Source: a virus. Taken from it: a DNA stretch of 37,933 nt. A program made the position numbers and the translations under genes. The notes beneath the pieces were generated by a model. The model saw only the letters and a list, made by a program, of their open reading frames with translations, did not search any database and was not told the origin of the DNA. Positions within the stretch are counted from its first letter, which is position 1. Each line of letters starts with the position of its first letter. Shown in pieces: positions 1 through 37,933 of this stretch. Location of the stretch: IMG/VR virus record IMGVR_UViG_3300009068_000006. One strand, written 5' to 3'.

Positions 1-1890
1 GGTGGTACAGGTGCTTCAACTGCAAGCACAGCATTTAACAATTTAAGTCCATTAACGACTGCTGGCGATACTTTATATGGCGGTACTAGCGGTGCTGGCA
101 CAAGATTATCCATTGGTACAGCAGGGCAAGTATTAACAGTCAATAGTGGTGCAACTGCTCCACAATGGTCTACACCAGCTACAGGCACAGTAACTAGCGT
201 TGGTGGCACAGGCACCGTTTCAGGTATATCGCTAAGTGGTACAGTTACTTCTAGTGGAAACCTTACTCTTGGTGGCACTTTAGATTTATCTAGCCCCCCA
301 ACAATCGGCAATACAGCACCAAATACAGGTAAGTTCACAACTCTAGAATCAACTGGCACAGGGTCATTTGGCACTACTTCAGCACAATATATTCAAGCAG
401 TAGGAAATGCTACATATCCGCAAATTAAAGCTGCTGGTTCAGGAACGGATATTCCATTAATTTTACAGCCTAAAGGCACAGGAGCATTACAAGCCCAATT
501 AACTGATTCTACTGCTACAGGTGGTAATGCTAGGGGTGCTAATGCTGTTGATTGGCAGACTAATAGAGGAAGTGCTGGACAAGTAGCAAGTGGTGCTTAT
601 GCTGTTGTTTCTGGTGGCTCAAGAAACCAATCAAGTGGTGATTACAGTGCAATAAACGGTGGCTACAACAACAGCAACCAAGCATATATGGGTGTTATTG
701 CTGGTGGTCAAAGCAACATTAACCAAGGCACATATTCTTTTGTTGGTGGTGGACAATTAAATAGTGCTCAAGGTCTTTACACAGTCATTGGTGGTGGGTG
801 GACAAATAGCGGAACAGTACAGGCGGCAGTAACAACTCAGTCTGCCACGATGAACGCTACAACAGCCGTTACATTGTCAGGAAGTAATGCAAGCATTAAA
901 GTTGGTCAATACATTTCGGGTACTTCTATTACTGGTCAAACTTATGTAGCCGCCATATCAGGAACAGCTTTAACCCTTTCCCAAGCCGCATCAGGTTCAT
1001 CTACATCAACTTTATCTTTCTTTACTCCTCATGGCGTAGTAGTAGGCGGTGGTAATAACACAGCAACTGGTAGTTATTCATTTATCGGTGGTGGTGGTGA
1101 TGCTGGTACTGCGGCTAATAGGAATGTGGCTAGTGGGGATTGGTCTGTAGTGGCTGGTGGAGTTAAGAATGTGGCAAGTGGTTTGTATTCAACTGTAGTT
1201 GGTGGGTATGGAAACACATCAAATAATACTGCCGCATTTGTTGGTGGTGGTGGGTTTGCTTTTGGTTCTGTTTTAGTCAATTCATCACAAGGGCAATCAT
1301 CAGGAGTAGTTTCTGGAATTAGTAATAACGCATCAGGTAATGCCGCATTTATTGGGGCAGGATACGGAAATTTATCTAATTCTCAATATTCTGCAATTAT
1401 GGGTGGCAGTTTTGGCACATCTAGAATTATTTCAGGAAACCATGTATTTTCAGCTTGTGTAAACCCTGTAGCACAATCAAGCGGAATTAATCAAGCCGCT
1501 TTATTAATACTTGCTAGACAAACAACTGATGCAACGGCAACTGTTTTATGTTCTGATAATAGTGCCGCAAGCGGAACAAACCAAGTAATACTACCTAACA
1601 ACTCTGCTTACTTCTTTACTGGAGAAGTGGTATCAGGCGTAACTGGCGGTGGAGATACTAAAGGCTGGACTATCGAAGGTGTAATCAAGCGAGGTGCTGG
1701 AGTAGGAACTACAGCCTTGGTCGGTACTCCTACAGTTACTTCCATGTACGCTGATTTAGGTGCGGCAACATGGACTATTGCAGTTACAGCAGATACAACC
1801 AATGGTGGTTTAAAAATTACCTTTACAGGGCAAGCAAGCACGACTATTCGTACAGTTTGCCAAATCCGTACAACAGAAATGACTTACTAA
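1..1890 (+). CDS. Tail fibre / receptor-binding protein, C-terminal 629 codons (the 5' part is 37631..37933; the gene spans the circular junction)
   Basis: Frame 1 is open from base 1 to the TAA at 1888-1890. Bases 1-123 equal 37811-37933 and are in frame with the ATG at 37631, giving a 689-aa product on the closed circle. The protein is G/S/T/N/A-rich with a ~14-aa periodic GG-x-x-N-x-A-x-G-x-x-S motif, e.g. SFVGGGQLNSAQGLYTVIGGG and VVAGGVKNVASGLYSTVVGG, typical of beta-helical fibre or adhesin heads. Confidence 0.75.
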   Translation, partial: GGTGASTASTAFNNLSPLTTAGDTLYGGTSGAGTRLSIGTAGQVLTVNSGATAPQWSTPATGTVTSVGGTGTVSGISLSGTVTSSGNLTLGGTLDLSSPPTIGNTAPNTGKFTTLESTGTGSFGTTSAQYIQAVGNATYPQIKAAGSGTDIPLILQPKGTGALQAQLTDSTATGGNARGANAVDWQTNRGSAGQVASGAYAVVSGGSRNQSSGDYSAINGGYNNSNQAYMGVIAGGQSNINQGTYSFVGGGQLNSAQGLYTVIGGGWTNSGTVQAAVTTQSATMNATTAVTLSGSNASIKVGQYISGTSITGQTYVAAISGTALTLSQAASGSSTSTLSFFTPHGVVVGGGNNTATGSYSFIGGGGDAGTAANRNVASGDWSVVAGGVKNVASGLYSTVVGGYGNTSNNTAAFVGGGGFAFGSVLVNSSQGQSSGVVSGISNNASGNAAFIGAGYGNLSNSQYSAIMGGSFGTSRIISGNHVFSACVNPVAQSSGINQAALLILARQTTDATATVLCSDNSAASGTNQVILPNNSAYFFTGEVVSGVTGGGDTKGWTIEGVIKRGAGVGTTALVGTPTVTSMYADLGAATWTIAVTADTTNGGLKITFTGQASTTIRTVCQIRTTEMTY

Positions 1891-1899
1891 GGAGCAATC

Positions 1900-2169
1900 A
1901 TGGCATTAAAACTTAACCTAGCATCAACTCAATTCGGTGTACCAGCCCCACAAGCCTATGCACGAATTACCAACTTCTTTGGTACAAAAGACCAAATCCA
2001 AGTGCAAGTGGCTATTTACTATAACGAAGAAGCAAGGCATGGCAACATGGCTACAGTTAAAGAAAATGCCCATTACATTGCGATTGAGGACTTAGAAGGC
2101 GATTTAATTCCTGCAATCTATGGAGTATTAAAGACCTTTACTGATTACGAAGGCGCAGTAGACGCATAA
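1900..2169 (+). CDS. Hypothetical structural-module protein (89 aa)
   Basis: ORF with an AAGGAG RBS (ctaaggagcaatcATG), 9 nt after the fibre stop. No motif recognised. Confidence 0.6.
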   Translation: MALKLNLASTQFGVPAPQAYARITNFFGTKDQIQVQVAIYYNEEARHGNMATVKENAHYIAIEDLEGDLIPAIYGVLKTFTDYEGAVDA

Positions 2170-2170
2170 C

Positions 2171-2287
2171 ATGGGTAATTTTTTTAATGGATTTTTCTTT
2201 GCAGGTGGTTTTTTTGGTAGTATTATTACTGCGGCGACACAACTTTATGTAAAACTCCGGTCATTTACGGAACGAGGGAGATATTAA
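2171..2287 (+). CDS. Small hydrophobic peptide (38 aa, MGNFFNGFFFAGGFFGSIITAATQLYVKLRSFTERGRY)
   Basis: Hand-translated and below the ORF-track cutoff. It starts 1 nt after the upstream stop, and its TAA overlaps the next ATG (TAATG at 2285-2289), which suggests translational coupling. It has one predicted TM-like Phe/Gly-rich segment. Confidence 0.35.
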   Translation: MGNFFNGFFFAGGFFGSIITAATQLYVKLRSFTERGRY

Positions 2288-2592
2288 TGTCTATGAATTT
2301 AAAAGCGATAACCGTATGTATTGGTTATCAACAGATTACAAGCCTAAGTTCGGCTCAGAGCCTTACAGTGCCTGCCACTGACTTAACTGGGCTTAATCAA
2401 AAGCCGACTTTTGCCTTAATTACCCCTGAAACTCAAGCTGTTCGGTGGCGTGATGATGGCGTAGCCCCGACCGCTTCGGTTGGTATGCCTTTGGCGGCTG
2501 GCGTCACTTTACAGTACGACGGCAATTTAAAAAACATTCAATTTATTGAGCAAACTGGCAGTGCCAAGCTCAATATCTCTTATTACGCGTAA
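2287..2592 (+). CDS. Hypothetical structural-module protein (101 aa)
   Basis: ORF preceded by a GAGGGAG RBS. No motif recognised. Confidence 0.6.
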   Translation: MSMNLKAITVCIGYQQITSLSSAQSLTVPATDLTGLNQKPTFALITPETQAVRWRDDGVAPTASVGMPLAAGVTLQYDGNLKNIQFIEQTGSAKLNISYYA

Positions 2593-2601
2593 GGAATAGA
2601 C

Positions 2602-3099
2602 ATGGATCTCTCTAACGGCTTTAGCGGTATTGACTCTAGCAAGTTAATGGACTATTTCACCAAAGACTTTTTAAAAGATCTTGGCAAAATGGCTGTTTTA
2701 TGCGATGAATTGGCTAAACGTCAAGGCGCACTGTCCGCTGTTGAGGACGCCAATAAGCTACGTTCAGACGCTCAAACTTACGCTGATAGCGTAAAAGCAG
2801 AGGCCGACATCAATTTAGACCAGGCTAAACAAACTAATGCAGCCTCTAAAGAGCTAAAAAAAGCCTTAGATACGCGTGAAACAGACCTAAATACGCGTGA
2901 AGGTCAGTATGAAACAAATCTAGCCAATTTAACAAAAGCGGCAGAAAAGCACAAAAAGGCTGTAGTTGACAATGAAGCTTCTTTAGCTAAACTACAGTCT
3001 GATTTAGAGGCAAAACAAAGACAAATAGACGCAGACCGAAATGCCTTGGATGAGCGAATTAAAGCCTTCCAGGATAAAGTGGCGTCAATACAGGTTTAA
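2602..3099 (+). CDS. Coiled-coil protein (165 aa)
   Basis: AAGGA RBS. The sequence is highly charged with heptad-like K/E/A/L/Q content (…LQSDLEAKQRQIDADRNALDERIKAFQDKV…). Confidence 0.6.
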   Translation: MDLSNGFSGIDSSKLMDYFTKDFLKDLGKMAVLCDELAKRQGALSAVEDANKLRSDAQTYADSVKAEADINLDQAKQTNAASKELKKALDTRETDLNTREGQYETNLANLTKAAEKHKKAVVDNEASLAKLQSDLEAKQRQIDADRNALDERIKAFQDKVASIQV

Positions 3100-3153
3100 T
3101 TTTTTTAGATCGTACTGGTGCGATACACCAGGGTTTCTTAAGGAAACATCGAA

Positions 3154-3939
3154 ATGGACGAAAGTCAAGAAGTAGTCTTAGCGGACTCAACTGCCGCGCC
3201 AGAACAGGTAGCAACGGCTGCACCTGTAACTGAAGAAGTAGCGCCGGAAGCAGTAGAGCCAACAGAAGCACCCAAAACCTTCTCCCAAGAAGAATTGGAC
3301 GCCGCTATTGGTAAACGACTTGCTAGAGAACAACGTAAGTGGGAAAGAGAACAGGCAGCTAGAGCCGCTGAAAAGCAGCTTAAAACTCCAGTAGAAATCC
3401 CGCCGATTGAGCAGTTTAATTCACCTGACGAGTATGCCGAGGTATTGGCAGAGCGTAAGGCAGAAGAATTGCTTGCTAGGCGTGAACAAGCTAGGATGCA
3501 GTCTGAGATCATTGAGTCCTATCACGACAAAGAAGAAGATGCTCGGAATAAGTACGATGACTTTGAACAAGTTGCGTATAACCCCAAGCTCCCAATCACT
3601 GACGCGATGGCTCAAACGATTCAATCTTCCGATGTTGGCCCCGATATGGCTTATTACCTAGGGTCTAATCCGAAAGAAGCTGATCGTATTTCTCGTTTAT
3701 CGCCGCTTCAGCAGGCCAAAGAATTAGGGAAAATTGAGGCTAAATTAGCTGATAATCCCGTAGTAAAAAAGACTTCGAGCGCTCCAGCACCAATTGCTCC
3801 GATTACGGCAAGATCCTCTGGATCTTCAGCAACAGACACAACGGATCCGCGTGCCATTAAAAGCATGACGACTTCAGAGTGGATTGAAGCTGACCGCCAA
3901 CGTCAGATCAAGAAGTGGGAAGCGCAGAGAAACCGCTAA
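3154..3939 (+). CDS. Putative scaffolding protein (261 aa)
   Basis: Lies immediately upstream of the coat gene and has an AAGGAAA RBS. It is acidic and Ala/Glu/Lys-rich with predicted helical character, and no enzymatic motif. The assignment rests on position and composition only. Confidence 0.55.
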   Translation: MDESQEVVLADSTAAPEQVATAAPVTEEVAPEAVEPTEAPKTFSQEELDAAIGKRLAREQRKWEREQAARAAEKQLKTPVEIPPIEQFNSPDEYAEVLAERKAEELLARREQARMQSEIIESYHDKEEDARNKYDDFEQVAYNPKLPITDAMAQTIQSSDVGPDMAYYLGSNPKEADRISRLSPLQQAKELGKIEAKLADNPVVKKTSSAPAPIAPITARSSGSSATDTTDPRAIKSMTTSEWIEADRQRQIKKWEAQRNR

Positions 3940-3963
3940 CTATTTTTTAATTAGGACTTTATT

Positions 3964-5166
3964 ATGTCAAATTCGATCTTAACCATCGACATGATTACAA
4001 GAAAAGCTCTTGAAATCCTTGAGAACAACCTTGTAATCACACGTAACGTAAACCGCCAATATGATGACTCTTTCGCTGTTGAAGGTGCCAAAATTGGTTC
4101 AACCCTTCGTATCCGCTTACCAGACCGCGCTTTGGTAACTGACGGTGCCGCCTTGCAAGTTCAAGACGACAACGAACAGTACACAACTTTGTCTGTTGCT
4201 AGCCAAAAACACATTGGTGTTAACTTCACCTCTGCTGAATTGACTATGCAGTTAGATGACTTTGCAGAGCGTGTTTTAAAACCACGTATTTCACAGTTGG
4301 CTTCTTCTATCGATGCAGATGTAGCAAACAGCTACAAAGCAATCTATAACTCAGTTGGCACACCTGGCACAACGCCTTCTACTTCTTTGGTGCTGTTACA
4401 AGCTCAACAGAAGCTGAACGAAAACGCTGCTGTTATGTCCCCACGTTACGCTACTGTTAACCCAGCAGCCAACGCAGGCTTGGTTGAAGGCATGAAAGGT
4501 CTGTTTAATCCTACAGACACAATCAGCCGTCAATTTAAGAACGGCATGATGGGTATGGGTGTACTAGGCTTTGATGAAGTTAACATGAGCCAATCTATCA
4601 AGCAACATACAACTGGTGCTTGGGGTACATCTATTACTGTAACTTCAACAGTTGCTACTGAAGGCCAAGCTACTTTAGGTATTAGCTTTACAGGCTCAAG
4701 CAAGACTTGGAACGTAGGTGATGTATTTACAATTGCTAGCGTATACGCTGTTAACCCACAAACCCGTGAGTCAACAGGTAGCTTGCAACAGTTCGTTGTA
4801 ACTGCTGCTGCAACTGGTTCTTCTACAGCTACATTGTCTATTAGCCCAGCGATTTATACGTCTGCTAACGCATTGGCAACTGTGGATTCATTCCCAGTAG
4901 CTGCTGCTGTAGTAACTATGTTGGGTTCTGCTTCTAGCCAGTACGCTCAAAACTTGGTTTACCACAAAGATGCGATCACTTTTGCGACCGCTGACTTGTT
5001 GTTGCCACAAGGTGTTGACATGGCTTCCCGCCAAGTTCATAACGGTATCTCTATGCGTGTTGTACGTCAGTATGATATCAATAATGACCGTTTACCTTGC
5101 CGTATTGACGTTCTATATGGCTTTAGCACAATCCGTCCACAGATGGCCTGCCGTATTTTTGGCTAA
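3964..5166 (+). CDS. Major capsid (coat) protein, P22-coat-like family
   Basis: 400 aa. The N-terminal signature ITRKALEILENNLVITRNVNRQYDDSFAVEGAKIGSTLRIRLPDR matches the pattern I know from P22-type coat proteins. It follows the scaffold gene and is followed by a strong terminator. Confidence 0.85.
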   Translation: MSNSILTIDMITRKALEILENNLVITRNVNRQYDDSFAVEGAKIGSTLRIRLPDRALVTDGAALQVQDDNEQYTTLSVASQKHIGVNFTSAELTMQLDDFAERVLKPRISQLASSIDADVANSYKAIYNSVGTPGTTPSTSLVLLQAQQKLNENAAVMSPRYATVNPAANAGLVEGMKGLFNPTDTISRQFKNGMMGMGVLGFDEVNMSQSIKQHTTGAWGTSITVTSTVATEGQATLGISFTGSSKTWNVGDVFTIASVYAVNPQTRESTGSLQQFVVTAAATGSSTATLSISPAIYTSANALATVDSFPVAAAVVTMLGSASSQYAQNLVYHKDAITFATADLLLPQGVDMASRQVHNGISMRVVRQYDINNDRLPCRIDVLYGFSTIRPQMACRIFG

Positions 5167-5173
5167 TCTAATT

Positions 5174-5198
5174 GCACCCGCGCAAGCGGGGGCTTTTT
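5174..5198 (+). terminator. Rho-independent terminator after the coat gene
   Basis: Stem CCCGC(5177-5181), GCAA loop, stem GCGGG(5186-5190), then a TTTTT run at 5194-5198. Confidence 0.7.
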
Positions 5199-5225
5199 AA
5201 AATTATTTTTTAAGGAATCAATATC

Positions 5226-5621
5226 ATGGCACTTCCAAATGGAGCAGGTGGTTATCAACTAGGCGACGGTAACTTAACAGAAATTAATATGTCTACGCAA
5301 GTAGCTCCTACAGCTAAAGCAGCCGCAGCAACTTTAACTGCTGCTGAATTAGCAACAGGCATTATTAACTACAACGGTACAGCTTCAGCTTTGACAGTTC
5401 CTTTGGGTACTGACTTGGATGCAGCTTTTACTAGCATGAAGGTAAATAGCTCGTTTGACTTTTTTATCATCAATACAGGCGCAACTAACGCTGCAACTGT
5501 AACGGCTAACACAGGTTGTACGTTAGTTGGTACAGCAGCCGTTTCGGCGGCTACGTCGGCTAACTGGCGTGTTCGTAAGACAGACGTAGCAACTTACGTT
5601 TTCTATCGTATTGCTGGTTAA
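5226..5621 (+). CDS. Small virion-associated protein (131 aa), possible capsid decoration or head fibre
   Basis: AAGGA RBS. Ala/Thr-rich and beta-rich composition. Sits directly after the coat gene and is bracketed by two terminator hairpins, suggesting high, separately attenuated expression. Confidence 0.55.
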   Translation: MALPNGAGGYQLGDGNLTEINMSTQVAPTAKAAAATLTAAELATGIINYNGTASALTVPLGTDLDAAFTSMKVNSSFDFFIINTGATNAATVTANTGCTLVGTAAVSAATSANWRVRKTDVATYVFYRIAG

Positions 5622-5630
5622 TGTAATACC

Positions 5631-5654
5631 CCCGCCCTTCGGGGCGGGATTTTA
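5631..5654 (+). terminator. Rho-independent terminator / attenuator
   Basis: Stem CCCGCCC(5631-5637), UUCG-type loop TTCG, stem GGGCGGG(5642-5648), followed by ATTTTA. Confidence 0.65.
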
Positions 5655-5668
5655 TAGGAGAATAGATT

Positions 5669-6109
5669 ATGGGTAATACCAAATCAATGGGCGTAGCTTT
5701 TGAAGATCAAGATTTAAAAAGTTCAAGTAATATTTACGCTTTGGCTGGTACAGGTCAGATTGGCTACAATACTGGCTCAAGTAGTACAGCGCCATCAACC
5801 GTTACACAAGCCACAAGTAAATCAACAGGCGTAACAATTAACGCATCTGTTGGTCAAATTGTGACTAATAACGCTGCGTTGGCTGCGGGCGCTGAAGTAG
5901 CTTTTGTTGTAACTAATAGTTCTATAAGTGCTTATGATGTACCCGTTGTTGCGTTAGCAAGCGGCGCTGCTACAGCAGGGACGTATTTATTTTCTATTGG
6001 TACTGTTGCGGCGGGTTCGTTTACTGTTGTAATTTCAAATGCAAGTGCAGGTAGTTTAAGTGAAGCATTAACTATAAATTTTGCAACTATTCACGTTGCA
6101 CAGGCTTAA
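5669..6109 (+). CDS. Small virion-associated protein (146 aa)
   Basis: AGGAG RBS. Ala/Thr/Ser/Val-rich beta-type composition (…KSTGVTINASVGQIVTNNAALAAGAEVAFVVTNSS…). Followed by a G6/C5 hairpin at 6130-6148 that lacks a U-tract. Confidence 0.55.
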   Translation: MGNTKSMGVAFEDQDLKSSSNIYALAGTGQIGYNTGSSSTAPSTVTQATSKSTGVTINASVGQIVTNNAALAAGAEVAFVVTNSSISAYDVPVVALASGAATAGTYLFSIGTVAAGSFTVVISNASAGSLSEALTINFATIHVAQA

Positions 6110-6165
6110 TTTATTTTTAACTAAAATTAGGGGGGCAGTACGCCCCCTATCTAACTAAAGAAAAT

Positions 6166-6378
6166 ATGCCACTTATTTATCTAGAGCATCCTGACCACGG
6201 CAATAAAGTCGCCACAATGGAACAAGAAGCAGAATTTGATGAACAAAACGGTTGGGTAAGATATACTCACGATACGCCATCAATTTCTGAAAAAGTTGAA
6301 ACAGTAGAAGAAGCTACTGAAGTTGCGGCTCCTGTTAATACGCTGGAAGTAAAAAGACGTCGTAAAACCGCACAGTAA
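6166..6378 (+). CDS. Hypothetical protein (70 aa), acidic with a basic C-terminus
   Basis: ORF in the structural operon. Weak RBS. No motif recognised. Confidence 0.5.
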   Translation: MPLIYLEHPDHGNKVATMEQEAEFDEQNGWVRYTHDTPSISEKVETVEEATEVAAPVNTLEVKRRRKTAQ

Positions 6379-6388
6379 GGAGTAGGCT

Positions 6389-7102
6389 ATGGCGACAACC
6401 GCCGGTGATCAAATTAACGCAGCATTACGTTTAATCGGTATGCTTGCCGAGGGTGAAACGCCTTCTGCCGATACTTCTAATGACGCGCTTAGTGCTTTGG
6501 ATCAAATGATTGATTCATGGAATACTGAGCGTTTGACCGTCTTTTCAACTCAAGATCAAGTTTTTACTTGGACAGCTAATCAAATTCATAGAACATTAGG
6601 CCCTACAGGTAACTTTGTAGGTAATCGTCCTATTTTGCTTGATGATGCCACTTATTTTAAAGACCCAACTAACGGCATTTCGTTTGGTATTAAGATCATT
6701 AACCAACAGCAATACGATGGTATTGCGGTTAAAACGGTGACTTCCACATATCCACAAGTAATGTGGATTAACATGGATTACCCTAATATTGATATGTACG
6801 TTTACCCAGTGCCTATAAAAGCATTGGAATGGCACTTTATTTCGGTTACTGAGTTAACACAACCAACTACTTTAGCAACCAGTTTGACTTTCCCGCCAGG
6901 TTATTTAAGATGCTTTAAATACAACTTAGCGTGTGAAATAGCTACTGAATTTGGCGTTGAACCGCCTGCTAACGTAGCTAGGATTGCCATGACTTCTAAG
7001 CGCAATCTGAAACGCATCAACAACCCTGACGATATTATGTCCTTGCCTTACAGCATTGTTGGCACGCGTCAGCGCTTTAACATCTTTGCCGGTAACTATT
7101 AA
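6389..7102 (+). CDS. Head-to-tail adaptor, P22 gp4-like N-terminal signature
   Basis: AAGGAG RBS. The N-terminus DQINAALRLIGMLAEGETPSADTSNDALSALDQMIDSWNTE resembles the P22 gp4 pattern (…LVRAALRKLGV…DAVDDLEAMMAEW…). It lies immediately upstream of a gp10-like gene, as in P22. Confidence 0.5.
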   Translation: MATTAGDQINAALRLIGMLAEGETPSADTSNDALSALDQMIDSWNTERLTVFSTQDQVFTWTANQIHRTLGPTGNFVGNRPILLDDATYFKDPTNGISFGIKIINQQQYDGIAVKTVTSTYPQVMWINMDYPNIDMYVYPVPIKALEWHFISVTELTQPTTLATSLTFPPGYLRCFKYNLACEIATEFGVEPPANVARIAMTSKRNLKRINNPDDIMSLPYSIVGTRQRFNIFAGNY

Positions 7103-8541
7103 TGAAATCGCATATTTTGGGGCAATCTTATGTTGCCCGCAGCATCAATGCGGCAAACGATGTAATGATGAATTTGTTTCCAGAAGCTACACCTCTTGAA
7201 GGTAAAGAAAACGGTTTTTTAAACAGAACGCCAGGAATGAGCAAACTTGCCACTATTGGCAATGGCCCCATCCGCGCCCTATGGTCAAGTCAAACTAATG
7301 GCGCAGACGCCTACGTTGTATCAGGTAGTGAAGTCTTTAAAATTGATGCTAGTTATCAAGCGGCAAAGATAGGCGACATAACAGGGTCAGGCCCTGTATC
7401 TATTGCCGATAATGGCACTCAATTGTTTTTTGCTTGTAACCCTGACGGATTTATTTACAATACAGTTACTAATATATTTGTACAAATTAGTGACGTAGAC
7501 TTCCCTGGCGCGGTAACTGTAGGCTATTTAGACGGCTATTTTGTATTTAATGAGCCAGACAGCCAAAAACTATGGGTTACTGAGATATTTGACGGCACTA
7601 TTATTGAACCTTTAGCGTTTGCTAGCGCTGAAGGATCGCCCGACTTAGTTCAAGCCATTAACGTAGACCAACGCGAGCTTTGGGTATTTGGTACCGATAC
7701 GATTGAGGTATGGTACAACGCAGGTACCGCCAACTTCCCTTTTGCGCGTATCCAAGGCGCGTTTAACGAGTTAGGGTGCTTAGCCCCTTACTCGGTAGCT
7801 AAACTCGATAACACGCTGTTTTGGCTTGGCAATGACCCCCGTGGCTACGGTATCGTCTATCGTGGTGAAGGCTATCGTGGTAGACGCGTATCTACCCACG
7901 CTGTTGAGTACGCCATTCAAAGTTATGGCGATGTATCTAATGCCCTTGCCTATACGTACCAGCAAGAAGGCCATGCGTTTTATGTCTTGATATTCCCAAC
8001 CGTTAATAAAACTTGGGTGTTTGATGTAGCTACAAGCGCGTGGCATGAGCGTGCAGGTTTTGAAGATGGCTTTTTTACCCGCCATCGTTCAAACTGTCAG
8101 ATGAACTACCAAAGCAAAACCATTGTTGGCGACTACTTAAACGGCAATATCTATGCTTTTGATTTAGATGTTTATGACGATAATGGTGCAGTGCAAAAAT
8201 GGGTTCGTTCATGGAGAGCGCTTCCTACAGGCACTAATAACCTAAAACGCACCGCACAACATTCTTTACAACTTGATTGCGAGTCAGGCGTTGGTACAGA
8301 CACAGGGCAAGCGCAGGATCCACAAGTAATGCTTCGTTGGTCAGATGATGGTGGTCATACTTGGTCAAATGAGCATTGGGTTTCTGTAGGCAAAATAGGC
8401 GCTTATTATCAACGTGCTATTTGGCGTCGCCTTGGTATGACCGTTAAACTTCGTGACCGCGTGTATGAAATTTCAGGCACAGACCCAAATAAGATAGTGA
8501 TTATGGGCGCCGAATTAATACTGAATGGTACAAATGCCTAA
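7102..8541 (+). CDS. Tail hub / packaged-DNA stabilisation protein, P22 gp10-like
   Basis: 479 aa, close to P22 gp10 at about 472 aa. Shared landmarks include IGDITGSGPVSIADNG (P22: VGDVAGSGRVSMAHG), DTIEVWYNAGTANFPF (P22: STIEYFSLTGA) and a C-terminal R-x-x-W-R-R-L-G…V…I…G segment. TAATG overlap with the adaptor gene. Confidence 0.7.
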   Translation: MKSHILGQSYVARSINAANDVMMNLFPEATPLEGKENGFLNRTPGMSKLATIGNGPIRALWSSQTNGADAYVVSGSEVFKIDASYQAAKIGDITGSGPVSIADNGTQLFFACNPDGFIYNTVTNIFVQISDVDFPGAVTVGYLDGYFVFNEPDSQKLWVTEIFDGTIIEPLAFASAEGSPDLVQAINVDQRELWVFGTDTIEVWYNAGTANFPFARIQGAFNELGCLAPYSVAKLDNTLFWLGNDPRGYGIVYRGEGYRGRRVSTHAVEYAIQSYGDVSNALAYTYQQEGHAFYVLIFPTVNKTWVFDVATSAWHERAGFEDGFFTRHRSNCQMNYQSKTIVGDYLNGNIYAFDLDVYDDNGAVQKWVRSWRALPTGTNNLKRTAQHSLQLDCESGVGTDTGQAQDPQVMLRWSDDGGHTWSNEHWVSVGKIGAYYQRAIWRRLGMTVKLRDRVYEISGTDPNKIVIMGAELILNGTNA

Positions 8542-8710
8542 TACGTTAACTACGATCCCCGCGCCACGGGTTCCTTTAGTCGATCCTGATACAGGATTAA
8601 TTTCTAATGAATGGTATCGTTTTTTCTTTAATATATACACATTAACAGGGGCAGGTGGAAATGCTATTACTTTGCTAGATTTGCAACTTAACCCGCCATC
8701 TACTGACTAA
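8534..8710 (+). CDS. Small virion-module protein (58 aa)
   Basis: I chose the ATG at 8534 (MPNTLTT…), which overlaps the gp10-like stop by 8 nt, over the track start at 8525. Contains an NEWYRFFFNIY motif. Confidence 0.45.
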   Translation: MPNTLTTIPAPRVPLVDPDTGLISNEWYRFFFNIYTLTGAGGNAITLLDLQLNPPSTD

Positions 8711-8768
8711 ATATGCTTTTTTATACCTACCCTTCTGATACACTAGCGCGAAAGCTACGAGGTAATTT

Positions 8769-9701
8769 ATGACAACATTTTTGACCCCATCCCCCAAACA
8801 ACAGTTTTTTACTGCTGCTGGCGTACCATTAGTAGGGGGTAAAGTTTATACATACGCTGCGGGTACCTCTACTCCACTAGCTACCTATCAAGATTCTACT
8901 GGCACCGTTAGTAATACTAACCCTATTATTTTGGATTCTAGGGGCGAATGTAATCTTTGGCTTTTACCTGCTAATGCGTATAAATTTATACTAAAAGACA
9001 GCACAGACGCCTTAATTTGGACTGTAGACAATATCAATTTAGGTATTAACTTTAGTAATGTCATCATTACTGGCGGTAGCATTAACGGCGTTACCATTGG
9101 CAATATTGACCCAGGGACTGCCGTATTTACCGATCTAACCGCAACTGGCACTGTCACTTTTAATGGTGTCACGCAGATGCAGATTCCGGCTGGGCCTACG
9201 GCTAATCGCTCTACAACCCCTGTAGATGGCATGATCCGCTACAACAGCACAACTGACCAGTATGAGGGTAACACCACTGTAGCTGGTCAAACTATCTCTA
9301 CGCTTCAATTATCTGGCACGGTGACCGCCATTTTGACTACAGCTAGCACTCATGGCTTATCTACGGGCGATTACATTACCGTTACAGGCGCTACGCCTGC
9401 TGCGTACAACGGTTCGTACAATATTACTTATATTAGTAGCACTTCGTTTAGTTACACTATGGCGTCAAACCCAGGCGGTAATGCTACGGTTGTAGGTACT
9501 TATGAAGTTCATTTATGGTCAAATATTGGTGGCGGGGCTACAGGTGGCGGTACTAATCAAATTTTTTTTGAAAATGAACAGACCGTAACCGCTAACTATA
9601 CAATCACTACAGGTCGTAATGCAATGAGCGCTGGGCCAATTACAATCGATACGGGCGTATCTGTATCTATCCCAACTGGTTCATATTGGGTAATCGTCTA
9701 A
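8769..9701 (+). CDS. Tail fibre / tailspike protein (310 aa)
   Basis: The N-terminus KQQFFTAAGVPLVGGKVYTYAAGTSTPLATYQDSTGTVSNTNPIILDSRGECNLWL is the widespread phage fibre/spike N-terminal anchor pattern (Q-F-x-D/A-x-G-x-PL-x-GGK-x-YTY-x-AGT). GAGG RBS. Confidence 0.7.
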   Translation: MTTFLTPSPKQQFFTAAGVPLVGGKVYTYAAGTSTPLATYQDSTGTVSNTNPIILDSRGECNLWLLPANAYKFILKDSTDALIWTVDNINLGINFSNVIITGGSINGVTIGNIDPGTAVFTDLTATGTVTFNGVTQMQIPAGPTANRSTTPVDGMIRYNSTTDQYEGNTTVAGQTISTLQLSGTVTAILTTASTHGLSTGDYITVTGATPAAYNGSYNITYISSTSFSYTMASNPGGNATVVGTYEVHLWSNIGGGATGGGTNQIFFENEQTVTANYTITTGRNAMSAGPITIDTGVSVSIPTGSYWVIV

Positions 9702-9711
9702 GGAAAATATT

Positions 9712-10149
9712 ATGGCTGGTACTTTAAATGTTACGACAATAAGCGGTGCATCTACAATAACTGGTGTGTCTACTTTAAACGCGGCTAGCGGAGTTCTTGC
9801 CACTCAAAACGGCATGACTGGTATTGCTAAAGCATGGGTTCAGTTTAATGGCGTTACTACTGTATCTATTGCTGGGTCATTTAATGTTAGTTCAGTAACT
9901 CGAAATAGCACCGGTCTATATACGATAACCTACACAACCGCTATGTCTAACGCAAATTATTCTGTTTCAGGTATGGCTCATTTTAAAGACGGAAATTCTG
10001 CAACGGCACTTAGAGTTGTATGTTTGTATGGCAATGCGGCTTTAGCTTCAGTTGTAACCACAACCAGCGTTCAAGTTACAGTTTTATATACAAATGGCTC
10101 TCCTGCGGAAGATTCTGATTGTGTAATGGTTACAGTTTTAGGTTCATAA
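9712..10149 (+). CDS. Fibre-tip-like protein, paralogue A (145 aa)
   Basis: AAGGA RBS. Starts MAGTLNVTT… and contains AKAWVQFNG…SFNVSSVTRNSTGLYTITYTTAMSNANYSV. It parallels the next gene motif for motif. Confidence 0.6.
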   Translation: MAGTLNVTTISGASTITGVSTLNAASGVLATQNGMTGIAKAWVQFNGVTTVSIAGSFNVSSVTRNSTGLYTITYTTAMSNANYSVSGMAHFKDGNSATALRVVCLYGNAALASVVTTTSVQVTVLYTNGSPAEDSDCVMVTVLGS

Positions 10150-10158
10150 GGATAAATC

Positions 10159-10557
10159 ATGGCTGGCACACTAATTACATCAACGCTTCAAGGCACAACC
10201 TTAACGGATGGGACTAATAGCACTTCAACTACTAACTGTATTAAAGGTAGTGCAAAGGCTTGGGTTAAATATGATGGAATTGCTCAAACAATTTATGCTT
10301 CATACAATGTAACTTCTGTTACATACCTTTCATCAGGTCGTTACCAAGTAAACTTTACTACTGCTTTTTCTTCTGCTAATTATGCTGCTTGTGTTACCGC
10401 TTCTGTTGATGGGCAAATAGGAGTTAGTGGTGCTTATAAACTAGCATTTACTGAACAAGCATCAACTTATTTAGCTGGTAGTTGCGTTATTGGAACTGGT
10501 CTACCCACCCCAGCCGTATCCAACTCTGCAATTATTAGTGCAATTTTTACAGGTTAA
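10159..10557 (+). CDS. Fibre-tip-like protein, paralogue B (132 aa)
   Basis: AAGGA RBS. Starts MAGTLITST… and contains AKAWVKYDG…SYNVTSVTYLSSGRYQVNFTTAFSSANYAA. Tandem paralogue of 9712..10149. Confidence 0.6.
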   Translation: MAGTLITSTLQGTTLTDGTNSTSTTNCIKGSAKAWVKYDGIAQTIYASYNVTSVTYLSSGRYQVNFTTAFSSANYAACVTASVDGQIGVSGAYKLAFTEQASTYLAGSCVIGTGLPTPAVSNSAIISAIFTG

Positions 10558-10570
10558 AAAGGAAATCAAA

Positions 10571-10972
10571 ATGACACAAGCAATCATCTTCACAAACTCC
10601 AATGGCGGTGTATCAGTTTGCATCCCTACTGGCGAAATCTCAATTGAAGCCGTACAAGCTAAAGATACCCCTGTTGGTTCTTTAATTGTTAATACTTCTG
10701 ACCTACCAACAAACAATGACTTCTTTGATGCTTGGGAACTGGCTGACGGAGTAGTTACTGTTAGCCTAGCTAAAGCTAAAGACATCACTAAGAAGCGTTT
10801 ACGAGCAGAGCGTGAGCCACTCTTAGCCGCACAAGATGTAGCGTTTCAGCGGGCTCAAGAAGCTAACACCTCTACAACGGCTATCGTGGCTGAAAAGAAA
10901 AGACTGCGTAATATTACAACTTTAGCTGATGCGGCTACAACTTTAGAAGGCTTACGAGCCATTGAGGTGTAA
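10571..10972 (+). CDS. Hypothetical protein, possible fibre assembly/chaperone-like (133 aa)
   Basis: I chose the internal ATG at 10571 with an AAAGGAAA RBS just after the upstream stop; the track start at 10490 would overlap the previous gene by 68 nt. The C-terminal KKRLRAEREPLL…LRNITTLADAATTLEGLRAI pattern resembles phage tail-assembly-chaperone-like domains. This is a recollection, not a search result. Confidence 0.5.
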   Translation: MTQAIIFTNSNGGVSVCIPTGEISIEAVQAKDTPVGSLIVNTSDLPTNNDFFDAWELADGVVTVSLAKAKDITKKRLRAEREPLLAAQDVAFQRAQEANTSTTAIVAEKKRLRNITTLADAATTLEGLRAIEV

Positions 10973-10974
10973 TC

Positions 10975-11493
10975 ATGGCATTAACCCTTAACGGTACAAG
11001 TGGAATTACATTTAACAACGCTACTACACAAGCTAGTGCTGGTAGTGTATTGCAAGTGGTTCAAACAACAACTACTTCAATTACTTCAACTACCTCTACA
11101 ACTTATCAAGCAAGTGCTTTAATTGGAACAATTACACCTAAATTTTCTACTAGCAAAATTTTGTTATCAATTACTGGTGGCGATGTTTATACAAATAACT
11201 CTGGAGTTGCTGGTGATGTAAAAATTTATCGTCAAATCAATAGTGGCGGTTATTCTGTAATGATAAGCTCAGCAACAGCTAGACAAGATTATGGATTTTA
11301 TGGCCCAAATAGTGCAATTTTAGTTCCTCATTCATTTATGTATTTAGATTCTCCAGCAACAACTACTGCTGTAAATTATCAACCATATTACAGAGTTAAT
11401 CCTGATGGTACTGCTGGAACATTTAGTTTTAATGTAGGGTATTTTGGATATCCTGGAATAGTAACATTAACTTTAATGGAGATTGCAGGATGA
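10975..11493 (+). CDS. Fibre-related structural protein (172 aa)
   Basis: GAGGTG RBS. Starts MALTLNGTSGITFNNATTQAS, similar in style to the two MAGTL paralogues. Thr/Ser-rich. Confidence 0.55.
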   Translation: MALTLNGTSGITFNNATTQASAGSVLQVVQTTTTSITSTTSTTYQASALIGTITPKFSTSKILLSITGGDVYTNNSGVAGDVKIYRQINSGGYSVMISSATARQDYGFYGPNSAILVPHSFMYLDSPATTTAVNYQPYYRVNPDGTAGTFSFNVGYFGYPGIVTLTLMEIAG

Positions 11494-11717
11494 TTGATAT
11501 TACTTCAGCAATTTACAAACTTTACCCTAATGTAGTCCGCACAGTAGGCAATACTGCTTACGATGCAGACGGTAATGAAGTAGCTTACAACCTACGAGCC
11601 GTAACTGCACAAGCACAAACGGATGCACAGGCAGTCATTGATACAAAAACTTCTGCATTAGCTAAATTAGCCACACTTGGTCTAACTGCTGACGAAATAA
11701 AAGCGTTAATTAGATAA
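11490..11717 (+). CDS. Hypothetical protein (75 aa)
   Basis: ATGA start/stop overlap with the upstream gene. No motif recognised. Confidence 0.5.
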   Translation: MIDITSAIYKLYPNVVRTVGNTAYDADGNEVAYNLRAVTAQAQTDAQAVIDTKTSALAKLATLGLTADEIKALIR

Positions 11718-11720
11718 TTT

Positions 11721-12062
11721 ATGACTGTTTACGTCAAGGTTCTGATCCCTGCCAAGATTGCTGAAAATACGCAAACTACGCAATACACTGCGGGCAATAA
11801 CATCACGACTATTATTGACAAATTTACGGCTACTAACTATAGCGCGTCTAGCGCTACGCTTAGTGTGAACCTCGTTACGGTAGCGGGTACGGCAGGCAAT
11901 AACAACTTAATCATTAAGGCTAAAAGTTTGAGCGCAGGAGAAACGTATGCTTTTCCTGAGATTGTTGGACAAGCGTTGGAACCTGGTGGCTTTATATCCA
12001 CCATCGCTAGCGCTGCTACCTCCATCACTATTCGGTCTAACGGCCGTGAGATCTCAAGCTAA
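11721..12062 (+). CDS. Hypothetical protein (113 aa)
   Basis: ORF in the operon. Its stop overlaps the next start (TAATG). Confidence 0.5.
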   Translation: MTVYVKVLIPAKIAENTQTTQYTAGNNITTIIDKFTATNYSASSATLSVNLVTVAGTAGNNNLIIKAKSLSAGETYAFPEIVGQALEPGGFISTIASAATSITIRSNGREISS

Positions 12063-12907
12063 TGCAACATACAGTCAACGTCACTTATGGCAAAGGGTTT
12101 AATTTCCTGCCGGTAGTGCCTTTGCGTGAAAAAATAGAACTCTTGCAAGAAGAATTGTTAAAAAGACCCCAAGCGGATGTTCAATACTTACATTCGTTTG
12201 AGCCTGGCAAGTACATCCGTACCATGATTGCCCCGCCCAATACCGTTATCGTAGGTGCCGAGCATAAGACGCCATATAAAGTTAGGCTTGAAAAAGGTAC
12301 GATTGCGGTTAATATCGGCGATGAAATTAAAATACTAACGGCGCCGCTTGAAATGGACGTACTGGCTGGCGCCAAACGTGCTGGTCATGTCTTTGATGAA
12401 GAATTGGTTTGGGTCGATATTTATGATAACCCTGATGATTGCCAAGATATTGCAACGATTGAAGAACGCCTGTACGTTATTCCTGAATGTGGGTTAATGT
12501 CCAATCGCATACCAAAGCAACTTGCGGAAGTTAAAAGTGACTATGAACTGTTTTTAACTCAAATTGGATTAGATCAAACAGAAGTAGATAAAATAGTATC
12601 TATTGAGCATGATTTAATGGAAATGCCAAAAGAATATTTTACGGCGCTTAAACCATCAAAAATTCATGGTGATGGTTTATTTGCGACAAAAAGCTTTAGA
12701 ATGTGGGAAGTTGTTTGCCCATGTAGATTAGACGGAAAACGGACGCCAGGCGGTAGATTTGTTAACCATTCACATAAAAACAATCTAATGCCAATAAAGA
12801 TTGGCGATGATATTTATGCAGTGGCAAGTCAAGATATTTACGAAAACGAAGAATTATTGCTAAATTATCGGGATATGATGCTTGTTAATTTTGGTATTGG
12901 GCTATAA
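12062..12907 (+). CDS. Cupin-like beta-barrel / SET-domain fusion protein (putative protein-lysine methyltransferase)
   Basis: The C-terminal ~80 aa carry SET landmarks: KIHGDGLFATKSFRMWEVV (cf. vSET GGYGVFARKSFEKGELV), RFVNHSHKNN (NHSxxPN-type) and ENEELLLNY (E-E-L-x-x-x-Y). The N-terminal half (HSFEPGKYIRTMIAPPNTVIVGAEHKTPYKVRLEKGTIAV…) looks like a small double-stranded beta-helix. Confidence 0.7.
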   Translation: MQHTVNVTYGKGFNFLPVVPLREKIELLQEELLKRPQADVQYLHSFEPGKYIRTMIAPPNTVIVGAEHKTPYKVRLEKGTIAVNIGDEIKILTAPLEMDVLAGAKRAGHVFDEELVWVDIYDNPDDCQDIATIEERLYVIPECGLMSNRIPKQLAEVKSDYELFLTQIGLDQTEVDKIVSIEHDLMEMPKEYFTALKPSKIHGDGLFATKSFRMWEVVCPCRLDGKRTPGGRFVNHSHKNNLMPIKIGDDIYAVASQDIYENEELLLNYRDMMLVNFGIGL

Positions 12908-12919
12908 AGGAGAATTAAT

Positions 12920-13684
12920 ATGTCAGCGGGAATATCAGCGAGTGCGGCAGTTGTCGGCGGTGCAATTCTTGGAGGGGCTTACTTAAGCTCACAAGCGGCT
13001 AAAAACGCGGCGGGTACGCAAGCCGACGCTGCGCGATACGCTGCGGATGCCCAAGGTAGAGCTACAGAACAACAAATAGCTCTTTCGGAGCCATATCGGG
13101 CTGCGGGTACGACTGCCCTAAACCAACTATCCCAAATGAGTCAGCCTGGCGGCAGATTAACTGAAGAATTTAACCCTGCTACGGCCTCCACTATGGATCC
13201 AGGCTACGCGTTTAGGCTTAGAGAAGGCATGAAAGCGCTCAACGCAACGGCTGCGGCTAGAGGTGGTTTGATCTCTGGCAACGCTCTAAGAGCCGCTACA
13301 GGCTATGGTCAAGAAATGGGATCGCAAGAGTACACCAACGCGTTTAACCGCTATCAGATAAACCGCGCTAATTTACTTGATCCGTTGAAGTTTTTATCAG
13401 GTCAAGGCCAAGCTGCTGCGGCTGGACAGGCCGCTAACATTGGCGCCGGTGCAACCAACACTGCCAACTTAATGACAGGCGCGGCTAATGCTAACGCAGC
13501 AGGTCAAGTTGGCTCTGCTAATGCGTATGCAAACGCTATAGGTCAAGGCGTTAGTATGTATAACACTAATCAATTATTGAATAGATTTGCGCCACAAACG
13601 CAAGCAGCTAATTATTATGGTACAACGCCAGGAACTACGGGTGATTTTCAATCCTCATCATACGGCGGCAGTGCAATAGGTTAA
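12920..13684 (+). CDS. Internal virion / ejection protein candidate (254 aa)
   Basis: AAGGAG RBS. It has an N-terminal hydrophobic Gly/Ala segment (AAVVGGAILGGAYL) followed by Ala/Gln/Asn/Gly-rich low complexity. It occupies the position of P22-type ejection proteins, after the tail genes and before lysis. Confidence 0.5.
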   Translation: MSAGISASAAVVGGAILGGAYLSSQAAKNAAGTQADAARYAADAQGRATEQQIALSEPYRAAGTTALNQLSQMSQPGGRLTEEFNPATASTMDPGYAFRLREGMKALNATAAARGGLISGNALRAATGYGQEMGSQEYTNAFNRYQINRANLLDPLKFLSGQGQAAAAGQAANIGAGATNTANLMTGAANANAAGQVGSANAYANAIGQGVSMYNTNQLLNRFAPQTQAANYYGTTPGTTGDFQSSSYGGSAIG

Positions 13685-13694
13685 AGGAATAAAT

Positions 13695-14858
13695 ATGCCA
13701 ATCGATCCAAATATCCCCCTACAAGCTAAAAATCCGCAAATTGAAACGGGTATAAACCAATTAGCTTCGGTTGGCGAAGCTATGAAAATTGGCGAAATGC
13801 AACGCGGCATAGGCGTTCAAAACGAATTACGCAAATTATATTCGCAAGGGATTGATGTCGGTACCCCTGAAGGATTTAAACAAGTAGCCGCGCTTGACCC
13901 TGCAACAGCGTTAAAACTACGGGCTGACGCGTTGCAAGGACGTAAACTTGAAGGTGATATTACTAAAACCGGTTTTGAAATAGATAAGCAAAAAATGGAT
14001 TTGTTTCGTGAGCGCATAGGTAATCTTGCGTTTAACCCCTCAAACGCTAATATTCAAGCGCATTTAGAAGATTCGGTTAAAAGAGGTGAAATAACACCGC
14101 AAGTGGCGCAACAACAGTTTGCACAAGCTACCGCTGTTCCTATAGATAAACGTTCAGATTACTTTACTCAAATGGGTATGAAAGTAGAACAACGCGTAAC
14201 AGCGGCTGAACAATTACGCCATAACAGAGCTACTGAAGGTATTCAAGGTGGTCATTTGGATGTTGCTCGTCAAAATTTAGCAGCGCAAAATAATCCTGAT
14301 TTACAAGGTACGCTTGCCGCAGCTAAAGCTAGTGGTACAACTAAAGGCAAAGCTATTGCTACAGCAGAGCTTAATTTACCTGGAGCTATTGCTACAGGTC
14401 AAGAACTTGAACGTAAAATTTATGAAATGGTTGGTAAACCTCCAGTTTATAAAGATGGTAAATTAGTTCAAGCTGGCACGGCGCCTCATGCAGGATTTAA
14501 AGGCGCTGTTGGTATGGGAAGCTGGAAAACACTTGGAATACCAGGTGTTGAACAACTTATGCCTGGATCAGCTGCATCTGACTTTAAAGCGCGTTTTGAT
14601 GAAGTTATGGGTGGCGCGTTTGAAGAAGCTTACAATACGCTTAAAGGCGGTGGTTCTATTACTGAAAAAGAAGGTGAAAAAGCAACCGCAGCTAAAACTC
14701 GTATGCGTTTAGCCCAAAGTGAACAAGAATTTATAACGGCTGCAAGAGAATACGCAGGTGTTGTTAACAAAGGCATAGAACGTGCAAAAACTAAAGCAGC
14801 TGGCGGTAGTGCAAATCCAGCCGCAAGCGGTGAAATTGACTTTAATAGCTTGAAATAA
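13695..14858 (+). CDS. Internal virion / ejection protein candidate (387 aa)
   Basis: AAGGA RBS. No catalytic motif recognised. Assigned by position and composition. Confidence 0.5.
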   Translation: MPIDPNIPLQAKNPQIETGINQLASVGEAMKIGEMQRGIGVQNELRKLYSQGIDVGTPEGFKQVAALDPATALKLRADALQGRKLEGDITKTGFEIDKQKMDLFRERIGNLAFNPSNANIQAHLEDSVKRGEITPQVAQQQFAQATAVPIDKRSDYFTQMGMKVEQRVTAAEQLRHNRATEGIQGGHLDVARQNLAAQNNPDLQGTLAAAKASGTTKGKAIATAELNLPGAIATGQELERKIYEMVGKPPVYKDGKLVQAGTAPHAGFKGAVGMGSWKTLGIPGVEQLMPGSAASDFKARFDEVMGGAFEEAYNTLKGGGSITEKEGEKATAAKTRMRLAQSEQEFITAAREYAGVVNKGIERAKTKAAGGSANPAASGEIDFNSLK

Positions 14859-14868
14859 AGGATCCATC

Positions 14869-17202
14869 ATGGATGTCCGTTTACCAGATGGTACCTTGTT
14901 AAGAAACGTGCCTGATGGCATGAGCAAAACTGATTTAACTGCTAAATTGCAATCTAATGGTTACGATATTGGCAAATTAGGCGCGCCTGCGGAAGCTATG
15001 CCTTCTGTACGTCAAAATGTAGCTGCGGAAGAATCAAATTTTATTCCTAGAAGTTGGGAAGAAGCTAAAACACAATTACGTCAAGATCCGCTTATTGGCG
15101 TTGGCGCTGGGCTTTATAAAGGTTTTAAAGATGTCACTGACACCGGATTAAAGTTAGCCGCAAGCGCTGTTGATTATGTTTTGCCAAAGCCACCAGGCGA
15201 AATGAGCCGCCGTGAAAAAATTAACGCTTTAGCGGACATTCAAGATAAACAATATGAAGCTACTTATGGCGAAAATATAACCGCGCCTTCAAGTCGTATT
15301 GTTGGTAATGCTTTAGCTACATATCCTGTTGGCGGCGCTATTGCAGCGCCAATTAAAGCCGTTGGTAATGCTATACCTGCTGTGGCTAGATTTACCGCCC
15401 CTATTGCTGAATCTATTGCTTCAGGTGGCTTTAGAACAGGTTTACCGACAGCTACTACATTGGCTGAAAAAGCAGTTGCAACAGGTGTTAGAGCTGCTGG
15501 CGGCGCTACTTTAGGTGGTGCTTCAGCAGCTGCCGTTAACCCTAATGATTTTGAATCAGGTGTTGTTATTGGCGCGGCGGTTCCTACTGTTGTAGCCCCC
15601 GTAGTTAAAGGATTAACTAAAGTTGGCGGCAAACTTTATGACTTAGCAGCAGGGCAATTACCTAATGTTCAAGCAGGTAAATTAGCCCGTGAAATGGCTG
15701 GCGAACAAATTAATGCAATCCGCGCTGCCAACGGAGCTGCACCTTTAGATATTACCGCCGCACAAGCTACGTACAACATCGACAACGACGTTTGGCAAGC
15801 ATTTAATGATGTCATCCAAGGCAAAGATAAAAAAGCCGTATTTAGCACTTTAAAAACTAAACAAGCACAAGATCAGTTTGACATTTTGGCTAACTTAGCT
15901 GGTGGAGCTAACCAAGCCGAAGCTAGAGGAAGTCGTGAAGCGACCAACAAACTACTAAACCAAGTTACTACGCCAATGCGTGAACAGAATTTATTGGCGG
16001 CTAACGTAGGCGGTCAAGTTGGCATCCCATTGCAACAAGAAGCTAACGCAGCTCGTCAAGCTGCGGCGGCTAATGTGGATGAAGTACGCCGTTTAGAAGC
16101 GCTTAAAGGTCGTGCTATTAGCCCACAGCCAGGTAATCTAATGAATGATTACCCATTAAGCAATATGCCTGAAAAAGCTGATCAATTATCTAATCAAGCC
16201 GCCGCAGAATCATTGGCGCAAGGTGAAGCCGCAAGAATTGCTGAAGCTAAAGTAGCTGATTTAAAAGCAAATGGTTTAAATCCATTAGATATTAGCGGTG
16301 TAACGGGCAAATTGCGTAGTTTGGCTACAGCTCCTGGCACCCGCGCTGACCCAGTTCAAGTCAAAGTATTGTCTAGCGTTGAGCAACAACTTAAAGACCT
16401 AGCAGCGCGTAATGGCGGTGTTATTAATGCAGCAGATTTATACCAATTACGAAAAACAGGTATTAACGATACGATTGAAGCTGAATTGCGTTCAGGTGGA
16501 TTAGACCCAAGTACGCAAAGCAAACGTATTGCTGATATGTTGGGTCAAGTTCGTCCTTTGGTTGATGACGCTATTGAAGCAGCTGGTGGCAAAGGTTGGC
16601 GTGATTATTTATCTACCCACGCTGCCGGTATGCGTCAAATTGAGCAAAAAGATCTTGCGGCTACCGCAATGGAATTGTACAAAAGATCACCTAAAGATTT
16701 TATTGAGCTTATTAAAGGCAATAATGTTAAAGCTATCGAAGAAATTTTTGGCCCAGGCAATTACGATATTGCCAAAACAATGGGCGATCAAATGGTCAAA
16801 TTGCAAAAAGTTGCTGGTGAAGTTGAACGTGATGTTATTGACATTCCTAAACGTATCGCAGCTGGTCGCAAAGCTTTAGAAATTACCGAACCAAGCGTTT
16901 CAGGCAAAATTCCAGGCTTTGTAGGCTACAAAACGGCGTTGGCTAAGAAATTTGTCCAAGTTGCGGAAGGCAAAGTTAATCAAAAAACAATGGAGGCGCT
17001 TATTAAGGGCGCTGAAAATGGCAAAAATATGAACGATTTGCTTAATACGTTGCCAGCACAAGAGCGTGTTAAAGTCCTTAAAGTTTTGTCAAATAGTAAA
17101 GAATGGAACGCTTGGGTAACTCGCGCTGCTGGAGCTGCTGCAACTGAACCTGTTAATAATTTAGCTCCAAGTGAGCAAAATCAAAATGCACTTGCGAGAT
17201 AA
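14869..17202 (+). CDS. Large internal virion / ejection protein candidate (777 aa)
   Basis: AAGGA RBS. It is the largest non-enzymatic ORF and has an Ala/Gly-rich hydrophobic central region (aa ~140-250) followed by long helical stretches. Assigned by position. Confidence 0.55.
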   Translation: MDVRLPDGTLLRNVPDGMSKTDLTAKLQSNGYDIGKLGAPAEAMPSVRQNVAAEESNFIPRSWEEAKTQLRQDPLIGVGAGLYKGFKDVTDTGLKLAASAVDYVLPKPPGEMSRREKINALADIQDKQYEATYGENITAPSSRIVGNALATYPVGGAIAAPIKAVGNAIPAVARFTAPIAESIASGGFRTGLPTATTLAEKAVATGVRAAGGATLGGASAAAVNPNDFESGVVIGAAVPTVVAPVVKGLTKVGGKLYDLAAGQLPNVQAGKLAREMAGEQINAIRAANGAAPLDITAAQATYNIDNDVWQAFNDVIQGKDKKAVFSTLKTKQAQDQFDILANLAGGANQAEARGSREATNKLLNQVTTPMREQNLLAANVGGQVGIPLQQEANAARQAAAANVDEVRRLEALKGRAISPQPGNLMNDYPLSNMPEKADQLSNQAAAESLAQGEAARIAEAKVADLKANGLNPLDISGVTGKLRSLATAPGTRADPVQVKVLSSVEQQLKDLAARNGGVINAADLYQLRKTGINDTIEAELRSGGLDPSTQSKRIADMLGQVRPLVDDAIEAAGGKGWRDYLSTHAAGMRQIEQKDLAATAMELYKRSPKDFIELIKGNNVKAIEEIFGPGNYDIAKTMGDQMVKLQKVAGEVERDVIDIPKRIAAGRKALEITEPSVSGKIPGFVGYKTALAKKFVQVAEGKVNQKTMEALIKGAENGKNMNDLLNTLPAQERVKVLKVLSNSKEWNAWVTRAAGAAATEPVNNLAPSEQNQNALAR

Positions 17203-17204
17203 AC

Positions 17205-17438
17205 ATGGATTGGCAAATGATTATCAACCTCGGCGGTGCTGCTGCCCTTTCTAGCCTTGGTTGGTTTGCCCGCCAAATCTGGGATTCTGTTCAAAATTTA
17301 AAGAATGATGTAAAGCAGATCGAGATTAATCTACCAACCAATTACATCAAAAAAGACGAAATTAAAGAGCGTTTTGATCGTATTGAAATGTTGTTAGACA
17401 AGCTGTATGAAAAGCTAGAGCAAAAAGCAGATAAATGA
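17205..17438 (+). CDS. Membrane-anchored coiled-coil protein (77 aa), lysis-region
   Basis: N-terminal TM segment (IINLGGAAALSSLGWFA) followed by a charged helix. Similar in layout to 17968..18234. Confidence 0.5.
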   Translation: MDWQMIINLGGAAALSSLGWFARQIWDSVQNLKNDVKQIEINLPTNYIKKDEIKERFDRIEMLLDKLYEKLEQKADK

Positions 17439-17441
17439 TGT

Positions 17442-17888
17442 ATGTCAGACCCATTCGGAATAACAGATGGTGTCAAACAAGTCACCAAAAGCATTAATGA
17501 GTCAGTAAAGGCGAGTCAAGAACTTAGCAAAGCAATTGATGGCGTATTAGAGGTAGCGGATAAGGCAGCAAAAGAAAGGGCAGATTCTAGAAAAAAAGCT
17601 AGGCAAGTTAATCCTGATACCGCAACCATTATTGAAGCCGTAGACGAGTGGCAACAACTTTTAATAGCACGGCAGTCAGAAGCAAAGATTCAAGAGCAAA
17701 TTACCAAGAAGTACGGTAGTCATGCTTGGGATGAAATACAAGGTATTAAAGCTAGAAAGCAGTGGGAAGAACGGCAAGATAGGTATTTAGAACAACACGA
17801 CAGGCGGGTCATGAAAAGCGTTATGTTGCTCTGTTACATATTTGCTGGCTGGATTGCTTATGAATTAACTTGGGGTATGTGGCGATGA
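17442..17888 (+). CDS. C-terminally membrane-anchored protein (148 aa)
   Basis: Charged helical N-terminus with a C-terminal TM segment (VMLLCYIFAGWIAYELTWGMW). Confidence 0.5.
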   Translation: MSDPFGITDGVKQVTKSINESVKASQELSKAIDGVLEVADKAAKERADSRKKARQVNPDTATIIEAVDEWQQLLIARQSEAKIQEQITKKYGSHAWDEIQGIKARKQWEERQDRYLEQHDRRVMKSVMLLCYIFAGWIAYELTWGMWR

Positions 17889-17965
17889 AAGATGACTTAC
17901 TAATGTGGACATGGGTAGCAACCATAATCATAATTTTATATACCATTTACAGTTATTTAGAGTGA
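17885..17965 (+). CDS. Small hydrophobic peptide (26 aa, MKDDLLMWTWVATIIIILYTIYSYLE)
   Basis: Hand-translated. Its ATG overlaps the upstream TGA (ATGA at 17885-17888) and it ends 2 nt before the ATG at 17968. Single TM segment. Confidence 0.3.
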   Translation: MKDDLLMWTWVATIIIILYTIYSYLE

Positions 17966-17967
17966 AT

Positions 17968-18234
17968 ATGAATATTCAAGACATTTTAAAGGCGGTATTG
18001 CCAATTGTTGTAGCGTGTTTGGCTTGGTTATTAGGTCAAGTATCAGACTTTTCTACACGCCTTACCAAGATTGAAGGGCAGATGCCAGCTTTGATTACTA
18101 AGGAAAATGTACCAACTGACTCTCCTCTTTCTGCTGAAGCAAGACATAGGCTTAAAGAAGAAGTTTACAAAGACATCCATCAACTTCAAGTAAAAGTTCA
18201 ATTGCTTGAAGAACGAGAAAAAGGGAGAAAATAA
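17968..18234 (+). CDS. Membrane-anchored coiled-coil protein (88 aa), lysis-region
   Basis: I preferred the ATG at 17968 (MNIQDILKAVLPIVVACLAWLLGQV…) over the GTG at 17905. N-terminal TM segment plus a helical, charged C-terminus. Possible i-spanin-like topology. Confidence 0.5.
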   Translation: MNIQDILKAVLPIVVACLAWLLGQVSDFSTRLTKIEGQMPALITKENVPTDSPLSAEARHRLKEEVYKDIHQLQVKVQLLEEREKGRK

Positions 18235-18635
18235 TGTTTGGAGTAGATGACATCATTAGTGTAGGGATGAAAATCCTAGACAAAGTTATACCCGATCCAG
18301 CTGCAAAAGCTGAAGCACAAGCCAAGTTGTTAGAAATACAACAACAAGGCAGGATGGCTGAGTTGCAAGCAGACAATGTTGAAGCGCAAGAACTGTCAAA
18401 ACGACAAGCAGCAGATATGGGTAGTGATAGTTGGTTATCCAAAAATATACGCCCCATGACTCTCATAGCAATCTTAGCAGGGTACTTTATCTTTGCTGGT
18501 TTGTCTGCGGCTAAAATTGATGTCAATTCTGAATATGTACAGCTGCTTGGGCAGTGGGGTATGTTGATTATGTCTTTCTATTTCGGGGGTCGCACTTTGG
18601 AGAAGATAATGGATATGAAAGCTAAAAAAGAATGA
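18234..18635 (+). CDS. Holin, GTA-type 3-TM holin family
   Basis: The N-terminus ILDKVIPDPAAKAEAQAKLLEIQQQG, then SWLSKNIRPM, then hydrophobic segments match the pattern I know for the 'holin of 3 TMs, gene-transfer release' family. It lies directly upstream of, and overlaps, the endolysin gene. Confidence 0.7.
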   Translation: MFGVDDIISVGMKILDKVIPDPAAKAEAQAKLLEIQQQGRMAELQADNVEAQELSKRQAADMGSDSWLSKNIRPMTLIAILAGYFIFAGLSAAKIDVNSEYVQLLGQWGMLIMSFYFGGRTLEKIMDMKAKKE

Positions 18636-19219
18636 CCTATGACCAGTTAGATGCTTTAGGGATTGACCATAAATGGTTAGCTCCTTTGGAAGAAACCTTT
18701 GCTAAATACGATATTTCTACGCCTGTGCGCCAGGCAGCATTTATTGGTCAATGCGCCCATGAGTCGGGCAACTTTAAGACTCTGCAAGAAAACCTCAATT
18801 ACAGCGCTGAAGGGCTAATGAAAACATGGCCTAGCCGGTTTCCTACTAAAGAAGTGGCTGATCAATACGCCCGTCAGCCCGCTAAAATTGCTGGTAAGGT
18901 ATACAACGGGCGTTTAGGTAATACTAGCGAAGAAGAAGCTGCTAAATACTTAGGCAGGGGTTTGATTCAACTGACTGGCAAGGAAAACTATGCAAACTGC
19001 GGATCGGGTATTAATGTTGATCTTCTTGCTGACCCTACTCTATTGTTGGATCCACGATACGCTACGCTATCCGCAGGGTGGTTTTGGAACAAGAAAGGTT
19101 TAAACGCCCTAGCAGACGCGGGTGATGCAGTCACCATCACCAAACGTATCAATGGCGGCGCGCTGGGTCTAGATGACCGCCTAGCAAAGACAGATAAAGC
19201 GCTTAGGGTTCTTGCGTAA
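18632..19219 (+). CDS. Endolysin, glycoside hydrolase family 19 (chitinase-like lysozyme)
   Basis: Motifs AAFIGQCAHESGNF, LQENLNYS, GRGLIQLTGKENY and RINGGALGLDDR are GH19 phage endolysin landmarks that include both catalytic Glu positions. Confidence 0.85.
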   Translation: MTYDQLDALGIDHKWLAPLEETFAKYDISTPVRQAAFIGQCAHESGNFKTLQENLNYSAEGLMKTWPSRFPTKEVADQYARQPAKIAGKVYNGRLGNTSEEEAAKYLGRGLIQLTGKENYANCGSGINVDLLADPTLLLDPRYATLSAGWFWNKKGLNALADAGDAVTITKRINGGALGLDDRLAKTDKALRVLA

Positions 19220-19292
19220 TTAAGTAAACAATAATAAAACCCATCGCTACAATCAGTATCCCTGCAAACGCCATGCACTCATCGTTAGTCAT
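19203..19292 (-). CDS. Small membrane peptide (29 aa, MTNDECMAFAGILIVAMGFIIVYLITQEP)
   Basis: Hand-translated. Its ATG overlaps the stop of the upstream 69-aa gene (ATGA at 19289-19292). Its 3' end overlaps the convergent endolysin stop by 17 nt. Confidence 0.3.
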   Translation of the reverse strand: MTNDECMAFAGILIVAMGFIIVYLITQEP

Positions 19293-19498
19293 CTAACCCG
19301 AGCTACTCTAGCTTTTTTAAGCGCCATTTCGTATTCTATTTTGGCAATATCGTCTAAACGCCGTAATGGCAATTCTTGAAAATATTTGTATTTAGCTTGG
19401 TATTCTAAGAGTTCAGACGGGCGTATCCACCCGTATTTTTTAGCCCATCGTTCTTCTATATTGGTACCAGATGCAGTCCATATATGTTCGTTATTCAT
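19289..19498 (-). CDS. Hypothetical early protein (69 aa)
   Basis: ORF in the minus-strand operon. No motif recognised. Confidence 0.5.
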   Translation of the reverse strand: MNNEHIWTASGTNIEERWAKKYGWIRPSELLEYQAKYKYFQELPLRRLDDIAKIEYEMALKKARVARVR

Positions 19499-19514
19499 TC
19501 AATCCCCTTTCAGG

Positions 19515-19793
19515 TCAAAACATACTAACGGGTTTAGGATGACAAGCTACATCAACAATAATGTCGGTGCTTAGGCTAGACGATCCAATACGCCGTTTTG
19601 CAAATACTAACACCGCCCGCATATTATTACCCGTACATTCTTGACTAGCCAGAATAACCTCGCTCCTAGACATCGCCTGGACGCTTGGGTCAATAATCAA
19701 AGTTTGTATGGGGGCTGCGGATTGATATTGAACTGGCGGTATTGATGTGCAAGCGCACATAACAAAAGGCACCAAAAGTATCATTTTTTTCAT
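19515..19793 (-). CDS. Secreted protein or lipoprotein (92 aa)
   Basis: N-terminal signal-like MKKMILLVPFVMCAC|TS with Cys residues at the end of the hydrophobic core. The lipobox is non-canonical. Confidence 0.5.
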   Translation of the reverse strand: MKKMILLVPFVMCACTSIPPVQYQSAAPIQTLIIDPSVQAMSRSEVILASQECTGNNMRAVLVFAKRRIGSSSLSTDIIVDVACHPKPVSMF

Positions 19794-19933
19794 TTCAAAC
19801 TCCTGTTAAGTTGACGATAGGCCTCAATGGCGTCCTTTAATTCTTTTTTTAATTCGGTTATTTCTGTAAAACTTTGCTGTGCAAAACGCTCTAAATTCTC
19901 ACGGCTCCAGGTGCTAAAGTCGGGCGCGGTCAT
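19790..19933 (-). CDS. Small helical protein (47 aa, MTAPDFSTWSRENLERFAQQSFTEITELKKELKDAIEAYRQLNRSLK)
   Basis: Hand-translated. ATGA overlaps occur at both ends, 19930-19933 and 19790-19793. Confidence 0.4.
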   Translation of the reverse strand: MTAPDFSTWSRENLERFAQQSFTEITELKKELKDAIEAYRQLNRSLK

Positions 19934-20124
19934 GGCTTTACCGCCAAACTCATAAGCTCAATACGCTCGCGGGACACCCGCAAGACGTTATAGCGCTGGT
20001 GCAAGCGTTGCAATACAGACGACCGCTTCTCATTTAACTTTTCAAAATCAAGCAAAGACAACACTTCAGCCTCGCTCATCATGGAAAGTTGGTTATTTAA
20101 CGCCCGCCAACTTAGCTTCTTCAT
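19930..20124 (-). CDS. Hypothetical early protein (64 aa from MKKLSWRALNN…)
   Basis: Track ORF 19930..20160. I preferred the second MKK start at 20124. No motif recognised. Confidence 0.45.
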   Translation of the reverse strand: MKKLSWRALNNQLSMMSEAEVLSLLDFEKLNEKRSSVLQRLHQRYNVLRVSRERIELMSLAVKP

Positions 20125-20254
20125 TTTTAATCCTTTCTTTAAGGGCTTTAATTTCTTCAATGGTTCTAGTTAACGCCCTAGCCGCCGTGCCATAGTTACG
20201 CACCCGAATTACGCTTTCAGCTTGCTTTAGCTTTAGCTTTGCTTTTAGTTGCAT
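20093..20254 (-). CDS. Possible small coiled-coil protein (53 aa, MQLKAKLKLKQAES…EEAKLAGVK)
   Basis: Hand-translated ORF that fills the gap between two genes. It overlaps the next gene's 5' end by 32 nt in another frame. Lys-rich low complexity makes it uncertain. Confidence 0.25.
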   Translation of the reverse strand: MQLKAKLKLKQAESVIRVRNYGTAARALTRTIEEIKALKERIKNEEAKLAGVK

Positions 20255-20262
20255 TAATCTTT

Positions 20263-20511
20263 TCACTTTGTAGCCTTTCTTAGTATTGCTCTAGCAAACT
20301 TAATAAAAGAATCTTGATAATCACGCACTTGAAAAGTTGTATCAAAGATTTCTGTTATTTCCTCATCTGTTAGTTCTTTTACTAGATGGGTGTAGAGTGG
20401 CGTTGTAATTCCCATGTTTTCCACTTCATTTTCGGACACACAATCCGCTAAATACAATGCTTCATCCTTGAATCTATTTAAATTAATCCACGCTACTGGT
20501 TCATTGTTCAT
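20263..20511 (-). CDS. Hypothetical early protein (82 aa)
   Basis: ATGA overlap with the SNF2 stop. Contains the EPVAW…TPLYTH…LTDEEI pattern common in small phage proteins of unknown function. Confidence 0.55.
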   Translation of the reverse strand: MNNEPVAWINLNRFKDEALYLADCVSENEVENMGITTPLYTHLVKELTDEEITEIFDTTFQVRDYQDSFIKFARAILRKATK

Positions 20512-21842
20512 TTCAATTCCTCAAGTGCAATATCAGATAACGCCCGTTTATCCTTCAGAGCGTCCCAAATCCTCAAATCAATCGTTTTATTGGTCAATAA
20601 AAGGTAAACCCATACATCATGCTTTTGACCACTGCGATGCAACCTGCCAATAGTTTGCTCGTACAACTCTAGGCTCCAGGGCAGGGATACAAAGACCATC
20701 TTGCACCCGCCATGCTGAAGATTGAGGCCATGCCCTGCTGACTTAGGGTGAATCAATAGCAACTCTACCGTGCCATCATTCCAACGCTCAATGGCCCTAG
20801 TGTCATTGATCGTCTGGGCGTTGGGGTAACGACGCTTGAGTTCAGCCAATTCCTCAACGTAGTTGTAGACAATGATGGTGTTGGCGTGTTGGTTTTCCGC
20901 AAGCAACTCATCAAGCAAGTCAAACTTGTGAGTGCTAAACCACATAGGCGTCTTAGTCACGTTCATGCGCCCAGGGCGATTTGATGCCGTTGTAACCGTT
21001 TCGTAGACCCAACCGCCTGCCATCTGCTGCAACTTGCCTGTGACCACGCCTGCATTGACTGCGGTGATCTGTACGTCCTTAAACTCAATGACAAAATCCT
21101 TTTTCATTTTCTCGTACGGCTCGCGGTCAGCCAAATCGCATTTCATTTCAATTACGTGGCATGGCGGGAGCTTGTCAGCGTATTCGCCTGCGTCTAACAG
21201 GAATGTTGCAGGTTTGATTCGTTCCATAACTTTTCCTAATGAGCCTACCCGAGGCTCCCACTCGCCAAAGTCCTTATTGACTAGGACAAAATACTGTTGC
21301 ATAAACGCACCTTTAGCGCGCCCAAGCAGATCTTGATTGACGATCTTGCATTGCCCGAACACATCCTCAAGCCCATTGCTTGTAAACGAGCCTGTAAGCC
21401 CCCAACGGATGTTGATGGTGTCTACTACCTTAGCTAATGCCTTAAAGCGCTTGCCTGACGGATTCTTGAGCTTGGTTAGCTCATCAAACACTACGGCGTC
21501 AAAATCTAAGAATTGTTCTGTTAGCCATTCAATGTTGTCGTAGTTAACTACCACCACGTTAGTCTTGCTACGCAGCGCTTTAAGACGCGCAGCAGGCGCG
21601 CCTACCGCAACACTTAGGGATAACCCTGATGCCCACTTGGGTTGTTCTACAGGCCACACATCCGTACAGACGCGCTTAGGGGCAAGGACAAGCCAACGCT
21701 TGACTAACCCCTGCTTGATGGCGTCTTGCATGGCTGCAAGCGTTAGCGCCGTCTTGCCAGCGCCTACGGGCGCGAGGATCATAGCGCGGTTGTTCTCATA
21801 CAAGAAATCGGCTGCCGTTTCCTGATAATCGCGTAACTTCAT
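20508..21842 (-). CDS. SNF2/DEAD-like superfamily-2 helicase
   Basis: Motif I LAPVGAGKT, motif II VVFDELTKL, motif III WGLTGS, motif V SAGHGLNLQ and motif VI QTIGRLHRSGQ. Confidence 0.85.
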   Translation of the reverse strand: MKLRDYQETAADFLYENNRAMILAPVGAGKTALTLAAMQDAIKQGLVKRWLVLAPKRVCTDVWPVEQPKWASGLSLSVAVGAPAARLKALRSKTNVVVVNYDNIEWLTEQFLDFDAVVFDELTKLKNPSGKRFKALAKVVDTINIRWGLTGSFTSNGLEDVFGQCKIVNQDLLGRAKGAFMQQYFVLVNKDFGEWEPRVGSLGKVMERIKPATFLLDAGEYADKLPPCHVIEMKCDLADREPYEKMKKDFVIEFKDVQITAVNAGVVTGKLQQMAGGWVYETVTTASNRPGRMNVTKTPMWFSTHKFDLLDELLAENQHANTIIVYNYVEELAELKRRYPNAQTINDTRAIERWNDGTVELLLIHPKSAGHGLNLQHGGCKMVFVSLPWSLELYEQTIGRLHRSGQKHDVWVYLLLTNKTIDLRIWDALKDKRALSDIALEELK

Positions 21843-22135
21843 AAGTCAACTATCCATTGCATGATTTGCTCTTTAGTCCATAAACAAGCGTATTTTTGCT
21901 TTAGCGACCACATTTCATCCGCAAATACATCTTGCATAGGCGATAGATGACCGCCTTTAGGACGCTTGATCTCGATAAACCACGTATCGCCATTAGGCAA
22001 ACAAGCAATTCGATCAGCAACCCCACGCTGGCTAACAGACTTAAATTTATAAGTCTTGCCGCCAATCGAGGCAACGGCCCAAACAAAGTATTTTTCAATC
22101 TCTGTTTCTCTTTCAGGTTTATTTTGTGTTTTCAT
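21839..22135 (-). CDS. VRR-NUC domain nuclease (98 aa)
   Basis: GVADRIACLPNGDTWFIEIKRPKGGHLSPMQ is the PD-(D/E)XK D…E-x-K core in VRR-NUC form. I preferred the start at MKTQNK (22135) over the track start at 22189. ATGA overlap with the SNF2 start. Confidence 0.7.
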   Translation of the reverse strand: MKTQNKPERETEIEKYFVWAVASIGGKTYKFKSVSQRGVADRIACLPNGDTWFIEIKRPKGGHLSPMQDVFADEMWSLKQKYACLWTKEQIMQWIVDL

Positions 22136-22208
22136 GTTAAAAAGTTTAGCACAGATTAAAAAGCTGTGGTAAAGTTTAATCTCAGTCAACTAAAGTAAAG
22201 GAAACAAA
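22136..22208. promoter_or_regulatory. Divergent promoter region between the two replication/recombination operons
   Basis: A 73-bp AT-rich spacer between back-to-back starts at 22135 (-) and 22209 (+). There is a plus-strand sigma70-like candidate: TTAGCA (22146-22151), an 18-nt spacer, then an extended -10 TGgTAAAGT (22167-22175). AAAGTTTA is repeated at 22141 and 22171. Confidence 0.4.
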
Positions 22209-23348
22209 ATGAACGATGTAGTCCAACATTCCCGTGTAGTTGGTGGTTCTACCGCCAAACGTGTTATCAGTTGCCCAGGCTCTGTAGCCTTGTGCGACAA
22301 GATGCCTTCCAAGCCTAGCAGCAAATACGCTGACGAAGGCACCCTCTTACATAGCGTCATGGATAAGATCCTTGCCGATGGCGTAACGCCTGAGTCATTG
22401 ATCGGTATGCAGTATGAGGGCATTAGCCTAACCCAAGAATTGCTTGATGAGAAGATTTACCCTGCTCTTAAAGCCTTAGATGAAATTGACCCAAATAAGG
22501 AGATGGAATATGCGACCGAAACACGTGTTGGCTTTGGTGACCTTTTGCCTGGTGTGTTTGGCAGTACCGATTTGCTTGGTCGTATTGGGAAACGCGCTTT
22601 CATTTTGGATTGGAAGTTTGGTAGCGGAGTTCCAGTGGGCGCAGAAGATAATCCTCAACTGATGTTTTATGCCGCCGCAGCTATGCGGACACCCGAGGTG
22701 CAATGGGTGTTTAAGGACATAGAAGAAATCGAGTGCATCATTGTGCAACCGCCGTCTGTAAAGCGTTGGGTTACAACAACTAAACGCATCAAACTGTTTG
22801 AGCAGGAGCTAGCAACGGCGGTCAAGATCAGCCAAATGCCTGACGCGCCACTAAACGCAGGTGATCATTGCCGTTGGTGTGCTGCCAAGCCTACTTGCCC
22901 TAAGATGACAGGCATGGCCGACCGCGCTTTAGCTCTAGCCATTGGCGACATTGATGCTATGCAAATTAGTCGTTATCTGACAAAAGCCAGTATGTTAGAA
23001 CAATGGATTACCGACCTACGCGCCCTAGCGCACACCATGTTAGAAGCCGGCGCTGTTGTGCCTGACTGGAAGTTAGTCGCTAAGCGTGCTACGCGCCAAT
23101 GGGCTGACGATGATCAGGCTTTGGTTGCAATGCTTAACGAGGGTATACCCGAGGAGGAGCTATTAACAACTAAAGTAATATCGCCTGCTCAGGCAGAAAA
23201 AGTATTGAAAAAGCATGGTAAGCAATTGCCTGCCAATCAAGTAGTAGCAGTAAGCAGTGGCAGTACGTTGGTCGAGGAGTCAGATTCAAGACCGGCGGTA
23301 TTACAAATCGGGCAGCAACTTACCGCAGCCCTTTCTAAAATTCAATAA
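22209..23348 (+). CDS. Cas4/RecB-like PD-(D/E)XK exonuclease with a Cys cluster (DUF2800-like)
   Basis: N-terminal ISCPGS Cys, a nuclease core GSTDLLGR…FILDWKFG, and a C-terminal C-x2-C-x5-C (HCRWCAAKPTCPK), as in Cas4/AddB-type Fe-S nucleases. AAAGGAAA RBS. Confidence 0.7.
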   Translation: MNDVVQHSRVVGGSTAKRVISCPGSVALCDKMPSKPSSKYADEGTLLHSVMDKILADGVTPESLIGMQYEGISLTQELLDEKIYPALKALDEIDPNKEMEYATETRVGFGDLLPGVFGSTDLLGRIGKRAFILDWKFGSGVPVGAEDNPQLMFYAAAAMRTPEVQWVFKDIEEIECIIVQPPSVKRWVTTTKRIKLFEQELATAVKISQMPDAPLNAGDHCRWCAAKPTCPKMTGMADRALALAIGDIDAMQISRYLTKASMLEQWITDLRALAHTMLEAGAVVPDWKLVAKRATRQWADDDQALVAMLNEGIPEEELLTTKVISPAQAEKVLKKHGKQLPANQVVAVSSGSTLVEESDSRPAVLQIGQQLTAALSKIQ

Positions 23349-23360
23349 GGACTAAAAATC

Positions 23361-24023
23361 ATGTCAAATATCACAACATTCTCAGGTGCAAACCTTCCTT
23401 CAGTAAAGTCACTAGCAACAGCGTTGCGTACCATTGAAACCGATGTAGGCGGTGCAGGCACTGTCATCATCAAGATGGACAAAACAGGTCATTGGGTATT
23501 CGGTGCAGAGCAGACCGAGATCGAAGATGACTCTACTTGGGCAGTTAATCCTTTCTCATTCGTTCACGGCTATATTGCGTGGGGTGATGGCGAAGTGTTG
23601 GCTGAGAAGATGGTCAGCGTAAGCCAGCCATTGCCTGAACTCGAAGCAGCGCCTCCTGGTGCCAAAAAGGGTTGGGAAACGCAGGTCGGTATGTCTATCA
23701 AGTGCTTAACAGGCGCTGATGCAGATATGGAAGCGCGTTATACCACAACGTCAGTTGGCGGTAAAAAAGCGGTTCAAGCGTTAGCAGTTGCAATCGCCAC
23801 ACAAGTAGAAAAAGATCAGGAGAATCCTGTTCCTGTAGTTGAGTTGGGTAAAGAGCATTACACCCACAAGTCTTATGGCCGTATCTTTACGCCTGTATTT
23901 AAGGTAATGGATTGGTCAGGCATGGATGGTTCAACAGCAACAGAACCTAACTTGGAGATTGAATCTGAGTTTGAAGAAGATACGCCTGTTGAAGCTAAAC
24001 CTGCACGCCGTCGTCGCGGTTAA
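23361..24023 (+). CDS. Replication-module protein of unknown function (220 aa), possible ssDNA-binding/annealing partner
   Basis: AAGGA RBS. Lies between the nuclease and the polymerase. It has an acidic C-terminal tail (EIESEFEEDTPVE) that ends in RRRRG. The functional guess rests on position only. Confidence 0.4.
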   Translation: MSNITTFSGANLPSVKSLATALRTIETDVGGAGTVIIKMDKTGHWVFGAEQTEIEDDSTWAVNPFSFVHGYIAWGDGEVLAEKMVSVSQPLPELEAAPPGAKKGWETQVGMSIKCLTGADADMEARYTTTSVGGKKAVQALAVAIATQVEKDQENPVPVVELGKEHYTHKSYGRIFTPVFKVMDWSGMDGSTATEPNLEIESEFEEDTPVEAKPARRRRG

Positions 24024-24129
24024 ATGAATAGGGGTGGTTAGGCAGACCCTCGAGGATGTTGCAAGTGTGCTTTTTTTCTGCCTTCCGGCACGCGCGCAAT
24101 AGCAACCAAATCGACACCCCTACCTATTT

Positions 24130-26100
24130 ATGACAATACTTTGGCTTGATTACGAAACACGCTCACGGTGCGATTTACGCACCCGTGGGTCTTATAACTA
24201 TGCTCAGGATCCAAGCACCGAAATCATTTGTATGGCGTATGCTTTTGATGATGAGGACGTTGTTCTATGGACGCCTAACCAACCTTTTTCTAAGCGCATA
24301 GCACAACACTTTTTTACCCAAGATCAGATCAGGGCGCACAATGCAGGCTTTGATCGCCTCATTACCGAGTTCGTCCTATGCCAAGATTTCAAGGTGCCTA
24401 CCCCTGTGTTGTCGCAGTGGTATTGCACGGCAGCACAAGCGCGGGCTAACTGCGCGCCAGGCTCACTTGAGGACGTTGGGCGCTTTGCTAGCAGCAGTAT
24501 GCGTAAGGATCACCGAGGCAATCAATTGATCCGTCTGTTGTGTATCCCCAAGGCAGATGGTACATTCAATACAGACCCCACCTTGTTGGCAGAAATGGGT
24601 AACTACGCTCTACAGGATGTGAGAACCATGCGGGCTATCTCACAAGCGATGCGCCAGTTGTCCGATGAGGAGTTGCTTGATTACCAAATCAACGAGCGCA
24701 TCAATGATCGCGGTGTGTTGCTTGATAAGCCCCTGTGCGAGGCCGCAGTGCGTTATGCTGACGAGGAATTACAAGAGATTGAGCAGATTGTTGCTGAAGT
24801 AACGCAAGGTGAGATCACCTCGGTTCGTAGCCCTAAAATGCGTGAATGGGTGCTTGAGCGCGTTGGCGACGAAGCTAAAAAATTAATGGAAGTGTATAAA
24901 GATGGCAATAAGAAATATTCGATCGACAAGTCAGTTCGAGCTAACCTACTTATTTTTGCTGAAGAAAACCCCGATGAGATACCGCCGGAAGTTGCGGATG
25001 TTATCCAATGTGCGGACGACCTATGGGCGTCTAGTGTTGCGAAATTTAAACGATTAAAGGATTTAGCCGATGAAGAAGATCACCGCGTTCGTGGGGCGTT
25101 TGTTTTCGCAGGTGGAAGCGCTACAGGCAGAGCCAGTAGCTACGGCGCCCAAGTCCACAACTTCACCCGAAGGTGCGTTCAGGATCCTGATGCCGTTAGA
25201 CAAGCTATGGTTAGAGGCCACGCAGTTGTCCCTACCTTTGGAAAGCGGGTCACGGACGTACTCAAAGGTATGCTTCGACCCGCCCTTATCCCTAGACGAG
25301 GCTGCTCGCTGGTTGTTGCCGATTGGTCAGGAATCGAAGCAAGAGTTAACCCCTGGCTATCAAACTGTGATGCAGGTATCAAGAAGCTATCTCTCTTTGC
25401 ACGTGGAGAGGACGTCTATAAAGTTAACGCCTCCGCAACTTTCTACGTCGCTGTCGAAGAAGTTACAAGCGACCAAAGACAAATTGGCAAAGTACAAGAG
25501 TTAGCCTGTGGATTTGCAGGCGGTGTGGGCGCGTTTGCGGCAATGGGTAGAGCCTATGGCATATTACTACCTGAGCCACAAGCCAAGCGTATGGTTGCAG
25601 GCTGGCGTGCAGCTAATCCGTGGGCGCTTCCATATTGGCAAGACTTAGAATCAGCTTACACAAGGGCGATGCGTAACCCTAAGCATGAATTTGGCGCGGG
25701 TAGGGTTACCTATATGTACGATGGTCAGCATCTTTGGTATGCTCTACCTTCGGGCAGAGTTCTTTGTTACCCATTTGCTAAATTAGATGCAGATGGCGTC
25801 ACCTACGCTAAAGCTGCATGGAAGCCCGCAGCCGATGCAAAAGAATGGCCAAGAGCAAGATTGTGGAAAGGATTAGCCTGTGAAAATATCACCCAAGCCG
25901 TTGCCAATGATTTACTTAGACATTCTTTACGTCAATTGGATAATGTCGTATTACACGTACATGATGAAATTGTGGTCGAAACAGATAGACCCGAAGAAGT
26001 AACACTTGAGATGGAGCGTGTGATGTGTACGCCGCCCGATTGGGCTACAGGGATACCCTTAGGCGTAGAGATTTATGCAATGCAGCGGTACGGAAAATAA
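24130..26100 (+). CDS. Family-A DNA polymerase with 3'-5' exonuclease domain
   Basis: Exo I WLDYETRS, Exo II HNAGFD, Exo III YALQDV. Polymerase motif A VVADWSGIEARV, motif B RQIGKVQELACGFAGG and motif C VLHVHDEIVVE. Confidence 0.9.
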   Translation: MTILWLDYETRSRCDLRTRGSYNYAQDPSTEIICMAYAFDDEDVVLWTPNQPFSKRIAQHFFTQDQIRAHNAGFDRLITEFVLCQDFKVPTPVLSQWYCTAAQARANCAPGSLEDVGRFASSSMRKDHRGNQLIRLLCIPKADGTFNTDPTLLAEMGNYALQDVRTMRAISQAMRQLSDEELLDYQINERINDRGVLLDKPLCEAAVRYADEELQEIEQIVAEVTQGEITSVRSPKMREWVLERVGDEAKKLMEVYKDGNKKYSIDKSVRANLLIFAEENPDEIPPEVADVIQCADDLWASSVAKFKRLKDLADEEDHRVRGAFVFAGGSATGRASSYGAQVHNFTRRCVQDPDAVRQAMVRGHAVVPTFGKRVTDVLKGMLRPALIPRRGCSLVVADWSGIEARVNPWLSNCDAGIKKLSLFARGEDVYKVNASATFYVAVEEVTSDQRQIGKVQELACGFAGGVGAFAAMGRAYGILLPEPQAKRMVAGWRAANPWALPYWQDLESAYTRAMRNPKHEFGAGRVTYMYDGQHLWYALPSGRVLCYPFAKLDADGVTYAKAAWKPAADAKEWPRARLWKGLACENITQAVANDLLRHSLRQLDNVVLHVHDEIVVETDRPEEVTLEMERVMCTPPDWATGIPLGVEIYAMQRYGK

Positions 26101-26108
26101 AATAAAAA

Positions 26109-26132
26109 CCCCCTAGTTTTTAGGCTAGGGGG
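26109..26132 (+). other. Intergenic 8-bp GC-rich hairpin between polA and the primase-helicase gene
   Basis: CCCCCTAG (26109-26116), an 8-nt loop, then CTAGGGGG (26125-26132). It is preceded by an A-run but has no T-run on the plus strand, so it is not a canonical plus-strand terminator. Confidence 0.5.
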
Positions 26133-26158
26133 CAACCCTCACGAAAGGTAGTCCATAA

Positions 26159-28462
26159 ATGAACTTTGTTGAATATATCACCAATTTAGCGCCAGAAGGC
26201 GAAACTGCTTTAATTGTTAGACAAAAACCACAGTTAGATGGCAACGGGATGATGCAGACCCATGCGGACGGCGCCATTAAATGCACTTGGCCTGCGTTCT
26301 TGCCAACAGCTAAGATCAAGACTGATTGGGCAATCTACGGCAATACAGGCTCGTTTATCCTAGATCGCTTTGCCGATGGTAAGGTGTCAGCCTCAGCCGC
26401 CAACTGTGAATACGTCCTTGTGATGATGCTAGATGACATCGGCACCAAGTCCAAAGAGCCACCCCTTGCGCCTACATGGATTATGGAAACGTCCGAAGGC
26501 TCGTACCAGTGGGGCTACGCGTTCAAAGAGCAACCGACCAAGGGTGACTTCACCGCAGCAATTAAAGCCATAGCTAAGGCAGGCTACACCGATCCAGGCG
26601 CTACTAACGCAGTGCGGAACTTCCGCTTGCCAGGTTCTGTAAACCTAAAGCCAGGGCGCGGTAACTTCGCTTCTGTCTTAGTAGAGTTTCACCCTGAGCG
26701 TGAATACAACTTAGAGGATATATGTGTCGCTCTAGCTGTCACACCTGATCCTGCTGACACGGCAACGAACGTAGCCATTCGCTTGGCTGACACTGGCAAG
26801 GACTCGGTGGTCACTTGGTTGAACGAGCAGGGCATGATTATGTCGGCAGCTAATGGCGAAGGCTGGATGGGTGTGGTTTGCCCTAACAACGCTGAGCATA
26901 CCGATGGCAACATCGAAGGGCGTTACAAACCCTTAGATCGTAGTTACTGCTGTTTGCATGGTCACTGCGTCGAGTTTAGTTCGCAGATGTTTTTAGATTG
27001 GGTGGCTGATAATGGTGGCCCCGAGGTGGATCATGGTTTGCGTGATGAGTTACTAGCAGAAAAGATGAATATGGCATTGTCCAAGTTGACCCCAAACGAA
27101 GTCTATCGTGACACCGCAGCAGAACTTATTGCCGAGGTTGAGCGTAAAGAGCTGGGCAGGATTGAAAAAGCCAACTGGTATGAGCGTTTTGCTTACATCC
27201 AAGATGATGAGTCTTACTTTGATATGCAAGACCGGCGTGAAGTCAGTCGCCAGACGTTTAACGCGTTGTTCCGTCACGTGCCTTGCAAGTCTATTCATAC
27301 TGGACGTAAAGTCGAGGCATCAATCTGCTTTGACGAGAACCGTCAAGCCAACGGTGCTAAAGCGCTAGTTGGTGTGACCTACGCTGCGGGCGAAGGTGTG
27401 ATCGTTACCCGTGATGGCGATTTGTTTGGCAATCGTTGGCGTGATGCGCGTCCAGAAATAGATTCGCAAAAAGCGTCTAATGACATCTCCTTATGGATGG
27501 ATCACTGCCACGCTCTTGTTCCTGAGCAAGCCGAGTTAGACCATATCTTTGATGTAATGGCGTTTAAGGTGCAATATCCAGAGATCAAGGTAAACCACGC
27601 CATCCTTCACGCTGGTGATGAGGGGTCAGGCAAAGACACCTTTTGGGCGCCATTCATCTGGGCAGTCTGCGGAAACCATTTAAAAAATCGCGGGATTATG
27701 GATAACAACTCAGTCAATAGCCAGTGGGGTTATCAGCTAGAGTCAGAGATCTTGATCATTAACGAATTAAAAGAGCCTGACGCTGCAACGCGTCGTCAGC
27801 TGGCTAACCAACTCAAACCAATCATAGCTGCGCCACCTGAGATGCTGCCAATTAATCGCAAGGGCTTGCACCCGTACATGATGGCAAACCGCTTGTTTGT
27901 CCTGGCGTTCTCTAATGACCCTGTGCCTATCAGTCTGGCTAGTCAAGACAGGCGTTGGTTTTGTGTATGGAGTACGGCAGAGCGCATGGACTCCAACAAA
28001 GCCAAGCAGATGTGGGACTGGTATCGCTCTGGTGGTTTTTATGCAATCGCTCACTTTTTGCGTTGCCGTGATGTTTCTAAATTTAACCCGTCTGCACCGC
28101 CGATGTGGACAGAGTTCAAGGCTAACTTAGTCGAGCATGGCATGAGCATGGCAGAGAGCTATTTAGTTGAGATGTTACGCAACAGGGTAGGGGAGTTTAA
28201 TAAAGGCGTGATCGGTTCACCGTTCCATGCGTTATGTGATCGTCTGGCTGGCTCTGCTCCATCTGGCGTAAAAGTGCCGCAGGCTGCACTACTACACGCG
28301 TTAAAAGAAGCAGGATGGGTTGATTGCGGAAGGCTTAAATCTAGAGAGTTTGGCACGAAGAAGCATATTTTTGCGTGTCCAGAGATGGCTGACTATTCCA
28401 AGTCGGACTTGCGCAGGATGGTAGAAGAAAATCCACAGCCTAAGATGGTGCTGGTTAAATGA
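26159..28462 (+). CDS. Primase-helicase fusion (RepB/AEP-like primase + PriCT-2-type Zn motif + P-loop NTPase)
   Basis: N-terminal VLVMMLDDIG, ETSEGSYQWGY and VRNFRLPGSVNLKPG, as in RepB-type primases. The centre has CPNNAEHTDGN…YCCLHGHC. The C-terminus has a Walker A ILHAGDEGSGKDTF and a Walker-B-like LIINEL. Confidence 0.8.
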   Translation: MNFVEYITNLAPEGETALIVRQKPQLDGNGMMQTHADGAIKCTWPAFLPTAKIKTDWAIYGNTGSFILDRFADGKVSASAANCEYVLVMMLDDIGTKSKEPPLAPTWIMETSEGSYQWGYAFKEQPTKGDFTAAIKAIAKAGYTDPGATNAVRNFRLPGSVNLKPGRGNFASVLVEFHPEREYNLEDICVALAVTPDPADTATNVAIRLADTGKDSVVTWLNEQGMIMSAANGEGWMGVVCPNNAEHTDGNIEGRYKPLDRSYCCLHGHCVEFSSQMFLDWVADNGGPEVDHGLRDELLAEKMNMALSKLTPNEVYRDTAAELIAEVERKELGRIEKANWYERFAYIQDDESYFDMQDRREVSRQTFNALFRHVPCKSIHTGRKVEASICFDENRQANGAKALVGVTYAAGEGVIVTRDGDLFGNRWRDARPEIDSQKASNDISLWMDHCHALVPEQAELDHIFDVMAFKVQYPEIKVNHAILHAGDEGSGKDTFWAPFIWAVCGNHLKNRGIMDNNSVNSQWGYQLESEILIINELKEPDAATRRQLANQLKPIIAAPPEMLPINRKGLHPYMMANRLFVLAFSNDPVPISLASQDRRWFCVWSTAERMDSNKAKQMWDWYRSGGFYAIAHFLRCRDVSKFNPSAPPMWTEFKANLVEHGMSMAESYLVEMLRNRVGEFNKGVIGSPFHALCDRLAGSAPSGVKVPQAALLHALKEAGWVDCGRLKSREFGTKKHIFACPEMADYSKSDLRRMVEENPQPKMVLVK

Positions 28463-28465
28463 AAT

Positions 28466-28537
28466 TTAATCAAAAATTGCGTCTTTTAAAACTTAATCGA
28501 AAAAAGCGTCTATCAAATCTAATCGAAAATTGCGTCT
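28466..28537 (+). repeat. Three iteron-like 19-bp direct repeats
   Basis: TTAATCAAAAATTGCGTCT (28466-28484), TTAATCGAAAAAAGCGTCT (28493-28511) and CTAATCGAAAATTGCGTCT (28519-28537). Spacing is 27 and 26 bp, starting 4 nt after the primase-helicase stop. Confidence 0.7.
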
Positions 28538-28566
28538 CCTAATAGATTTTGAAATATACAAAAATT

Positions 28567-28590
28567 ACCCGCCTAACAAACGGGTTTTTT
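28567..28590 (+). terminator. Weak rho-independent terminator after the replication operon
   Basis: ACCCG (28567-28571), a 9-nt loop, CGGGT (28581-28585), then a T6 run to 28590. Confidence 0.4.
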
Positions 28591-28666
28591 AATAATAAAT
28601 AATATTATCTAATATAATCAAGGACATATAATAGATAATCAGATTATGTATGCTGCTTAAGTGCCA

Positions 28667-28910
28667 GAGCTGGAGCTGGAGCTGGAGCTGGAGCTGGAGC
28701 TGGAGCTGGTCTGGTGTCTGGTCTGGTGTCTGGTCTGGTGTCTGGTCTGGTGTCTAGTCTGGTGTCTAGTCTGGTGTCTGGTCTGGTGTCTGGTCTGGTG
28801 TCTGGTCTGGTGTCTGGTCTGGTGTCTGGTCTGGTCTGGTCTGGTCTGGTCTGGTCTGGTCTGGTCTGGTGTCTGGTCTGGTCTGGTGTCTGGTCTGGTC
28901 TGGTGTCTGG
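28667..28910 (+). repeat. Compound microsatellite array: (GAGCTG)7, then TCTGG-based 12-mers and pentamers
   Basis: GAGCTG x7 at 28667-28708. The TCTGGTCTGGTG-type 12-mer is then repeated about 10 times to ~28829, with two G>A variants at 28756 and 28768. TCTGG x8 follows at 28830-28869, then mixed units run to 28910. The plus strand has only two A residues across 28709-28910. Confidence 0.95.
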
Positions 28911-28980
28911 CAGACCTTTAATCTAGCACTGGCAAGGTTTTACAGCGCTGGTAATACTCACCTATCAATTAAGCAAAATA

Positions 28981-29009
28981 AAACCCCTAGAGTGCCAGTC
29001 TAGGGGTTT
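28981..29009. terminator. Bidirectional rho-independent terminator
   Basis: An 11-bp stem AAACCCCTAGA (28981-28991) pairs with TCTAGGGGTTT (28999-29009) around a 7-nt loop. An A-run lies upstream and a T-run downstream. It sits 78 nt beyond the end of the reverse-strand cassette. Confidence 0.7.
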
Positions 29010-29086
29010 TAAGTTTAGGAGTTTACTGGTTTATAGTTTCCACATCAAAATTAGCAGTTCAATAAATAAAACTATTAGTAGATATA

Positions 29087-29182
29087 TCATGCCATAAAAC
29101 CATAGGCAAAAATACTGCCTAAAAGTATCCCCAGTAAGGCAGTGCCTACCCAGTCCCATATTGTCAGTTTTGTATTTTCCAT
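29087..29182 (-). CDS. Small membrane peptide (31 aa, MENTKLTIWDWVGTALLGILLGSIFAYGFMA)
   Basis: An internal ATG at 29182 of track ORF 29087..29293 has an AAGGA RBS 6 nt upstream. It starts 10 nt after the GATase-like stop. Single TM segment. Confidence 0.4.
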   Translation of the reverse strand: MENTKLTIWDWVGTALLGILLGSIFAYGFMA

Positions 29183-29192
29183 GTTGTGTCCT

Positions 29193-30173
29193 TTATTCCA
29201 TGTAAGCAGGAAAAGAGTTATAGGGTTTAAGACCAAAGTCTGCACGGGCAGTCTTATGGTCTGTGATGCCAGCAATAAAACTCTGCTCATCAATCTCTCC
29301 CTGCATGAGCATATCTGCCAAGTCTAGAAAAGCATTAACCCCAAAGACATCCACAAAACTATCCAGAGAGCTATAGGAGAGCTTTCCTGCCTTTTCGTAC
29401 CCCATATAGAGTAAGTCCTCAATCGTGGCCTCAAGGTCGTAATAATCAGGGTAGTAATACTCTCTAGACCCGTACACACTGCCAGACCCCATGTAGTCAT
29501 ACTTGATTGGCAGTCTAGTGTCTGGCACTTCTTTAGATTGCTTGAGAATGAGTGCTTGTGCCTTTTTACTTTTTTTGTATCCAGTCTTACTGGCAGTATC
29601 ACTGGCAGACCAAGCATAAGTGTTTGAGAGCCAGAGACCTGCCCAATACACTCCAGAGCTTTGATTGACTACTGCCTGTCTGCCCTGCTCATCCATTAAC
29701 ACAAACTTATTTGAGGCGCCTATATGACTGCCAATAATGGCAGAAAATTCACGAGTAAAAGCATAATCAGGGTTATGAGCCAGCATAGGTCTCAAGTAGT
29801 CCTTGATATAGTGCCAAGTGTCACTTTTACTGGTGTCTGCTTGATTGCCAGTGGCTAAGATGCCATTGTGCATGAGCCAGAGTGAAGTCCCATGTTCTTG
29901 CTGGTTGAGGACTTCATAGGGATGACAGTTAGTCAGATCAGTATCCCCATGAGTTCTCATCCTGAGATGGAAAGCGCAATTTTTGCCAGCAATATGATTG
30001 CTATAAAAGTTAATAAAATCTTCTGCTGATACTGGCAGAATTTTCTCAACTACTAACGCTCCATTTTTTGCATACATCACGCCTACACCATCAGAGTTGT
30101 AATCGTAAAAATCAGAGAGCCAGACCCTAGAGAGAGCTGGAGAGTTTTGGTTTTGGGTAATTAGTAAACACAT
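29193..30173 (-). CDS. Ntn-hydrolase / class-II glutamine amidotransferase-like protein (326 aa) with a unique C-terminal extension
   Basis: Starts Met-Cys (MCLLI…), so Cys2 is a candidate N-terminal nucleophile. AFHLRMRTHGDTDLTNCHPY and LWLMHNGIL match the class-II GATase (YafJ/GATase_4-type) pattern H-x-R-x-A-T-x-G…N-x-HPF…HNG. The last ~130 aa have no recognised motif. AAGGA RBS. Confidence 0.7.
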   Translation of the reverse strand: MCLLITQNQNSPALSRVWLSDFYDYNSDGVGVMYAKNGALVVEKILPVSAEDFINFYSNHIAGKNCAFHLRMRTHGDTDLTNCHPYEVLNQQEHGTSLWLMHNGILATGNQADTSKSDTWHYIKDYLRPMLAHNPDYAFTREFSAIIGSHIGASNKFVLMDEQGRQAVVNQSSGVYWAGLWLSNTYAWSASDTASKTGYKKSKKAQALILKQSKEVPDTRLPIKYDYMGSGSVYGSREYYYPDYYDLEATIEDLLYMGYEKAGKLSYSSLDSFVDVFGVNAFLDLADMLMQGEIDEQSFIAGITDHKTARADFGLKPYNSFPAYME

Positions 30174-30203
30174 AATAATTTTGTCCTTTTCGTGAGGTAT
30201 TTA

Positions 30204-31610
30204 TTAAACTTCTGAAACTTCTGGTAATGCTGGTAAAGCAGGAGCAGGGACTTTACGCAAGTTGTCTGCCAGCTCATATCCCTTTTCTTTCAGATACGCT
30301 CTCAAAAATCGAGTGTCTTTTCGGTTTTGTGGAGCAGAGATAAACTCCAAAAACTTAGCACTGGTCAGATCGTTAGTGCTTGCTTGTGCAGTGAAGTGCC
30401 AGCAAGCAAAGGCAAACTCCAGACATGAAATCATGGTCTCATATTTAAGAGTGCCCTTAAATAACCTAAACTCCACTGTCTTATCATTCCTGAAGTTGAG
30501 TGCTTCATACCTATCAGAGTTCAGTCTCCTAAGCTGGTCTGCCTTGTCCTTGCTAGAGTGGAATGAGTCCTTGAGCCAGTGCTTGTCCTCCTTTTTATTC
30601 TGAAGTTTGGAGTATCCACTGGCATCCCGTCTGGCAATATCTTTGACTAATTTCAAGTTAGCAGGGTCATTGATAAATAGCACAAGTTTTGCACCATGTA
30701 GAGTGGTCATGCTGGACTTACATACATGGACATGAAGTCCACAAGTGCTAGTGTCGTGAGACTTAAGACCCTTTACCCTTTGCTTGAAATACTGGAGCTG
30801 GTTTTTATGCACATCTAGACCCGTGTAAGCAGTAACCATCTCAAACCCATTATCCAGAGACCCGTCCTCCTCCATCAGGCAGTAGTTGTGCCTTATCCCG
30901 TCCTCATCTCGATAGTCTGAGATATTGTCCAAAATAAGTCCAGCTCTACTGTCCTTGTCATAATCTTCATGCACTTCTACCTCCAGCTCCAGACCTAATA
31001 ACACTCTAGGAGAGCGCATATCGTAACCGGACGGAATATGCCCTAAGTTGTTTTTGCTGGAGTGATAACTGCCTATATGCTCATATTCTGGTTCGTTCTC
31101 CTCCTCCTGCTCATCTTCATAGTCTGAATTGCTTATGTAAGTATCTCTAGAGTGAGAGTAAGAGTAATTCTCCTCAAGGCAATCTTGGCAAACTTGATAG
31201 TCTCCATCATAGGTGTGAGTGCAATCATCTATATGGAAATAATCATTGCACTCCTCACAACAAAAAAAACTTTCCCTAAAATGAGTATGTAATAAGTCTG
31301 GTATATCTTTTCGATAACTTACCCTAGTCCCGTACTGGTTGATTGCATCCAGAGCGCTCCTCCAGTCATCATTCTGAATTGCTAGTCCCAGCTCCAGACC
31401 TACAATTTTATACATCTTGATGCGCTCCAGAAGTCCAAATGGAGAGTGTCCAGATAATCTGCCTTTCTGCATTGACTGCCAGTCTTTCCCAAGATTTTCC
31501 GAGATGATACCTTTAGCACGACTGAATAAGACCTCACGTTGTCTTTCAGGAGTTGAGCCAGTTATCTGCTCCCGTGCCTCTCTCCATTTTTGCATTAAGT
31601 TTTGAGCCAT
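30204..31610 (-). CDS. Amidoligase (glutamine-synthetase/GCS2-like 'Amidoligase_2' type) with an N-terminal Cys/His Zn-ribbon-like module (468 aa)
   Basis: The C-terminal half has LLGLELEVEV, CGLHVHV and TVEFRLFKGTL, the landmarks of the phage/prophage amidoligase family. Residues 117-144 (CCEECNDYFHIDDCTHTYDGDYQVCQDC) form a CC-x2-C…C-x-H…C-x2-C cluster. An acidic run DYEDEQEEENEPEYE follows. AAGGA RBS. Confidence 0.7.
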   Translation of the reverse strand: MAQNLMQKWREAREQITGSTPERQREVLFSRAKGIISENLGKDWQSMQKGRLSGHSPFGLLERIKMYKIVGLELGLAIQNDDWRSALDAINQYGTRVSYRKDIPDLLHTHFRESFFCCEECNDYFHIDDCTHTYDGDYQVCQDCLEENYSYSHSRDTYISNSDYEDEQEEENEPEYEHIGSYHSSKNNLGHIPSGYDMRSPRVLLGLELEVEVHEDYDKDSRAGLILDNISDYRDEDGIRHNYCLMEEDGSLDNGFEMVTAYTGLDVHKNQLQYFKQRVKGLKSHDTSTCGLHVHVCKSSMTTLHGAKLVLFINDPANLKLVKDIARRDASGYSKLQNKKEDKHWLKDSFHSSKDKADQLRRLNSDRYEALNFRNDKTVEFRLFKGTLKYETMISCLEFAFACWHFTAQASTNDLTSAKFLEFISAPQNRKDTRFLRAYLKEKGYELADNLRKVPAPALPALPEVSEV

Positions 31611-31637
31611 TTTGAGTCCTTTAGTTTAGTTAATTAA

Positions 31638-31654
31638 ATGAGAATAATTCTCAT
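31638..31654. promoter_or_regulatory. 17-bp perfect palindrome, candidate operator upstream of the amidoligase cassette
   Basis: ATGAGAAT-a-ATTCTCAT, with 8-bp arms. It lies 28-44 nt upstream of the ATG at 31610 on the minus strand. Confidence 0.4.
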
Positions 31655-31730
31655 GCACTACTGCACTTCTACTGCTCTCCTGATTTTAGACCACAAGTTT
31701 AAGAGACTGCAAGCAATTCTTTTACATTAG

Positions 31731-31863
31731 TTGTGGTGTCTGGTGTCTTGGTGATGTTGTGGACAAGTTGTGGCAGTTGTGGACTGGTTGTGGATAGTAT
31801 TGTGGACAATGGTAAAAGGCAGTTAGAGCCATAGCTGGTCTGCTTGTGGGTATTGTGGGTAAT
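31731..31863 (+). repeat. Array of 8 direct TTGTGG(A/G/C) motifs (DnaA-box-like, reverse orientation)
   Basis: TTGTGG starts at 31731, 31757, 31768, 31777, 31788, 31800, 31844 and 31853. The central five are 9-12 bp apart. Four 9-mers are 8/9 matches to the reverse complement of TTATCCACA: TGTGGACAA (31758 and 31801), TGTGGATAG (31789) and TGTGGGTAA (31854). Confidence 0.85.
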
Positions 31864-31951
31864 GATAAAAGGATATATAGCTAAAGATTGTATTTTGTAT
31901 ATTGTGTCTGCACGAATGTTATAAGTTAGCGATTTAAAATGACTGTCCAAA

Positions 31952-32108
31952 TTGCCCACATGACCCACACTTTGCCAGAACGTCTCCAGACCTTTTCCAA
32001 AATTCTGCCAGTTGTGGGCATTATGGGTAATACTTTAGATAATGACCCACATTACCCACAAAATGATAATTATGGGCTCTTGGTTGTGGGTAGCCCACAT
32101 GACCCACA
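31952..32108 (+). repeat. Opposed block of CCCACA / TTGTGGG motifs (DnaA-box-like)
   Basis: CCCACA occurs at 31955, 31964, 32046, 32055, 32094 and 32103, forming three tandem 9-bp pairs. TTGTGGG occurs at 32012 and 32084. TTACCCACA (32052-32060) is an 8/9 match to TTATCCACA. TGTGGGtagCCCACA (32085-32099) is an inverted pair. Confidence 0.85.
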
Positions 32109-32365
32109 ACATAATAAGATAATGGCATTATGTTGATTATTAGATAATCAATAGATAATCAGCACATAATCAATAGCTCATGGTATGAGCTAGTAGGGTA
32201 AACCCCTAGCTTTAAAAACTGCCTAATTTTTAGGCATACCCCCCTAGGGCCAGGGCTAACAGCCCATCGGTCACGGTAAGTTCACGAACAATTTTTTTTC
32301 TAAATAGAAATCCGTCCCAAGCTATTAAGTTTTATTTTTTATTAAAAAGTGATAACATCACGCGT

Positions 32366-32818
32366 ATGTTCCAAAGCTTCCACTACGAACCTCGCAAGCT
32401 CCAAGCTACAGAGTCACGGCTCGAAGCGATAATGAAAGCCGCCAAGCTCGGGCTTAAGGGCGACTCTTTGGCGCTAGCAGCTGGAATGACCCCAACCGAA
32501 TACAGGCAGTTAGTGTTGTTTGACCCCATTGCGGAATACGCAGAACTCAAAGGGAGAGCAGATGGAGAACGTGAAATGTCTGAAGTCTTGCATCTTGCTG
32601 CAAAAGAAGGTGACTCCAAAGCCGCCCTTGCCATCCTCCAGCACCAGCACGGATGGGTTGCCAAGCAACAGCTTTCAATCGATGTTGAACAACGAATATC
32701 TATCACGGCAGCGCTTGAACAAGCGCAATCAAGAGTTATCAACGCTCTGGAAAACCAACCCGCCCAGACTGTAGAGTTCAAAGAAGTGCCTAGCAAACAG
32801 AAGCTAAAAGCCGCCTAA
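32366..32818 (+). CDS. Terminase small subunit (150 aa)
   Basis: Lies immediately upstream of, and abuts, the large terminase gene. It has an HTH-like segment (GDSLALAAGMTPTEYRQL) and the EGDSKAALAILQHQHGWV pattern common in phage TerS proteins. No clear RBS, so the start is uncertain. Confidence 0.6.
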   Translation: MFQSFHYEPRKLQATESRLEAIMKAAKLGLKGDSLALAAGMTPTEYRQLVLFDPIAEYAELKGRADGEREMSEVLHLAAKEGDSKAALAILQHQHGWVAKQQLSIDVEQRISITAALEQAQSRVINALENQPAQTVEFKEVPSKQKLKAA

Positions 32819-34348
32819 ATGCAAACTACTCGCTATTCCGCGCAAGATGAACAAGAACTCATGGCGCGGTTATGGTCACCCGCCATCAAGGACAACCCAC
32901 TAGCGTTTGTGATGTTTGCCTTCCCTTGGGGACAAGCAGGCACACCGCTTGAACACTTCACTGGCCCACGTAAATGGCAGCGCCAGGTATTGACTGATCT
33001 AACAGATCACATCAAAAAGAACGATGGGCAGATTGACTTTAGCGTACTAAGGCTAGCGATTGCGTCAGGCCGTGGTATTGGTAAGTCGGCCTTAGTGTCC
33101 TGGTTAGTGCTGTGGATGATGACTACGCGGATTGGATCGACCGTAATCGTGTCAGCCAACAGCGAGAGCCAGCTACGCTCAGTCACTTGGGCTGAGATCA
33201 CTAAGTGGTCGTCCATGTCCATTAACACCCACTGGTGGGAGATCAGTGCAACCAGAGTCATGCCAGCCAAATGGCTGACCGAGTTGGTTGAAAGGGATCT
33301 GAAGAAAGGCACGCGCTATTGGAACTTAGAGGGGCGGCTTTGGTCGGCTGAGAATCCTGACGCGTTCGCCGGTGTGCATAACTACGATGGGGTAATGGTC
33401 GTGTTTGACGAAGCGTCTGGTATTGACGACTCTATCTGGGCGGTGACAAGTGGCTTCTTTACTGAGAACACGCCCAACCGTTTTTGGTGTTGTTTTAGCA
33501 ACCCACGACGCAATACAGGCTATTTCTATGAGGCGATCGAGGGTAGCAAACGGGACTTCTGGCAATCGAGGCAAGTCGATGCGCGGGAAGTAGAAGGCAC
33601 CGACAAGAACGTGTACAACCAGATCATTGAGGAATACGGCGCGGATTCGTACCAAGCGCACGTAGAGGTGTACGGTTCGTTCCCATCAGAAGGGGACGAT
33701 CAGTTCATCTCATCAAGCCTAGTAGACGATGCCATGAAACGGGACAAATGGCGGGATGACTCCGCGCCCATCGTGATTGGGGTAGACCCTGCAAGGTTCG
33801 GCAGCGATTCGACCGTTATTGCAGTGCGTCAAGGACGGGACATCGTGGAGATCCGCAAGTACAAGGGCGACGATACGATGGTGGTGGTTGGTCATGTGAT
33901 CGAGGCCATCGAGCAGTATGAGCCTGCGGTAGTAGCCATCGATGAGGGTGGGCTTGGGGCGGGTGTGGTTGACCGGCTCAAGGAACAACGCTACAAGATC
34001 AGGGGTGTCAACTTCGCAAACAAGTCAAAGAACCCCATGATGTACGGCAATATGCGGGCGCAAATTTGGGGGCAGATGAAGGATTGGCTTAAGAACGCAA
34101 GCATCCCCAAGGAAAAAACGCTCAAGACTGACTTGATTAGCCCACTGATGAAACCTGACAGTAAAGGTGCCATTTTCTTGGAAAGCAAGAAAGACATGAA
34201 AGCCAGAGGATTAGCGTCCCCAGACAGTGCTGACGCTATTGCACTCACTTTTGCGTTTCCTGTTGCACACCGCGAATCTAAAGGTATACTTCGCAAACAG
34301 ACATATCAATCTCAAGGCGCAGCCTTGAACTCATGGATGGGATCGTAA
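32819..34348 (+). CDS. Terminase large subunit
   Basis: Walker A ASGRGIGKSALV and Walker B MVVFDEASGI. RNase-H-like nuclease acidic motifs VIGVDPARFGSDS and VVAIDEGGLGAGVVD. Confidence 0.9.
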   Translation: MQTTRYSAQDEQELMARLWSPAIKDNPLAFVMFAFPWGQAGTPLEHFTGPRKWQRQVLTDLTDHIKKNDGQIDFSVLRLAIASGRGIGKSALVSWLVLWMMTTRIGSTVIVSANSESQLRSVTWAEITKWSSMSINTHWWEISATRVMPAKWLTELVERDLKKGTRYWNLEGRLWSAENPDAFAGVHNYDGVMVVFDEASGIDDSIWAVTSGFFTENTPNRFWCCFSNPRRNTGYFYEAIEGSKRDFWQSRQVDAREVEGTDKNVYNQIIEEYGADSYQAHVEVYGSFPSEGDDQFISSSLVDDAMKRDKWRDDSAPIVIGVDPARFGSDSTVIAVRQGRDIVEIRKYKGDDTMVVVGHVIEAIEQYEPAVVAIDEGGLGAGVVDRLKEQRYKIRGVNFANKSKNPMMYGNMRAQIWGQMKDWLKNASIPKEKTLKTDLISPLMKPDSKGAIFLESKKDMKARGLASPDSADAIALTFAFPVAHRESKGILRKQTYQSQGAALNSWMGS

Positions 34349-34626
34349 TGGCGACAAAAAAACATGACAAACCCATAGCTCGTACAACCACGGGCAAAGG
34401 CGCGAACTACAAACCCACCGACAAAGGTGCGGGTATGACTGCCAAAGGAAGGGCTGCGTACAATGCAAAAAATAATGCAAATCTTAAGGCGCCTGCGCCA
34501 AACCCTAAATCTAAAGCGGATGTTGGGCGTAAAGCCAGCTTTTGCGCCAGGATGTCAGGCGTCGTTGCCCACGCCAAAGGCGACGCCCCGCGTGCGAAAG
34601 CCGCGCTCAAAAGTTGGAAATGTTAA
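34348..34626 (+). CDS. Small basic protein (92 aa)
   Basis: MATKKHDKP… starts with a TAATG overlap on the TerL stop; I preferred this over the track start at 34333. Lys/Ala/Gly-rich, with GRKASFCARMSG and a C-terminal KSWKC. Confidence 0.5.
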   Translation: MATKKHDKPIARTTTGKGANYKPTDKGAGMTAKGRAAYNAKNNANLKAPAPNPKSKADVGRKASFCARMSGVVAHAKGDAPRAKAALKSWKC

Positions 34627-34639
34627 TAAGGAGAAAAAA

Positions 34640-34804
34640 GTGGCTACAAAACCTGGATTGTATTCAAATATTCACGCAAAGAAGGCTCGTATAGCTGCGG
34701 GATCAGGCGAAAAGATGAGAAAGCCTGGCACTGCGGGCGCGCCCACAGCTAAAGATTTTAAACAATCGGCTAAGACAGCTAAGCCTGCAAAGAAAGGTAA
34801 ATGA
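34640..34804 (+). CDS. Small basic protein (54 aa, VATKPGLYSNIHAKKARIAAGSGEKMRKPG…)
   Basis: GTG start 6 nt after an AAGGAG RBS at 34628-34633. The longer track ORF from 34463 overlaps the previous gene in another frame. Confidence 0.45.
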   Translation: MATKPGLYSNIHAKKARIAAGSGEKMRKPGTAGAPTAKDFKQSAKTAKPAKKGK

Positions 34805-34944
34805 TGCCCCTCAAGAAAAGCCCAAGTAAAGAAGCCTTCCGTAAGAACGTGTCTGCGGAAGTCAAAAGTGGCAAGCCCGTCAAGCAAGCCGTAGCAATCG
34901 CTTATGCGGTAAAACGTGGAGCGATGTCTAAAGGTAAAAAATAA
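34801..34944 (+). CDS. Small basic protein (47 aa, MMPLKKSPSKEAFRKNVSAEVKSGKPVKQAVAIAYAVKRGAMSKGKK)
   Basis: Hand-translated. ATGA overlap with the upstream stop at 34801-34804. Confidence 0.45.
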   Translation: MMPLKKSPSKEAFRKNVSAEVKSGKPVKQAVAIAYAVKRGAMSKGKK

Positions 34945-35031
34945 ATTTAAAGCCGTTAAGGTTTTATCCCAAAGTAAATTGTTTAGCGGTATCATTGTCG
35001 ATGCGCGAACCTGATGTGATCGGAATACTAA

Positions 35032-37272
35032 ATGGCGTATGACCAAACCTCGATGAATATCGTCGGCAAAGTAGCCGACGTAGGTGGCAACCCCACTACT
35101 ACTCCAAATGAACAGTCAGATGTTCTAGCTACCATGCGCCATCGCTTTCAGATGGCAATGTCTGCGTATTCTGAATCTAGAGAAGATGAGCTAGATGACC
35201 TTCGCTTTATGGCTGGCTCTCCAGACAACCAATGGCAATGGCCTGCTGACGTATTGGCAACTCGCGGTTCTGTCCAAGGGCAAACGATTAATGCGCGCCC
35301 GTGCTTGACCATTAACAAACTACCGCAGCACGTTAAACAAGTAACAAACGAACAGCGTCAGAACCGACCCGCTGGGAAAGTGATCCCTGCGGATGATAAA
35401 GGCGATGTTGAAGTAGCTGAGATCTTTGAAGGTATGGTTCGCCATATCGAATATATGTCTGACGCCGATGTGGTCTATGACACCGCTTGTGAAAACCAAG
35501 TAACGTATGGTGAAGGTTATTTCCGTATCTTGACTGAGTATTGCAACGAAGGTTCGTTTGATCAAGACTTGCGTTTAGGTCGTATTCGTAACGCGTTTAG
35601 CGTGTACATGGATCCAATGATCCAAGACCCTGCGGGTTGCGATGCTGAATGGTGCTTTATTAGCCAAGACTTAGAAAAAGACGAATACGAGCGTCAATTT
35701 CCAAATGCCGCGCCCATTACGTCCATTATGTCCCAAGGCGTAGGTGATGATTCCCTAAGCCAATGGCTAAATGAGAACACCATTCGTATTGTTGAGTATT
35801 TTTATTACACTCACACCCCAACTAAACTTAATTTGTACCCAGGCAACATGAGTCATTTTGACGGTTCGCCTGAAGATAAAGAAATGAAACAAATGGGCTT
35901 AAAACCCATTAAATCCCGCATAGTAGATGTCAAAAAAGTTAAATGGATGAAGTCCAATGGATATGAAGTCCTCCAAGAACAAGATTGGGCGGGCAAATGG
36001 ATCCCCGTGATCCGCGTGATTGGTAACGAATTTGAAGTAGATGGTCGTATTTATGTGTCTGGCTTGGTTAGAAATGCCAAAGATGCACAACGTATGTACA
36101 ACTATTGGGTATCCCAAGAGGCAGAGATGCTTGCTTTGGCACCAAAAGCACCATTTATCGGTTACGGCGGTCAGTTTGAAGGATACGAAAACCAATGGAA
36201 AACTGCTAACACGACCAATTGGCCGTATTTGGAAGTTAATCCCGATGTTACTGATGGAATGGGTGCAACGCTGCCACTTCCACAACGCGCCCCGCCTCCT
36301 TTGGCTCAAACAGGTCTTATCCAAGCCAAAATGGGCGCGTCTGATGATATCAAGTCTACTACTGGACAGTATGACTCGAGCTTAGGTGCCACAAGCAACG
36401 AACGCTCGGGGAAAGCTATTCTTGCCCGTGAACGCCAAGGCGATGTCGGCACGTTCCACTATGGTGACAACCTGACTAAAGCCATTCGTTTTGCAACGCG
36501 TCAGTTAATTGACCTTATCCCTAAGATCTATGACACCGAACGTATTGCCCGCGTGATTGGTATCGATGGTGAAGTGTCAATGGCTAAGATCAATCCTGAG
36601 CAAGACGAGCCAGTTAAGAAAATTGTTGATGACACAGGCGTTGTGATTGAAAAAATCTATAACCCTAGCGTAGGGTATTACGATGTAGTGGCTACTACTG
36701 GCCCAGGCTACATGACTAAGCGCCAAGAAGCGATGGAAGCTATGGCGCAGATTTTGCAAGGCAATCCTCAGCTATGGGCTGTTGCAGGCGATCTATTTGT
36801 TAAAAATATGGATTGGCCTGGCGCGCAAGAGTTGGCTGAACGCTTGGCTAAAACGATTGATCCTAAACTTTTATCGGCTGATGACGAAGATCCTGCATTG
36901 CAAGCTGCTCAACAGCAGATGCAAGCAATGGGTCAAGAGATGGAAGGTATGCACGCCATGCTTCAAAACGTCAGCAAGTCAATGGAAGCGCAAGAAATGG
37001 AGCGTAAGGATTTTGAAGCGCAAATTAAGTTGTTTGACGCTGAAACTAAACGGTTAACTGCCGTTCAAGCATCTATGTCACCTGAACAGATTCAAGATAT
37101 TGTTTTAGGAACGCTGCACGCTGCAATGGATAGCGGGGATATCATTACTGAAATGCAACGCGGCACTGCAATGGATATGCAAGAGGAAGAACAGCCGATG
37201 GAACAGCCTATGCAACCACAAGGCCAACCAATGCCACCTGAACAAATGCCACCACAAGGGATGCCACAATGA
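35032..37272 (+). CDS. Portal protein (P22-type, with a long C-terminal helical/Pro-Gln-rich tail)
   Basis: 746 aa, downstream of the terminase genes. Has an N-terminal RFQMAMSAYSESREDELDDLRFMAGSPDNQWQWP pattern typical of podovirus portals. The C-terminal coiled-coil region (QAAQQQMQAMGQEMEGMHAMLQNV) ends in PQGQPMPPEQMPPQGMPQ. Confidence 0.85.
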   Translation: MAYDQTSMNIVGKVADVGGNPTTTPNEQSDVLATMRHRFQMAMSAYSESREDELDDLRFMAGSPDNQWQWPADVLATRGSVQGQTINARPCLTINKLPQHVKQVTNEQRQNRPAGKVIPADDKGDVEVAEIFEGMVRHIEYMSDADVVYDTACENQVTYGEGYFRILTEYCNEGSFDQDLRLGRIRNAFSVYMDPMIQDPAGCDAEWCFISQDLEKDEYERQFPNAAPITSIMSQGVGDDSLSQWLNENTIRIVEYFYYTHTPTKLNLYPGNMSHFDGSPEDKEMKQMGLKPIKSRIVDVKKVKWMKSNGYEVLQEQDWAGKWIPVIRVIGNEFEVDGRIYVSGLVRNAKDAQRMYNYWVSQEAEMLALAPKAPFIGYGGQFEGYENQWKTANTTNWPYLEVNPDVTDGMGATLPLPQRAPPPLAQTGLIQAKMGASDDIKSTTGQYDSSLGATSNERSGKAILARERQGDVGTFHYGDNLTKAIRFATRQLIDLIPKIYDTERIARVIGIDGEVSMAKINPEQDEPVKKIVDDTGVVIEKIYNPSVGYYDVVATTGPGYMTKRQEAMEAMAQILQGNPQLWAVAGDLFVKNMDWPGAQELAERLAKTIDPKLLSADDEDPALQAAQQQMQAMGQEMEGMHAMLQNVSKSMEAQEMERKDFEAQIKLFDAETKRLTAVQASMSPEQIQDIVLGTLHAAMDSGDIITEMQRGTAMDMQEEEQPMEQPMQPQGQPMPPEQMPPQGMPQ

Positions 37273-37631
37273 AAGCGTGTGATTTTGTAGGAATATTCTT
37301 TTTAGCCCGTGATGTAACCCATTCGGTTCATTTAAATACCCGTAGCTATGCAAAACATAAAGCGTTACAGAAATTTTACGAGAATATTATTGATTTGGCA
37401 GACGCGTTTGCTGAGGCATACCAGGGACGGCATGGTTTGATCGGCCCTATCAGTTTAATGTCGGCTAAAAAAACTAGCAATGTGATTGAATTTTTAGAAG
37501 CCCAACTTGCTGAGATTGAATCAGTACGTTATGACGTATGTGATAAAAGTGATAGCGCTTTGCAACAATTAATAGATAACATTATTGAGTTGTATTTAAC
37601 AACCCTTTATAAATTACGGTTTCTAGCCTAA
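37269..37631 (+). CDS. Hypothetical helical protein (120 aa) with a Dps/ferritin-like helix signature
   Basis: ATGA overlap with the portal stop. FLARDVTHSVHLNTRSYAKHKALQKFYENIIDLADAFAEAY resembles Dps helices A-B (h-x-x-HW-x-V-x-G-x-x-F-x-x-LH…D-x-h-AE). The resemblance is weak. Confidence 0.5.
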   Translation: MKACDFVGIFFLARDVTHSVHLNTRSYAKHKALQKFYENIIDLADAFAEAYQGRHGLIGPISLMSAKKTSNVIEFLEAQLAEIESVRYDVCDKSDSALQQLIDNIIELYLTTLYKLRFLA

Positions 37632-37933
37632 TGCCAATAACTGTCAACCATTCAACGCCTGCCGACGGTACTTTTAGTGCTACAGGCGCAACTGCTTGGG
37701 ATGCTAACCATACGCTAACTGGCGTAGGGACGTTAGCCGAGCAAAATGCCAACGCAGTAGCCATTACTGGTGGTTCTATTACTGGCATCACTGACTTAGC
37801 TATTGCAGATGGTGGTACAGGTGCTTCAACTGCAAGCACAGCATTTAACAATTTAAGTCCATTAACGACTGCTGGCGATACTTTATATGGCGGTACTAGC
37901 GGTGCTGGCACAAGATTATCCATTGGTACAGCA
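37631..37933 (+). CDS. Tail fibre protein, N-terminal part (continues at base 124 of the window after circular closure)
   Basis: The ATG at 37631 makes a TAATG overlap with the upstream stop. The frame is open to the window end, and the last 123 nt are identical to, and in frame with, bases 1-123. Confidence 0.75.
   Translation, partial: MPITVNHSTPADGTFSATGATAWDANHTLTGVGTLAEQNANAVAITGGSITGITDLAIADGGTGASTASTAFNNLSPLTTAGDTLYGGTSGAGTRLSIGTA
37811..37933. repeat. 123-bp exact duplicate of bases 1-123 (circular-closure overlap or terminal redundancy)
   Basis: Direct comparison: ggtggtacaggtgcttcaactgcaagc…ccattggtacagca is identical at both window ends. Confidence 0.95.

Follow-up and report, generated by a model that had tools for sequence, protein, structure and literature searches.

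Methylation of protein lysines has hardly been studied in phages. Bacterial SET-domain proteins provide a precedent for prokaryotic SET lysine methyltransferases, and T4 Alt, an ADP-ribosyltransferase and not a methyltransferase, is a precedent for an enzyme that travels in the virion and acts on host proteins as the phage enters. To our knowledge, no bacterial SET protein or phage-packaged modifying enzyme is fused to a cupin or encoded in a podovirus ejection-gene cluster. Among viruses, a packaged SET enzyme is known from Paramecium bursaria chlorella virus 1 (PBCV-1), whose virus-encoded vSET adds three methyl groups to Lys27 of histone H3 and has been linked to host transcription shut-off (PMC7019647). 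In the literature on phage SET proteins, internal-virion cupins and virion methyl-lysine we found no paper on a cupin-SET fusion; a SET-domain ORF receives a passing mention in a phage genome paper (PMC9025141), and a match on ‘set domain’ was false, the text referring to a ‘C2-set domain’. Public databases already label relatives “SET domain”.

Here, we analyze a 37,933-nt stretch of viral DNA, IMG/VR record IMGVR_UViG_3300009068_000006 (hereafter the window), in which an earlier note made from the sequence alone had proposed a cupin-like/SET-domain fusion gene between the fibre genes and the ejection-protein genes. On the evidence of profiles, alignments and structure models we conclude, with a probability of roughly 0.85, that the gene product joins a true, and probably enzymatically active, SET methyltransferase to a cupin that occupies a morphogenesis slot.

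Results

The cupin-SET ORF spans positions 12062..12907 on the + strand in the ORF list (281 aa, ATG start, stop codon inside the end coordinate). Its upstream neighbour (11721..12062, + strand, 113 aa) is joined to it by a TAATG stop/start overlap at 12060..12064 (+ strand), of the kind associated with translational coupling, in which the upstream TAA takes up 12060-12062 and the cupin-SET ATG 12062-12064. The ORF ends and the sequence itself therefore bear out the proposal of a single fused ORF linked by TAATG into the late structural operon, which in the window is an uninterrupted run of + strand genes. PHROG and Pfam searches gave no match for the upstream ORF, and a homologue of it lies directly 5' of cupin-SET in 22 of 77 related loci. 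Over its whole length the cupin-SET protein matches phrog_34170 (E 8e-26); NCBIfam and PADLOC searches with it returned nothing meaningful, and when 25 kb of the window were compared by megablast with 50,697 phage records, none matched. GC content is 35-37% in the SET-coding part and 44-53% in the adjoining parts. We do not read this low GC as a sign that the SET part was acquired recently, because other parts of the operon are equally low (32-36%).

As judged from sequence profiles and the predicted structure, the C-terminal half of the protein is a genuine SET domain. A minimal SET domain lacking the SET-I insert covers 12611..12904 (+ strand, residues 184-281), as placed by PF00856, Foldseek and a profile alignment to MLL1. 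The SET assignment, which had been made by eye, is recovered by the Pfam profile PF00856 at residues 184-269 with an E value of 4.2e-7 and 30.8 bits, above the curated gathering cut-off of 22.4, and relatives score 23-40 bits against the same profile. The Pfam search also gave a weak match to the PR domain family, under its own cut-off (E 0.003). When searched against the PDB, the family profile finds MLL1 SET chains (E 9e-8), and its GxGLF, RFINHS and EELxxDY segments line up with HGRGLF, RFINHSCEPN and EELTYDY of MLL1. The AlphaFold model of residues 140-281 has a pLDDT of 91.8 and a pTM of 0.83, and all 50 of its 50 top Foldseek matches in the PDB are SET or PR domains at probability 1.00.

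The three SET landmarks named in the earlier note are all present in the translation on the + strand: G203-D-G205-L-F-A208 with the GxG of the SAM pocket (12668..12685), N235-H-S-H-K-N-N241 in the RFxNHS core, with the pattern N235-H-S-x3-N241 (12764..12784), and E263-E-L-L-L-N-Y269 (12848..12868). We take Y269 to be at the catalytic tyrosine position and L267 at the Phe/Tyr-switch position. The placement of the landmark region at residues 195-272, nt 12644-12877, was also arithmetically correct. Conservation was measured on about 136 representatives with pairwise identity of at most 50%, among which S199, G203, G205, N235, H236, N241, E264 and Y269 are each conserved in at least 99%, so the NHS and tyrosine positions, whose loss on alignment was to have counted against the SET reading, are retained. 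By position, G203 reaches 99% and G205 100%; in the motif R232-F-V-N235-H236-S237...N241, N235 and H236 reach 100%, N241 99% and R232 96%, and residue 237 is S in 109 and A in 22 of the 136; E264 and Y269 both reach 99%, and position 267 is V, I, T or L.

In the profile alignment to MLL1 the match divides into SET-N and SET-C pieces around about 41 unmatched MLL1 residues (chain positions 45-85), which face only 3 profile positions; a SET-I insert between the two pieces is absent from this alignment, and 29 residues separate G205 from N235. SET-I forms one wall of the substrate groove in characterised SET enzymes and varies throughout the SET superfamily, so its absence does not exclude membership. 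The alignment indicates that the domain is an unusual minimal SET variant and not a standard SET, and because SET-I is missing, catalysis may need a partner or may be impaired. In front of the SET domain, the model places a pre-SET helical hairpin at 12497..12601 (+ strand; helices at residues ~146-168 and 172-179). Both helices are kept N-terminal to SET in permuted and SET-only relatives (P0139, P0134, L103 and L104), that is, the hairpin travels with the SET module. A minimal SET that has lost SET-I and retains such a hairpin should interest enzymologists.

The N-terminal module (12113..12445, + strand, residues ~18-128) is a cupin-fold beta-barrel with conserved H44, Y51, R53 and H68. In the full-length model (pLDDT 86, pTM 0.51) nine strands occupy residues 41-122, and cupins are the top PDB fold matches, led by 4e2g (E 2e-6, target-normalised TM ~0.66). 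The Foldseek cupin matches, comprising 4e2g, 3fjs, KdgF and TM1459, have E values of ~2e-6 to 3e-5, a probability of 1.00 and target TM values of ~0.6-0.7, and those ranked highest are cupin_2 proteins of small size and the CENP-C dimerisation cupin, which is not an enzyme. The beta-barrel-like module predicted in the earlier note is thus identified as a cupin by fold in the model, with a weak match to 4e2g by sequence (E 0.018). The model contains a flexible hinge at residues 143-145, where pLDDT falls below 50, and its pTM of 0.51 compares with 0.83 for the SET module alone, as would be expected of two modules that fold separately on either side of a hinge. Confident contacts of the cupin with the SET domain are absent from the full-length model.

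The canonical two-motif cupin metal site (G-x5-HxH-x3,4-E-x6-G and G-x5-PxG-x2-H-x3-N) is not found in the cupin-SET protein. Only H68 of motif 1 is kept, with A at position 66 and Y at position 72, and the motif-2 histidine of 4e2g lies opposite A107. Across the family representatives, H44 is present in 126 of 144 and H68 in 116 of 144, position 72 is H in 78 and Y in 20 (the window's own clade has Y72 instead of H), the first motif-1 histidine at position 66 is H in only 38 of 144, and Y51 and R53 are 98-99% conserved. The arrangement of H44, H68 and position 72 resembles part of cupin motif 1 (H-x3-H), and a non-canonical metal site involving H44 may exist.

The window belongs to a short-tailed phage, and its gene order parallels that of P22 (10-26-14-7-20-16). 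The tail segment of the operon starts with a P22 gp10-like tail hub gene (head closure Hc3; 7102..8541, + strand, phrog_578, E 3e-122), for which the relative L006 gives PF11134 Phage_stabilise, and continues through fibre-like genes at 9712-10557 (phrog_11355). Directly downstream of cupin-SET are a P22 gp7-like ejection protein gene (12920..13684, + strand, phrog_598 ‘DNA ejection’, E 3e-27) and a P22 gp20-like ejection protein gene (13695..14858, + strand, phrog_2534 ‘released from the phage upon host infection’, E 5e-8), the latter carrying the same PHROG label as P22 gene 20. A large protein of 777 aa follows in the gp16 position (14869..17202, + strand); it has no PHROG, Pfam or NCBIfam family, and an ejection role is assigned by position only. 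The location between fibre and ejection genes is consequently as first described, with phrog_11355 upstream and phrog_598 and phrog_2534 downstream, whereas of the “three putative ejected proteins” that were said to follow, the first two are supported by PHROG and the third by position, with no family match.

This arrangement extends well beyond the window. A gp7-like gene follows immediately in 69 of 69 close loci and in 9 of 9 diverse loci; it also comes next after permuted SET-cupin genes, after the SET-only gene of L103, and a permuted SET-cupin gene in a T7-like module occupies the same slot. Cupin-only homologues in Autographiviridae (RSB3 and VAC_51) are flanked by tail tubular protein B on one side and internal virion proteins on the other, and the one in VPMS1 lies just before ‘DNA ejection’. 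The cupin alone is found in many podoviruses, always immediately 5' of ejection or internal-virion genes. This conserved synteny supports a tie between cupin-SET and the ejection-protein cluster.

The metagenomic family comprises 969 homologous clusters at 90% identity, mostly of ~280 aa; at 50% identity, with cupin-only relatives counted in, the number is 4448. A search of the SET part against the 50,697 phage records found 8 matching records from 5 phages, all with the same fusion, and two cultured phages, Rhodoferax phage P26218 and Pseudoalteromonas phage PH1, are carriers. The statement that SET is uncommon in phages therefore holds for sequenced isolates (8 of 50,697 records) but not for metagenomes (969 clusters at 90% identity). 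The order is cupin-SET in 231 of 269 family proteins and SET-cupin in 22 (22 of 150 representatives), and the fusion of the two modules in both orders implies that they are selected as a pair, whatever the order. The nearest neighbours of the permuted proteins are mostly non-permuted (18 of 22 by SET, 15 of 22 by cupin), which is near the background ratio, with identity saturated at ~50%.

Natural variants separate the two modules. In a close cupin-only relative (P0126, 11 contigs) the SET part is cleanly lost and the ejection genes after it are intact, which shows that the SET part is accessory and dispensable for virion building. The SET-only relative L104 lies in a chromosomal island without ejection genes. 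The extra N-terminal domain of P0266, GNAT-like by eye, has no Pfam, NCBIfam or PDB support.

A search for candidate target lysines covered the ejection proteins. No lysine reaches 80% conservation in the 40 gp7-like proteins taken from loci with SET, and SET-less phages also have lysines in the same N-terminal region of the gp7-like protein, so the gp7 comparison nominates no target. The lysine alignments of gp20-like and gp16-position proteins held 3 and 10 sequences, which is too few. As an anecdotal observation, K28 of the gp7-like protein, which follows the hydrophobic N-terminus, is Q in the one close SET-less relative (L093); several phages with SET lack a lysine at this position, and SET-less phages including RSB3 and VPMS1 have one.

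Discussion

Our best explanation is a methyltransferase tethered to the virion-assembly machinery. The cupin-SET enzyme would be produced late, in step with the structural proteins. Its first module (residues ~18-128) would, judging from gene position alone, act with or dock onto the ejection-protein or virion-assembly machinery, and the hinge at 143-145 would connect it to a second module (residues ~146-281) in which the pre-SET hairpin and minimal SET are predicted to bind S-adenosylmethionine and transfer methyl groups to protein lysines. The cupin would keep the SET domain beside its targets, and the SET domain would methylate one or more lysines of internal (ejection) or other virion proteins during assembly, a modification that would be accessory and non-essential for building the particle. 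The target is the tentative part of this reading: that methylation takes place during assembly and falls on a virion or ejection protein of the phage is something we wholly infer, and put forward as possible rather than probable.

The likeliest alternative is that cupin-SET is itself packaged with the ejection proteins and methylates a host protein (for example a nucleoid-associated, translational or defence-related one) at the start of the next infection, which we consider rather unlikely. The gene is embedded in and coupled to the ejection cluster in every phage lineage examined, a late-made host-directed enzyme would presumably be useful mainly if carried into the next cell, and the dispensability of SET for particles is what would be expected of an effector. 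Packaged vSET of PBCV-1 offers a precedent (PMC7019647). However, in a T7-like phage, gp13, which occupies the analogous slot although it is not a homologue of the cupin, is missing from the list of virion-detected proteins (PMC4517105), and a knotted, beta-rich SET domain would have to unfold and refold to traverse the tail channel. In its broadest form, by analogy, a widespread podovirus group of Proteobacteria would deliver a lysine methyltransferase with its ejection proteins, a host target would be methylated in the first moments of infection and the cupin would serve as packaging or targeting handle; this we regard as slightly less likely again.

A structural or binding role without methyl transfer, in which SET acts for example as a chaperone holding a lysine peptide of an ejection protein, is decidedly improbable. 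The missing SET-I insert and the replacement of S237 by A in 22 of 136 representatives would fit it, as would the sub-threshold PR domain match (E 0.003), many PR domain family members having little or no activity. Against this, the residues for SAM binding and catalysis (GxG, N-H and the C-terminal Tyr) are each conserved in at least 99% of representatives, which is hard to explain without catalysis, and minimal viral SET proteins with short inserts, such as vSET, are active (PMC7019647).

More improbable still is an enzymatic function of the cupin, for example as a metal-dependent hydroxylase or isomerase, which would make the protein a two-step modifier, or a writer joined to an eraser as in a SET paired with a JmjC. 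The frequencies of H44 (126 of 144), H68 (116 of 144) and H or Y at position 72 (78 and 20), in part of a motif-1 layout, and the 98-99% conservation of Y51 and R53 speak for such a function, but H at position 66 in only 38 of 144 representatives, A107 at the place of the 4e2g motif-2 histidine and Y72 in the window's own clade speak against it. The top folds are small cupin_2 proteins and the non-enzymatic CENP-C cupin. A JmjC-like demethylase in particular was rejected, given that the sequence has no HxD/E...H triad and no JmjC is found among the fold matches.

Finally, a tail fibre or adhesin component, suggested by PHROG and GenBank labels of cupin-only homologues (HMM matches to phrog_24280 and phrog_12032, E ~1e-15) and by the position just after the fibre-like genes in the window, is very unlikely, given that the protein folds as a small cupin with an enzyme domain attached and not as a fibre, that in relatives the fibre genes may lie 3' of the ejection genes while cupin-SET stays by the gp7-like gene, that the Autographiviridae homologue, placed after tubular protein B and ahead of the internal virion proteins, is distant from the fibre gene, and that the labels have no experimental basis in their records.

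The tethered methyltransferase and the injected effector lead to different consequences. If ejection proteins are modified, this would be a new maturation step of the podovirus DNA-delivery machinery; if the enzyme is injected, it would represent a new class of phage effector. Either way, a large and strongly conserved family has SET hard-wired to the gene cluster whose products are first out of the capsid, and a function would be provided for the cupin family in the P22 gp14/T7 gp13 slot, whose members are unnamed or wrongly called ‘short tail fiber’. With the cultured carriers P26218 and PH1 and the natural SET-less variants at hand, the question is directly testable.

Compared with known systems, the phage SET is closest in sequence and fold to the SET domains of MLL/KMT2-type proteins and SETD8 (MLL1 E 9e-8), which it matches motif for motif in SET-N and SET-C. 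It differs from them in having no counterpart of the ~41-residue SET-I of MLL1, no post-SET zinc cluster and a place in a phage virion operon.

The chlorella virus protein vSET (A612L) is likewise a viral SET domain of ~100-120 residues with GxG, NHS and a C-terminal Tyr, and like the phage SET it has an aliphatic residue at the Phe/Tyr-switch position. The earlier note's alignment to the chlorella virus SET stands at the level of fold (3kma, E 2.8e-5, target TM 0.61) but not of sequence, where the match to 1n3j/3kma is not significant (E 0.16) and covers residues 190-217 only. The GxG-NHS gap is even shorter in the phage protein (29 residues) than in vSET. The bacterial hosts of phages have no histones. 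vSET stands alone, comes from a eukaryotic virus and targets histone H3, whereas the phage protein is a cupin fusion with a pre-SET hairpin; the packaging of vSET in the virion (PMC7019647) corresponds to one of the fates proposed here for cupin-SET.

The stand-alone phage cupins (Ralstonia phage RSB3 ORF39, Vibrio phage VPMS1 MS_018 and Variovorax phage VAC_51 gene 57) are homologous to residues ~20-135, with an hhalign probability of 98.9% between RSB3 ORF39 and the cupin module, and phrog_12032 and phrog_24280 are homologous as well. They have no SET domain and occupy the same slot directly upstream of ejection or internal-virion genes, and their labels ‘short tail fiber’ and ‘tail fiber adhesin’ have no supporting evidence in their records. 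P22 gp14 and T7 gp13, neither of which has an enzyme domain, are encoded at the same point of the late operon, right ahead of the ejection or internal core genes. No homology between these two proteins and the cupin was detected (hhalign probability 1.5% and 0.6%, different PHROGs), and position alone is shared. By analogy, this shared slot suggests an equivalent role for the cupin in getting internal proteins into the particle.

Results

The 281-residue product of the ORF at 12062-12907 (+) contains in its translation all three SET landmarks that the earlier note had claimed by eye (G203-D-G-L-F-A208, N235-H-S-H-K-N-N241 and E263-E-L-L-L-N-Y269), and residues 184-269 score over the curated cut-off of the Pfam SET model (30.8 versus 22.4 bits, E 4.2e-7). 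The SET observation is therefore real and far beyond chance. The translational link to the preceding ORF (11721-12062) is also seen, its TAA overlapping the gene's ATG by one base in TAATG at 12060-12064. Within 12450-12900, GC over the SET-coding part drops to 35-37% (cupin part 44-47%, next gene 52-53%) and GC skew climbs to about +0.24; with comparable AT-richness elsewhere in the operon, the dip is no clear mark of recent acquisition.

A full-length AlphaFold model, built from an alignment of 30 sequences, had a mean pLDDT of 86 and a pTM of only 0.51, with confidence collapsing at residues 143-145. Its N-terminal half has nine strands across residues 41-122 and finds its best PDB fold matches among small cupins (4e2g at E 2e-6, KdgF, TM1459 and the non-enzymatic CENP-C dimerisation cupin), in agreement with the beta-barrel-like module proposed earlier; by sequence search alone the 4e2g match is weak (E 0.018). 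Modelled separately, residues 140-281 reach a pLDDT of 91.8 and a pTM of 0.83, and the top 50 PDB matches consist entirely of SET and PR domains (among them MLL1, SETD8, EZH2, NSD and vSET 3kma). The family profile aligns with the MLL1 SET domain (E 9e-8) in two pieces, HGxGLFA...GE and RFINHS...EELxxDY, and the ~41 residues of the MLL1 SET-I insert lie opposite just three profile positions, so this is a minimal SET domain without SET-I. Something else must therefore complete the substrate groove, and the obvious candidate to fill in is the pre-SET hairpin, two helices (~146-168 and 172-179) ahead of the SET domain, because it is present wherever the SET module occurs. Counting on MLL1, and going by established SET enzymology, we take Y269 to be the catalytic tyrosine position and L267 the Phe/Tyr-switch position, where family members carry V, I, T or L.

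The family comprises 969 homologous clusters in a 90%-identity database, mostly of ~280 aa and unnamed, a few of them labelled 'SET domain' by JGI or NCBI. When the 50%-identity representatives were searched exhaustively with a profile, 4448 proteins matched at E <=1e-3 and 224 at E <=1e-30. S199, G203, G205, N235, H236, N241, E264 and Y269, which include the tyrosine and the Asn and His of the NHS motif on which the earlier reading leaned, are 99-100% conserved in ~136 representatives, the pattern that would be expected of an active SAM-dependent enzyme. Among cupin positions, conservation is 98-99% for Y51 and R53, 88% for H44 and 81% for H68; position 72 is histidine in most representatives and tyrosine in the window's clade, and the canonical metal site is present only in part.

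Classifying 269 retrieved proteins with a separate HMM for each module gave 231 cupin-SET, 22 SET-cupin, 12 cupin-only and 4 SET-only architectures. All 22 reverse-order proteins (for example P0135, P0139, P0145, P0160 and P0169), which fall among 150 representatives at 50% identity, run from pre-SET helices through SET to cupin. They are uninterrupted ORFs (loci include L090:227-1084, L091:329-1177 and L092:9001-10182) that score over the Pfam SET cut-off and keep the cupin motifs MPQ...H..G.Y.R...GxxHK C-terminal to SET. The product of the L092 gene (P0266, 393 aa), encoded in a T7-like structural module, has an extra N-terminal domain of ~115 residues, which looks GNAT-like by eye but matches nothing by sequence in Pfam, NCBIfam or the PDB. 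A close cupin-only relative (P0126, L093:154-687) occurs on 11 contigs and ends shortly past the barrel; 12 nt downstream lie intact gp7-, gp20- and gp16-position genes (named after the P22 ejection genes), so SET is dispensable for making a particle. The gp7-like protein of this locus has glutamine where the window's (12920-13684) has lysine, K28, an anecdotal difference, since this lysine is missing from other phages that do carry SET.

The window looks to be an almost complete podovirus genome. PHROG matches assign scaffold (3154), P22-type coat (3964), adaptor (6389), P22 gp10-like hub (7102) and fibre-like genes (8769-11493) ahead of the cupin-SET gene (12062), and a gp7-like 'DNA ejection' gene (12920), a gp20-like gene (13695), lysis genes (endolysin, 18632), a replication module (20508-28462), terminase (32819) and portal (35032) after it. 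The cupin-SET gene thus lies between fibre and ejection genes, as had been proposed and, given the P22 order 10-26-14-7-20-16, in place of gene 14. The 777-aa protein at 14869-17202, in the gp16 position, matches no family of PHROG, Pfam or NCBIfam; its large counterparts in relatives have a lytic transglycosylase domain (a Pfam SLT match in L092, an SLT-like motif by eye in L099 9140-11716). The 400-aa ORF at 688-1890 has no family match either. Tandem small paralogues at 9712-10149 and 10159-10557 both match phrog_11355 (tail fibre protein) and are followed by a third small gene of similar composition (10975-11493); together they may encode alternative or stacked fibre tips. On the minus strand, 30204-31610 matches phrog_2443 'amidoligase enzyme' and phrog_16683, and the adjoining 29193-30173 matches a PHROG of unknown function; the two may be an early-region module for ligating peptides or metabolites. 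Terminase and portal occupy the right end (32819-37272), scaffold and coat the left (688-5166), and relatives are contigs of 34-43 kb; the 37.9 kb of the window probably make up an entire, circularly permuted genome. Among sequenced phages there is no close DNA-level match, and a betaproteobacterial host is suggested by related contigs binned with Burkholderiales, Rubrivivax and Comamonadaceae genomes and by a prophage copy in a Paraburkholderia chromosome.

The gene that follows cupin-SET encodes a gp7-like protein whose N-terminus is MSG with a hydrophobic stretch rich in Ala and Gly. A gp7-like gene takes this place in 69/69 close IMG/VR loci with enough flank, in 9/9 more distant loci (among them phage PH1, a Manatee Spring podovirus and contigs binned with Paraburkholderia, Acinetobacter and Methylophaga) and in 3/3 loci of permuted genes, and it also follows a SET-only gene on a Comamonadaceae contig. 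Fibre genes lie downstream in some relatives, and cupin-SET still adjoins the gp7-like gene. One exception is a SET-only gene (L104:6007-6564; pre-SET helices, SET and a ~50-residue tail) in a Rhodocyclales chromosomal island without ejection genes, which may therefore be a small integrated element; its neighbours are genes for a primase-helicase and a signal-peptide protein, near rpoD.

The same slot recurs further afield. In two Autographiviridae, Ralstonia phage RSB3 and Variovorax phage VAC_51, a cupin-only homologue sits after tail tubular protein B and before the internal virion proteins, the position of T7 gene 13. This slot is also taken by a permuted gene whose T7-like module includes portal, capsid and tubular proteins A and B, ahead of an SLT-containing internal protein. 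The Vibrio phage VPMS1 homologue, which is cupin-only, is directly ahead of 'DNA ejection'. No homology of the cupin to T7 gp13 or P22 gp14 could be detected, though it shares their position.

Discussion

The earlier note's interpretation is supported in part, being right about the domains and their genomic context: SET is supported by profile, motifs and fold, the cupin by fold, and the ejection genes are its neighbours. The SET domain is real and probably active. The cupin is the ancestral occupant of the slot ahead of the ejection genes, the two modules are fused in either order, all SET-containing phage loci examined tie SET invariably to the gp7-like gene, expression is late and translationally coupled, and SET has been lost naturally in a relative. 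From these observations we infer that the cupin would bring the methyltransferase to the machinery of ejection proteins or virion assembly, and that SET would make an accessory modification by methylating lysines of a protein close by.

We put the probability that the targets are phage proteins, methylated during assembly, at roughly 40%; a search of the gp7-like proteins yielded no substrate lysine that could be nominated. That the enzyme is instead co-packaged and ejected to act on host proteins is also plausible, if less probable, and has a precedent in PBCV-1, which packages vSET, an enzyme that trimethylates histone H3 Lys27 (PMC7019647). The virion proteome of a T7-like phage does not list the slot protein gp13 (PMC4517105), which leans towards an assembly-only role, although gp13 and the cupin are not homologous. 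The family is large, its linkage to ejection genes striking, and the methylation hypothesis is open to testing with cultured phages.

Relatives already bear the automatic label 'SET domain containing protein', and one GenBank record reads 'pbcV-1 histone H3-lys 27 methyltransferase structure', so the domain had been detected before. In 50,697 sequenced phage records, only five phages carry the SET part, 5/5 as this cupin fusion; cupin-only relatives are labelled tail fibre proteins, with nothing in the records supporting that label. Full-text literature searches turned up no work on the fusion or this cupin family, nor on any phage SET enzyme in a virion module. The likeness to the chlorella virus enzyme proposed earlier holds for the fold (3kma), whereas the sequence relation to vSET is not specific (E 0.16). 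By profile, motifs and fold the domain belongs to the SET superfamily, but it lacks SET-I. The enzyme class is known; the novelty lies in a minimal form and a fusion partner not described before, and in a conserved genomic role beside the ejection genes.

Follow-up and report, generated by a model that had tools for sequence, protein, structure and literature searches.

A divergent copy of a known phage amidoligase/class-II GATase module of predicted function, followed by two tiny membrane peptides

Genes and flanking elements of the cassette

The window analysed here is the whole stretch of IMG/VR record IMGVR_UViG_3300009068_000006, 37,933 nucleotides long, and the cassette segment lies at positions 29,087-31,610. 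The three ORFs that the first-pass annotation had placed in this segment, of 468, 326 and 31 aa and all on the minus strand, are present, and the motifs it had quoted (LGLELEVEV, CGLHVHV, VEFRLFKGTL, Met-Cys, HLRMRTHG, NCHPY and MHNG) were all found in the translations. A 31-aa peptide with a TM segment does follow the two large genes, but a second peptide gene, of 19 aa, had been overlooked. The cassette is a divergent copy of an already described two-enzyme module whose function is only predicted, and two tiny membrane peptides come after it. The features, in the direction of transcription, are the following.

31683..31712, minus strand: sigma-70-like promoter candidate (-35 TTGCAG, 18-nt spacer, -10 TAAAAT), read from the sequence
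31638..31654, no strand: perfect palindrome ATGAGAATAATTCTCAT, that is ATGAGAAT-A-ATTCTCAT, in the 5' leader, 28-44 nt upstream of the start codon
30204..31610, minus strand: predicted amidoligase, 468 aa (Pfam, PHROG, homologue search, alignment, AlphaFold, Foldseek)
29193..30173, minus strand: predicted stand-alone class-II GATase/Ntn amidohydrolase, 326 aa (profiles, alignment, AlphaFold, Foldseek)
29087..29182, minus strand: P1, a 31-aa single-pass membrane peptide, MENTKLTIWDWVGTALLGILLGSIFAYGFMA, with an AAGGA Shine-Dalgarno sequence after the GATase stop
29031..29090, minus strand: P2, a 19-aa hydrophobic peptide, MIYLLIVLFIELLILMWKL, whose start overlaps the P1 stop (ATGA)
28979..29011, no strand: bidirectional intrinsic-terminator hairpin of 13 bp that closes the cassette

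The position of the promoter candidate is conserved in relatives, where L009 and L010 have TTTACA-17-TACAAT, and an invariant AGAGCA lies just downstream of it; a stricter consensus promoter scan made no call at this -35/-10. The start codon of the amidoligase gene has an AAGGA Shine-Dalgarno sequence 8 nt upstream. The palindrome, which had been described as operator-like, is real and, like the terminator, is conserved in close relatives: L001, L003 and L010 keep its arms around a centre base that varies, the stem is shorter in L009, and L011 and L070 lack the palindrome. In RNA folding the palindrome gives a 7-bp hairpin, and the fold of the whole leader is no more stable than that of shuffled sequences (z=-0.2). 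Because the palindrome sits in the 5' leader downstream of the conserved -35/-10, a function as RNA hairpin and one as operator are equally conceivable, and the operator role is not specifically supported. L001 has the terminator hairpin too, again downstream of its peptides. Other lineages do not keep the reverse orientation relative to the replication genes, and the insulated, reverse-oriented layout that had been listed as distinctive is specific to this lineage.

The two enzymes and their families

Both large proteins have more than 1000 homologues each, with best E-values of 1e-288 for the 468-aa protein and 1e-196 for the 326-aa protein. When the cassette was compared with phage records by megablast there was no match; of 50,697 deposited phage records, those that matched the pair best were the OM43 phages MEP401/MEP402 and Caudoviricetes sp. 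ctgrD200 (MW202733). When the two proteins were scored directly against Pfam both fell below threshold, whereas homologues at 33-55% identity pass. The 468-aa protein scored 16.9 bits against Amidoligase_2 (PF12224), for which the gathering cutoff is 22, and the 326-aa protein 15.9 bits against GATase_4, for which it is 23. Amidoligase homologues at 45-70% identity carry PF12224, and scores against it are 23.8-38.1 bits in the relatives L079, L083, L086, L058 and L059 and of 23.7-40 bits in the long representatives, and the GATase of L086 reaches 24.6 bits against GATase_4.

In addition to this transitive homology, the 468-aa protein matched phrog_16683 at 7.8e-30 and the 'amidoligase' family phrog_2443 at 5e-9. 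PDB sequence searches with it returned nothing. Its AlphaFold model (pLDDT 80) had as top Foldseek matches YbdK/GCS2 (E=1e-4, probability 1.0), PafA, GmaS, GS and Dop; the TM-scores in the Foldseek searches with both proteins were low (0.3-0.4) despite probabilities of 1.0. The protein begins with a fast-evolving helical N-terminus (aa 1-111), followed by a C4 zinc ribbon (aa ~113-160), an acidic linker, a GS-fold catalytic domain (aa ~175-445) and a disordered tail. The invariant residues include E208/E210/E212, E247, D249, E257, H293, H295, R367, E369, E380 and R382. The N-terminal Zn-ribbon-like module noticed earlier is borne out by its four cysteines, C118, C121, C141 and C144, which are invariant in 34 sequences; for the long N-terminal extensions of distant amidoligases Pfam scans gave no domain clue. 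Taken together, the PHROG matches, the homologues and the structural model place the protein in the glutamine-synthetase-fold Amidoligase_2 superfamily, as had been proposed, and ligase activity is predicted. The Pfam description of Amidoligase_2 mentions a conserved neighbourhood with a GAT-like thiol amidohydrolase. As far as is known, YbdK/GCS2, PafA, γ-glutamylmethylamide synthetase, GS and Dop all activate the γ-carboxylate of glutamate.

The 326-aa protein has an Ntn domain (aa 1-~195), a basic helix with a disordered Y/G/S linker (aa ~196-243, of which residues 221-242 have pLDDT <50) and a helical C-terminal domain of roughly 75 aa (aa ~244-318); the AlphaFold model has a pLDDT of 83. 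C2, the residue directly after the initiator Met and the putative nucleophile, is invariant in 37/37 sequences of the family, as are R71, T74-H75-G76, N103-G104 and S117-D118-T119, where the role of D118 is deduced from its position. In the HMMER alignment to PurF, hlrmrtHG, nchP and lmhNG are paired with hvryatAG, nvqP and lahNG, respectively. Foldseek returned GlmS (2e-5), PurF, EgtC and 1te5 (a YafJ-like protein), the last three at probability 1.0. PDB searches gave only marginal matches, with PurF at E=0.02 for the single sequence and 0.38 for the profile, and in NCBIfam there were sub-threshold GlmS matches only. A PADLOC match to CARF_HEPN (E=0.001) was weak and was taken as chance. The invariant C2, the Foldseek matches and the threshold pass of L086 uphold the earlier assignment to the GATase-II/Ntn group, and the protein is a stand-alone Cys1 class-II GATase/Ntn amidohydrolase whose activity is predicted. 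Neither Pfam nor AlphaFold placed on the Ntn domain a fused synthase (acceptor) domain as in PurF, GlmS, AsnB and GltS, and for this reason the protein resembles the stand-alone EgtC/YafJ type. To our knowledge, the stand-alone class-II proteins characterised so far (EgtC and Dug3) are γ-glutamyl hydrolases. The conserved Gln-binding residues fit a glutaminase and a γ-glutamyl-X hydrolase alike and do not discriminate between these activities. The C-terminal domain had no credible match in Pfam, PDB or fold searches, the only one being Phage_TAC_18, sub-threshold at E=0.28. The ~130-aa C-terminal region had been called unique to this protein, but since it is common to more than 1000 homologues, with 95-100% query coverage, it is a family-wide feature.

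Gene pairing, membrane peptides and distribution

When related loci were examined it was found that the GATase partner is adjacent in 74/74 of those with enough downstream sequence. It lies directly 3' and in the same orientation, and in the 72 pairs that were measured the genes are separated by -32 to +79 nt; the remaining two pairs (GATase genes in L079 and L081) were recovered by six-frame hmmsearch. The divergences of ligase and GATase correlate with r=0.92, a value reached by 0/999 permutations, and the pairing is obligate. Among the conserved neighbours in 80 related loci there is no third conserved gene or enzyme besides the pair. All papers found treat the function of this known association as speculative, in line with the first-pass annotation, and literature searches gave no functional study of a phage amidoligase/GAT-II pairing. 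The accessory domains of the two proteins have mean divergences of 0.81 and 0.72 versus 0.46 and 0.38 for the catalytic cores. A partial mirror-tree that compared the N-terminal part of the ligase with the C-terminal part of the GATase gave r≈0.35, weak and confounded by saturation, and a claim that these two regions form an interface was dropped on that account.

The trio that includes the membrane peptide is less general than the pair: roughly one in two lineages has hydrophobic mini-ORFs of 19-31 aa 3' of the GATase gene. L001, L009 and L010 have homologues of P1, and at least 15 other loci have P1-type peptides that are more distant; the counterpart of P2 in L001 is MTYLLILLFIEVLILVWEL, and P2-like peptides occur in L009-L012, L015, L016 and L070. 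In 20/69 loci the start of a hydrophobic mini-ORF lies no more than 20 nt to either side of the GATase stop, compared to 9/671 for other genes (Fisher p=8e-16), and after de-duplication at 80% identity the count is 10/34, or 17/34 within 450 nt. A regex search had confined the TM peptide to close relatives, and this was overturned by the hydrophobicity-based scan with controls. No hydrophobic peptide was found after the pair in the cultured OM43 phage MEP401. Since about half of the lineages have no such peptide, membrane association is not obligatory; the membrane peptide is nevertheless more significant than had been held earlier.

This association raises the question whether P1 and P2 could themselves be the substrates of a RiPP-like or pupylation-like peptide-modification system, in which the ligase would form an amide or isopeptide with a carboxylate of the peptide, such as that of the conserved Asp/Glu of P1 at the membrane interface, and the thiol Ntn enzyme would then process the product. 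The peptide genes are translationally coupled to those of the enzymes (many loci have start-stop overlaps of 3-19 nt, and P1 and P2 here share ATGA), an acidic residue directly before the TM segment is kept across P1-type peptides, and PafA and Dop are among the structural neighbours. However, there are at least three unrelated peptide types, and none at all in half of the lineages, yet the catalytic cores are highly conserved; the conserved Arg and Asp at the Ntn site imply that what is bound is a free α-amino acid (glutamyl) moiety and not an internal peptide residue; and the peptides lie downstream of the enzymes with no evident leader/core organisation. We consider this explanation quite improbable.

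Often the operon that diverges from TerS-TerL has the pair as its first large gene, and in the closest cultured relative, DSL-LC05, the same slot has other small genes and no cassette. The slot of the module is an early one with variable gene content. A search of 185,579 species genomes found the module on only 3 MAG contigs, whereas IMG/VR gave 449 confirmed matches and the subfamily has 559 representatives (clusters at 50% identity) at E≤1e-30; hardly any cellular genomes have the module, which is essentially confined to viruses. This distribution and the early slot make a putative function in host takeover or counter-defence plausible. A soluble module for auxiliary metabolism, which would re-route nitrogen, glutamine, glutathione or polyamine pools for replication, for example by making or degrading γ-glutamyl compounds, and would have no specific conflict or envelope role, is hard to reconcile with this distribution, as typical AMGs are copied from hosts. 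Fast-evolving accessory domains and a variable early slot are also more typical of host-interaction genes, and the recurrent membrane peptides would be left unexplained. Such genes are usually labelled 'AMGs' in the literature and the structural neighbours YbdK, GmaS, GS and EgtC are small-molecule enzymes, but on balance the odds of this explanation are poor.

Hypermodification of DNA or nucleotides, with a side chain added or amidated on a base, has to be weighed as well, since amidoligase and amidotransferase genes have been found associated with 5-HMUDK/aGPT-Pplase thymidine-hypermodification clusters in viral contigs (Lee et al. 2021). The cassette also adjoins replication and packaging genes. 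However, of the partner genes expected in phage thymidine or 7-deazaguanine hypermodification clusters, no dUMP hydroxymethylase, 5-hmdU kinase (5-HMUDK), aGPT-Pplase or DpdA is present in the window or among the conserved neighbours of the 80 loci (the first-pass annotation had likewise recognised no companion genes for DNA hypermodification), and radical-SAM and PLP enzymes are likewise absent from the window and from among those neighbours. The membrane-peptide association does not fit either, and DSL-LC05 does without the cassette. This explanation is very improbable, and the earlier leaning to a protein, metabolite or envelope target over DNA is strengthened because hydrophobic mini-peptide genes recur.

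A possible mechanism and comparison with known systems

The obligate core would consist of two enzymes for one type of bond, a glutamine or γ-glutamyl-type amide. Our preferred reading, to which we give a probability of roughly 0.4, is that the cassette is an early accessory module whose pair forms and breaks a γ-glutamyl-type amide, either at the membrane or close to it. The module would be an early-expressed and horizontally mobile phage accessory. The ligase would use ATP to activate a carboxylate as an acyl-phosphate and couple it to an amine, the carboxylate being, by family precedent, most likely the γ-carboxylate of glutamate, and its variable helical N-terminus and C4 zinc ribbon may be a specificity or docking part. 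In the amidohydrolase, removal of Met would expose Cys1, the conserved Arg, Asn-Gly and Asp would bind a free glutamyl moiety, and cleavage of the γ-amide via a thioester would trim, reverse or feed the ligase reaction. The translationally coupled hydrophobic peptides that follow the pair here and in about half of the lineages suggest that the reaction may proceed on the cytoplasmic side of the inner membrane, with an envelope-associated target or the peptides as substrate. Its biological role may be host or envelope remodelling, superinfection exclusion or counter-defence. A ligase and a hydrolase of the same bond look futile unless there is an intermediate host step, temporal control or a difference in substrates.

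A hydrolase-first logic avoids this futile cycle. The two proteins could form a heteromeric glutamine-dependent amidotransferase, by analogy with MurT/GatD, in which the Ntn subunit frees ammonia by hydrolysis of free glutamine and the GS-fold subunit turns an ATP-activated carboxylate into a carboxamide, with the D-iGlu or mDAP carboxylate of lipid II or other peptidoglycan precursors at the membrane as the candidate target and a wall altered for superinfection exclusion or lysis control as the effect. Two enzymes are enough for this, two-subunit amidotransferases typically show obligate adjacency and co-evolution, the GS fold has ammonia as its ancestral nucleophile, a lipid-linked substrate would agree with the membrane mini-peptides, and peptidoglycan modification was proposed in the earlier literature for the related phiEco32, LUZ24 and RIO-1 cassettes. 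The ATP-grasp (RimK-like), GGCT and second COOH-NH2 ligase genes of those larger peptidoglycan-linked cassettes are, however, absent from the window and from the conserved neighbours of the 80 loci, and the roughly 40-aa disordered tether of the Ntn protein poorly fits a sealed channel. Moreover, we know of no class-II GATase that serves as a separate ammonia-donating subunit, the known ones being fused to the synthase, nor of a GS-fold enzyme that takes channelled ammonia. An amidotransferase of this kind seems to us somewhat unlikely.

To return to the reading of a pair that makes and cleaves a γ-glutamyl-type amide, a stronger form of it would join the enzymes and the coupled peptides into one phage-only, membrane-anchored machine for early γ-glutamylation or amidation of an envelope component or of the peptides. 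This is unlikely, but if true it would mean that superinfection exclusion or counter-defence can work by a new enzymatic mechanism, one that is widespread in uncultured aquatic podoviruses. The envelope components named for such a machine are lipid II or the peptidoglycan stem peptide, a phospholipid head-group and a membrane protein.

Amidoligase (PF12224) and GAT-II neighbourhoods in phages were reportedly described in 2009 by Iyer et al. by comparative genomics, and the pairing has been annotated in phages since then without a demonstrated substrate. The cassette is a divergent variant of this known, already annotated phage module and adds no new function by itself. What it offers is a large, virus-restricted subfamily in early accessory slots of abundant aquatic podoviruses, whose minimal two-gene core and frequent mini-peptide coupling narrow the search to γ-glutamyl or amidation chemistry at the membrane. 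The cassette-less relative DSL-LC05 and the cultured OM43 phages with a distant version are natural controls, and therefore the old substrate question is experimentally tractable.

Among known systems, the MurT/GatD lipid II amidotransferase resembles the cassette by analogy only, in that an ATP-dependent carboxylate-activating subunit and a separate glutaminase act on a membrane-bound precursor, but its folds are those of a Mur ligase and a class-I triad GATase, and a sequence relationship is not expected. In PafA/Dop pupylation a GS-fold ligase and an amidase act on the glutamyl γ-carboxylate or amide of a tag, and both are structural neighbours of the amidoligase; the putative eraser or deamidase here has the Ntn fold and not the GS fold, and the cassette has no conserved Pup-like tag gene. 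EgtA/EgtC of ergothioneine biosynthesis combine a GS-fold γ-Glu-Cys ligase with a stand-alone class-II Ntn γ-glutamyl amidohydrolase, the same two folds on one γ-glutamyl amide, and EgtC and the EgtA-related YbdK/GCS2 are Foldseek matches. However, EgtB, EgtD and EgtE are absent here, identity is 12-16% and the pairing here is phage-specific, and the likeness is a mechanistic analogy that does not imply membership of that pathway. In MEP401/MEP402 (gp05-gp06) and ctgrD200 there is likewise an adjacent two-gene pair that heads the replication operon, with 27-36% identity over the catalytic cores only, and the OM43 phage amidoligase has a longer N-terminal region (ORF of 1641 nt, about 546 aa). 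The cassettes of LUZ24 (gp18-gp19), phiEco32, PaP3, tf, RIO-1 and PSA-HP1 have been labelled 'peptidoglycan modification cassette'. With the LUZ24 type the cassette shares the gene order, amidoligase then class-II GATase, the early or replication region, the superfamilies and the catalytic motifs (DGSL..G.E, C..H.H, Y.ALN and IEFR align), and in both the function is predicted only. The relationship is remote: tblastn gave no match at 1e-5, and the E-values from hhalign were 0.04 and 0.007. A COOH-NH2 ligase, a RimK-like ATP-grasp enzyme and GGCT are additional members of the LUZ24-type cassette, and the LUZ24 GATase has 510 aa, whereas the cassette described here has the two-enzyme core only, with an N-terminal zinc-ribbon module, a helical C-terminal domain on a tether and the membrane mini-peptides.

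The enzyme pair and its accessory regions

All three ORFs of the first-pass annotation have exactly the coordinates it gave, and every motif that it quoted was found in the translations. The elements of the cassette are as follows.

Features of the cassette
31683-31712: promoter-like element TTGCAG-18-TAAAAT, then an invariant AGAGCA motif
31638-31654: palindrome ATGAGAAT-N-ATTCTCAT, in the leader of the cassette
30204-31610, minus strand: amidoligase (ligase), 468 aa
29193-30173, minus strand: GATase-like protein (partner), 326 aa
29087-29182, minus strand: P1, a real 31-aa peptide
29031-29090, minus strand: P2, a 19-aa hydrophobic ORF in ATGA overlap with the P1 stop
28979-29011: conserved terminator, 3' of P2

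The two large ORFs are real genes because each has more than 1000 homologues, with best E-values of 1e-288 for the ligase and 1e-196 for the partner. Their direct Pfam scores were sub-threshold (16.9 against a cutoff of 22 bits for Amidoligase_2 and 15.9 against 23 bits for GATase_4), but the enzyme families that had been proposed are nevertheless correct on other evidence. The ligase has PHROG amidoligase matches, and there are homologues and more distant relatives that pass the Pfam thresholds. In the AlphaFold models (pLDDT 80 for the ligase and 83 for the partner) the best solved neighbours of the ligase were YbdK/GCS2, PafA, γ-glutamylmethylamide synthetase, GS and Dop, and those of the partner were the glutaminase domains of GlmS and PurF, a YafJ-like protein and EgtC. 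The conserved residues are in agreement, as E208/E210/E212, E247, D249, E257, H293, H295, R367, E369, E380 and R382 are kept in the ligase and C2, R71, N103-G104 and D118 in the partner.

The ligase begins with a helical, fast-evolving N-terminus, and the Zn-ribbon-like module noticed earlier is borne out as a C4 zinc ribbon in which C118, C121, C141 and C144 are invariant. The C-terminal region of the partner had been called unique, but homologues span 95-100% of the query. In this region a basic helix comes first, then a disordered linker rich in Tyr, Gly and Ser, and then a helical domain of about 75 aa. Mean distances were 0.81 and 0.72 in the accessory regions compared to 0.46 and 0.38 in the catalytic cores, that is, the accessory regions diverge much faster. 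A full HMM search for amidoligase relatives gave 9225 representatives at a cutoff of E≤1e-3, of which 559 were at E≤1e-30. Long unannotated N-terminal extensions are present in many of these proteins. Many distant relatives (representatives P0250-P0390) are 550-900 aa long with the catalytic domain at the C-terminus, and the large extensions of distant amidoligases had no Pfam match except a weak one to DUF7685.

Linkage, genomic position and flanking repeats

Neighbourhoods were compared in the window, in 80 IMG/VR loci and in eight loci obtained by exact-protein look-up. In all 74 loci whose sequence extends far enough, the amidoligase gene is followed immediately by the GATase-like gene on its own strand. 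In 72 measured pairs the gap was -32 to +79 nt, and the remaining two GATase genes were recovered by six-frame search. The pairwise divergences of ligase and partner correlate (r=0.92; 0 of 999 permutations as high). Among the analysed loci no third conserved protein family was found around the pair, the next commonest neighbours being various terminase, portal and primase families, none of which occurs in more than 17 loci, and therefore the pair moves as a unit between phage backbones. When one genome for each of 185,579 species was scanned with a motif, only three MAG contigs were found with the cassette, against 449 viral contigs confirmed to have it. The 37.9-kb window is the genome of a P22-like podovirus, whose genes were identified by PHROG and Pfam matches.

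Features of the phage genome
1-19 kb: scaffold, major head, adaptor and tail genes (PHROG/Pfam)
18234-18635: GTA-type holin, 3 TM segments (Pfam 1e-9)
18632-19219: endolysin (phrog_181), its start overlapped by the holin gene
20.5-28.5 kb: helicase, exonuclease, family-A DNA polymerase and primase (PHROG/Pfam)
from 32366 onwards: putative TerS (by position only), then TerL and portal

The cassette lies on the minus strand between primase and putative TerS, divergent from the packaging operon, and the pair is often the first large gene of an operon diverging from TerS-TerL. In other lineages, however, pair and replication genes share one orientation, so the module as such is not tied to a reverse-oriented, insulated layout; the earlier claims of uniqueness were thus partly wrong, failing for this layout and for the GATase C-terminus. 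The closest cultured relative, Phage DSL-LC05 (OR003940.1), whose portal is 71% identical, is without the cassette. Its equivalent divergent slot (690-4078) is filled by about ten small genes that are unrelated, among them an endonuclease gene and a homologue of 'repressor protein C'. The cassette is therefore accessory. This phage is a natural comparator without the cassette.

Close relatives keep the promoter-like element, AGAGCA and the palindrome, whose centre base is variable; the stem is shortened in one related locus (L009) and the palindrome is absent from two (L011, L070). The palindrome may act as an operator or as a hairpin in the RNA, and RNA folding of the whole leader showed no unusual structure. 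Between the cassette promoter and the TerS gene TTGTGG(A/G) / (C/T)CCACA occurs in both orientations, fourteen copies in 425 bp (window 31758-32108) or about 29 times the window density, and some copies resemble DnaA boxes, e.g. TTGTGGATA. These repeats are a candidate origin, pac site or set of regulatory iterons. Relatives have GTCCACA/ATCCACA repeats at the equivalent place, which in the related locus L001 were miscalled by one gene caller as a spurious 136-aa ORF. An 11-nt repeat, TAGATAATCAA x3.3, lies upstream of the TerS gene (32141-32176). On the other side, a 27-nt direct repeat x2.9 directly follows the primase stop (28462-28537), equivalent in position to a similar 26-nt repeat x2 in L001 (9231-9281). 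Between the primase and cassette terminators (28667-28910) are (GAGCTG)x7 and then (CTGGTCTGGTGT)x17, alternatively read as (CTGGT)x35. This tract is hypervariable among relatives, since L001 carries, at the equivalent place (9001-9108), (GCTCCA)x9 together with 2.6 copies of a different 22-nt repeat.

Small genes 3' of the pair and possible function

P2, absent from the first-pass gene list, is conserved in L001, and hydrophobic ORFs of 19-31 aa are recurrent across the family, immediately 3' of the GATase gene. Peptides of the P1 type start with a polar stretch whose last residue is Asp or Glu, followed by a TM segment, and an overlap of 3-10 nt with the GATase stop is common among them. Those of the P2 type have ...LFDL at the C-terminus, and there are two further hydrophobic types of 25-26 aa. 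A hydrophobic mini-ORF started within ±20 nt of the GATase stop in 20 of 69 loci; for other genes (≥100 aa) the figure was 9 of 671 (Fisher p=8e-16). With the loci de-duplicated at 80% identity, 10 of 34 had one within ±20 nt, and a limit of 450 nt raised this to 17 of 34. Thus, of the trio that had been proposed, the enzyme pair is constant whereas the TM peptide is frequent but not obligatory. Other mini-genes recur after the pair in some of the lineages (L001, L010, L012 and, just 3' of the GATase gene, L024, L052, L054 and L062), one encoding a 29-30-aa zinc-ribbon peptide CPICSR..KRWG..C..CR and another a 58-66-aa protein with the N-terminus M.LFKVLLTTTQWH. The slot 3' of the pair gathers small genes of several kinds. 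P1 and P2 are not a lysis cassette because the holin and endolysin of the phage sit elsewhere, remote from the pair. That the peptides themselves are the substrates modified seems improbable.

No DNA-modification partner genes were found in the window or in related loci, in agreement with the first-pass annotation, and DNA is therefore an unlikely target; hypermodification of DNA by the pair we regard as very improbable. To our knowledge, the GS-fold ligases, GS itself excepted, form γ-glutamyl amides, the stand-alone class-II Ntn proteins that have been characterised (EgtC, Dug3) hydrolyse such amides, and ammonia-donating class-II glutaminases are fused to their own synthase. Because of these precedents we favour, at a probability of about 0.4, a reading in which the ligase would write a γ-glutamyl-type amide, the partner would trim or erase it and the peptides would position the pair near the membrane. 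A two-subunit amidotransferase like MurT/GatD, possibly acting on peptidoglycan precursors, would instead have the partner serve the ligase, and this alternative is less likely. Soluble metabolic rerouting is unlikely.

Relation to known cassettes

The association of amidoligase and GAT-II was reportedly described by Iyer et al. in 2009. The module is real, and pairings of this kind are already known. We know of no earlier remark on a coupling of the pair to membrane mini-peptides. Amidoligase/GAT-II has been annotated repeatedly in phages (LUZ24, phiEco32, RIO-1 cassettes, OM43 phages and Poseidoniales viruses); the roles proposed are all speculative, and no functional study was found in the literature searched. 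Comparison of the window cassette with the classical ones gave no match by tblastn and E-values of 0.04 and 0.007 by hhalign, and it is thus a remote relative. Compared to the classical LUZ24, phiEco32 and RIO-1 cassettes, that of the window is cut down to the two-enzyme core and has accessory domains of its own.
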